Source: Pristiophorus japonicus (lineage: Eukaryota). Taken from it: DNA of 64,000 nucleotides. The stretch is from the NCBI RefSeq assembly GCF_044704955.1, contig NC_091987.1:126852001-126916000 (forward strand), read 5' to 3'. The translations under genes and the position numbers were made by a program. The notes beneath the pieces were generated by a model. It was not told where the DNA came from. It made no database searches and saw only the letters and a program-made list of their open reading frames with translations. Below, one piece after another: positions 1 through 64,000 of the stretch. The stretch's first letter is position 1. Each line of letters starts with the position of its first letter.

Positions 1-621
1 TTGGGACTGTGTGAACAGTGTGTGTGGGACTGTGTGAACAGTGTGCGTGTGGGACTGTGTGAAAAGTGCGTGTGGGACTGTGTGAACATTATGTGTGGGT
101 CTGTGTGAACAGTGTGTGTGGGACTGTGTGAGCAGTGTGTGTGTGGCACTGTGTGAACAGTGTGTGTGTGGGACTGTGTGAACAGTGTGTGTGCGACTGT
201 GTGAGCAGTGTGCGTGGGACTGTGTGCAAGGTGTGTGTTTGGGACTCTGTGAACAGTGTGTGTGGGACTGTGTGAACAGTGTGTGTGTGGGACTGTGTGA
301 GCAGTGTGTGTGGGTCTCAGGTGAACACTGTGTGTGTGTGGGACTGTGTGAACACTGTGTGTGGGTCTGTGTTGAACACTGTGTATGGGACTGTGAAAAC
401 AATATGTGTGGGACTGTGAACACTGTGTGTGTGTGCGAGACTGTGTGAACCGTGTGTGTGGGTTTGTGTTGAACACTGTGCATTGGACTGTGAAAACACT
501 GCGTGTGGGACTGTGAACACTGTGTGTGTGACTGTGTGAAAAGTGTGTGTGGGACTGTGAACACTGTTTGTGTATAACTTTGTGAACAGTGTGTGTGGGA
601 CCGTGAACACTGTGTGTGGAC

Positions 622-935
622 GAAATAACTAAAAAGAATTGCTGAGGTGACCCGAATATAGTTTGGTACTCAATACATCCAGCCAATTTAGCACTTGTAA
701 CTGAATGACAATGTCCCAAGGTTATCCGTGGGCTGTACACCTCATGATCGATCATCTGGTGACTTTTTTCGGGCTTCCGCGGCCTTCTTGAATTCTTCAA
801 GCTTCTTATAGATATTTGGAATCTGACAATTTTGGCCTAGATACATTCCCATTAGGTTTCCAAAAGTAAATCCTAACAGGATCTGAAAGATCCTTCGCTC
901 TGAACCTGGGTGTACCTGGGACCCACTCTCACCTT
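622..935 (-). pseudogene. STMP1: STMP1-like processed pseudogene, copy 1 (subfamily A)
   Basis: 891->742 translates [49 protein letters not shown], collinear with human STMP1 as recalled ([47 protein letters not shown]). ATC at the Met1 position (889-891), no introns, ~44 nt 5' flank and ~120 nt 3'UTR-like flank, no poly(A). Confidence 0.88.
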
Positions 936-2397
936 GCGTGGGACTGTGTGAACAGTGTACGTGGGATGGTGAACACTGTGTGTGGGATTGTGTGAACATT
1001 ATGCCTATAGGACTGTGTGAACACTGTGTGTGGGACAGTGTGAACAGTATGTGTGTGGGATTGTGTGAACAGTGTGTGTGGGACTGTGTGAACAATGTGT
1101 GTGGGACTGTGTGAACACTGTGTGTGGGACAGTGTGAACAGTGTGTGTGTGGGATTGTGTGAACAGTGTGTGTGGGAATGTGTGAACAGTGTGTGTGGGA
1201 CTGCGTGAAAAGAGTGTGTGGAACTGCGTGAACACTGTGTGTGGGATTTTGTGAACAGTGTGTGTGGGACTGTGTAAACAGTGTGTGTGGGACTGTATGA
1301 ACACTGAGTGTGGGATCGTGTGAATACTGTGTGTGGGACTGTGTGAACAGTGTGTGTGGGACTGTGTTGAACACTGTGTATGGGGCTGTGTAAACAATGT
1401 GTGTGGGACTGTGAGAATACTGTGTGTGGGATTTTGTGAACACATTGTGTGGGATTGTGTCAACATGGTATGTGGGACTATGTGGACACTGTGTGTGGGA
1501 TCGTGTGAATACTGTGTGTGGGACTGTGTGAACAGTTTGTGTGGGACTGTGTGAACACTGTGTGTGGGACTATCTGAACAGTATGTGTGTGGGACTGTGT
1601 GAACACTGTGTATGGGACTGCCTGAACAGTGTGTGTGGGACTGTGTGAACACTGTGTGCGGGACTGTGTGAACAATGTGTGTGGGACTGTGTGAACTGTG
1701 TGTGTGTGGGACTGTGTGAACAGTGCGTGTGGGACTGTGTGAACCCTGTGTGAGGGACTGTGTGAACAATGTGTGTGGGATAGTGTGAACAGTGTGTGTT
1801 TGGGACTGTGTGAACAGTGTGTGTGGGACTGTGTGAACAGTGTGCGTGTGGGACTGTGTGAACATTATGTGTGGGTCTGTGTGAACAGTGTGTGTGGGAC
1901 TGTGTGAGCAGTGTGTGTGTGGCACTGTGTGAACAGTGTGTGTGTGGGACTGTGTGAACAGTGTGTGTGCGACTGTGTGAGCAGTGTGCGTGGGACTGTG
2001 TGCAAGGTGTGTGTTTGGGACTCTGTGAACAGTGTGTGTGGGACTGTGTGAACAGTGTGTGTGTGGGACTGTGTGAGCAGTGTGTGTGGGTCTCAGGTGA
2101 ACACTGTGTGTGTGTGGGACTGTGTGAACACTGTGTGTGGGTCTGTGTTGAACACTGTGTATGGGACTGTGAAAACAATATGTGTGGGACTGTGAACACT
2201 GTGTGTGTGTGCGAGACTGTGTGAACTGTGTGTGTGGGTTTGTGTTGAACACTGTGCATTGGACTGTGAAAACACTGTGTGTGGGACTGTGAACACTGTG
2301 TGTGTGACTGTGTGAAAAGTGTGTGTGGGACTGTGAACACTGTTTGTGTATAACTTTGTGAACAGTGTGTGTGGGACCGTGAACACTGTGTGTGGAC

Positions 2398-2711
2398 GAA
2401 ATAACTAAAAAGAATTGCTGAGGTGACCCGAATATAGTTTGGTACTCAATACATCCAGCCAATTTAGCACTTGTAACTGAATGACAATGTCCCAAGGTTA
2501 TCCGTGGGCTGTACACCTCATGATCGATCATCTGGTGACTTTTTTCGGGCTTCCGCGGCCTTCTTGAATTCTTCAAGCTTCTTATAGATATTTGGAATCT
2601 GACAATTTTGGCCTAGATACATTCCCATTAGGTTTCCAAAAGTAAATCCTAACAGGATCTGAAAGATCCTTCGCTCTGAACCTGGGTGTACCTGGGACCC
2701 ACTCTCACCTT
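2398..2711 (-). pseudogene. STMP1: STMP1-like processed pseudogene, copy 2 (subfamily A, apparently identical to copy 1)
   Basis: CDS-homologous segment 2667->2518 gives the same translation as copy 1. Offset from copy 1 is exactly 1776 bp. ATC at the start position. Confidence 0.88.
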
Positions 2712-3440
2712 GCGTGGGACTGTGTGAACAGTGTACGTGGGATGGTGAACACTGTGTGTGGGATTGTGTGAACATTATGCCTATAGGACTGTGTGAACAC
2801 TGTGTGGGACAGTGTGAACATTATGTGTGTGGGATTGTGTGAACAGTGTGTGTGGGACTGTGTGAACAATGTGTGTGGGACTGTGTGAACACTCTGTCTG
2901 GGACTGTGAACAGACTGTGTGGGACTATGTGAACACTGTGTGTGGAACTGTGTGAACATTATGTCTGTAGGACTGTGTGAACACTGTGTGTGGGACAGTG
3001 TGAACAGTATGTGTGTGGGACTGTGTGAACAGTGTGTGTGGGACTGTGTAAAGAGTGTGTGAGGGACTGTATGAACACTGAGTGTGGGATCGTGTGAACA
3101 TTGTGTGTGGGACTGTGTGAACAGTGTCTGTGGAATTTTGTGAACACTGTGTGTGGCACTGTGTGAACATGTGAACAGTGCGTGTGGGACTGTGTGAACA
3201 TTGTGTGTGGGACTGTGTGAACAGTGTGTGTGTGGGACTGTGTGAACAGTGCGTGTGGGTCTGTGTGAACACTGTGTGAGGGACTGTGTGAACGATGTGT
3301 GTGGGACTGTGAACACTGTGTGTGAGACTGTGAACACTGTGTGTGTGACTATGTGAAAAGTGTGTGTGGGACTGTGAACACTGTTTGTGTATAACTTTGT
3401 GAACAGTGTGTGTGGGACCGTGTACACTGCGTGTGGGACT

Positions 3441-3753
3441 AAATAAATAAATAGAATTGCTGAGGTGACCCGAATACAGTTTGGTACTCAATTCATCCAG
3501 CCAATTTAGCACTTGGAACTGAATGCCAATGTCCCAAGGTTATCCTTGGGCTGCACACCTCATGATCGATCATCTGTTGGCCTTTTTCGGGCTTCCGCGG
3601 CCTTCTTGAATTCTTCAAGCTTCTTATAGATATTTGGAATCTGACAATTTTGGGCTAGATACATTCCCACTCGGTTTCTAAAAGTAAATCCGAACAGGAT
3701 CTGAAAGATCCTTCGCTCTGAACCTGGGTTTACCTGGGACCCACTCTCACCTT
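3441..3753 (-). pseudogene. STMP1: STMP1-like processed pseudogene, copy 3 (subfamily B)
   Basis: 3709->3560 translates [49 protein letters not shown]. Two arginines (R11, R13) disrupt the hydrophobic segment. ATC at the start position. Confidence 0.88.
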
Positions 3754-4860
3754 GCGTGGGACGGTGAATAGTGTTTGTGGGATTGTGTGAACAGTGTGTG
3801 TGGGACTGTGTAAACAATGTGTGTGGGACTGTATGAACACTGAGTGTGGGATCGTGTGAATACTGTGTGTGGGACTGTGTGAACAGTGTGTGTGGGACTG
3901 TGTTGAACACTGTCTATGGGGCTGTGTAAACAATGTGTGTGGGACTGTGAGAATACTGTGTGTGGGATTTTGTGAACACATTGTGTGGGATTGTGTCAAC
4001 AGGGTGTGTGGGACTCTGTGGACACTGTGTGTGGGATCGTGTGAATACTGTGTGTGGGACTGTGTGAACAGTGTGTGTTGGACTGTGTGAACACTGTGTG
4101 TGGGACTATCTGAACAGTATGTGTGTGGGACTGTGTGAACACTGTGTATGGGACTGCCTGAACAGTGTGTGTGGGACTGTGTGAACACTGTGTGAGGGAC
4201 TGTGTGAACAATGTGTGTGGGACAGTGTGAACTGTGTGTGTGTGGGACTGTGTGAACAGTGCGTGTGGGACTGTGTGAACCCTGTGTGAGGGACTGTGTG
4301 AACAATGTGTGTGGGACAGTGTGAACAGTGTGTGTTTGGGACTGTGTGAACAGTGTGTGTGGGACTGTGTGAACAGTGTGCGTGTGGGACTGTGTGAAAA
4401 GTGCGTGTGGGACTGTGTGAACATTATGTGTGGGTCTGTGTGAACAGTGTGTGTGGGACTGTGTGAACAGTGTGTGTGTGGCACTGTGTGAACAGTGTGT
4501 GTGGGACTGTGTGAACAGTGTGTGTGTGGGACTGTGTGAGCAGTGTGTGTGGGTCTCAGGTGAACACTGTGTGTGTGTGGGACTGTGTGAACACTGTGTG
4601 TGGGTCTGTGTTGAACACTGTGTATGGGACTGTGAAAACAATATGTGTGGGACTGTGCACACTGTGTGTGTGTGCGAGACTGTGTGAACTGTGTGTGTGG
4701 GTTTGTGTTGAACACTGTGCATTGGACTGTGAAAACACTGTGTGTGGGACTGTGAACACTGTGTGTGTGACTGTGTGAAAAGTGTGTGTGGGACTGTGAA
4801 CACTGTTTGTGTATTACTTTGTGAACAGTGTGTGTGGGACCGTGAACACTGTGTGTGGAT

Positions 4861-5164
4861 GAAATAACTAAAAAGAATTGCTGAGGTGACCCGAATACAG
4901 TTTGGTACTCAATACATCCAGCCAATTTAGCACTTGTAACTGAATGACAATGTCCCAAGGTTATCCGTGGGCTGTACACCTCATGATCGATCATCTGGTG
5001 ACTTTTTTCGGGCTTCCGCGGCCTTCTTGAATTCTTCAAGCTTCTTATAGATATTTGGCATCTGACAATTTTGGGCTAGATACATTCCCATTAGGTTTCC
5101 AAAAGTAAATCCTAACAGGATCTGAAAGATCCTTCGCTCTGAACCTGGGACCCACTCTCACCTT
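4861..5164 (-). pseudogene. STMP1: STMP1-like processed pseudogene, copy 4 (subfamily A, 10-bp 5' deletion)
   Basis: 5130->4981 translates [49 protein letters not shown]. Lacks tgtacctggg between the two acctggg direct repeats of the 5' flank. Confidence 0.88.
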
Positions 5165-5636
5165 GCGTGGGACTGTGTGAACAGTGTACGTGGGACGGTG
5201 AACACTGCGTGTGGGGCTGTGTGAACAGTGTGTGTGGCACTGTGTAAAGAGTGTGTGAGGGACTGTATGAACACTGAGTGTGGGATCGTATGAACATTGT
5301 GTGTGGGACTGTGTGAACAGTGTCTGTGGAATTTTGTGAACACTGTGTGTGGCACTGTGTGAACATGTGAACAGTGCGTGTGGGACTGTGTGAACACTGT
5401 GTGTGGGACTGTGTGAACAGTGTGTGTGTGGGACTGTGTGAACAGTGCGTGTGGGTCTGTGTGAACACTGTGTGAGGGACTGTGTGAACGATGTGTGTGG
5501 GACTGTGAACACTGTGTGTGAGACTGTGAACACTGTGTGTGTGACTATGTGAAAAGTGTGTGTGGGACTGTGAACACTGTTTGTGTGTAACTTTGTGAAC
5601 AGTGTGTGTGGGACCGTGTACACTGCGTGTGGGACT

Positions 5637-5949
5637 AAATAAATAAATAGAATTGCTGAGGTGACCCGAATACAGTTTGGTACTCAATTCATCCAGCCAA
5701 TTTAGCACTTGTAACTGAATGCCAATGTCCCAAGGTTATCCGTGGGCTGCACACCTCATGATCGATCATCTGTTGGCCTTTTTCAGGCTTCCGCGGCCTT
5801 CTTGAATTCTTCAAGCTTCTTATAGATATTTGGAATCTGACAATTTTGGGCTAGATACATTCCCACTAGGTTTCTAAAAGTAAATCCGAACAGGATCGGA
5901 AAGATCCTTCGCTCTGAACCTGGGTTTACCTGGGACCCACTCTCACCTT
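5637..5949 (-). pseudogene. STMP1: STMP1-like processed pseudogene, copy 5 (subfamily B, premature stop)
   Basis: 5905->5756 translates [43 protein letters not shown]->TGA nonsense at codon 41 (5783-5785), Q3P, ATC at the start position. Confidence 0.9.
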
Positions 5950-8900
5950 GCATGGGACGGTGAATAGTGTTTGTGGGATTGTGTGAACACTGTGTGTGGG
6001 ATTGTGTCTACAGTGTGTGTGGGACAGTGTGAACAGTATGTGTGTGGGACTATGTGAACAGTGTGTTTGGGACTGTGTGAACAGTCTGTGTGGGACAGCG
6101 TGAACACTGTTTGTGGGACTGTGTGAACACTGTGTGTGGGACTATGTGAACACAGTGTGGGACTGTGTGAACACTGTGTGTGGGACTGTGTGAACACTGT
6201 GTATGGATCTGTGTGAATACTGTGTATGGGACTGTGAACAGTGTGTGTGGGAGACTGTGTGAACAGTGTATGTGTGATTATGTAAACGGTGTGTGTGTGA
6301 CTGTGCGAACACCGTGTGTGGGACTGTGTGAACAGTGTGTGTGCGACTGTGTGAACACTGTGTATGTGGGACTGTGTGAATGATGTGTGTGGGACTGTTT
6401 AAACAGTGTGTGTGGGACTGTGTAGACAGTTTGTGTGAGACTTTATGAACAGTGTGTTTGCGGGACTGTGTGAACAGTGTGTGTTGGACTTAGTGAACAG
6501 TGTGTGTGGGACTGTGTGAACAATGTGTCTGGGACTGTGTGAATAGAGTGTGGGACTGTGTGAACACTGTGTGTGGGACTGTGTGAACAGTGTGTGTGGG
6601 ACTGTGTGAATAGAGTGTGGGACTGTGTGAACACTGCATGTGGGACTGTGTGAACAGTGTGTGTGGGACTGTGTAAAGAATGTGTGAGGGACTGTATGAT
6701 CACTGAGTGTGGGATCGTGTGAACACTGTGTGTGGGACTGTGTGAACAGTTTGTGTGGAACTGTGTGAACACTGTGTGTGGGACTGTGTGAACAGTGCAT
6801 GTGGGACTGTGTGAGCACTGTGTGTGGGACTTTGTGAACAATGTGTGTGGGACTGTGCGAACAATGAGTGTGTGGCTGTGTGAAAAGTGTGTGTGGGATC
6901 GTGAACACAGTGCATGTGGGACTATGTGAACACAGTGTGTGGGACTGTGTGAACACTGTGTGCGGGTCTGTGTGAACACTGTGTGTGGGTCTGTGTGAAC
7001 AGTATTTGTGTGGGACTGTGAGAATAGTGTATGAGTATTATGTGAACGGTGTGTGTGCGACTGTGCGAACACTGTGTGTGGGACTGTGTGAACAGTGTGT
7101 GTGCGACTGTGTGAACAGTGTGTGTGGGACTGTGTGAACAATGTGTGTGCGACAGTGTGAACACTGTGTATGTGGGACTGGGTGAACCATGTGTGTGGGA
7201 CTATTTGAACAGTGTGTGTGAGACTGTGTGAACAGTGTGTGTGTGTGGGGCTGTGTGAGCACGGTGTATGGGAATGTGTGAACACTTTTGGTGCGACTGT
7301 GTGAACACACTGTGTGTGGGACTGTGTGAACACTGTGTATGGGGACTGTGTAACCAGTTTGTGTGGGACTGTGAACACTGTGTGTGTGTGACTTTGTGAA
7401 CAGCGTGTGTGAGACCGTGAACACTGTGTGTGTGGGACTGTATGAACACTGTGTGTGGGGGACTATGTGAACAGTGTGGGTAGGTCTGTGTTGAACACTA
7501 CGTGTGGGACTGTGTAAACCGTGTGTGTGTGACTGTGAACAGTGTGTATGAGACTGTGTGAACACTGTTTGTGGGACTGTGTGAACAGTGTGTGTGGGAC
7601 AGTGTGAACACTGTGTGTGGGTCTGGTGAACAGTGTATGTGGGACCGTGTTGAACACTGTGTGTGCGACTGTGTGAATAGAATAGAGTGTGTGGGACTGT
7701 GTGATCAGTGAGTGTGGGACTGTGCGAACAGTGTGTGTGGGACTGTGTGAACAGTGTGTGTGGGACAATGTGAACACTGTGTGTGGGACTGTGTGAACAT
7801 TGTGTGTGGCAATGTGTGAACAGTTTCTGTGGGATGGTGTGAACAGTGTGTGTAGGACTGTGTAAACAGTGTGTGTGGGAATGTGTAAACAGTGTGTGTG
7901 GGAATGTGTGAACAGTGTGTGTGAGACTGTGTGAACAGTATCTGTGGGACTGTGTAAACAGTGTGTGTGGGACTGTGTGAACACTGTCTTATGGGACTGT
8001 GTCAACAGTGTGTGTGGGACTGTGTGAACACTGTGTGGGACTGTGTGAACACTGTTTGTGGGACTGTGCGAACACTGTGGGACTGTGTGAACAGTACGTG
8101 TGAGATTATACGAACAGTGTGTGTGTGACTGTGTGAACACTGTGTGTGGGACTGTGTGAACAGTATGTGTACGACTGTGTGAGCACTGTGTGTGGAACTG
8201 TTTGAACACTGTGTATGGGACTGTGTGAACAATGTTTGTGCGACTGTGTGAACACTGTGTGTTGGACTGTGTGAACAATGTGTCTGGGACTGTTTGAACA
8301 GTGTGTGTGGGACTGTGTACACAGTGTGTATGGGGCTGTGTGATCACTTTGTCTGTAGGACTGTGTTAACACTGTGTGTGGGACAGTGTGAACAGTGTGT
8401 GTGTGGGACTGTGTGAACAGTGTGTGTGTGACTGTGTGAACAGTGTGTGTGGAACTGTGTGAATAGAGTGTGGGACTGTGTGAACAGTGTGTGTGACACT
8501 GTGTAAAGAGTGTGTGAGGGAGTATGAACACTGAGTGTGGGACTGTGTAAACAGTGTGTGTGGGTCTGTGAACACTGTGTGTGTGTGACTGTGTGAAAAG
8601 TGTGTGTGGGACTGTGTGTATAACTTTGTGAACAATGTGTGTGGTACCATGAACACAATGTGTGTGGGACTGTGTGAACACTGTTTGTGGGACTGTGTGA
8701 ACAGTGTGTGTGGGATTGTGTGAACAGTGTGTGTGGGATCGTGTGAACACTGTGTGTGGGATTGTGTGAACAGTGTGTGTATGACTGTGTGAACACTGTG
8801 TGTGGGATTGTGTGAACGGTGTGTGTGGGACTGTGTAAACAGCATGTATGTGTGGGACTGTGTTCACAGAGTGTGTGGGATTTTGTGAACACTGTTTGTG

Positions 8901-9526
8901 GAGCTATGTGAACACAGTGTGGGACTGTGTGAACACTGTGTGTGGGTCTGTGTGAACACTGTGTGTGGGACTGTGTAGTGTGTGGGACTGTGTGAACAGT
9001 GTATGTGTGATTATGTGAACAGTGCGTGTGTGATTGTGCGAAAACTGTGTGTGGGGCTGTGTGAACAGTGTGTATGCGATTGTGTGAACACTGTGTATGT
9101 GGGACTGTGTGAACGATGTGTGTGGGACTGTTTGAACAGTTTGTGTGGGACTGTGTGAACAGTGTGTGTGTGGGACTGTGTGAACAGCGTGTGTGGGTTT
9201 GTGTGAACACTGTGTATGGAACTGTGTGAACAGTGCGTGTGGGACAGTGTGAACAGTGTGTGTGTGGGACTGTGTGAACAATGTGTGTGGAACTGTGAGA
9301 ACAATGTGTGTGGGACTCTGCGATCACTGTGTGTGTGACTGTATGAACAATGTGTGTGGGACTGCGTGAACAGTGTACGTGGGACTGTGTGAATTCTGTA
9401 TGTGAGACTGCGTGAACACTGTGTGTGGGACTATGTGAACACTGTGTGTGGGACTGTGTGAACACTGTGTGTATATAACTTTGTGAACAGTGTGTGTGGG
9501 ACATTGAACACAGTGTGTGTGGGACT

Positions 9527-9839
9527 AAATAAAATAATAGAATTGCTGAGATGACCAGAATACAGTTTGGTACTCAATTCATCCATCCAATTTAGCACTT
9601 GTAACTGAATGCCAATGTCCCAAGGTTATCCATGGGCTGTACACCACATGATCGATCATCTGGTGGCCTTTTTCGGGCTTCCGCAGCCTTATTGAATTGT
9701 TCAAGCTTCTTATAGATATTTGGAATCTGATAATTTTGGGCTAGATACATTCCCACTAGGTTTCTAAAAGTAAATCCGAACAGGATCTGAAAGATCCTTC
9801 GCTCTGAACCTGGGTGTACCTGGGCCCCACTCTCACCTT
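9527..9839 (-). pseudogene. STMP1: STMP1-like processed pseudogene, copy 6 (subfamily B-like, stop codon lost)
   Basis: 9795->9646 translates [49 protein letters not shown]. The stop TGA->TGT (9646-9648) reads through [18 protein letters not shown] to TAA at 9592-9594. Retains the ancestral-type YLAQNY and PP motifs. Confidence 0.88.
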
Positions 9840-12800
9840 GCGTGGGACTGTGTGAACAGTGTACGTGGGACGGTGAACACTGTGTGTGGGATATTGTGAA
9901 CTCTGTGCGTGGGACTGTGTGAACACTATGTGTGGAACTGCGTGAACACAGTGTGAAGAACTGTGTCAACAGTGTGTGTGGAAATGTGTGAACACTGTGT
10001 ATGGGACTATGTGAGTAGTATGTGTACGACTGTGTGAACACTGTGTGTAACTGTGCGAACAGTGTGTGCGTGGGACTGTGTGAACAGTGTGTGCATGGGA
10101 CTGTGTGAACAGTGTATATGTGATTGCGTGAACACTGTGTGTGGGACTGCGTGAAGAGTGTGCGACTGTGTGAACAGTGTGTGTGGGACTGTATGAACAC
10201 TGAGTGTGGGACTGTGTGAACAGTGCGCGTGTGACTGTATGAACAGTGTGTGTGAAACTGTGGGAACACTGTGTGTGTGACTGTGTGAACAATGTGTGTG
10301 GGACTGTGTGAATACTGTGCATGGGACGGTGTGAACAGTGTGTGCGGGACTGTGTGAACAGTGTGTGTGGGACAGTGTGAACAGTGTGTGTGGGACTGTG
10401 TGGGCAGTTTGTGTGGGACTGTGTGAACAGTGTGTGTGGGACTGTGTGAACAGTGTGTGTGGGATTTTGTGAACAATGTGTGTGGGACTGTGTGAACAGT
10501 GTGTGTGTGGGAGTGTGTGCAGAGTGTGTGTGGGTCTGTGTTGAACGCTGTGTATGGGACTGTGTCAACAGTGTGTGTGTGGGACTGTGTGAACAGTGCG
10601 TGTGGGACTGTGTGAACACTGTGTGAGGGACTGTGTGAACAGTGTATGTGTGATTATGTGAACGGTGTGTGTGCGACTATGTGAACACTGTGTGTGGGAC
10701 TATGCGAACAGTTTGTGTGCGACTGTGTGGACAGTTTATGTGAGACTGTGTGAACAGTGTGTGTGTGGAACTGTGTGAACAGTGTGTGTGGGACTTTGTG
10801 AAAAGTGTGTGTGTGTGTGTGGGACTATGTGATCAGTGAGTGTGGGAATGTGTGAACTCTTTTTATGCAACTGTTTGAACAGTGTGTGTGGGTCTCAGTT
10901 GAACAGTGTGTGTGGGTCTGTGTAAACAGTGTGTGTGGGACTGTGAACACTGTATATGTGTGACTTTGTGAATAGTGTGTGTGAGACGGTGAACAGTGTG
11001 TGTGGGACTGTGTGAACATCGTGTGTGGGACTGTGCGAACATTGTGTGTGGGACTGCGTGAACAGTGCGTGTGTGTGTGGGATTGTGTGCACAATGTGTG
11101 TGGGACTGTGTGAACAGTGTCTGTGGGATATTGTGAACACTGTGTGTGGGACTGTGTCAACACTGTGTGTGGGACTGTGTCAACAGTGTGTGTGTGACTG
11201 TGCGAACACTGTGTGTGTGACTTTATGAACAGTGTGTGTGGTACAGTGTGGACAGTGTGTGTGTAGGTCTGTGTGAACAGTGTGTGGGGGACTGTGTGAA
11301 AAGTGTGTGTGGGACTGTGTGAACAGTGAGTGTGGGACTGTGTGAACACTATGTCTGGGACTCTGTGAACAGTGTCTGTGGGATATTGTGAACACTGTGT
11401 GTGGGACTGTGTGAACACTGTGTGTGCGACTCTGCGATCACTGTGTGTGTGACTGTATGAATAGTGTGTGTGGGACAGTGTGAACAGTGTGTGTGTGGGA
11501 CTGCGTGAACAGTGTGTGTGGGACAGTGTGAACAGTGTGTGTGGAACTGTGTGAACTGTGTGTGCGGGACTGTGTGAATAGAGTGTGGGACTGTGTGAAC
11601 AGTGTGTGTGGTTTTGTGTGAATAGAGTGTGGGACTGTGTGAACACTGCATGTGGGACTGTGTAAACAGTGTGTGTGGGACTGTATGAACACTGAGTGTG
11701 GGATCATGTGAATACTGTGTCTGGAACTGTGTGAACACTGTGTGTGGGACTGTGTTGAACACTGTTTGTGGGACTGTGTGAACAGTATGTGTATGTGGGA
11801 CTGTGTGAACACTGTGTGTGGGACAGTGTGAACAAAGTGTGTGGGACAGTGTGAACAGAGTGTGTGTGGGACTGTGTGAACAGTGTGTGTGAGACTGTAT
11901 GAACAGTGCATGTGGGACTTTGAGAATACTGTGTGTGGGATTTTGTGAACAGAGTGTGTGGGATTGTGTCAACACTGTGTGTGGGACTGTGTGAACAGTA
12001 TGTGTGTGTGCGACTGTGTGTACAGTGTGTTTGGGACTGTGTGAACAATGTGTGTGGGACTCTGCGATCACTGTGTGTGTGACTGTATGAATAGTGTGTG
12101 TGGGATAGTGTGAACAGTGTGTGTGTGGGACTGCGTGAACAGTGTGTGTGGGACAGTGTGAACAGTGTGTGTGGAACTGTGTGAACTGTGTGTGCGGGAC
12201 TGTGTGAATAGAGTGTGGGACTGTGTGAACAGTGTGTGTGGTTCTGTGTGAATAGTGTGGGGGACTGTGTTGAACACTGTGGGACAGTGTGAACATTATG
12301 TGTGTGTTGGACTGTGTGAACACTGTGTGTGGGACTGTGTGAACAAAGTGTGTGGGACAGTGTGAACAGAGTGTGTGTGGGACTGTGTGAACAGTGTGTG
12401 TGAGACTGTATGAACAGTGCATGTGGGACTTTGAGAATACTGTGTGTGGGATTTTGTGAACAGTGTGTTGGATTGTGTCAACACTGTGTGTGGGACTGTG
12501 TGAACAGTATGTGTGTGTGCGACTGTATGCACAGTGTGTGTGGGACTGTGTGAACAATGTGTGTGGGACTCTGTGAACATTGTGTGTGCGGCACTGTGTG
12601 AACACTATGTGAACGGTGTGTGTGTGGGACTGTGTGAACAGTGTGTGTGGGACTGTGTGAGCAGTGTGTGTGCGTCTCAGGTGAACACTGTGTATGGCAC
12701 TGTGAAAACAGTGTGTGTGGGACTGTGAACACTGTGTTTGTGTGACTGTGTGAACAGTGTATGTGGGTCTGTGTTGAACACTGTGTATGGGACTGTGAAA

Positions 12801-15039
12801 ACAGCGTGTGTGGGACTATGAACACTGTGTGTGTGACTGTGTGACAAGTGTGTGTGAGACTGTGAACACTGTGTGTGTATAACTTTGTGAACAGTGTGTG
12901 TGTGGAACTGCGTGAACACTGTGTATGGGTCTCAGTTGAACAATGTGTGTGGGACTGTGTAAACAGTGTGTGTGGGACTGTGAACACTATATGTGTGTGA
13001 CTGTGTGAACAGTGTGTGTGGGTCTGTCTTGAACAGTGTATATGGGACTGTCTAAACAGTGTGTGTGGGACTGTGAACACTGTGTGTGCGTGACTTTGTG
13101 AACAGTGTGTGTGGGACCGTCAACACTGTGTGTGTGTGGGACTGTGCGAACAGTGTGTGTGGGACGGTGGACACTCTGTGTGGGACTGTGTGAACATCGT
13201 GTGTGGGATTGTGTGAACACTGTGTGTGGGACTGTGTGAACAATGAGTGTGGGACACTGTGAACAGAGTGTGTGTGGAACTATGTGAACAATGTGTGTGG
13301 GTCTGTCTTGAGCACTGTGTATGGGACTGTGTAAACAACGTGTGTGGGCTGTGAGCACTGTGTGTGTGGGACTGTGTGAACACTGTGTGGGGGACTGTGT
13401 GAACAGTGTGTGTGAGACTGTGTGAACAATGCGTGTGGGACTGTGAGAATACTGTGTGTGGGATTTTGTGAACACAGTGTGTGGGATTGTATAAACAGAG
13501 TGTGTGGGACTGTGTGAACACTGTGTGTGCGAGTGTGTGAACATTGTGTGTGGGACTGTGTGAACAGTATGTGTGTCTGGGACTGAGTGCACAGTGTGTG
13601 TGGGACTGTGTGAACACTGTGTGTGGGACTGTGTGAAAAGTGTGTATGAGACTATGTGAACAGTGTTTGTGTGACTGTGTGAACAGTGAGAGTGGGACTG
13701 TGTGAATAGTAAGAATGGGACTGTGTGAACATTGTGTGTGTATAACTTTGTGAACAATGTGTGTGGGACTGTGAACACAGTGTGTTTTGGACTGGGTGAA
13801 CAATGTGTGTGGGACTGTGAACACTGTGTGTGAGACTGTGTGAACACTGCATGTGGGACTGTGTAAACAGTGTGTGTGGGACTGTATGAACACTGAGTGT
13901 GGGATCGTGTGAATACTGTGTGGAACTGTGTGAACACTGTGTGTGGGACTGTGTTGAACACTGTTTGTGAGACTGTGTGAACAGTATATGTGTGTGTGGG
14001 ACTGTGTGAACACTGTGTGTTGGACTGTGTGAACAATGTGTGTGGGACTGTGAACACTGTGTGTGGGACTGTGTGAACAGTGTGTGTGGGACAGTGTGAA
14101 CACTGTGTGAGGGACTGTGTTAACACTATGTGTTTGGACTGTGTGAACAGTGTGTGTGGGACAGTGTGAAGAGTGTGTGTGGGACAGTGTGAACAGTGCA
14201 TGTGGCACTCTGTGAACAGTGTCTGTGGGACTGTGTGAACACTGTTCATGGGACTGTGTGAACAGTGTGCGTGGGAGTGTGTGAGCAGTGTGTGTGGGAG
14301 TGTGTGAGCTGTGTGTGTGGGACTGTGTGAACAGTTTGTGTGGGACTGTGTGAACACTATTTTGGACTGTGTGAACATTGTGTGGGACTGTCTGAATAGT
14401 GTGTGTGTAGGACTACGTGAACAGTTTATGTTGGACAGTGTGAACAGTTGCTGTGGGAATGTCTGAACAGTGTGTGGAGCTGTGTGAATACACTGTGTGG
14501 GACTGCATGAACAGTGTGTGTGGGACTGTGTGAACACTATTTTGGACTGTGTGAACACTGTGTGTGAGACTGTGAACAGTATGTGTGGGACTGACTGAAT
14601 AGTGTGTGTGTAGGACTGTGTGAACACTGTGTGTGTGGGAGTGTGTGAACAGTGTGTGTGGCACTGTGTGAAAACTGAGTGTGGGATCGTGTGAACAATG
14701 TGTGTGGGACTGTGAACAGTGTGTCTGGGAGTGTGTGAACAGGGTGTGGGACTGAGAACACAGTGTGTGAGACTGTGTGAAAACAGTGTGTGGGACTGTG
14801 TGAACAGTGTGTGTGTAACTGTGTGAACAGTGTGTGAGGCTGTGTGAACAGTGTGTGTGGGACAGTGTGAACAATTTGTGTGCGACTGTGTGAACAGTTT
14901 GTGTGGGACAGTGTGAACAGTGTGTATGGGACTGTGTGAAAAGTGTCTATGGGACTGTGTGAACAGTGTGTGTGGGACTGTGTGAACAGTGTGTATGGGA
15001 CTGTGTGAACAGTGTGTTCGACTGTGTGAACACTGTGTG

Positions 15040-18000
15040 TGGTGCTATGTGAACACTGTGTGTGGGACAGTGTGAACACTGTGTGTGGCACAGTGTGAAT
15101 AGTGTCTTTGTGGGACTGTGTGAACAGATTGTGTGGGACTGTGTGAACAGTGTGTGGGAGTGTGTGAACAGTGTGTGTGGGACTGTGTGAACAGTGTGTG
15201 TGGGGTTGTGTGAACACTGTGTGTGGGACTGTGCGAACACTGTGTGTGGGACTGTGTGAATAATGTGTGTGGGACTGTGTGAGTATTGTGTGTGGGATTG
15301 TGCACAGTTTGTGTGGGACAGTGTGAACATTGTGTGTGGGACTGCGTGAGCACTGTGTTTGGGACTCTGTGAATATTGTGTGTGGGACTGTGTGAACAGT
15401 GTGTGAGGCTGTGTGAACAGTGTGTGTGGGACAGTGTGAACAATTTGTGTGGGACTGTGTGAACACTTTGTGTGGGACAGTGTGAACATTGTGTGTGGGA
15501 TTGTGTGAACACTGTGTGTGGGACTGTGTGAATATTGTGTGTGGGACTGTGCACAGTGTGTGTGGGACTGTGTGAACACAGTGTGAAGGACTGTGTGAAC
15601 ACTGTGTGTCGAACTGTGCGAACTGTGCGTGCGGGACAGTGTGAACAGTGTGTTTGAGATTGCATGAACAGTGTGTGTGGGACTGTGTGAATAGCATGTG
15701 CAACTGTGTGAACAGTGTTTGTGGGACCGTGTGAACAGGGTGGGTGGGACATTGTGAACAGTGTGTATGTGTGGGACTGTGTGAACAGTGTGTGTGGGAC
15801 TGTGTAAACAGTGTGTGTGGGGTTGTGTGAACACTGTGTGTGGGACTGTGTGAACACTGTGTGTGGGACTGTGTGAATAATGTGTGCGGGACTGTGTGAA
15901 CACTTTGTGTGGGACCATGTGAACATTGTGTGTGGGACTGTGTGAGCACTGTGTGTGGGGCTGTGTGAATATTGTGTGTGGGACTGTGCACAGTTTGTGT
16001 GGGACAGTGTGAACATTGTGTGTGGGACTGCGTGAGCACTGTGTTTGGGACTCTGTGAATATTGTGTGTGGGAATGTGTGAACAGTGTGTGAGGCTGTGT
16101 GAATAGTGTGTGTGGGACAGTGTGAACAATTTGTGTGGGACTGTGTGAACACTTTGTGTGGGACAGTGTGAACATTGTGTGTGGGATTGTGTGAACACTG
16201 TGTGTGGGACTGTGTGAATATTGTGTGTGGGACTGTGTGCACAGTGCGTGTGGGACTGTGTAAACACAGTGTGTGAGACTGTATGAACAGTGTTTGAGGG
16301 ACCGTGTGAACAGGGTGGGTGGGACATTGTGAACAGTGTGTGTGTGTGGGATTGTGTGAACAATGTGTGTGGGACTGTGTGAACAGTGTGTGTGGGACTG
16401 TGTGAACACTATGTGTGGGGTTGTGTGAACACTGTGTGTGGGACTGTGTGAACACTGTGTGTGGGACTGTGTGAATAATGTGTGCGGGACTGTTTGAACA
16501 TTTGTGTGGGACAGTGTGAACGTTGTGTGTGGGACTGTGTGAGCACTGTGTGTGGACTGTGTGAATATTGTTTTTGGGACTGTGCACCGTTTGTGTGGGA
16601 GAGTGTGAACATTGTGTGTGGGGCTGTGTGAACAGTGTGTGTGGTGCTATGTGAACACGGTGTGTGGGACAGTGTGAACACTGTGTGGCACAGTGTGAAC
16701 AGTGTCTTTGTGGGACTGTGTGAACAGATTGTGTGCGACTGTGTGAACAGTGTGTGGGAGTGTGTGAAGTTGTGTGGGACTGTGTGAACAGTGTGTGGGA
16801 CTGTGTAAACACAGTGTGTGAGACTGTATGAACAGTGTTTGTGGGACCGTGTGAACAGGGTGGGTGGGACATTGTGAACAGTGTGTGTGTGTGTGGGACT
16901 GTGTGAACAATGTGTGTGGGACTGTGTAAACAGTGTGTGTGGGGTTGTGTGAACACTGTGTGTGGGACTGTGTGAACACTGTGTGTGGGACTGTGTGAAT
17001 AATGTGTGCGGGACTGTGTGAACACTTTGTGTGGGACCATGTGAACATTGTGTGTGGGACTGTGTGAGCACTGTGTGTGGGGCTGTGTGAATATTGTGTG
17101 TGGGATTGTGCACAGTTTGTGTGGGACAGTGTGAACATTGTGTGTGGGACTGCGTGAGCACTGTGTTTGGGACTCTGTGAATATTGTGTGTGGGACTGTG
17201 TGAACAGTGTGTGAGGCTGTGTGAACAGTGCGTGTGGGACAGTGTGAACAATTTGTGTGGGACTGTGCGAACACTTTGTGTGGGAGAGTGTGAACATTGT
17301 GTGTGGGGCTGTGTGAACAGTGTGTGTGGTGCTATGTGAACACGGTGTGTGGGACAGTGTGAACACTGTGTGGCACAGTGTGAACAGTGTCTTTGTGGGA
17401 CTGTGTGAACAGATTGTGTGCGACTGTGTGAACAGTGTGTGGGAGTGTGTGAAGTTGTGTGGGACTGTGTGAACAGTGTGTGGGACTGTGTAAACACAGT
17501 GTGTGAGACTGTATGAACAGTGTTTGTGGGACCGTGTGAACAGGGTGGGTGGGACATTGTGAACAGTGTGTGTGTGTGTGGGACTGTGTGAACAATGTGT
17601 GTGGGACTGTGTAAACAGTGTGTGTGGGGTTGTGTGAACACTGTGTGTGGGACTGCGTGAACACTGTGTGTGGGACTGTGTGAATAATGTGTGCGGGACT
17701 GTGTGAACACTTTGTGTGGGACCATGTGAACATTGTGTGTGGGACTGTGTGAGCACTGTGTGTGGGGCTGTGTGAATATTGTGTGTGGGATTGTGCACAG
17801 TTTGTGTGGGACAGTATGAACATTGTGTGTGGGACTGCGTGAGCACTGTGTTTGGGACTCTGTGAATATTGTGTGTAGGACTGTGTGAACAGTATGTGAG
17901 GCTGTGTGAACAGTGCGTGTGGGACAGTGTGAACAATTTGTGTGGGACTGTGCGAACACTTTGTGTGGGACAGTGTGAACATTGTGTGTGGGATTGTGTG

Positions 18001-21000
18001 AACATTGTGTGTGGGACTGTGTGCACAGTGTGTGTGGGACTGTGTGAACACAGTGTGCAGGACTGTGTGAACACTGTGTGTCGACTGTGCGAACTGTGCG
18101 TGTCGGACAGTGTGAACAGTGTGTTTGAGATTGCATGAACAGTGTGTGTGGGACTGTGTGAATAGTGTGTGCAACTGTATGAACAGTGTGTGTGGGACTG
18201 TATGAACAGTGTGAGTGTGACTGTATGAACAGTGTGTGTGGGACTATGGGAACATTGTGTGTGGGACTGTGTGAACACTGTGTGTGGGACAGTGTGAACA
18301 TTGTGTGTGTGACTGTGTGAGCACTGTGTGTGGACTGTGTGAATGTTGTGTTTGGGACTGTGCACCGTTTGTGTGGGAGAGTGTGAACATTGTGTGTGGG
18401 ACTGTGTGAACAGTGTGTGTGGTGCTATGTGAACACGGTGTGTGGGACAGTGTGAACACTGTGTGGCACAGTGTGAACAGTGTCTTTGTGGGACTGTGTG
18501 AACAGATTGTGTGGGACTGTGTGAACAGTGTGTGGGAGTGTGTGAACAGTGTGTGTGGGACTGTGTGAACAGTGTGTGTGGGGTTGTGTGAACACTGTGT
18601 GTGGGACTGTGCGAACACTGTGTGTGGGACTGTGTGAATAATGTGTGTGGGACTGTGTGAGTATTGTGTGTGGGATTGTGCACAGTTTGTGTGGGACAGT
18701 GTGAACATTGTGTGTGGGACTGCGTGAGCACTGTGTTTGGGACTCTGTGAATATTGTGTGTGGGACTGTGTGAACAGTGTGTGAGGCTGTGTGAACAGTG
18801 TGTGTGGGACAGTGTGAACAATTTGTGTGGGACTGTGTGAACACTTTGTGTGGGACAGTGTGAACATTGTGTGTGGGATTGTGTGAACACTGTGTGTGGG
18901 ACTGTGTGAATATTGTGTGTGGGACTGTGTGCACAGTGTGTGTGGGACTGTGTGAACACAGTGTGAAGGACTGTGTGAACACTGTGTGTCGAACTGTGCG
19001 AACTGTGCGTGCGGGACAGTGTGAACAGTGTGTTTGAGATTGCATGAACAGTGTGTGTGGGACTGTGTGAATAGCATGTGCAACTGTGTGAACAGTGTTT
19101 GTGGGACCGTGTGAACAGGGTGGGTGGGACATTGTGAACAGTGTGTATGTGTGGGACTGTGTGAACAGTGTGTGTGGGACTGTGTAAACAGTGTGTGTGG
19201 GGTTGTGTGAACACTGTGTGTGGGACTGTGTGAACACTGTGTGTGGGACTGTGTGAATAATGTGTGCGGGACTGTGTGAACACTTTGTGTGGGACCATGT
19301 GAACATTGTGTGTGGGACTGTGTGAGCACTGTGTGTGGGGCTGTGTGAATATTGTGTGTGGGACTGTGCACAGTTTGTGTGGGACAGTGTGAACATTGTG
19401 TGTGGGACTGCGTGAGCACTGTGTTTGGGACTCTGTGAATATTGTGTGTGGGAATGTGTGAACAGTGTGTGAGGCTGTGTGAACAGTGTGTGTGGGACAG
19501 TGTGAACAATTTGTGTGGGACTGTGTGAACACTTTGTGTGGGACAGTGTGAACATTGTGTGTGGGATTGTGTGAACACTGTGTGTGGGACTGTGTGAATA
19601 TTGTGTGTGGGACTGTGTGCACAGTGCGTGTGGGACTGTGTAAACACAGTGTGTGAGACTGTATGAACAGTGTTTGAGGGACCGTGTGAACAGGGTGGGT
19701 GGGACATTGTGAACAGTGTGTGTGTGTGGGATTGTGTGAACAATGTGTGTGGGACTGTGTGAACAGTGTGTGTGGGACTGTGTGAACACTATGTGTGGGG
19801 TTGTGTGAACACTGTGTGTGGGACTGTGTGAACACTGTGTGTGGGACTGTGTGAATAATGTGTGCGGGACTGTGTGAACACTTTGTGTGGGACCATGTGA
19901 ACATTGTGTGTGGGACTGTGTGAGCACTGTGTGTGGGGCTGTGTGAATATTGTGTGTGGGATTGTGCACAGTTTGTGTGGGACAGTGTGAACATTGTGTG
20001 TGGGACTGCGTGAGCACTGTGTTTGGGACTCTGTGAATATTGTGTGTGGGACTGTGTGAACAGTGTGTGAGGCTGTGTGAACAGTGCGTGTGGGACAGTG
20101 TGAACAATTTGTGTGGGACTGTGCGAACACTTTGTGTGGGAGAGTGTGAACATTGTGTGTGGGGCTGTGTGAACAGTGTGTGTGGTGCTATGTGAACACG
20201 GTGTGTGGGACAGTGTGAACACTGTGTGGCACAGTGTGAACAGTGTCTTTGTGGGACTGTGTGAACAGATTGTGTGCGACTGTGTGAACAGTGTGTGGGA
20301 GTGTGTGAAGTTGTGTGGGACTGTGTGAACAGTGTGTGGGACTGTGTAAACACAGTGTGTGAGACTGTATGAACAGTGTTTGTGGGACCGTGTGAACAGG
20401 GTGGGTGGGACATTGTGAACAGTGTGTGTGTGTGTGGGACTGTGTGAACAATGTGTGTGGGACTGTGTAAACAGTGTGTGTGGGGTTGTGTGAACACTGT
20501 GTGTGGGACTGCGTGAACACTGTGTGTGGGACTGTGTGAATAATGTGTGCGGGACTGTGTGAACACTTTGTGTGGGACCATGTGAACATTGTGTGTGGGA
20601 CTGTGTGAGCACTGTGTGTGGGGCTGTGTGAATATTGTGTGTGGGATTGTGCACAGTTTGTGTGGGACAGTATGAACATTGTGTGTGGGACTGCGTGAGC
20701 ACTGTGTTTGGGACTCTGTGAATATTGTGTGTAGGACTGTGTGAACAGTATGTGAGGCTGTGTGAACAGTGCGTGTGGGACAGTGTGAACAATTTGTGTG
20801 GGACTGTGCGAACACTTTGTGTGGGACAGTGTGAACATTGTGTGTGGGATTGTGTGAACATTGTGTGTGGGACTGTGTGCACAGTGTGTGTGGGACTGTG
20901 TGAACACAGTGTGCAGGACTGTGTGAACACTGTGTGTCGACTGTGCGAACTGTGCGTGTCGGACAGTGTGAACAGTGTGTTTGAGATTGCATGAACAGTG

Positions 21001-24000
21001 TGTGTGGGACTGTGTGAATAGTGTGTGCAACTGTATGAACAGTGTGTGTGGGACTGTATGAACAGTGTGAGTGTGACTGTATGAACAGTGTGTGTGGGAC
21101 TATGGGAACATTGTGTGTGGGACTGTGTGAACACTGTGTGTGGGACAGTGTGAACATTGTGTGTGTGACTGTGTGAGCACTGTGTGTGGACTGTGTGAAT
21201 GTTGTGTTTGGGACTGTGCACCGTTTGTGTGGGAGAGTGTGAACATTGTGTGTGGGACTGTGTGAACAGTGTGTGTGGTGCTATGTGAACACGGTGTGTG
21301 GGACAGTGTGAACACTGTGTGGCACAGTGTGAACAGTGTCTTTGTGGGACTGTGTGAACAGATTGTGTGGGACTGTGTGAACAGTGTGTGGGAGTGTGTG
21401 AACAGTGTGTGTGGGACTGTGTGAACAGTGTGTGTGGGGTTGTGTGAACACTGTGTGTGGGACTGTGCGAACACTGTGTGTGGGACTGTGTGAATAATGT
21501 GTGTGGGACTGTGTGAGTATTGTGTGTGGGATTGTGCACAGTTTGTGTGGGACAGTGTGAACATTGTGTGTGGGACTGCGTGAGCACTGTGTTTGGGACT
21601 CTGTGAATATTGTGTGTGGGACTGTGTGAACAGTGTGTGAGGCTGTGTGAACAGTGTGTGTGGGACAGTGTGAACAATTTGTGTGGGACTGTGTGAACAC
21701 TTTGTGTGGGACAGTGTGAACATTGTGTGTGGGATTGTGTGAACACTGTGTGTGGGACTGTGTGAATATTGTGTGTGGGACTGTGTGCACAGTGTGTGTG
21801 GGACTGTGTGAACACAGTGTGAAGGACTGTGTGAACACTGTGTGTCGAACTGTGCGAACTGTGCGTGCGGGACAGTGTGAACAGTGTGTTTGAGATTGCA
21901 TGAACAGTGTGTGTGGGACTGTGTGAATAGCATGTGCAACTGTGTGAACAGTGTTTGTGGGACCGTGTGAACAGGGTGGGTGGGACATTGTGAACAGTGT
22001 GTATGTGTGGGACTGTGTGAACAGTGTGTGTGGGACTGTGTAAACAGTGTGTGTGGGGTTGTGTGAACACTGTGTGTGGGACTGTGTGAACACTGTGTGT
22101 GGGACTGTGTGAATAATGTGTGCGGGACTGTGTGAACACTTTGTGTGGGACCATGTGAACATTGTGTGTGGGACTGTGTGAGCACTGTGTGTGGGGCTGT
22201 GTGAATATTGTGTGTGGGACTGTGCACAGTTTGTGTGGGACAGTGTGAACATTGTGTGTGGGACTGCGTGAGCACTGTGTTTGGGACTCTGTGAATATTG
22301 TGTGTGGGAATGTGTGAACAGTGTGTGAGGCTGTGTGAACAGTGTGTGTGGGACAGTGTGAACAATTTGTGTGGGACTGTGTGAACACTTTGTGTGGGAC
22401 AGTGTGAACATTGTGTGTGGGATTGTGTGAACACTGTGTGTGGGACTGTGTGAATATTGTGTGTGGGACTGTGTGCACAGTGCGTGTGGGACTGTGTAAA
22501 CACAGTGTGTGAGACTGTATGAACAGTGTTTGAGGGACCGTGTGAACAGGGTGGGTGGGACATTGTGAACAGTGTGTGTGTGTGGGATTGTGTGAACAAT
22601 GTGTGTGGGACTGTGTGAACAGTGTGTGTGGGACTGTGTGAACACTATGTGTGGGGTTGTGTGAACACTGTGTGTGGGACTGTGTGAACACTGTGTGTGG
22701 GACTGTGTGAATAATGTGTGCGGGACTGTTTGAACATTTGTGTGGGACAGTGTGAACATTGTGTGTGGGACTGTGTGAGCACTGTGTGTGGACTGTGTGA
22801 ATATTGTTTTTGGGACTGTGCACCGTTTGTGTGGGAGAGTGTGAACATTGTGTGTGGGGCTGTGTGAACAGTGTGTGTGGTGCTATGTGAACACGGTGTG
22901 TGGGACAGTGTGAACACTGTGTGGCACAGTGTGAACAGTGTCTTTGTGGGACTGTGTGAACAGATTGTGTGCGACTGTGTGAACAGTGTGTGGGAGTGTG
23001 TGAAGTTGTGTGGGACTGTGTGAACAGTGTGTGGGACTGTGTAAACACAGTGTGTGAGACTGTATGAACAGTGTTTGTGGGACCGTGTGAACAGGGTGGG
23101 TGGGACATTGTGAACTGTGTGTGTGTGGGACTGTGTGAACAATGTGTGTGGGACTGTGTAAACAGTGTGTGTGGGGTTGTGTGAACACTGTGTGTGGGAC
23201 TGTGTGAACACTGTGTGTGGGACTGTGTGAATAATGTGTGCGGGACTGTGTGAACACTTTGTGTGGGACCATGTGAACATTGTGTGTGGGACTGTGTGAG
23301 CACTGTGTGTGGGGCTGTGTGAATATTGTGTGTGGGATTGTGCACAGTTTGTGTGGGACAGTGTGAACATTGTGTGTGGGACTGCGTGAGCACTGTGTTT
23401 GGGACTCTGTGAATATTGTGTGTGGGACTGTGTGAACAGTGTGTGAGGCTGTGTGAACAGTGCGTGTGGGACAGTGTGAACAATTTGTGTGGGACTGTGC
23501 GAACACTTTGTGTGGGAGAGTGTGAACATTGTGTGTGGGGCTGTGTGAACAGTGTGTGTGGTGCTATGTGAACACGGTGTGTGGGACAGTGTGAACACTG
23601 TGTGGCACAGTGTGAACAGTGTCTTTGTGGGACTGTGTGAACAGATTGTGTGCGACTGTGTGAACAGTGTGTGGGAGTGTGTGAAGTTGTGTGGGACTGT
23701 GTGAACAGTGTGTGGGACTGTGTAAACACAGTGTGTGAGACTGTATGAACAGTGTTTGTGGGACCGTGTGAACAGGGTGGGTGGGACATTGTGAACAGTG
23801 TGTGTGTGTGTGGGACTGTGTGAACAATGTGTGTGGGACTGTGTAAACAGTGTGTGTGGGGTTGTGTGAACACTGTGTGTGGGACTGCGTGAACACTGTG
23901 TGTGGGACTGTGTGAATAATGTGTGCGGGACTGTGTGAACACTTTGTGTGGGACCATGTGAACATTGTGTGTGGGACTGTGTGAGCACTGTGTGTGGGGC

Positions 24001-26500
24001 TGTGTGAATATTGTGTGTGGGATTGTGCACAGTTTGTGTGGGACAGTATGAACATTGTGTGTGGGACTGCGTGAGCACTGTGTTTGGGACTCTGTGAATA
24101 TTGTGTGTAGGACTGTGTGAACAGTATGTGAGGCTGTGTGAACAGTGCGTGTGGGACAGTGTGAACAATTTGTGTGGGACTGTGCGAACACTTTGTGTGG
24201 GACAGTGTGAACATTGTGTGTGGGATTGTGTGAACATTGTGTGTGGGACTGTGTGCACAGTGTGTGTGGGACTGTGTGAACACAGTGTGCAGGACTGTGT
24301 GAACACTGTGTGTCGACTGTGCGAACTGTGCGTGTCGGACAGTGTGAACAGTGTGTTTGAGATTGCATGAACAGTGTGTGTGGGACTGTGTGAATAGTGT
24401 GTGCAACTGTATGAACAGTGTGTGTGGGACTGTATGAACAGTGTGAGTGTGACTGTATGAACAGTGTGTGTGGGACTATGGGAACATTGTGTGTGGGACT
24501 GTGTGAACACTGTGTGTGGGACAGTGTGAACATTGTGTGTGTGACTGTGTGAGCACTGTGTGTGGACTGTGTGAATGTTGTGTTTGGGACTGTGCACCGT
24601 TTGTGTGGGAGAGTGTGAACATTGTGTGTGGGACTGTGTGAACAGTGTGTGTGGTGCTATGTGAACACGGTGTGTGGGACAGTGTGAACACTGTGTGGCA
24701 CAGTGTGAACAGTGTCTTTGTGGGACTGTGTGAACAGATTGTGTGGGACTGTGTGAACAGTGTGTGGGAGTGTGTGAACAGTGTGTGTGGGACTGTGTGA
24801 ACAGTGTGTGTGGGGTTGTGTGAACACTGTGTGTGGGACTGTGCGAACACTGTGTGTGGGACTGTGTGAATAATGTGTGTGGGGCTGTGTGAGTATTGTG
24901 TGTGGGATTGTGCACAGTTTGTGTGGGACAGTGTGAACATTGTGTGTGGGACTGCGTGAGCACTGTGTTTGGGACTCTGTGAATATTGTGTGTGGAACTG
25001 TGTGAACAGTGTGTGAGGCTGTGTGAACAGTGTGTGTGGGACAGTGTGAACAATTTGTGTGGGACTGTGAGGAACACTTTGTGTGGGACAGTGTGAACAT
25101 TGTGTGTGGGATTGTGTGAACACTGTGTGTGGGACTGTGTGAATATTGTGTGTGGGACTGTGTGCACAGTGTGTGTGGGACTGTGTGAACACAGTGTGAA
25201 GGACTGTGTGAACACTGTGTGTTGAACTGTGCGAACTGTGCGTGCGGGACAGTGTGAACAGTGTGTTTGAGATTGCATGAACAGTGTGTGTGGGACTGTG
25301 TGAATAGCATGTGCAACTGTGTGAACAGTGTTTGTGGGACCGTGTGAACAGGGTGGGTGGGACATTGTGAACAGTGTGTATGTGTGGGACTGTGTGAACA
25401 GTGTGTGTGGGACTGTGTAAACAGTGTGTGTGGGGTTGTGTGAACACTGTGTGTGGGACTGTGTGAACACTGTGTGTGGGACTGTGTGAATAATGTGTGC
25501 GGGACTGTGTGAACACTTTGTGTGGGACCATGTGAACATTGTGTGTGGGACTGTGTGAGCACTGTGTGTGGGGCTGTGTGAATATTGTGTGTGGGACTGT
25601 GCACAGTTTGTGTGGGACAGTGTGAACATTGTGTGTGGGACTGCGTGAGCACTGTGTTTGGGACTCTGTGAATATTGTGTGTGGGAATGTGTGAACAGTG
25701 TGTGAGGCTGTGTGAACAGTGTGTGTGGGACAGTGTGAACAATTTGTGTGGGACTGTGTGAACACTTTGTGTGGGACAGTGTGAACATTGTGTGTGGGAT
25801 TGTGTGAACACTGTGTGTGGGACTGTGTGAATATTGTGTGTGGGACTGTGTGCACAGTGCGTGTGGGACTGTGTAAACACAGTGTGTGAGACTGTATGAA
25901 CAGTGTTTGAGGGACCGTGTGAACAGGGTGGGTGGGACATTGTGAACAGTGTGTGTGTGTGGGATTGTGTGAACAATGTGTGTGGGACTGTGTGAACAGT
26001 GTGTGTGGGACTGTGTGAGCACTGTGTGTGGGGCTGTGTGAATATTGTGTGTGGGATTGTGCACAGTTTGTGTGGGACAGTGTGAACATTGTGTGTGGGA
26101 CTGCGTGAGCACTGTGTTTGGGACTCTGTGAATATTGTGTGTGGGACTGTGTGAACAGTGTGTGAGGCTGTGTGAACAGTGCGTGTGGGACAGTGTGAAC
26201 AATTTGTGTGGGACTGTGCGAACACTTTGTGTGGGACAGTGTGAACATTGTGTGTGGGATTGTGTGAACATTGTGTGTGGGACTGTGTGCACAGTGTGTG
26301 TGGGACAGTGTGAACACAGTGTGCAGGACTGTGTGAACACTGTGTGTCGAACTGTGCGAACTGTGCGTGCGGGACAGTGTGAACAGTGTGTTTGAGATTG
26401 CATGAACAGTGTGTGTGGGACTGTGTGAATAGCGTGTGCAACTGTGTGAACAGTGTGTGTGGGACTGTATGAACAGCGTGAGTGTGACTGTATGAACAGT
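15040..26500. repeat. Higher-order repeat array, units 3380 / 2856 / 3376 bp with ~0.55-0.7-kb internal subunits
   Basis: Marker ggtgctatgtg and ORF ends at 15045, 18425, 21281 and 24657. Identical ORF peptides at 17869, 20725, 24101 and at 17332, 20188, 23564. Internal ~685-bp subrepeat (16647->17332, 22883->23564). Confidence 0.88.
15723..15748 (+). other. Putative G-quadruplex motif GGG-N12-GGG-T-GGG-T-GGG (first of ~19 copies up to 36354)
   Basis: Sequence gggaccgtgtgaacagggtgggtggg: four G3 tracts with loops of 12, 1 and 1 nt. Folding is inferred, not tested. Confidence 0.5.
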
Positions 26501-29500
26501 GTGTGTGGGACTATGGGAACATTGTGTGTGGGACTGTGTGAACACTGTGTGTGGGACTGTGTGAACAGTGTGTGTGGGACTGTGTGAATACTGAGTATGT
26601 CGGACGATGTGAACATTGTTTGTGGGTCTGTTTGAACACTGTGTGTGGGACTGTGCAAACAGTGTGTGTGGGACTGTGAACAATCGATGTGTGTGATTGT
26701 GTGATAAGTGTGTATGGGTCTATGTTGAACACTGTGTATGGGACTGTGTAAACAGTGCGTGTGGGACTGTGAACACTGTGTGTGGGACTGTGTGAAAAGT
26801 GTGTGTGGGACCGTGTGAACAGTGTGTGTGTAGGACTGTGTGCAGAGTGTTTGTGGGTCTGTTTTGAACGCTGTGTGTGGGACTGTGTAAACAGTGTGTG
26901 TGGGACTGTGACCACTGTTTCTCGGACTGCGTGAACACTGTGTGTGGGACTGCGTGAAAACTGTGCGTGGGTCTCAGGTGGACAGTGTGTGTGGGACCGT
27001 GTAAACAGTGTGTGTAGGACTGTGAACACTATATGTATGTGACTGTGTGAACAGTGTGTGTGGGTCTGTCTTGAACACTGTGTATGGGACTGTGTTAATA
27101 AATAGTGTGTGTGGGACTGTGAACACAGTGTGTGCGTGACTTTGTGAACAATGTGTGTGGGACCATCAACACTGTGCATGTGGGACTGTGCAAACAGTGT
27201 GTGTGGTATGGTGAACACTGTGTTTGGGACTGTGTGAACATCGCGTGTGGGACTGTGTGAACAGTGTGTGTGGAATATTGTGAACACTGTGTGTGGGACT
27301 GTGTGAACACTGTGTATGGGACTGTGTCAACAGTGTGTGTGCAACTGTGTGAACACTGTGTGTGGGACTGTGTGAACAATGTGTGAGGGAGTGTGAGCAC
27401 TGTGTATGTGTGTGACTGTGTGAACAGTGTGTGTGGGACCATGAACATCATATGTGTGGGAATATGTGAACATTGTGTGTGGGATTGTGAACACTGTGTT
27501 TGGGACTGTGTGAACACTATTTCTGGGACTGTGTGAACAGTGTGTGTGGGACTGCATGAACACTGTGTGTGGGACTGCGTGAACACTGTGTGTGTGACTG
27601 TGTGAACAGTGTGTGTGGGACTGTGTGAACAGTATGTGTGTGTGGGACTGTGTGAACAGTGTGTGTGGGACTGTGTGAACACTGTATGTGGTACTGTGTG
27701 AACAGTGTGTGTGGGACTGTGAGAATACTGTGTGTGGGACTGTGAGAATACTGTGTGTGGGATTTTGTGAACACAGTGTGTGGCATTGTGTAAACAGAGT
27801 GTGTGGGACTGTGTGAACACTGTGTGTGGGCCTGTGTTGAACGCTGTGTCTGGGACTGTGTAAACAGTGTGTGTGGGACTGTGACCACTGTTTCTCGGAC
27901 TGCGTGAACATTGTGTGTGGGACTGCGTGAACACTGTGCGTGGGTCTCATTTGAACGGTGTGTGTGGGACTGTGTAAACAGTGTGTGTGGGACTGTGAAC
28001 ACTATATGTATGTGACTGTGTGAACAGTGTGTATGGGTCTGTCTTGAACACTGTGTATGGGACTGTGTAAATAGTGTGTGTGGGACTGTGAATACTGTGT
28101 GTGCGTGACTTTGTGAACATTGTGTGTGGGACCATCAACACTGCGTGTGGGAATGTGCAAACAGTGTGTGTGGGATGGTGAACACTGTGTGTGGGACTGT
28201 GTGAACATCGCGTGTGGAACTGTGTGAACACTGTCTGTGGGACTGTGTGAACAGTGTGTGTGAGACTGTGTGAACAGTGCATGTGGGACTGTGAGAATAC
28301 TGTGTGTGGGATTTTGTGAACACAGTGTGTGGGATTTTGTGAACAATGTGTGTGGGACTGTGTGAACACTGTGTATTAGACTATGTGAACAGTGTTTGTG
28401 TGACTGTGTGAACAGTGAGAGTGGGGCTGTGTGAACACCGTGTGTGTATAACTTTGTGAACAATGTGTGTGGGACCGTGAGCACAGTGTGTGTGGGACTA
28501 CGTGAACAGTGTGTGTGGGACTGTGAACACTGTGTGTGGGACTGTGTGAACAGTGTGTGTGAGACTGTGTGAAGAGTGCGTGTGGGACTGTGTGAACCGT
28601 GCGTGTGGGATTTTATTAACACTGTGTGTGGGATTGTATAAACAGAGTGTGTGGGACTGTGTGAATATTGTGTGTGGGACTGTGTGCACAGTGTGTGTGG
28701 GACTGTGTGAACACAGTGTGAAGGACTGTGTGAACACTGTGTGTCGAACTGTGCGAACTGTGCGTGCGGGACAGTGTGAACAGTGTGTTTGAGATTGCAT
28801 GAACAGTGTGTGTGGGACTGTGTGAATAGCGTGTGCAACTGTGTGAACAGTGTTTGTGGGACCGTGTGAACAGGGTGGGTGGGACATTGTGAACAGTGTG
28901 TGTGTGTGGGACTGTGTGAACAGTGTGTGTGGGACTGTGTAAACAGTGTGTGTGGGGTTGTGTGAACACTGTATGTGGGACTGTGTGAACACTGTGTGTG
29001 GGACTGTGTGAATAATGTGTGCGGGACTGTGTGAACACTTTGTGTGGGACCATGTGAACATTGTGTGTGGGACTGTGTGAGCACTGTGTGTGGGGCTGTG
29101 TGAGTATTGTGTGTGGGATTGTGCACAGTTTGTGTGGGACAGTGTGAACATTGTGTGTGGGACTGCGTGAGCACTGTGTTTGGGACTCTGTGAATATTGT
29201 GTGTGGGACTGTGTGAACAGTGTGTGAGGCTGTGTGAACAGTGTGTGTGGGACAGTGTGAACAATTTGTGTGGGACTGTGTGAACACTTTGTGTGGGACA
29301 GTGTGAACATTGTGTGTGGGATTGTGTGAACACTGTGTGTGGGACTGTGTGAATATTGTGTGTGGGACTGTGTGCACAGTGTGTGTGGGACTGTGTGAAC
29401 ACAGTGTGAAGGACTGAGTGAACACTGTGTGTCGAACTGTGCGAACTGTGCGTGCGGGACAGTGTGAACAGTGTGTTTGAGAATGCATGAACAGTGTGTG

Positions 29501-32500
29501 TGGGACTGTGTGAATAGCGTGTGCAACTGTGTGAACAGTGTTTGTGGGACCGTGTGAACAGGGTGGGTGGGACATTGTGAACAGTGTGTGTGTGTGGGGT
29601 TGTGTGAACACTGTGTGTGGGACTGTGTGAACACTGTGTGTGGGACTGTGTGAATAATGTGTGCGGGACTGTGTGAACACTTTGTGTGGGACCATGTGAA
29701 CATTGTGTGTGGGACTGTGTGAGCACTGTGTGTGGGGCTGTGTGAATATTGTGTGTGGGACTGTGCACAGTTTGTGTGGGACAGTGTGAACATTGTGTGT
29801 GGGACTGCGTGAGCACTGTGTTTGGGACTCTGTGAATATTGTGTGTGGGAATGTGTGAACAGTGTGTGAGATTGCATGAACAGTGTGTGTGGGACTGTGT
29901 GAATAGCGTGTGCAACTGTGTGAACAGTGTGTGTGGGACTGTATGAACAGTGTGAGTGTGACTGTATGAACAGTGTGTGTGGGACTATGGGAACATTGTG
30001 TGTGGGACTGTGTGAACACTGTGTGTGAGACTGTGTGAACAGTGTGTGTGGGACTGTGTGAATACTGTGTATGTCGGACGATGTGAACATTGTTTGTGGG
30101 TCTGTTTGAACACTGTGTGTGGGACTGTGCAAACAGTGTGTGTGGGACTGTGAACAATCGATGTGTGTGATTGTGTGAAAAGTGTGTATGGGTCTATGTT
30201 GAACACTGTGTATGGAACTGTGTAAACAGTGCGTGTGGGACCGTGAACACTGTGTGTGGGACTGTGTGAAAAGTGTGTGTGGGACCGTGTGAACAGTGTG
30301 TGTGTAGGACTGTGTGCAGAGTGTTTGTGGGTCTGTTTTGAACGCTGTGTGTGGGACTGTGTAAACAGTGTGTGTGGGACTGTGACCACTGTTTCTCGGA
30401 CTGCGTGAACACTGTGTGTGGGTTTGCGTGAAAATTGTGCGTGGGTCTCAGGTGGACAGTGTGTGTGGGACCGTGTAAACAGTGTGTGTAGGACTGTGAA
30501 CACTATATGTATGTGACTGTGTGAACAGTGTGTGTGGGTTTGCCTTGAACACTGTGTATGGGACTGTGTTAATAAATAGTGTGTGTGGGACTGTGAACAC
30601 AGTGTGTGCGTGACTTTGTGAACAATGTGTGTGGGACCATCAACACTGTGCATGTGGGACTGTGCAAACAGTGTGTGTGGTATGGTGAACACTGTGTTTG
30701 GGACTGTGTGAACATCGCGTGTGGGACTGTGTGAACAGTGTGTGTGGAATATTGTGAACACTGTGTGTGGGACTGTGTGAACACTGTGTATGGGACTGTG
30801 TGAACAGTGTGTGTGGGACTGCGTGAACACTGTGTGTGGGACTGCGTGAACACTGTGTGTGTGACTGAGTGAACAGTGTGTGTGGGACTGTGTGAACAGT
30901 ATGTGTGTGTGGGACTGTGTGAACAGTGTGTGTGGGACTGTGTGAACACTGTATGTGGTACTGTGTGAACAGTGCGTGTGGGACTGTGAGAATACTGTGT
31001 GTGGGACTGTGAGAATACTGTGTGTGGGATTTTGTGAACACAGTGTGTGGCATTGTGTAAACAGAGTGTGTGGGACTGTGTGAACACTGTGTGTGGGCCT
31101 GTGTTGAACGCTGTGTCTGGGACTGTGTAAACAGTGTGTGTGGGACTGTGACCACTGTTTCTCGGACTGCGTGAACATTGTGTGTGGGTCTGCGTGAACA
31201 CTGTGCGTGGGTCTCATTTGAACAGTGTGTGTGGGACTGTGTAAACAGTGTGTGTGGGACTGTGAACACTATATGTATGTGACTGTGTGAACAGTGTGTG
31301 TGGGTCTGTCTTGAACACTGTGTATGGGACTGTGTAAATAGTGTGTGTGGGACTGTGAATACTGTGTGTGCGTGACTTTGTGAACATTGTGTGTGGGACC
31401 ATCAACACTGTGCGTGTGGGAATGTGCAAACAGTGTGTGTGGGATGGTGAACACTGTGTGTGGGACTGTGTGAACATCGCGTGTGGGACTGTGTGAACAC
31501 TGTCTGTGGGACTGTGTGAACAGTGTGTGTGAGACTGTGTGAACAGTGCATGTGGGACTGTGAGAATACTGTGTGTGGGATTTTGTGAACACAGTGTGTG
31601 AGATTTTGTGAACAATGTGTGTGGGACTGTGTGAACACTGTGTATTAGACTATGTGAACAGTGTTTGTGTGACTGTGTGAACAGTGAGAGTGGGGCTGTG
31701 TGAACACCGTGTGTGTATAACTTTGTGAACAATGTGTGTGGGACCGTGAGCACAGTGTGTGTGGGACTACATGAACAGTGTGTGTGGGACTGTGAACACT
31801 GTGTGTGGGACTGTGTGAACAGTGTGTGTGAGACTGTGTGAAGAGTGCGTGTGGGACTGTGTGAACCGTGCGTGTGGGATTTTATTAACACTGTGTGTGG
31901 GATTGTATAAACAGAGTGTGTGGGACTGTGTGAATATTGTGTGTGGGACTGTGTGCACAGTGTGTGTGGGACTGTGTGAATACAGTGTGAAGGACTGTGT
32001 GAACACTGTGTGTCGAACTGTGCGAGCTGTGCGTGCGGGACAGTGTGAACAGTGTGTTTGAGATTGCATGAACAGTGTGTGTGGGACTGTGTGAATAGCG
32101 TGTGCAACTATGTGAACAGTGTTTGTGGGACCGTGTGAACAGGGTGGGTGGGACATTGTGAACAGTGTGTGTGTGTGGGACTGTGTGAACAGTGTGTGTG
32201 GGACTGTGTAAACAGTGTGTGTGGGACCATGTGAACATTGTGTGTGGGACTGTGTGAGCACTGTGTGTGGGGCTGTGTGAGTATTGTGTGTGGGATTGTG
32301 CACAGTTTGTGTGGGACAGTGTGAACATTGTGTGTGGGACTGCGTGAGCACTGTGTTTGGGACTCTGTGAATATTGTGTGTGGGACTGTGTGAACAGTGT
32401 GTGAGGCTGTGTGAACAGTGTGTGTGGGACAGTGTGAACAATTTGTGTGGGACTGTGTGAACACTTTGTGTGGGACAGTGTGAACATTGTGTGTGGGATT

Positions 32501-35500
32501 GTGTGAACACTGTGTGTGGGACTGTGTGAATATTGTGTGTGGGACTGTGTGCACAGTGTGTGTGGGACTTGTGAACACAGTGTGAAGGACTGTGTGAACA
32601 CTGTGTGTCGAACTGTGCGAACTGTGCGTGCGGGACAGTGTGAACAGTGTGTTTGAGATTGCATGAACAGTGTGTGTGGGACTGTGTGAATAGCTTGTGC
32701 AACTGTGTGAACAGTGTTTGTGGGACCTTGTGAACAGGGTGGGTGGGACATTGTGAACAGTGTGTGTGTGTGTGGGACTGTGTGAACAGTGTGTGTGGGA
32801 CTGTGTAAACAGTGTGTGTGGGGTTGTGTGAACACTGTGTGTGGGACTGTGTGAACACTGTGTGTGGGACTGTGTGAATAATGTGTGCGGGACTGTGTGA
32901 ACACTTTGTGTGGGACCATGTGAACATTGTGTGTGGGACTGTGTGAGCACTGTGTGTGGGGCTGTGTGAATATTGTGTGTGGGACTGTGCACAGTTTGTG
33001 TGGGACAGTGTGAACATTGTGTGTGGGACTGCGTGAGCACTGTGTTTGGGACTCTGTGAATATTGTGTGTGGGAATGTGTGAACAGTGTGTGAGGCTGTG
33101 TGAACAGTGTGTGTGGGACAGTGTGAACACAGTGTGCAGGACTGTGTGAACACTGTGTGTCGAACTGTGCGAACTGTGCGTGCGGGACAGTGTGAACAGT
33201 GTGTTTGAGATTGCATGAACAGTGTGTGTGGGACTGTTTGAACACTGTGTGTGGGACTGTGCAAACAGTGTGTGTGGGACTGTGAACAATCGATGTGTGT
33301 GATTGTGTGAAAAGTGTGTATGGGTCTATGTTGAACACTGTGTATGGGACTGTGTAAACAGTGCGTGTGGGACCGTGAACACTGTGTGTGGGACCGTGTG
33401 AACAGTGTGTGTGTAGGACTGTGTGCAGAGTGTTTGTGGGTCTGTTTTGAACGCTGTGTGTGGGACTGTGTAAACAGTGTGTGTGGGACTGTGACCACTG
33501 TTTCTCGGACTGCGTGAACACTGTGTGTGGGTCTGCGTGAAAACTGTGCGTGGGTCTCAGGTGGACAGTGTGTGTGGGACCGTGTAAACAGTGTGTGTAG
33601 GACTGTGAACACTATATGTATGTGACTGTGTGAGCAGTGTGTGTGGGTCTGTCTTGAACACTGTGTATGGGACTGTGTTAATAAATAGTGTGTGTGGGAC
33701 TGTGAACACAGTGTGTGCGTGACTTTGTGAACAATGTGTGTGGGACCATCAACACTGTGCATGTGGGACTGTGCAAACAGTGTGTGTGGTATGGTGAACA
33801 CTGTGTTTGGGACTGTGTGAACATCGCGTGTGGGACTGTGTGAACAGTGTGTGTGGAATATTGTGAACACTGTGTGTGGGACTGTATGAACACTGTGTAT
33901 GGGACTGTGTCAACAGTGTGTGTGCAACTGTGTGAACACTGTGTGTGGGACTGTGTGAACAATGTGTGAGGGAGTGTGAGCACTGTGTATGTGTGTGACT
34001 GTGTGAACAGTGTGTGTGGGACCATGAACATCATATGTGTGGGAATATGTGAACATTGTGTGTGGGATTGTGAACACTGTGTTTGGGACTGTGTGAACAC
34101 TATTTCTGGGACTGTGTGAACAGTGTGTGTGGGACTGCGTGAACACTGTGTGTGGGACTGCGTGAACACTGTGTGTGTGACTGTGTGAACAGCGTGTGTG
34201 GGACTGTGTGAACAGTATGTGTGTGTGGGACTGTGTGAACAGTGTGTGTGGGACTGTGTGAACACTGTATGTGGTACTGTGTGAACAGTGCGTGTGGGAC
34301 TGTGAGAATACTGTGTGTGGTACTGTGAGAATACTGTGTGTGGGATTTTGTGAACACAGTGTGTGGCATTGTGTAAACAGAGTGTGTGGGACTGTGTGAA
34401 CACTGTGTGTGGGCCTGTGTTGAACGCTGTGTCTGGGACTGTGTAAACAGTGTGTGTGGGACTGTGACCACTGTTTCTCGGACTGCGTGAACATTGTGTG
34501 TGGGACTGCGTGAACACTGTGCGTGGGTCTCATTTGAACAGTGTGTGTGGGACTGTGTAAACAGTGTGTGTGGGACTGTGAACACTATATGTATGTGACT
34601 GTGTGAACAGTGTGTGTGGGTCTGTCTTGAACACTGTGTATGGGACTGTGTAAATAGTGTGTGTGGGACTGTGAATACTGTGTGTGCGTGACTTTGTGAA
34701 CATTGTGTGTGGGACCATCAACACTGTGCGTGTGGGAATGTGCAAACAGTGTGTGTGGGATGGTGAACACTGTGTGTGGGACTGTGTGAACATCGCGTGT
34801 GGGACTGTGTGAACACTGTCTGTGGGACTGTGTGAACAGTGTGTGTGAGACTGTGTGAACAGTGCATGTGGGACTGTGAGAATACTGTGTGTGGGATTTT
34901 GTGAACACAGTGTGTGGGATTTTGTGAACAATGTGTGTGGGACTGTGTGAACACTGTGTATTAGACTATGTGAACAGTGTTTGTGTGACTGTGTGAACAG
35001 TGAGAGTGGGGCTGTGTGAACACCGTGTGTGTATAACTTTGTGAACAATGTGTGTGGGACCGTGAGCACAGTGTGTGTGGGACTACGTGAACAGTGTGTG
35101 TGGGACTGTGAACACTGTGTGTGGGACTGTGTGAACAGTGTGTGTGAGACTGTGTGAAGAGTGCGTGTGGGACTGTGTGAACCGTGCGTGTGGGATTTTA
35201 TTAACACTGTGTGTGGGATTGTATAAACAGAGTGTGTGGGACTGTGTGAATATTGTGTGTGGGACTGTGTGCACAGTGTGTGTGGGACTGTGTGAACACA
35301 GTGTGAAGGACTGTGTGAACACTGTGTGTCGAACTGTGCGAACTGTGCGTGCGGGACAGTGTGAACAGTGTGTTTGAGATTGCATGAACAGTGTGTGTGG
35401 GACTGTGTGAATAGCGTGTGCAACTGTGTGAACAGTGTTTGTGGGACCGTGTGAACAGGGTGGGTGGGACATTGTGAACAGTGTGTGTGTGTGGGACTGT

Positions 35501-38500
35501 GTGAACAGTGTGTGTGGGACTGTGTAAACAGTGTGTGTGGGGTTGTGTGAACACTGTATGTGGGACTGTGTGAACACTGTGTGTGGGACTGTGTGAATAA
35601 TGTGTGCGGGACTGTGTGAACACTTTGTGTGGGACCATGTGAACATTGTGTGTGGGACTGTGTGAGCACTGTGTGTGGGGCTGTGTGAATATTGTGTGTG
35701 GGACTGTGCACAGTTTGTGTGGGACAGTGTGAACATTGTGTGTGGGACTGCGTGAGCACTGTGTTTGGGACTCTGTGAATATTGTGTGTGGGAATGTGTG
35801 AACAGTGTGTGAGGCTGTGTGAACAGTGTGTGTGGGACAGTGTGAACAATTTGTGTGGGACTGTGTGAACACTTTGTGTGGGACAGTGTGAACATTGTGT
35901 GTGGGATTGTGTGAACACTGTGTGTGGAACTGTGTGAATATTGTGTGTGGGACTGTGTGAATAATGTGTGCGGGACTGTTTGAACATTTGTGTGGGACAG
36001 TGTGAACATTGTGTGTGGGACTGTGTGAGCACTGTGTGTGGACTGTGTGAATATTGTGTTTGGGACTGTGCACCGTTTGTGTGGGAGAGTGTGAACATTG
36101 TGTGTGGGGCTGTGTGAACAGTGTGTGTGGTGCTATGTGAACACGGTGTGTGGGACAGTGTGAACACTGTGTGGCACAGTGTGAACAGTGTCTTTGTGGG
36201 AATGTGTGCACAGATTGTGTGCGACTGTGTGAACAGTGTGTGGGAGTGTGTGAAGTTGTGTGGGACTGTGTGAACAGTGTGTGGGACTGTGTAAACACAG
36301 TGTGTGAGACTGTATGAACAGTGTTTGTGGGACCGTGTGAACAGGGTGGGTGGGACATTGTGAACAATGTGTGTGTGTGTGGGACTGTGTGAACAATGTG
36401 TGTGGGACTGTGTAAACAGTGTGTGTGGGGTTGTGTGAACACTGTGTGTGGGACTGTGTGAACACTGTGTGTGGGACTGTGTGAATAATGTGTGCGGGAC
36501 TGTGTGAACACTTTGTGTGGGACCATGTGAACATTGTGTGTGGGACTGTGTGAGCACTGTGTGTGGGGCTGTGTGAATATTGTGTGTGGGATTGTGCACA
36601 GTTTGTGTGGGACAGTGTGAACATTGTGTGTGGGACTGCGTGAGCACTGTGTTTGGGACTCTGTGAATATTGTGTGTGGGACTGTGTGAACAGTGTGTGA
36701 GGCTGTGTGAACAGTGCGTGTGGGACAGTGTGAACAATTTGTGTGGGACTGTGCGAACACTTTGTGTGGGACAGTGTGAACATTGTGTGTGGGATTGTGT
36801 GAACATTGTGTGTGGGACTGTGTGCACAGTGTGTGTGGGACTGTGTGAACACAGTGTGCAGGACTGTGTGAACACTGTGTGTCGAACTGTGCGAACTGTG
36901 CGTGCGGGACAGTGTGAACAGTGTGTTTGAGATTGCATGAACAGTGTGTATGGGACTGTGTGAATAGCGTGTGCAACTGTGTGAACAGTGTGTGTGGGAC
37001 TGTATGAACAGTGTGAGTGTGACTGTATGAACAGTGTGTGTGGGACTATGGGAACATTGTGTGTGGGACTGTGTGAACACTGTGTGTGGGACTGTGTGAA
37101 CAGTGTGTGTGGGACTGTGTGAATACTGTGTATGTCGGACGATGTGAACATTGTGTGTGGGTCTGTTTGAACACTGTGTGTGGGACTGTGCAAACAGTGT
37201 GTGTGGGACTGTGAACAATCGATGTGTGTGATTGTGTGAAAAGTGTGTATGGGTCTATGTTGAACACTGTGTATGGAACTGTGTAAACAGTGCGTGTGGG
37301 ACCGTGAACACTGTGTGTAGGACTGTGTGAAAAGTGTGTGTGGGACCGTGTGAACAGTGTGTGTGTAGGACTGTGTGCAGAGTGTTTGTGGGTCTGTTTT
37401 GAACGCTGTGTGTGGGACTGTGTAAACAGTGTGTGTGGGACTGTGACCACTGTTTCTCGGACTGCGTGAACACTGTGTGTAGGACTGCGTGAAAACTGTG
37501 CGTGGGTCTCAGGTGGACAGTGTGTGTGGGACCGTGTAAACAGTGTGTGTAGGACTGTGAACACTATATGTATGTGACTGTGTGAACAGTGTGTGTGGGT
37601 CTGTCTTGAACACTGTGTATGGGACTGTGTTAATAAATAGTGTGTGTGGGATTGTGAACACAGTGTGTGCGTGACTTTGTGAACAATGTGTGTGGGACCA
37701 TCAACACTATGCATGTGGGACTGTGCAAACAGTGTGTGTGGTATGGTGAACACTGTGTTTGGGACTGTGTGAACATCGCGTGTGGGACTGTGTGAACAGT
37801 GTGTGTGGAATATTGTGAACACTGTGTGTGGGACTGTGTGAACACTGTGTATGGGACTGTGTCAACAGTGTGTGTGCAACTGTGTGAACACTGTGTGTGG
37901 GACTGTGTGAACAATGTGTGAGGGAGTGTGAGCACTGTGTATGTGTGTGACTGTGTGAACAGTGTGTGTGGGACCATGAACATCATATGTGTGGGAATAT
38001 GTGAACATTGTGTGTGGGATTGTGAACACTGTGTTTGGGACTGTGTGAACACTATTTCTGGGACTGTGTGAACAGTGTGTGTGGGACTGCGTGAACACTG
38101 TGTGTGGGACTGCGTGAACACTGTGTGTGTGACTGTGTGAACAGTGTGTGTGGGACTGTGTGAACAGTATGTGTGTGTGGGACTGTGTGAACAGTGTGTG
38201 TGGGACTGTGTGAACACTGTATGTGGTACTGTGTGAACAGTGCGTGTGGGACTGTGAGAATACTGTGTGTGGGACTGTGAGAATACTGTGTGTGGGATTT
38301 TGTGAACACAGTGTGTGGCATTGTGTAAACAGAGTGTGTGGGACTGTGTGAACACTGTGTGTGGGCCTGTGTTGAACACTGTGTCTGGGACTGTGTAAAC
38401 AGTGTGTGTGGGACTGTGACCACTGTTTCTCGGACTGCGTGAACATTGTGTGTGGGACTGCGTGAACACTGTGCGTGGGTCTCATTTGAACAGTGTGTGT

Positions 38501-38760
38501 GGGACTGTGTAAACAGTGTGTGTGGGACTGTGAACACTATATGTATGTGACTGTGTGAACAGTGTGTGTGGGTCTGTCTTGAACACTGTGTATGGGACTG
38601 TGTAAATAGTGTGTGTGGGACTGTGAATACTGTGTGTGCGTGACTTTGTGAACATTGTGTGTGGGACCATCAACACTGTGCGTGTGGGACTGTGCAAACA
38701 GTGTGTGTGGGATGGTGAACACTGTGTGTGGGACTGTGTGAACATCGCGTGTGGGACTGT
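26500..38760. repeat. Higher-order repeat array, about four copies of a 3.1-4.0-kb unit
   Basis: Marker ttaataaatag at ~27095, 30569, 33678 and 37630 (spacings 3474, 3109, 3952). Near-identical ORF peptides at 28553, 31822, 35138 and at 27095, 33678, 37630. Confidence 0.85.
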
Positions 38761-41700
38761 GTGAACAGTGTGTGTGGGACTGTGGGAAAGTGCGTGTGTA
38801 TGTGGGATTGTGTGCACAGTGTGTGTGGGACTGTGTGAACAGTGTCTGTGGAATATTGTGAACACTGTGTGTGGGACTGTGCGAACACTGTGTATGGGAC
38901 TGTGTCAACAGTGTGTGTGCAACTGTGTGAACACTATGTGTGGGACTGTGTGAACAATGTGTGTGGGAGTGTGAGCACTGTGTATGTGTGTGACTGTGTG
39001 AACAGTATGTGTGGGACCATGAACATTATATGTGTGAGAATATATGAACAGTGTGTGTGGGACTGTGAACACTGTGTTTAGGACTGTGTGAACACTATTT
39101 CTGGGACTGTGTGAATAGTGTGTGTGAGACTGCGTGAACACTGTGTGTGACCGTGTGAACAGCGTGTGTGGGACTGTGTGAACAGTGTGTGTGGGACTGT
39201 GTGAACACTGTCTGTGGGACTGTGTGAACAGTGTGTGTGAGACTGTGTGAACAGTGCATGTGGGACTGTAAGAATACTGTGTGTGGGATTTTGTGAACAC
39301 AGTGTGTGGGATTTTGTGAACAATGTGTGTGGGACTGTGTGAACACTGTGTATTAGACTATGTGAACAGTGTTTGTGTGACTGTGTGAACAGTGAGAGTG
39401 GGGCTGTGTGAACACCGTGTGTGTATAACTTTGTGAACAATGTGTGTGGGACCGTGAGCACAGTGTGTGTAGGACTACGTGAACAGTGTGTGTGGGACTG
39501 TGAACACTGTGTGTGGGACTGTGTGAACAGTATGTGTTCTGGGACTGAGTGCACAGTGTGTGTGGGACTGTGTGAACAGTGTGTGTGGAACTGTGTGAAC
39601 AATATGTTTGGGACTCTGCGAACACTGTGTGTGTGACTGTATGAACCGTGTGTGTGTGACAATGTGAACAGTGTGTATGGGTCTATGTGAACAGTGTGTG
39701 GGTGACTGCATAAATAGTGTATGTGGGACTGTGTGAATAGAGTGTGGGACTGTGTGGACACTGCATGTGGGACTGTGTAAACAGTGTGTGTGGCACTGTA
39801 TGAACATTGCGTGTGGGTCTCAGTTGAACAATGTGTGTGGGACTGTGTAAACAGTGTATGTGGGACTGTGAACACTGTGTGTGTGTGACATTGTGAACAG
39901 TGTTTGTGGGACCGTCAACACTGTGTGTGTGTGTGACTGTGTGCACAGTGTGTGTGGGTCTGTGTTGAACACTGTGTATGGGACTGTGTAAATAGTGTGT
40001 GTGGGACTGTGAACACTGTGTGTGTGTGACTTTGTGAACAGTGTGTGTGGGACCATCAACACTGTGTGTGTGGTGCTAACAGTGTAGGTGGGACGGTGAA
40101 CACTGTGTGTAGGACTGTGTGAACAGTGTGTGTGGGACTGTATGAACAGTGCACGTGTGTGTGTGATTGTGTGCACAGTGTGTGTGGGACTGTGTGAGCA
40201 CTGTGTCTGGGACTGTGTGAATAGTGTCTGTGGTATATTGCGAACACTGTGTGTGGGACTTTTTGAACACTGTATGTGGGACTGTGTCAACAGTGTGTGT
40301 GGGACTGTGTCAACACTGTATATGGGACTGTGTGAACACTATGTGTGGGACTGTGCGAACACTGTGTATGGGACTGTGTCAACAGTGTGTGTGCAACTGT
40401 GTGAACACTATGTGTGGGACTGTGTGAACAATGTGTGTGGGAGTGTGAGCACTGTGTATGTGTGTGACTGTGTGAACAGTGTATGTGGGACCATGAACAT
40501 TATATGTGTGAGAATATATGAACAGTGTGTGTGGGACTGTGAACACTGTGTTTAGGACTGTGTGAACACTATTTCTGGGACTGTGTGAATAGTGTGTGTG
40601 GGACTGCGTGAACACTGTGTGTGTGACCGTGTGAACAGTGTGTGTGGGACTGTGTGAAAAGTGTGTGTGGGACTGTGTGAACACTGTCTGTGGGACTGTG
40701 TGAACAGTGTGTGTGAGACTGTGTGAACAGTGCATGTGGGACTGTGAGAATACTGTGTGTGGGATTTTGTGAACACAGTGTGTGGGATTTTGTGAACAAT
40801 GTGTGTGGGACTGTGTGAACACTGTGTATTAGACTATGTGAACAGTGTTTGTGTGACTGTGTGAACAGTGAGAGTGGGGCTGTGTGAACACCGTGTGTGT
40901 ATAACTTTGTGAACAATGTGTGTGGGACCGTGAGCACAGTGTGTGTGGGACTACGTGAACAGTGTGTGTGGGACTGTGAACACTGTGTGTGGGACTGTGT
41001 GAACAGTGTGTGTGAGACTGTGTGAACCGTGCGTGTGGGACTGTGTGAACCGTGCGTGTGGGATTTTATTAACACTGTGTGTGGGATTGTATAAACAGAG
41101 TGTGTGGGACTGTGTGAACACTTTGTGTGGGCCTGTGTGAACATTGTGTGTGGGACTGTGTGAACAGTACGTGTTCTGGGACTGAGTGCACAGTGTGTGT
41201 GGGACTGTGTGAACAGTGTGCGTGGAACTGTGTGAACAATATGTTTGGGACTCTGCGAACACTGTGTGTGTGACTGTATGAACCGTATGTGTGTGACAAT
41301 GTGAACAGTGTGTATGGGTCTGTGTGAACAGTGTGTGGGTGACTGCATAAATAGTGTATGTGGGACTGTGTGAATAGAGTGTGGGACTGTGTGGACACTG
41401 CATGTTGGACTGTGTAAACAGTGTGTGTGGCACTGTATGAACATTGCGTGTGGGTCTCAGTTGAACAATGTGTGTGGGACTGTGTAAACAGTGTATGTGG
41501 GACTGTGAACACTGTGTGTGTGTGACATTGTGAACAGTGTTTGTGGGACCGTCAACACTGTGTGTGTGTGTGACTGTGTGCACAGTGTGTGTGGGTCTGT
41601 GTTGAACACTGTGTATGGGACTGTGTAAATAGTGTGTGTGGGACTGTGAACACTGTGTGTGTGTGACTTTGTGAACAGTGTGTGTGGGACCATCAACACT

Positions 41701-44700
41701 GTGTGTGTGGTGCTAACAGTGTAGGTGGGACGGTGAACACTGTGTGTAGGACTGTGTGAACAGTGTGTGGGGGACTGCATAAATAGTGTATGTGGGACTG
41801 TGTGAATAGAGTGTGGGACTGTGTGGACACTGCATGTGGGACTGTGTAAACAGTGTGTGTGGCACTGTATGAACATTGCGTGTGGGTCTCAGTTGAACAA
41901 TGTGTGTGGGACTGTGTAAACAGTGTATGTGGGACTGTGAACACTGTGTGTGTGTGACATTGTGAACAGTGTTTGTGGGACCGTCAACACTGTGTGTGTG
42001 TGTGACTGTGTGCACAGTGTGTGTGGGTCTGTGTTGAACACTGTGTATGGGACTGTGTAAATAGTGTGTGTGGGACTGTGAACACTGTGTGTGTGTGACT
42101 TTGTGAACAGTGTGTGTGGGACCATCAACACTGTGTGTGTGGTGCTAACAGTGTAGGTGGGACGGTGAACACTGTGTGTAGGACTGTGTGAACAGTGTGT
42201 GTGGGACTGTATGAACAGTGCACGTGTGTGTGTGATTGTGTGCACAGTGTGTGTGGGACTGTGTGAGCACTGTGTCTGGGACTGTGTGAATAGTGTCTGT
42301 GGTATATTGCGAACACTGTGTGTGGGACTTGTTGAACACTGTATGTGGGACTGTGTCAACAGTGTGTGTGGGACTGTGTCAACACTGTATATGGGACTGT
42401 GTGAACACTATGTGTGGGACTGTGCGAACACTGTGTATGGGACTGTGTCAACAGTGTGTGTGCAACTGTGTGAACACTATGTGTGGGACTGTGTGAACAA
42501 TGTGTGTGGGAGTGTGAGCACTGTGTATGTGTGTGACTGTGTGAACAGTGTGTGTGGGACCATGAACATTATATGTGTGAGAATATATGAACAGTGTGTG
42601 TGGGACTGTGAACACTGTGTCTAGGACTGTGTGAACACTATTTCTGGGACTGTGTGAATAGTGTGTGTGGGACTGCGTGAACACTGTGTGTGTGACCGTG
42701 TGAACAGTGTGTGTGGGACTGTGTGAAAAGTGTGTGTGGGACTGTGTGAACACTGTCTGTGGGACTGTGTGAACAGTGTGTGTGAGACTGTGTGAACAGT
42801 GCATGTGGGACTGTGAGAATACTGTGTGTGGGATTTTGTGAACACAGTGTGTGGGATTTTGTGAACAATGTGTGTGGGACTGTGTGAACACTGTGTATTA
42901 GACTATGTGAACAGTGTTTGTGTGACTGTGTGAACAGTGAGAGTGGGGCTGTGTGAACACCGTGTGTGTATAACTTTGTGAACAATGTGTGTGGGACCGT
43001 GAGCACAGTGTGTGTGGGACTACGTGAACAGTGTGTGTGGGACTGTGAACACTGTGTGTGGGACTGTGTGAACAGTGTGTGTGAGACTGTGTGAAGAGTG
43101 CGTGTGGGACTGTGTGAACCGTGCGTGTGGGATTTTATTAACACTGTGTGTGGGATTGTATAAACAGAGTGTGTGGGACTGTGTGAACACTTTGTGTGGG
43201 CCTGTGTGAACATTGTGTGTGGGACTGTGTGAACAGTACGTGTTCTGGGACTGAGTGCACAGTGTGTGTGGGACTGTGTGAACAGTGTGCGTGGAACTGT
43301 GTGAACAATATGTTTGGGACTCTGCGAACACTGTGTGTGTGACTGTATGAACCGTATGTGTGTGACAATGTGAACAGTGTGTATGGGTCTGTGTGAACAG
43401 TGTGTGGGGGACTGCATAAATAGTGTATGTGGGACTGTGTGAATAGAGTGTGGGACTGTGTGGACACTGCATGTGGGACTGTGTAAACAGTGTGTGTGGC
43501 ACTGTATGAACATTGCGTGTGGGTCTCAGTTGAACAATGTGTGTGGGACTGTGTAAACAGTGTATGTGGGACTGTGAACACTGTGTGTGTGTGACATTGT
43601 GAACAGTGTTTGTGGGACCGTCAACACTGTGTGTGTGTGTGACTGTGTGCACAGTGTGTGTGGGTCTGTGTTGAACACTGTGTATGGGACTGTGTAAATA
43701 GTGTGTGTGGGACTGTGAACACTGTGTGTGTGTGACTTTGTGAACAGTGTGTGTGGGACCATCAACACTGTGTGTGTGGTGCTAACAGTGTAGGTGGGAC
43801 GGTGAACACTGTGTGTAGGACTGTGTGAACAGTGTGTGTGGGACTGTATGAACAGTGCACGTGTGTGTGTGATTGTGTGCACAGTGTGTGTGGGACTGTG
43901 TGAGCACTGTGTCTGGGACTGTGTGAATAGTGTCTGTGGTATATTGCGAACACTGTGTGTGGGACTTTTTGAACACTGTATGTGGGACTGTGTCAACAGT
44001 GTGTGTGGGACTGTGTCAACACTGTATATGGGACTGTGTGAACAGTGTGTGTGCAACTGTGTGAACACTGTGTGTGGGACAGTCTCAAACGTGTGTGAGG
44101 GACTGCGTGAACACTGTGTGTGGGATCGTGTGAATACTGTTTTGGGACTGTGTGAACAGTGTGTGTGGGATTGTGTGCACAGTGTGTGTGGGATTGTGTG
44201 CACAGTGTGTGTGGGACTGTGTGAACAATGTGTGTGGGACTGTGTGAAGCGTGTGTGTGGGTCATTGTTAACAGTGTGTGTGGGAATATGTGAACACTGT
44301 GTGTGGGATTGTGTGAACACTGTGTGTGGGATTGTGTGAACACTGTGTGTAGGATTGTGTTAACAGTGTCGCTGTGACTTTGTGAACAGTGTCTGTGGGA
44401 CTGTGTGAACATTGTGTGTGGGACTGTGTGAACACTGTCTGTGCGACAGTGTGAACAGTGTGTGTGGGACTTTGTGAACACTGTGTGTGGGACTGTGTGA
44501 ACACTGTGTGCGGGACTGTGAGATCTTTGTGTGTGATACTGTGTGAACACTGTGTATGGGACTGTGTGAACAGTGTGTGTGGGACTGTGTGAAGAGTGTG
44601 TGTGGGACTGCGTGAACCATGTGTGTGGGACTGTTTGAACAGTGTGTGTGAGACTATGTGAACCGTGTGTGCATGATTCTGTGAACACAGTGTGTGGGTC

Positions 44701-45940
44701 TGTGTTGAACACTGTGTATGGGACTGTGTAAACAGTGTGTGTGGGACTGTGAATACTATGTGTGTGTGACTTTGTGGAACAGTCTGTATGCGACCGTGAA
44801 CACTGTGTGTGTGGGACTGTGTGAATAGTGTGTGTGGGTGTAGGATTGTGTGCAAAGTGTGTGTAGGACTGTATGAACACTGTGTGTGGGACTGTGTGAA
44901 CATTGTCTGTGGGATTTTGTGAACACTGTGTGGGACTGTGTGAACAATGTGTGTGGGAATGTGCCAACCGTGTGTGTGGGACTGTGTGAATGTGTATGGG
45001 ACTGTGTGAACGGTGTGTGTGGGACAGTGTGAACAGTATGTGTGGGGGACTATGTGAACAGTATGTATGTGACTGTGTGAACAGTGTGTGTGGGTCTGTC
45101 TTGAACACTGTGTATGGGACTGTGTCAACAGTGTGTGTGCAACTGTGTGAACACTATGTGTGGGACTGTGTGAACAATGTGTGTGGGAGTGTGAGCACTG
45201 TGTATGTGTGTGACTGTGTGAACAGTGTGTGTGGGACCATGAACATTATATGTGTGAGAATATATGAACAGTGTGTGTGGGACTGTGAACACTGTGTTTA
45301 GGACTGTGTGAACACTATTTCTGGGACTGTGTGAATAGTGTGTGTGGGACTGCGTGAACATTGTGTGTGTGACCGTGTGAACAGTGTGTGTGGGACTGTG
45401 TGAATAGTATGTGTGTGTGGGACTGTGTGAACAGTGTGTGTGGGACTGTGTGAACACTGTCTGTGGGACTGTGTGAACAGTGTGTGTGAGACTGTGTGAA
45501 CAGTGCATGTGGGACTGTGAGAATACTGTGTGTGAGATTTTGTGAACACAGTGTGTGGGATTTTGTGAACAATGTGTGTGGGACTGTGTGAACACTGTGT
45601 ATTAGACTATGTGAACAGTGTTTGTGTGACTGTGTGAACAGTGAGAGTGGGGCTGTGTGAACACCGTGTGTGTATAACTTTGTGAACAATGTGTGTGGGA
45701 CCGTGAGCACAGTGTGTGTGGGACTACGTGAACAGTGTGTGTGGGACTGTGAACACTGTGTGTGGGACTGTGTGAACAGTGTGTGTGAGACTGTGTGAAG
45801 AGTGCGTGTGGGACTGTGTGAACCGTGCGTGTGGGATTTTATTAACACTGTGTGTGGGATTGTATAAACAGAGTGTGTGGGACTGTGTGAACACTTTGTG
45901 TGGGCCTGTGTGAACATTGTGTGTGGGACTGTGTGAACAG

Positions 45941-46136
45941 TATGTGTTCTGGGACTGAGTGCACAGTGTGTGTGGGACTGTGTGAACAGTATGTGTTCTG
46001 GGACTGAGTGCACAGTGTGTGTGGGACTGTGTGAACAGTATGTGTTCTGGGACTGAGTGCACAGTGTGTGTGGGACTGTGTGAACAGTATGTGTTCTGGG
46101 ACTGAGTGCACAGTGTGTGTGGGACTGTGTGAACAG
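45941..46136. repeat. 49-bp VNTR x4 (tatgtgttctgggactgagtgcacagtgtgtgtgggactgtgtgaacag)
   Basis: Perfect copies start at 45941, 45990, 46039 and 46088. Confidence 0.92.
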
Positions 46137-47361
46137 TGTGCATGGAACTGTGTGAACAATATGTTTGGGACTCTGCGAACACTGTGTGTGTGACTGTATG
46201 AACAGTGTGTGTGTGACAATGTGAACAGTGTGTATGGGTCTGTGTGAACAGTGTGTGGGGGACTGCATAAATAGTGTATGTGGGACTGTGTGAATAGAGT
46301 GTGGGACTGTGTGGACACTGCATGTGGGACTGTGTAAACAGTGTGTGTGGCACTGTATGAACATTGCGTGTGGGTCTCAGTTGAACAATGTGTGTGGGAC
46401 TGTGTAAACAGTGTATGTGGGACTGTGAACACTGTGTGTGTGTGACATTGTGAACAGTGTTTGTGGGACCGTCAACACTGTGTGTGTGTGTGACTGTGTG
46501 CACAGTGTGTGTGGGTCTGTGTTGAACACTGTGTATGGGACTGTGTCAACAGTGTGTGTGCAACTGTGTGAACACTATGTGTGGGATTGTGTGAACAATG
46601 TGTGTGGGAGTGTGAGCACTGTGTATGTGTGTGACTGTGTGAACAGTGTGTGTGGGACCATGAACATTATATGTGTGAGAATATATGAACAGTGTGTGTG
46701 GGACTGTGAACACTGTGTTTAGGACTGTGTGAACACTATTTCTGGGACTGTGTGAATAGTGTGTGTGGGACTGCGTGAACACTGTGTGTGTGACCGTGTG
46801 AACAGTGTGTGTGGGACTGTGTGAATAGTATGTGTGTGTGGGACTGTGTGAACAGTGTGTGTGGGACTGTGTGAACACTGTCTGTGGGACTGTGTGAACA
46901 GTGTGTGTGAGACTGTGTGAACAGTGCATGTGGGACTGTGAGAATACTGTGTGTGGGATTTTGTGAACACAGTGTGTGGGATTTTGTGAACAATGTGTGT
47001 GGGACTGTGTGAACACTGTGTATTAGACTATGTGAACAGTGTTTGTGTGACTGTGTGAACAGTGAGAGTGGGGCTGTGTGAACACCGTGTGTGTATAACT
47101 TTGTGAACAATGTGTGTGGGACCGTGAGCACAGTGTGTGTGGGACTACGTGAACAGTGTGTGTGGGACTGTGAACACTGTGTGTGGGACTGTGTGAACAG
47201 TGTGTGTGAGACTGTGTGAAGAGTGCGTGTGGGACTGTGTGAACCGTGCGTGTGGGATTTTATTAACACTGTGTGTGGGATTGTATAAACAGAGTGTGTG
47301 GGACTGTGTGAACACTTTGTGTGGGCCTGTGTGAACATTGTGTGTGGGACTGTGTGAACAG

Positions 47362-47606
47362 TATGTGTTCTGGGACTGAGTGCACAGTGTGTGTGGGACT
47401 GTGTGAACAGTATGTGTTCTGGGACTGAGTGCACAGTGTGTGTGGGACTGTGTGAACAGTATGTGTTCTGGGACTGAGTGCACAGTGTGTGTGGGACTGT
47501 GTGAACAGTATGTGTTCTGGGACTGAGTGCACAGTGTGTGTGGGACTGTGTGAACAGTATGTGTTCTGGGACTGAGTGCACAGTGTGTGTGGGACTGTGT
47601 GAACAG
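47362..47606. repeat. 49-bp VNTR x5 (same unit)
   Basis: Perfect copies start at 47362, 47411, 47460, 47509 and 47558. Confidence 0.92.
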
Positions 47607-50600
47607 TGTGCGTGGAACTGTGTGAACAATATGTTTGGGACTCTGCGAACACTGTGTGTGTGACTGTATGAACAGTGTGTGTGTGACAATGTGAACAGTG
47701 TGTATGGGTCTGTGTGAACAGTGTGTGGGGGACTGCATAAATAGTGTATGTGGGACTGTGTGAATAGAGTGTGGGACTGTGTGGACACTGCATGTGGGAC
47801 TGTGTAAACAGTGTGTGTGGCACTGTATGAACATTGCGTGTGGGTCTCAGTTGAACAATGTGTGTGGGACTGTGTAAACAGTGTATGTGGGACTGTGAAC
47901 ACTGTGTGTGTGTGAAATTGTGAACAGTGTTTGTGGGACCGTCAACACTGTGTGTGTGTGTGACTGTGTTCACAGTGTGTGTGGGTCTGTGTTGAACACT
48001 GTGTATGGGACTGTGTAAATAGTGTGTGTGGGAATGTGAACACTGTGTGTGTGTGACTTTGTGAACAGTGTGTGTGGGACCATCAACATTGTGTGTGTGG
48101 TGCTAACAGTGTAGGTGGGACGGTGAACACTGTGTGTAGGACTGTGTGAACAATGTGTGTGGGACTGTGTGAGCACTGTGTCTGGGACTGTGTGAATAGT
48201 GTCTGGGGCATATTGCGAACACTGTGTGTGGGACTTTTTGAACACTGTGTGTGGGACTGTGCCAACAGTGTGTGTGGGACTGTGTCAACACTGTATATGG
48301 GACTGTGTGAACAGTGTGTGTGCAACTGTGTGAACACTGTGTGTGGGACAGTCTCAAAAGTGTGTGAGGGACTGCGTGAACACTGTGTGTGGGATCGTGT
48401 GAATACTGTGTTGGGACTGTGTGAACAGTGTGTGTGGGATTGTGTGCACAGTGTGTGTGGGATTGTGTGCACAGTGTGTGTGGGACTGTGTGAAGCGTGT
48501 GTGTGGGTCATTGTTAACAGTGTGTGTGGGAATATGTGAACACTGTGGGTGGGATTGTGTGAACACTGTGTGTGGGATTGTGTGAACACTGTGTGTAGGA
48601 TTGTGTTAACAGTGTCACTGTGACTTTGTGAACAGTGTCTGTGGGACTGTGTGAACATTGTGTGTGGGACTGTGTGAACACTGTCTGTGCGACAGTGTGA
48701 ACAGTGTGTGTGGGACTGTGTGAACACTGTGTACGGGACTGTGAGATCTCTGTGTGTGATACTGTGTGAACACTGTGTATGGGACTGTGTGAACAGTGTG
48801 TGTGGGACTGTGTGAAGAGTGTGTGTGGGACTGCGTGAACCATGTGTGTGGGACTGTTTGAACAGTGTGTGTGAGACTATGTGAACCGTGTGTGCATGAT
48901 TCTGTGAACACAGTGTGTGGGTCTGTGTTGAACACTGTGTATGGGACTGTGTAAACAGTGTGTGTGGGACTGTGAATACTATGTGTGTGTGACTTTGTGG
49001 AACAGTCTGTATGCGACCATGAACACTGTGTGTGTGGGACTGTGTGAATAGTGTGTGTGGGTGTAGGATTGTGTGCAAAGTGTGTGTAGGACTGTATGAA
49101 CACTGTGTGTGGGACTGTGTGAACATTGTCTGTGGGATTTTGTGAACACTGTGTGGGACTGTGTGAACAATGTGTGTGGGAATGTGCCAACCGTGTGTGT
49201 GGGACTGTGTGAATGTGTATGGGACTGTGTGAACAGTGTGTGTGGGACAGTGTGAACAGTATGTGTGGGGGACTATGTGAACAGTATGTATGTGACTGTG
49301 TGAACAGTGTGTGTGGGATTGTGTGAACAGTGTGTGTGGGACTGTGTGAATAGAGTGTGGGACTGTGTGAACACTGTGTGTGGGACTGTGTAAACAGTGT
49401 GTGTGGGACAGTGTGAACAGTATGTGTGTATGGGTCTGTGTGAGCAGTGTGTGTGGGACTGTGTGAACACTGTCTATGGGACTGTGTGAACAGTGTGTGT
49501 GAGACTGTGTGAACAGTGCGTGTGGGACTGTAAGAATACTGTGTGTGGGATTTTGTGAACACAGTGTGTGGGATTGTGTAAACAGAGTGTGTGGGACTGT
49601 GTGAACACTGTGTGTGGGACTGTGTGAACACTGTGTGTGGGACTGTGTGAACAGTATGTGTGGGACTGAGAGCACAGTGTGTGTGTGACTGTGTGAAAAG
49701 TGTCTGTGGGATTTTGTGAACAATGTGTGTGGGACTGTGTGAACACTGTGTATGAGACTATGTGAACAGTGTTTGTGTGACTGTGTGAACAGTGAGAGTG
49801 GGACTGTGTGAACACCGTGTGTGTATAACTTTGTGAACAATGTGTGTGGGACCGTGAGCACAGTGTGCGTGGGACTATATGAACAGTGTGTGTGGGACTG
49901 TGAACACTATGTGTGTGACTGTGTGAACAGTGTGTGTGGGTCTGTCTTGAACACTGTGTATGGGACTGTGTAAACAGTGTATGTGGGACTGTGAACACTA
50001 TGTGTGTGACTGTGTGAACAGTGTGTGTGGGTCTGTCTTGAACACTGTGTATGGGACTGTGTAAACAGTGTATGTGGGACTGTGAACACTGTGTGTGTGT
50101 GACATTGTGAACAGTGTGTGTGGGACATTGAACACTGTGTGTGGGACTGTGTGAACATTGTGTGTGGGACTGTGTGAACAGTGTGTGTGGGACTGTGTGA
50201 ACAGTGTGTGTGTGTGTGGGATTGTGTGCACAGTGTGTGTGGGACTGTGTCAACAGTGTGTGCGGGACTGTGTGAATACTGTGTATGGGACTGTGTGAAC
50301 AGTGTGTGTGCAACTGTGTGAACACTGTGTGTGGGACTGTGTGAACAGTGTGTATGGGACAGTGTGAACAGTGTATGTGAGACTGTGTGAACAGTGTGTG
50401 TGGGACTGTGTGAACAGTGTATGTGGAACTGTGTGAACAGTATGTGTGGGGCTGTGTGAACATTGTGTCTGGGATGCTGTGAACAGTGACTGTGTAATAT
50501 TGTGAACACTGTGTGTGGGACTGTGTGAATATTGTGTGTAGGACTGTGTGCACAGTGTGTGTGGGACTGTGTGAACACAGTGTGAAGGACTGTGTGAACA

Positions 50601-53600
50601 TTGTGTGTCGAACTGTGCATGCGGGACAGTGTGAACAGTGTGTTTGGTATTGCGTGAACAGTGTGTGTGGGACTGTATGAACAGTGTGAGTGTGACTGTA
50701 TGAACAGTGTGTGTGGGACTATGGGAACATTGTGTGTGGGACTGTGTGAACACTGTGTGTGGGACTGTGTGAACAGTGTGTGGGACTGTGTGAATACTGT
50801 GTATGTCGGACTATGTGAATATTTTGTGTGGGTCTGTTTGAACACTGTGTGTGGGACTGCGCAAACAGTGCGTGTGGGTCTGTGAACACTGTGTGTGTGT
50901 GACTGTGTGAATAGTGTGAGTGGGACTGTGAACGCTGTGTGTGTATGACTTTGTGAACAGTGTGTGTGGGACCGTGAACACTGTGTGTGGGACTGTGTGA
51001 AAAGTGTGTGTGGGACTGTGTGAACAGTGTGTGTGTAGGACTGTGTGCAGAGTGTGTGTGGGTCTGTGTTGAACGCTGTGTATGGGACTGTGTAAACAGT
51101 GTGTGTAGGACTGTGAACACTGTGTGTGCATGACTTTGTGAACATTGTGTGTGGGACCATCAACACTGTGCATGTGGGACTGTGCAAACAGTGTGTGTGG
51201 TATGGTGAACACTGTGTGTGGGACTGTGTGGACATCGCGTGTGGGACTGTGTGAACAGTGTGTGTGGGTCAGTGGGAACAGTGCGTGTGTATGTGGAATT
51301 GTGTGCACAGTGTGTGTGGGACTGTGTGAACAGTGTCTGTGGAATATTGTGAACACTGTGTGTGGGACTGTGTGAACACTGTGTATGGGACTGTGTCAAC
51401 AGTGTGTGTGCAACTGTGTGAACACTGTGTGTGGGACTGTGTCAAAAGTGTGTGTGGGACTGCGTGAACACTGTGTGTGGGATCGTGTGAATACTGTGTT
51501 GGGACTGTGTGAACAGTGTGTGTGGGATTGTGTGCACAGTGTGTGTGGGATTGTGTGCACAGTGTGTGTGGGACTGTGTGAACAATGTGTGTGGGACTGT
51601 GTGAAGCGTGTGTGTGGGACATTGTTAACAGTGTGTGTGGGGATATGTGAACACTGTGTGTGGGATTGTGTGAACACTGTGTGTAGGATTGTGTTAACAG
51701 TGTCACTGCGACTTTGTGTGCAGTGTGTGTGGGACTGTGTGAACACTATGTGTGGGACTGTGTGAACATTGTGTGCGGGACTGTGAGCACTGTATTTGGG
51801 ACTGTGTGAACACTTTTTCTGGGACTGTGTGAACAGTGTGTGTGGGACTGCGTGAACGGTGCGTGAGGGATTGTATAAACAGAGTGTGTGGGACTGTGTG
51901 AACACTTTGTATGGGCCTGTGTGAACATTGTGTGTGGGACTGTGTGAACAGTTTGTGTTCTGGGACTGAGTGCACAGTGTGTGTGGGCGACTGTGTGAAC
52001 AGCGTGTGTGGAACTGTGTGAACAGTATGTGTGGGACTCTGCGAACACTGTGTATGTGACTGTCTGAACAATGTGTGTGTGACAATGTGAACAGTGTGTG
52101 TGGGTCTGTGTGAACAGTGTGTGGGGGACTGCATAAATAGTGTGTGTGGGACTGTGTGAATAGAGTTTGGGACTGTGTGGACACTGCATGTGGGACTGTG
52201 TAAACCGTGTGTGTGGCACTGTATGAACAGTGCGTGTGGGTCTCAGTTGAACTATGTGTGTGGGACTGTGTAAACAGTGTATGTGGGACTGTGAGCACTG
52301 TGTGTGCGTGACATTGTGAACAGTGTGTGTGGGACCGTCAACACTGTGTGTGTGTGTGACTGTGTGCACAGTGTGTGTGGGTCTGTGTTGAACACTGTGT
52401 ATGGGACTGTGTAAATAGTGTGTGTGGACTGTGAACGCTGTGTGTGTGTGACTTTGTGAACAGTGTGTGTGGGACTGTATGAACAGTGCGCGTGTGTGTG
52501 GGATTGTGTGCACAATGTGTGTGGGACTGTGTGAACACTGTGTCTGGGACTGTGTGAATAGTGTCTGTGGAATATTGTGAACACTGTGTGTGGGACTGTG
52601 TGAACACTGTATATGGGACTGTGTGAACAGTGTGTGTGCAACTGTGTGAACACTGTGTGTGGGACTGTGTCAACAGTGTGTGTGGATCTGTGTGAACACT
52701 GTATATGGGACTGTGTGAACAGTGTGTGTGCAACTGTGTGAACATCGTGTGTGGGACTGTGTCAAAAGTGTGTGTGGGACTGCGTGAACAGTGTGTGTGA
52801 GATTGTGTGAATACTGTGTGTGGGACTGTGTGAACGATGTGTGTGGGATTGTGTGCACAGTGTGTGTGGGATTGTGTGCACAGTGTGTATGGGACTGTGT
52901 GAACAATGTGTTTGGGACTGTGTGAAGTGTGTGTGTGGGACATGGTTAACAGTGTGTGTGGGAATATGTGAACACTGTGTGTGGGATTGTGTGAACACTG
53001 TGTGTAGGGTTGTGTTAACAGTGTCACTGCGACGTTGTGAACAGTGTGTGTGGGAATGTGTGAACATTGTGTGTGGGACTGTGTGAACACAGTGTGCGGT
53101 ACTGTGAGAACTCTGTGTGTGGTACTGTGTGAACACTGTGTATGGGACTGTGTGAACAGTGTGTGTGGGACTGTGTGAAGAGTGTGTGTGGTACTGCGTG
53201 AACCATGTGCGTGGGACGGTTTGAACAGTGTGTGTGAGACTGTGTGAACAGTGTGTGCATGATTCTGTGAACACAGTGTGTGGGTCTGTGTTGAACACTG
53301 TGTATGGGACTGTGTAAACAGTGTGTGTGGGACTGTGAATACTATGTCTGTGTGACTTTGTGAACAGTCTGTGTGCGACCCTGAACACTGTGTGTGTGGG
53401 ACTGTGTGAACAGTGTGTGTGGGTGTAGGATTGTGTGTAAAGTGTGTGTAGGACTGTGTGAACACTGTGTGTGGGACTGTGTGAACATTGTCTGTGGGAT
53501 TTTGTGAACACTGTGTGGGACTGTGTGAACAATGTGTGTGGGAATGTGCCAACCGTGTGTGTGTGACTGTATGAATGTGTATGGGACTGTGTGAACAGTG

Positions 53601-56600
53601 TGTGTGGGACAGTGTGAACAGTATGTGTGTGGGATTGTGTGAACAGTGTGTATGGGACTGTGTGAATAGAGTGTGCGACTGTGTGAACACTGTGTGTGGG
53701 ACTGTGTAAACAGTGTGTGTGGGAAGTATGCACACTGAGTGTGGGACTGTGGGAACATTGTGTGTGGGACTGTGTGAACACTGTGTGTGGGACTATGTGA
53801 ACATTGCGTGTGAGACTGTGTGAACAGTGTGTGTGAGACTGTGTGAACAGTGCATGTGGGACTGTGTGAACAGTGCGTGTGGGACTGCGTGAACACTGTG
53901 TGTGGGACTGTGTGAACAGTGCATGTGGGATTGTGTCAACAGTATGTGTGTGTGGGACTGTGTGAACAGTGTGTGTGGGACTGTGTGAACACTGTGCGTG
54001 GGACTGTGTGAACAGTGTGTGTGAGACTGTGTGAAAAGTGCATGTGGGACTGTGTGAACAGTGCGAGTGGGATTTTATTAACACAGTGTGTGGGATTGTA
54101 TAAACAGCGTTTGTGGGACTGTGTGAACACTTTGTGTGGGCCTGTGTGAACATTGTGTGTGGGACTGTGTGAACAGTATGTGTTTCTGGGACTGAGTGCA
54201 CAGTGTGTGTGGGACTGTGTGAACAGCATGTGTGGAACTGTGTGAACAGTATGTGTGGGACTCTGCGAACACTGTGCGTGTGACTGAATGAACAGTGTGT
54301 GTGGGACAATGTGAACAGTGTGTGTGGGTCTGTGTGAACAGTGTGTGGGGGACTGCGTGAATAGTGTATGTGGGACTGTGTGAATAGAGTGTGGGACTGT
54401 GTGGACACTGCATGTGGGACTGTGTAAACAGTGTGTGTGGGATCGTGTGAATACTGTGAGTGGGACTGTCTGAACAGTGTGTGTGGGACTGTGTGAACAG
54501 TGCGTGTGGGTCTCAGTTGAACAATGTGTGTGGGACTGTGTAAACACTGTGTGTGGGACTGTGAACACTGTATGTGTTTGACTGTGTGAACAGTGTGTGT
54601 GGGTCTGTCTTGAACACTGTGTATGGGACTGTGTAAACAGTGTATGTGGGACTGTGAGCACTGTGTGTGCGTGACATTGTGAACAGTGTGTGTGGGACCG
54701 TCAACACTGTGAGTGTATGTGACTTTGTGAACAGTGTGTGTGGGTCTGTGTTGAACACTGTGTATGGGACTGTGTAAATAGTGTGTGTGGGACTGTGAAC
54801 ACTGTGTGTGTGTGACATTGCGAACAGTGTGTGTGGGACCATCAACACTGTGTGTATGGGACTGTGCTAACAGTGTAGGTGGGACGGTGAACACTGTGTG
54901 TGGGACTGTGTGAACATCGTGTGTAGGACTGTGTGAACAGTGTGTGTGGGACTGTGTGAACAGTGCGTGTGTGTGTGTGGGATTGTGTGCACAGTGTGTG
55001 TGAGACTGTGTGAACACTGTGTCTGGGACTGTGTGAATAGTGTTTGTGGAATATTGTGAACACTGTATGTGGGACTGTTTGAACACTGTATGTGGGACTG
55101 TGTGAACAGTGTGTGTGCAACTGTGTGAACACTGTGTGTGGGACTGTGTGAACAGTGTGTGTGTGACTGTGTGAACACTGTGTGTGGAACTGTGTGAACA
55201 GTATGTGTGCGACTCTGCGAACACTGTGTGTGTGACTATATGAACTGTGTGTGTAGGACAGTGTGAACAGTGTGTGGGTGACTGTGATAATAGTGTGTGT
55301 GCGACTGTGTGAACAGTAATTATATGTGGGACTGTGTGCTCAATGAGTGTGAGAATGTGTGAACAGTGCATGTGGGACAGTGAGAATACAGTGTGTGGGA
55401 TTTTGTGAACACAGTGTTTGGGATGCTATCAACAGGGTGTGTGGGACTGTGTGAACACTGTGTGTGGGACTATGTGAACATTGTGTGTGGGACTGTGTGA
55501 ACAGTATGTGTGTCTGGGACTGTGTGCACAGTGTCTGTGGGACTGTGTGAACACTGTGTATGGGACTCTGTGAAAAGTGTCTGTGCGACTGTGTGAACAG
55601 TGCGTATGGGACTCTGCGAACACTGTGTGCGTGACTGTATGAACAGTGTGTGTGGGACAGTGTGAACAGTGTGTGTGTGTGTGTGTGTCTGTGTGAACAG
55701 TGTGTGGGGGACTGCGTGAACTGTGTGTGTGGGACTGCGTGAACAGTGTGTGGGGAACTGTGTGAATAGAGTGTGCGATTGTGTGAACAGTCTGTGTGGG
55801 ACTGTGTGAACACTGCATGTGGGACTGTGTAAACAGTGTGTGTGGGGCTGTGTGAACACTGTGTGTGGGATCGTGTGAATGCTGTGTGTGGGACTGTGTG
55901 AACAGTGTGTGTGGGACTGTGTTGAACAGTGTGTATGGGGCTGTGTAAACAATGTGTGTGGGACTGTGAGAATACTGTGTGTGGGATTTTGTGAACAGTG
56001 TGTGTGGGATTGTGTGAACAGTGTGTGTGGGAATGTGCCAACCGTGTGAACAGTATGTGTGGGGGACTGTGTGAACAGTATGTATGGGACTGTGTGAACA
56101 CTGTGTGTGGGAATTTGTGAACACTGTGTGTGGAACTGTGTCAACAGTGTATGTGGGACTGTGTCAACACTGTGTGAGGGACTGTGTGAACATTGTGTGT
56201 GGGGCTGTGTGAATACTGTGTGTGGGACTGTGTGAACACAGTGTGTTTGACTGTGTCAAAAGTGTGTGTGGAACTGTGTGAACAGTGTGTGTGTGTGGGA
56301 CTGTGTGAACACTGTGTGTGGGACTGTGTGAACACAGTGTGTTTGACTGTGTCAAAAGTGTGTGTGGAACTGTGTGAACAGTGTGTGTGTGCGGGACTGT
56401 GTGAACAGTGTGTGTGGGACTGTGTGAACACTGTGTGTGGGACTATGTGAACATTGTGTGTGGGACTGTGTGAACATTGTGTATAGGACAGTGTGAATAC
56501 TGTCTGTGCAACAGTGTGAACAGTGTGTGTGGGACTGTGTGAACAGTGTGTTTGGGACTGCGTGAACGATGTATGTGGGACTGTTTGAACAGTGTGTGTG

Positions 56601-57959
56601 AGACTGTGTAAATAGTGTGTGCGTGACTCTTGAACACAGTGTGTGGGTCTGTCTTGAACACTGTGTATGGGACTGTGTAAATAGAGCGTGTGGGACTGTG
56701 AACACTGTGTGTGTGTGACTTTGTGAACAGTGTGTGTGGGACCGTCAACACTGTGTGTGTGGGACTGTGTGAACATTGTGTGTGGGACTGTGTGAACAGT
56801 GTGTGTGGGACTGTGTGAACAGTGCGTGTATGTGTGGGATTGTGTGCACAATGTGTGTGGGACTGTGTGAACACTGTGTCTGGGACTGTGTGAATAGTGT
56901 CTGTGGAATATTGTGAACACTGTGTGTGGGACTGTTTGAACACTGTATGTGGGCATGTGTGAACAGTGTGTGTGCAACTGTGTGAACACTGTGTGTGGGA
57001 CTGTGTGAACACTGTGTATGGGACTCTGCGAACACTGAGTGCGTGACTGTATGAACAGTGTGTGTGGGACTGTGTGAACAGTGTGTGTGTGTGTGTGTCT
57101 GTGTGAATAGTGTGTGGGGGACTGCGTGAACAGTGTGTGTGGGACTGCGTGAACAGTGTGTGGGGAACTGTGTGAATCGAGTGTGGGATTGTGTGAACAG
57201 TCTGTGTGGGACTGTGTGAATAGAGTGTGGGACTGTGTGAACACTGCATGTGGGACTGTGTAAACAGTGTGTGTGGGACTGTGTGAACACTGTGTGTGGG
57301 ATCGTGTGAATGCTGTGTGGGGGACTGTGTGAACAGTGTGTACGTGTCTGTGTGAACACTGTGTGAGGGACTGTGAGAACACTGTGTGTGGGCCTGTGTG
57401 AACACAGTGTGTTTGACTGTGTGAACACTGTATGTGGGACTGTGTGAACACTGTGTGTGGGATCGTGTGAATACTGTGTGTGGGACTGTGTGAGCAGTGT
57501 GTGTGGGATTGTGTGCACAGTGTGTGTGGGATTGTGTGCACAGTGTTTGTGGGACTGTGTGAACAATGTGTGTGGGACTGTGTGAAGCGTGTGTGTGGGA
57601 CATTGTTAACAGTGTGTGTGGGAATATGTGAACGCTGTGTGTGGGATTGTGTGAACAGTGTCACTGCGACTGTGTGAACAGTGTGTGTGGGACTGTGTGA
57701 ACATTGTGTGTAGGACTGTGTGAACACTGTCTGTGCGACAGTGTGAACAGTGTGTGTGGGACTGTGTGAAGACTGTGTGTGAGACTGTGTGAACACTGTC
57801 TGTGCGACAGTGTGAACAGTGTGTGTGGGACTGTGTGAAGACTGTGTGTGGGACTGTGTGAACACTGTGTGTGGGACTGTGAGAACTCTGTGTGTGGTAC
57901 TGTGTGAACACTGAGTATGGGACAGTGTGAACAGTGTGTGTGGGACTGTGTGAAGAGTG

Positions 57960-58665
57960 TGTGTGGGACTGCGTGAACCATGTGTGTGGGACTGTTTGAA
58001 CAGTGTGTGTGAGACTGTGTGAACAGTGTGTGTGCGTGTAGGATTGTGTGCACAGTGTGTGTTGGACTGTGTGAACAGTGTCTGTGGGACTTTGTGAACA
58101 CTGTGTGTGGGACTGTGTGAACATTGTGTGTGGGAATGTGCCAACCATGTGTGTGGGACTGTGTGAATGTGTATTGGACTGTGTGAACGGTGTGTGTGGG
58201 ACAGTGTGAACAGTATGTGTGGGGGACTATGTGAACAGTATGTATGGGATTGTGTGAACAGTGTGTGTGGGACTGTGTGAATAGAGTGTGGGACTGTGTG
58301 AACACTGTGTGTGGGACTGCGTGAACCATGTGTGTGGGACTGTTTGAACAGTGTGTGTGAGACTGTGTGAACAGTGTGTGTGCGTGTAGCATTGTGTGCA
58401 CAGTGTGTGTTGGACTGTGTGAACAGTGTCTGTGGGACTTTGTGAACACTGTGTGTGGGACTGTGTGAACATTGTGTGTGGGAATGTGCCAACCTTGTGT
58501 GTGGGACTGTGTGAATGTGTATTGGACTGTGTGAACGGTGTGTGTGGGACAGTGTGAACAGTATGTGTGGGGGACTATGTGAACAGTATGTATGGGATTG
58601 TGTGAACAGTGTGTGTGGGACTGTGTGAATAGAGTGTGGGACTGTGTGAACACTGTGTGTGGGAC
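57960..58665. repeat. 348-bp tandem duplication of a satellite block
   Basis: Markers gcgtgaacca at 57971 and 58319, and ccaacc at 58141 and 58489. Confidence 0.75.
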
Positions 58666-60232
58666 TGTGTAAACAGTGTGTGTGGGACAGTATGCACACT
58701 GAGTGTGGGAATGTGTGAACACTGTGTGTGGGAATTTGTGAACACTGTGTGTGGGACTGTGTCAACAGTGTATGTGGGACTGTGTCAACACTGTGTGAGG
58801 GACTGTGTGAACACTGTGTATGGGACTGTGTGAACAGTGTGTGTGAGACTGTGTGAAGAGTGTGTGTGGGACTGCGTGAACCATGTGTGTGGGACTGTTT
58901 GAACAGTGTGTGTGAGACTGTGTGAACAGTGTGTGTGGTGCACAGTGTGTGGGGAACTGTGGGAATAGAGTGTGGGATTGCGTGAACAGTGTGTGTGGGA
59001 CTGTGTGAACACAGTGTGTTTGACTGTGTCAAAAGTGTGTGTGGGACTGTGTGAACACTGTGTGTGGGATCGTGTTAATATTGTGTGTGGGACTGTGTGA
59101 ACAGTGTGTGTGGGATTGTGTGCAGTGTGTGTGGGATTGTGTGCACAGTGTGTGTGGAACTGTGTGAACAATGTGTGTGGGACTGTGTGAAGCGTGTGTG
59201 TGGGACATTGTTAACAGTGTGTGTGGAAATATGTGAACACTGTGTGTAGGATTGTGTTAACAGTGTCACTGCGACTGTGTGAACAGTGTGTGTGGGACTG
59301 TGTGAACATTGTGTGTAGGACTGTGTGAACACTGTCTGTGCGACAGTGTGAACAGCGTGTGTGGGACTGTGAGAACAGTGTGTGTGCGTGTAGGATTGTG
59401 TGCACAGTGTGTGTTCTACTGTGAACAGTGTCTGTGGGACTTTGTGAACACTGTGTGTGGGACTGTGTGAACATTGTGTGTGGGAATGTGCCAACCGTGT
59501 GTGTGGGACTGTGTGAATGTGTATGGGACTGTGTGAACGGTGTGTGTGGGACAGTGTGAACAATATGTGTGGGGGACTATGTGAACAGTATGTATGGGAC
59601 TGTGTGAACACTGTATGTGGGACTGTGTAAACAGTGTGTGTGGGACAGTATGCACACTGAGTGTGGGAATGTGTGAACACTGTGTGTGGGAATTTGTGAA
59701 CACTGTGTGTGGGACTGTGTCAACACTGTGTGAGCGACTGTGTGAACACTGTGTATGGGACTGTGTGAACAGTGTGTGTGAGACTGTGTGAAGAGTGTGT
59801 GTGGGACTGCGTGAACCATGTGTGTGGGATTGTTTGAACAGTGTGTGTGAGACTGTGTGAACAGTGTGTGTGGGTGTAGGATGGTGTGCACAGTGTGTGT
59901 TGGACTGTGTGAACACTGTGTGTGGGACTGTGTGAACAGTGTCTGTGGGATTTTGTGAACACTGTGTGTGGGACTGTGTGAACATTGTGTGTGGGAATGT
60001 GCCAACCGTGTGTGTGGGACTGTGTGAATGTGTATGGGACTGTGTGAACGGTGTGTGTGGGACAGTGTGAACAGTATGTGTAGGGGACTATGTGAACAGT
60101 ATCTATGGGACTGTGTGAACAGTGTGTGTGGGATTGTGTGAACAATGTGTGTGGGACTGTGTGAATACAGTGTGGGACTGTGTGAACACTGTGTGTGGGA
60201 CTGTGTAAACAGTGTGTGTGGGACAGTATGCA

Positions 60233-62191
60233 CACTGAGTGTGGGATTGTGTGAACACTGTGTGTGGGACTGTGCCAACAGTGTATGTGGGATTATGTGA
60301 ACAATGTATGTGTGACTGTGTGAACACTGTGTGTGGGACTGTGTGAACAGTGTGTGTGGGATTGTGTGAACAATGTGTATGTGTCTGTGTGAACACTGTG
60401 TATGTGTCTGTGTGAACACTGTGTGTGGGACTGTGTGAATACTGTGTGTGGGACTGTGTGAACAGAGTGTGTTTGGGACTGGGCAGAGTGTGTGTGGGAT
60501 TTTGTGACTATTGTATATGTGATTATGTGAACGGTGTGTGTGTGCGACTATGTGAACACTGTGTGTGGGACTGTGTGGACAGTTTGTGTGGGACTGTGCG
60601 AACAGTGTGTGTGTGAGACTGTGTGAACAGTGTGTACGGGATTTTGTGAAAAGTGGATGTGTGTGTGAAACTATGTGAACAGTGTGTGTGGGACTGTGTG
60701 AACACGGTGTATGGGACTGGGTGAACACTAATTGTGCGACCATGTGAACACTGTGTGTGGGACAGTGTGAACAATGTGTCTGGGACTGTTTGAAAAGTGT
60801 GCTTGGGACTGTGTGAACAGTGTGTTTGGGTCTCTGTTGAATAGTGTGTGTGGGACTGTGCAAACAGTGTGTGTGGGACTGTGAACACTGAGTGTGGGAT
60901 TGTGTGAACACTGTGTGTGGGACTGTGCCAACAGTGTATGTGGGATTATGTGAACAATGTATGTGTGACTGTGTGAACACTGTGTGTGGGACTGTGTGAA
61001 CAGTGTGTGTGGGATTGTGTGAACAATGTGTATGTGTCTGTGTGAACACTGTGTATGTGTCTGTGTGAACACTGTGTGTGGGACTGTGTGAATACTGTGT
61101 GTGGGACTGTGTGAACAGAGTGTGTTTGGGACTGGGCAGAGTGTGTGTGGGATTTTGTGACTATTGTATATGTGATTATGTGAACGGTGTGTGTGTGCAA
61201 CTATGTGAACACTGTGTGTGGGACTGTGTGGACAGTTTGTGTGGGACTGTGCGAACAGTGTGTGTGTGAGACTGTGTGAACAGTGTGTACGGGATTTTGT
61301 GAAAAGTGGATGTGTGTGTGAAACTATGTGAACAGTGTGTGTGGGACTGTGTGAACACGGTGTATGGGACTGGGTGAACACTAATTGTGCGACCATGTGA
61401 ACACTGTGTGTGGGACAGTGTGAACAATGTGTCTGGGACTGTTTGAAAAGTGTGCTTGGGACTGTGTGAACAGTGTGTTTGGGTCTCTGTTGAATAGTGT
61501 GTGTGGGACTGTGCAAACAGTGTGTGTGGGACTGTGAACACTGAGTGTGGGATTGTGTGAACACTGTGTGTGGGACTGTGCCAACAGTGTATGTGGGATT
61601 ATGTGAACAATGTATGTGTGACTGTGTGAACACTGTGTGTGGGACTGTGTGAACAGTGTGTGTGGGATTGTGTGAACAATGTGTATGTGTCTGTGTGAAC
61701 ACTGTGTATGTGTCTGTGTGAACACTGTGTGTGGGACTGTGTGAATACTGTGTGTGGGACTGTGTGAACAGAGTGTGTTTGGGACTGGGCAGAGTGTGTG
61801 TGGGATTTTGTGACTATTGTATATGTGATTATGTGAACGGTGTGTGTGTGCGACTATGTGAACACTGTGTGTGGGACTGTGTGGACAGTTTGTGTGGGAC
61901 TGTGCGAACAGTGTGTGTGTGAGACTGTGTGAACAGTGTGTACGGGATTTTGTGAAAAGTGGATGTGTGTGTGAAACTATGTGAACAGTGTGTGTGGGAC
62001 TGTGTGAACACGGTGTATGGGACTGGGTGAACACTAATTGTGCGACCATGTGAACACTGTGTGTGGGACAGTGTGAACAATGTGTCTGGGACTGTTTGAA
62101 AAGTGTGCTTGGGACTGTGTGAACAGTGTGTTTGGGTCTCTGTTGAATAGTGTGTGTGGGACTGTGCAAACAGTGTGTGTGGGACTGTGAA
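60233..62191. repeat. 653-bp higher-order repeat x3
   Basis: Near-identical ORF peptides at 60425, 61078 and 61731. Rare markers gggactgggcagag and cactaattgtgcgacc each occur three times, 653 bp apart. Confidence 0.92.
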
Positions 62192-64000
62192 CACTGTGTG
62201 TGGGATTGTGTGAACAGTGTCACTGCGACTGTGTGAACAGTGTGTGGGGAACTGTGGGAATAGAGTGTGGGATTGTGTGAACACTGCATGTGGGACTGTG
62301 TAAACAGTGTGTGTGGGACTGTGTGAACACTATGTGTGGGATCGTGTGAATGCTGTGTGGGGGACTGTGTGAACAGTGTGTACGTGTCTGTGTGAACACT
62401 GTGTGAGGGACTATGAGAACACTGTGTGTGGGACTGTGTGAACACAATGTGTTTGACTGTGTCAAAAGTGTGTGTGGGACTGCGTGAACACTGTGTGTGG
62501 GATCGTGTTAATATTGTGTGTGGGACTGTGTGAACAGTGTGTATGGGATTGTGTGCACAGTGTGTGTGGGATTGTGTGCACAGTGTGTGTGGAACTGTGT
62601 GAACAATGTGTGTGGGACTGTGTGAAGACTGTGTGTGGGACATTGTTAACAATGTGTGTGGAAATATGTGAACACTGTGTGTAGGATTGTGTTAACAGTG
62701 TCACTGCGACTGTGTGAACAGTGTGTGTGGGACTGTGTGAACATTGTGTGTAGGACTGTGTGAACACTGTCTGTGCGACAGTGTGAACAGCGTGTGTGGG
62801 ACTGTGAGAACAGTGTGTGTGCGTGTAGGATTGTGTGCACAGTGTGTGTTCTACTGTGTGAACAGTGTCTGTGGGACTTTGTGAACACTGTGTGTGGGAC
62901 TGTGTGAACATTGTGTGTGGGAATGTGCCAACCGTGTGTGTGGGACTGTGTGAATGTGTATGGGACTGTGTGAACGGTGTGTGTGGGACAGTGTGAACAA
63001 TATGTGTGGGGGACTATGTGAACAGTATGTATGGGACTGTGTGAACACTGTATGTGGGACTGTGTAAACAGTGTGTGTGGGACAGTATGCACACTGAGTG
63101 TGGGAATGTGTGAACACTGTGTGTGGGAATTTGTGAACACTGTGTGTGGGACTGTGTCAACACTGTTTGAGCGACTGTGTGAACACTGTGTATGGGACTC
63201 TGAACAGTGTGTGTGAGACTGTGTGAAGAGTGTGTGTGGGACTGCGTGAACCATGTGTGTGGGATTGTTTGAACAGTGTGTGTGAGACTGTGTGAACAGT
63301 GTGTGTGGGTGTAGGATGGTGTGCACAGTGTGTGTTGGACTGTGTGAACACTGTGTGTGGGACTGCGTGAATACTGTGTGCGGGACTGTGAGAACTCTGT
63401 GTGCTTCTGTGTGAACACTGTGTATGGGCCTGTGTGAACAGTGTGTGTGGGACTGTGTGAACAGTGTGTGTGGGACTGCGTGAACGATGTGTGTGGGACT
63501 GTTTGAACAGTGTGTGTGAGACTGTGTGAATAGTGTGTGCGTGACTCTGTGAACACAGTGTGTGGGTCTGTGTTGAACACTGTCTATGGGACTGTGTAAA
63601 CAGTGCGTGTGGGACTGTGAATACTGTGTGTGTGTGACTTTGTGAACAGTCTGTGTGCGACCGTGAACACTGTGTGTGGGACTGTGTGAACAGTGTCTGT
63701 GGGATTTTGTGAACACTGTGTGTGGGACTGTGTGAACATTGTGTGTGGGACTGTGTGAAGCGTGTGTGTGGGACTGTGTGAATGTGTATGGGACTGTGTG
63801 AACGGTGTGTGTGGGACAGTGTGAACAGTATGTGTGGGGGACTATGTGAACAGTATGTATGGAACTGTGTGAACAGTGTGTGTGGGATTGTGTGAACAGT
63901 GTGTGTGGGACTGTGTGAATAGAGTGTGGGACTGTATGAACACTGTGTGTGGGACTGTGTAAACAGTGTGTGTGGGACAGTATGCACACTGAGTTTGGGA

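Follow-up and report, generated by a model that had tools for sequence, protein, structure and literature searches.

Six start-less, decaying copies of part of an STMP1 message in a 23-bp satellite of Pristiophorus japonicus, likely from one reverse-transcribed insertion

Here we surveyed a 23-bp satellite array of the shark Pristiophorus japonicus and analyzed the six islands which are interspersed in it. These islands are very probably start-less and decaying copies of a part of the STMP1 message, which likely go back to a single reverse-transcribed insertion, with unequal exchange as the likely cause of their passive multiplication. Judged from their sequence, they are dead pseudogene passengers and not intact genes, and the six copies likely make no STMP1 protein. 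The preliminary description of this DNA had presented a captured gene; what multiplied was instead a pseudogene which had lost its start codon beforehand.

The search was done by blastn with positions 622-935 as query against the window, that is, the whole stretch of 64,000 nucleotides that was analyzed. Exactly six matches were returned (622-935, 2398-2711, 3441-3753, 4861-5164, 5637-5949 and 9527-9839), which are 92.7-100% identical with E of 1e-132 or better. All six islands (about 315 bp) lie on the minus strand with a common 5′ junction, and no large gap interrupts their alignment except in copy 4, whose 5′ part is 10 bp shorter. The 3′ junction is of two types, one found in copies 1, 2 and 4 and the other in copies 3, 5 and 6. 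TRF reported period 23 with 2736 copies over 938-64000, and when all 64,000 bases were scanned for satellite words, no non-satellite stretches other than the six islands were found. Hence the earlier statement that six minus-strand islands are the sole non-satellite DNA was upheld by both searches, while its addition that they have essentially the same two junctions holds for the 5′ junction, the 3′ one being of two types. Low-count stretches at 10821, 14401, 30381 and 61781 were considered as further islands and rejected, each being degenerate satellite in the same scan. The array and the islands are as follows.

1 to 64000, no strand: host array of the 23-bp satellite with local kb-scale higher-order duplications (TRF and duplication search)
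622 to 939, minus strand: copy 1, likely processed STMP1 fragment with part of the 5′ UTR, a 49-codon frame at 742-891 (ATC first) and about 120 nt of 3′ UTR; 938-939 fit parent and satellite alike
2398 to 2715, minus strand: copy 2, with 0 differences from copy 1 within the island
3441 to 3757, minus strand: copy 3, frame 3560-3709, no start, G11R and L13R; equal to UniRef P0005 over 49 codons
4861 to 5168, minus strand: copy 4, frame 4981-5130, no start, 5′ UTR shorter by 10 bp; equal to UniRef P0004 over 49 codons
5637 to 5953, minus strand: copy 5, no start at codon 1, premature stop TGA at codon 41 (5783-5785)
9527 to 9843, minus strand: copy 6, the most diverged; no start, stop lost (9646-9648) and 18 further codons to 9592

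The identity with STMP1, which had been proposed from the sequence, was confirmed by a DUF4535 (PF15054) match in all six copy translations (E 1.4e-7 to 2.4e-4; only copy 6 lies above the curated cut-off). Copy 1 aligns end to end with STMP1 of the whale shark Rhincodon typus with 37 of 49 residues identical (76%) and I against M at position 1, and 98 relatives were found at E<=0.001. The islands therefore resemble STMP1 / DUF4535 genes in their 49-residue frame and its identity to the whale shark protein, but differ from them in having no start codon, in the loss of conserved residues, in the missing intron and in showing no sign of purifying selection. An intact-length 49-codon frame had been credited to every island, which is not what was found: codon 1 is ATC in all six copies where the parent has ATG, only four of the six are open over 49 codons to the stop, copy 5 is interrupted at codon 41 and the stop is missing from copy 6.

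For the parent gene, contigs of four of the 24 listed runs were compared with 622-937, namely X3 (DNA), X5, X6 and X8; the list contains no run recorded as RNA. X5 and X6 share their organism code with the best-matching DNA runs and are transcript-like by size and continuity, though not on record as RNA; X8 comes from another organism, and its RNA status is a guess which is likewise not on record. From X5 and from X6 came one contig each, which spans 626-910 and has 17 differences from the island; the single contig of X8 spans 626-932. The letter which makes ATG at codon 1 is present in all three. Two positions of copy 1 are of importance here.

889 to 891, minus strand: lost start codon, ATC against the parental ATG, in six of six copies; site 889 differs in runs X5, X6 and X8, and whale shark STMP1 has M here
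876 to 877, minus strand: likely exon-exon junction at codon 5/6; the island is unbroken, and the DNA contig of X3 departs at 877 into a pyrimidine tract and CAG

At 877 a DNA contig of X3 leaves the island for a stretch which is rich in pyrimidines and, on the sense strand, closes with CAG; we take it to be a splice acceptor, whereas the same position is crossed in one piece by the island and by the transcript-like contigs of X5, X6 and X8. Since the X3 contig turns acceptor-like where the island runs on, a parental intron is likely missing from the island. This intron likely lies after codon 5 of the parent STMP1, to which we assign it by inference. One intron position only is indicated, by one X3 contig, and a second intron was seen in none of these contigs; the mRNA origin proposed earlier is thus supported through one lost intron, and the whole exon map is not indicated. 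Each copy has 11-16 differences from the X5 contig in 245 letters, and the parent contigs extend 165-499 letters past the 3′ junction of the island, which is likely a spliced, 3′-truncated and tailless fragment of STMP1 mRNA. The X5 and X6 contigs carry parent alleles and are silent on the transcription of the copies, as contigs cannot show absence.

Some further observations were made on the same contigs. An X3 contig joins the STMP1 3′ UTR at 749 to 25 unrelated letters which are not splice-acceptor-like; this is possibly a separate 5′-truncated STMP1 copy elsewhere, or chance. Another X3 contig (record 1), over 622-707, carries the parental letters of sites 659 and 675 next to a 3′ junction of the copy 1 type, a mix absent from the six copies, and may be a further copy or an assembler mosaic. 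A 10-bp tandem repeat of the 5′ UTR at 911-920 is present in five of the six copies and missing from copy 4 and from the X5 and X6 parent contigs, while X8 aligns across it without a gap; its gain or loss may have occurred twice. A metagenome scan with a 23-letter stretch of the 3′ UTR gave 0 hits.

The ends of the islands were analyzed for traces of the insertion. On the 5′ side, parent-like sequence continues up to about 939 and satellite follows, four of five letters being common at the join. On the 3′ side, the alignment with the parent reaches 626, and roughly 3 additional letters stand before the satellite. None of the six islands has an A-tract or a sense-strand AATAAA or ATTAAA, and the end falls inside the 3′ UTR; this shortened 3′ end without poly(A) was not part of the preliminary description. 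The following two features are located at the copy 6 junction.

9519 to 9526, plus strand: left member of an 8-bp direct repeat around copy 6, with its right member at 9842-9849; it resembles a target-site duplication and consists of 6 bp plus another 2 bp which the parent has as well
9537 to 9543, minus strand: ATTCTAT, which agrees with ATTCTRTG (the octamer of avian CR1) in its first 7 letters and lies 10 nt from the 3′ junction; two more instances are at 3451-3457 and 5647-5653

In a tandem satellite every shift of phase mimics a duplication, so that only the short length of this 6-8-bp repeat is informative. The insertion site CACAC/AGTCCC is the commonest satellite context and not the L1 target, which is given as TT/AAAA in PMC5322556.

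As the first step of the origin we consider it probable that target-primed reverse transcription by a LINE enzyme was primed inside the 3′ UTR. A LINE-type reverse transcriptase (the enzyme is deduced, and intron loss comes from one contig) would have copied a spliced STMP1 mRNA where the satellite was nicked, starting within the 3′ UTR and not at the poly(A) tail; its traces would be the 6-8-bp direct repeat, the 5′ microhomology of 4 of 5 letters and the roughly 3 additional letters at the 3′ junction. Tailless retropseudogenes of therians, as described in PMC5322556, are similar in being 3′-truncated, without oligo(A) and with a short flanking direct repeat, and internal priming was proposed for them. 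They differ in that L1, priming at A-rich stretches, is held responsible for them and their duplications are of 8-30 nt, whereas the STMP1 island has a U-rich end and a repeat of 6-8 bp.

A variant of this step, which is possible but doubtful, is that a CR1 enzyme, normally acting on its own RNA only, took the STMP1 mRNA through a CR1-like octamer of the 3′ UTR and copied from there, which would account both for the lack of poly(A) and for where the 3′ end was cut. ATTCTAT stands at the same distance from the junction in three of the six copies, copy 6 has a second near-match after it, the direct repeat is short, and the chance of ATTCTRT within 25 positions is 0.006, as computed after the motif had been noticed. 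However, against the avian consensus the octamer matches at 7/8 in copies 3, 5 and 6 and at 6/8 in copies 1, 2 and 4, and the chance becomes 0.11 when one mismatch is allowed. A hairpin upstream of the octamer was not above shuffles in five of five 3′-end folds (z -0.32 to -1.07), which were made on decayed copies and not on the parent. The parent alignment reaches 8 letters beyond ATTCTAT, with five of the 17 X5 differences unlisted and near the alignment ends, and the parental letters at the motif itself are not visible. Shark CR1 (HER1/HE1) may use the octamer ATTCTRTG, but in the literature searched such use is unconfirmed; the available text of PMC4494074 and PMC1513397 has no shark CR1 tail sequence, and a table of PMC3747384 names HE1/HER1 as a SINE/LINE pair. 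In birds, CR1 has the tail ATTCTRTG, preceded by a hairpin (PMC8665684, PMC4316615); both a 3′ hairpin and the microsatellite ATTCTRTG are described as requirements of CR1 recognition (PMC8665684), and CR1-group elements make up 22-34% of elasmobranch genomes (PMC13343379); but CR1 is held not to mobilise mRNAs, a claim carried second-hand (PMC8665684, PMC5470649).

The islands are like CR1 LINE insertions and CR1-mobilised SINEs in the tailless 3′ end near an octamer-like motif and in the short direct repeat, and unlike them in lacking a significant hairpin, in the imperfect motif of three of the six copies and in their cargo, a cellular mRNA. If CR1 recognition of a chance CR1-like octamer did set the 3′ end, this would be a natural exception to the strict self-recognition of CR1, and sharks would be predicted to have a class of tailless retrocopies cut at an octamer motif. 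It would also make it possible to test whether the sequence requirement of CR1 accounts for the scarcity of retrocopies in CR1-dominated genomes, by revealing the rare mRNAs which pass it.

A second variant, which we regard as rather unlikely, dispenses with internal LINE priming: end-joining repair of a double-strand break in the satellite took up the spliced RNA or its cDNA, or a full-length retrocopy with poly(A) was later trimmed by deletion. The missing tail, the truncation of both ends relative to the parent contigs, the 5′ microhomology with a few extra letters at the 3′ junction and the frequent exchange in satellites are all in favour of it. It is opposed by the neat flank offset of 6-8 bp on both junction types, such as a target-primed insertion leaves (by chance about 0.3 in a 23-bp unit, as an estimate), and by the documentation of tailless retrocopies by internal priming in PMC5322556. 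Copying of the island into the satellite at the DNA level from an earlier STMP1 retrocopy elsewhere is very unlikely; three mutations are older than all copies and the X3 join at 749 is possibly another copy, but neither junction has a foreign flank and at the 5′ end parent-like sequence goes straight into satellite.

Reverse transcription primed inside the 3′ UTR is thus kept as the preferred first step, and the second step can be followed in the copies themselves. Sites 782, 882 and 889 are derived in all six copies in comparison with X5, and with X8 as the second reference, and correspond to D37A, F4I and M1I. As these three are common to the six copies, the founder lost its ATG and gained F4I and D37A before duplication, and was already start-less when it multiplied; the three shared mutations also bear out the single insertion which had been suggested earlier.

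The frame has since decayed. Over codons 1-50 the copies have 18 changing differences and 1 silent, and the X5 and X8 genes have 1 changing and 4 silent between them (Fisher p=0.002, positions 646-890 scored). The 18:1 ratio is somewhat above neutral expectation, with p 0.07 at 79% changing sites and 0.016-0.03 at 72-75%, an excess which under neutrality would have to be put down to chance. The density of changes is similar in the frame (19 in 150) and in the 3′ UTR (10 in 96), and it is the silent class alone which is low; positive selection on the copies was accordingly rejected as unproven. Together with the loss of the start, the gain of one stop and the loss of another, the 18:1 ratio is read here as neutral decay without purifying selection, which is the last step of the history. 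Among 97 aligned relatives the changed residues are conserved (G11 88/96, V14 86/95, A19 93/96, Y22 87/96, D37 89/96 and P44 90/97), in a set which includes likely pseudogene products and has M at position 1 in only 41/96. In three of the six copies Gly is changed to Arg within the likely membrane segment.

Database proteins were compared with the copies. Three UniRef "STMP1-like" proteins from the indexed search are labelled Pristiophorus japonicus, and there are four such entries in all. P0004 and P0005 correspond to copies 4 and 3 as listed above, and P0007 to an 85-codon frame of copies 1 and 2.

742 to 999, minus strand: 85-codon open frame of copy 1 from an ATG within satellite, product identical to UniRef P0007; the equivalent of copy 2 is at 2518-2775

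P0006 is equal to none of the six copies and yet has their I1, I4 and A37, so that at least a seventh copy, or a copy of the other haplotype, exists; the earlier expectation of further copies, though not of their place upstream of the window, is supported by this entry, with a hint from X3 depth. The N-terminus is satellite-derived and different in each database model, and automatic gene models have been placed on the copies. One dead insertion likely gave rise to all four proteins as artefacts. Neither indexed protein search yielded the parent protein of the sawshark: three of three candidates in one are copy models, and the one passing match (of 3) in the other is from whale shark. That the copies are an amplified family of functional retrogenes with an N-terminally extended or altered STMP1, as these entries imply, is highly improbable. 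The four entries, the 85-codon frame from a satellite ATG and the excess of amino-acid changes would fit such a family; it is contradicted by the start lost in all six copies, by the stop gained in one and lost in another, by the Gly to Arg change in three of the six and by the differing satellite-derived N-termini of the models.

In the third step, blocks of island and satellite of 0.7-1 kb would have been duplicated repeatedly. The flanks common to the copies, at 98.8-99.8%, agree with the earlier view of a passenger multiplied with its satellite, and three duplicated blocks, none of them assigned a strand, were traced.

66 to 1030, repeated at 1842-2806: 965 bp, 99.8% identical, copy 1 with its flanks (copies 1 and 2)
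248 to 910, repeated at 4487-5149: 663 bp, 98.8% identical (copies 1 and 4; 98.8-99.1% for copy 1 or 2 and copy 4)
3043 to 3755, repeated at 5239-5951: 713 bp, 98.9% identical (copies 3 and 5)

Positions 2-621 are 98.2% identical to 1776-2397, and the window therefore begins inside the block which precedes copy 2, as had been noticed before. An ungapped left flank of 557, 457, 457 or 429 bases is shared in four of the 15 copy pairs, whereas satellite pairs drawn at random in the same phase have their 99th percentile at 134; the other 11 pairs have no long ungapped left flank in common, and older duplications are not traceable block by block. The shared flanks and the three founder mutations together indicate that one already damaged insertion likely spread by unequal exchange. 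The island-free 54 kb shows the same sort of kb-scale duplications, so that no special mechanism has to be invoked for the island.

The copies fall in two groups, 1/2/4 and 3/5/6, with 15-24 differences between them, 0-3 within the first and 5-17 within the second; the largest divergence is 24 of 316 letters, and copies 1 and 2 are identical. The duplications would therefore range from an early split to very recent events. Site 827 groups copies 1-5 against 6, sites 861 and 874 group copies 3, 5 and 6, and with the parent all four combinations are present, a conflict which suggests exchange between copies (crossover or conversion) or repeated mutation. In X3 the contig depth at 861-874 is 114.4 for the island type and 10.8 for the intron-bearing type, a ratio of 10.6 (three subtractions). 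This ratio is not a copy number, and as the assembly itself may have been made from the X3 sample, it counts only as a hint against inflation. Inflation of one or two real copies by the assembly is the least credible reading, for although copies 1 and 2 are identical inside the island, 14 of the 15 pairs differ by 3-24 letters, the flanks of copies 1 and 2 are 98.2-99.8% alike and not identical, and the X3 contigs contain the two types of 3′ junction as well as copy-specific alleles, with the depth ratio as the said hint.

A retrocopy which is later multiplied with its surrounding DNA is an already known kind of event, of which the STMP1 islands are a further example. Retrotransposition followed by multiplication at the DNA level has been described for elephant TP53RTG (PMC5061548), equid LCORL (PMC10249811) and great-ape CICP (PMC13015009), the last located near centromeres and telomeres and having an annotation problem (PMC13015009). 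These cases have in common with the islands one RNA-derived insertion, many copies, shared junctions and flanks, and inflated annotation. They differ in that the STMP1 unit is 0.8-3.9 kb in a short-period satellite and not a large segmental duplication, that its host is a shark, and that the copy was start-less before its spread; TP53RTG and LCORL copies, in contrast, are argued to be expressed (PMC5061548, PMC10249811). No paper on STMP1 copies in sharks was found in the literature searched, most subscription papers being outside that search. Copy counts taken from annotation would wrongly suggest an expansion of the STMP1 gene family. The unique island can also be used as an internal marker for the turnover of the 23-bp satellite, as it records a split early on, recent duplications which left nearly identical copies, and exchange among the copies.

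The satellite itself was also profiled. Its island-free part is composed of local domains of higher-order duplication with 98-100% identity, each limited to its own stretch: in 15100-38800 the duplication offsets are about 2.9, 3.4 and 6.2 kb, in 38900-48200 they are 1.4-2.1 kb, and in 57900-63200 they are 653 bp and 3.4 kb. An Rfam scan of window positions 1-12000 gave 0 matches at E<=1. The minus strand of the satellite is stop-poor, with His/Thr-rich open frames of up to 508 codons (1005-2531, 3996-4994 and 8344-9504), which are likely a source of false gene models. A plus-strand AATAAA is present at the junction of copies 3, 5 and 6 (3442, 5638 and 9528) and could serve as a terminator for satellite transcripts antisense to STMP1.
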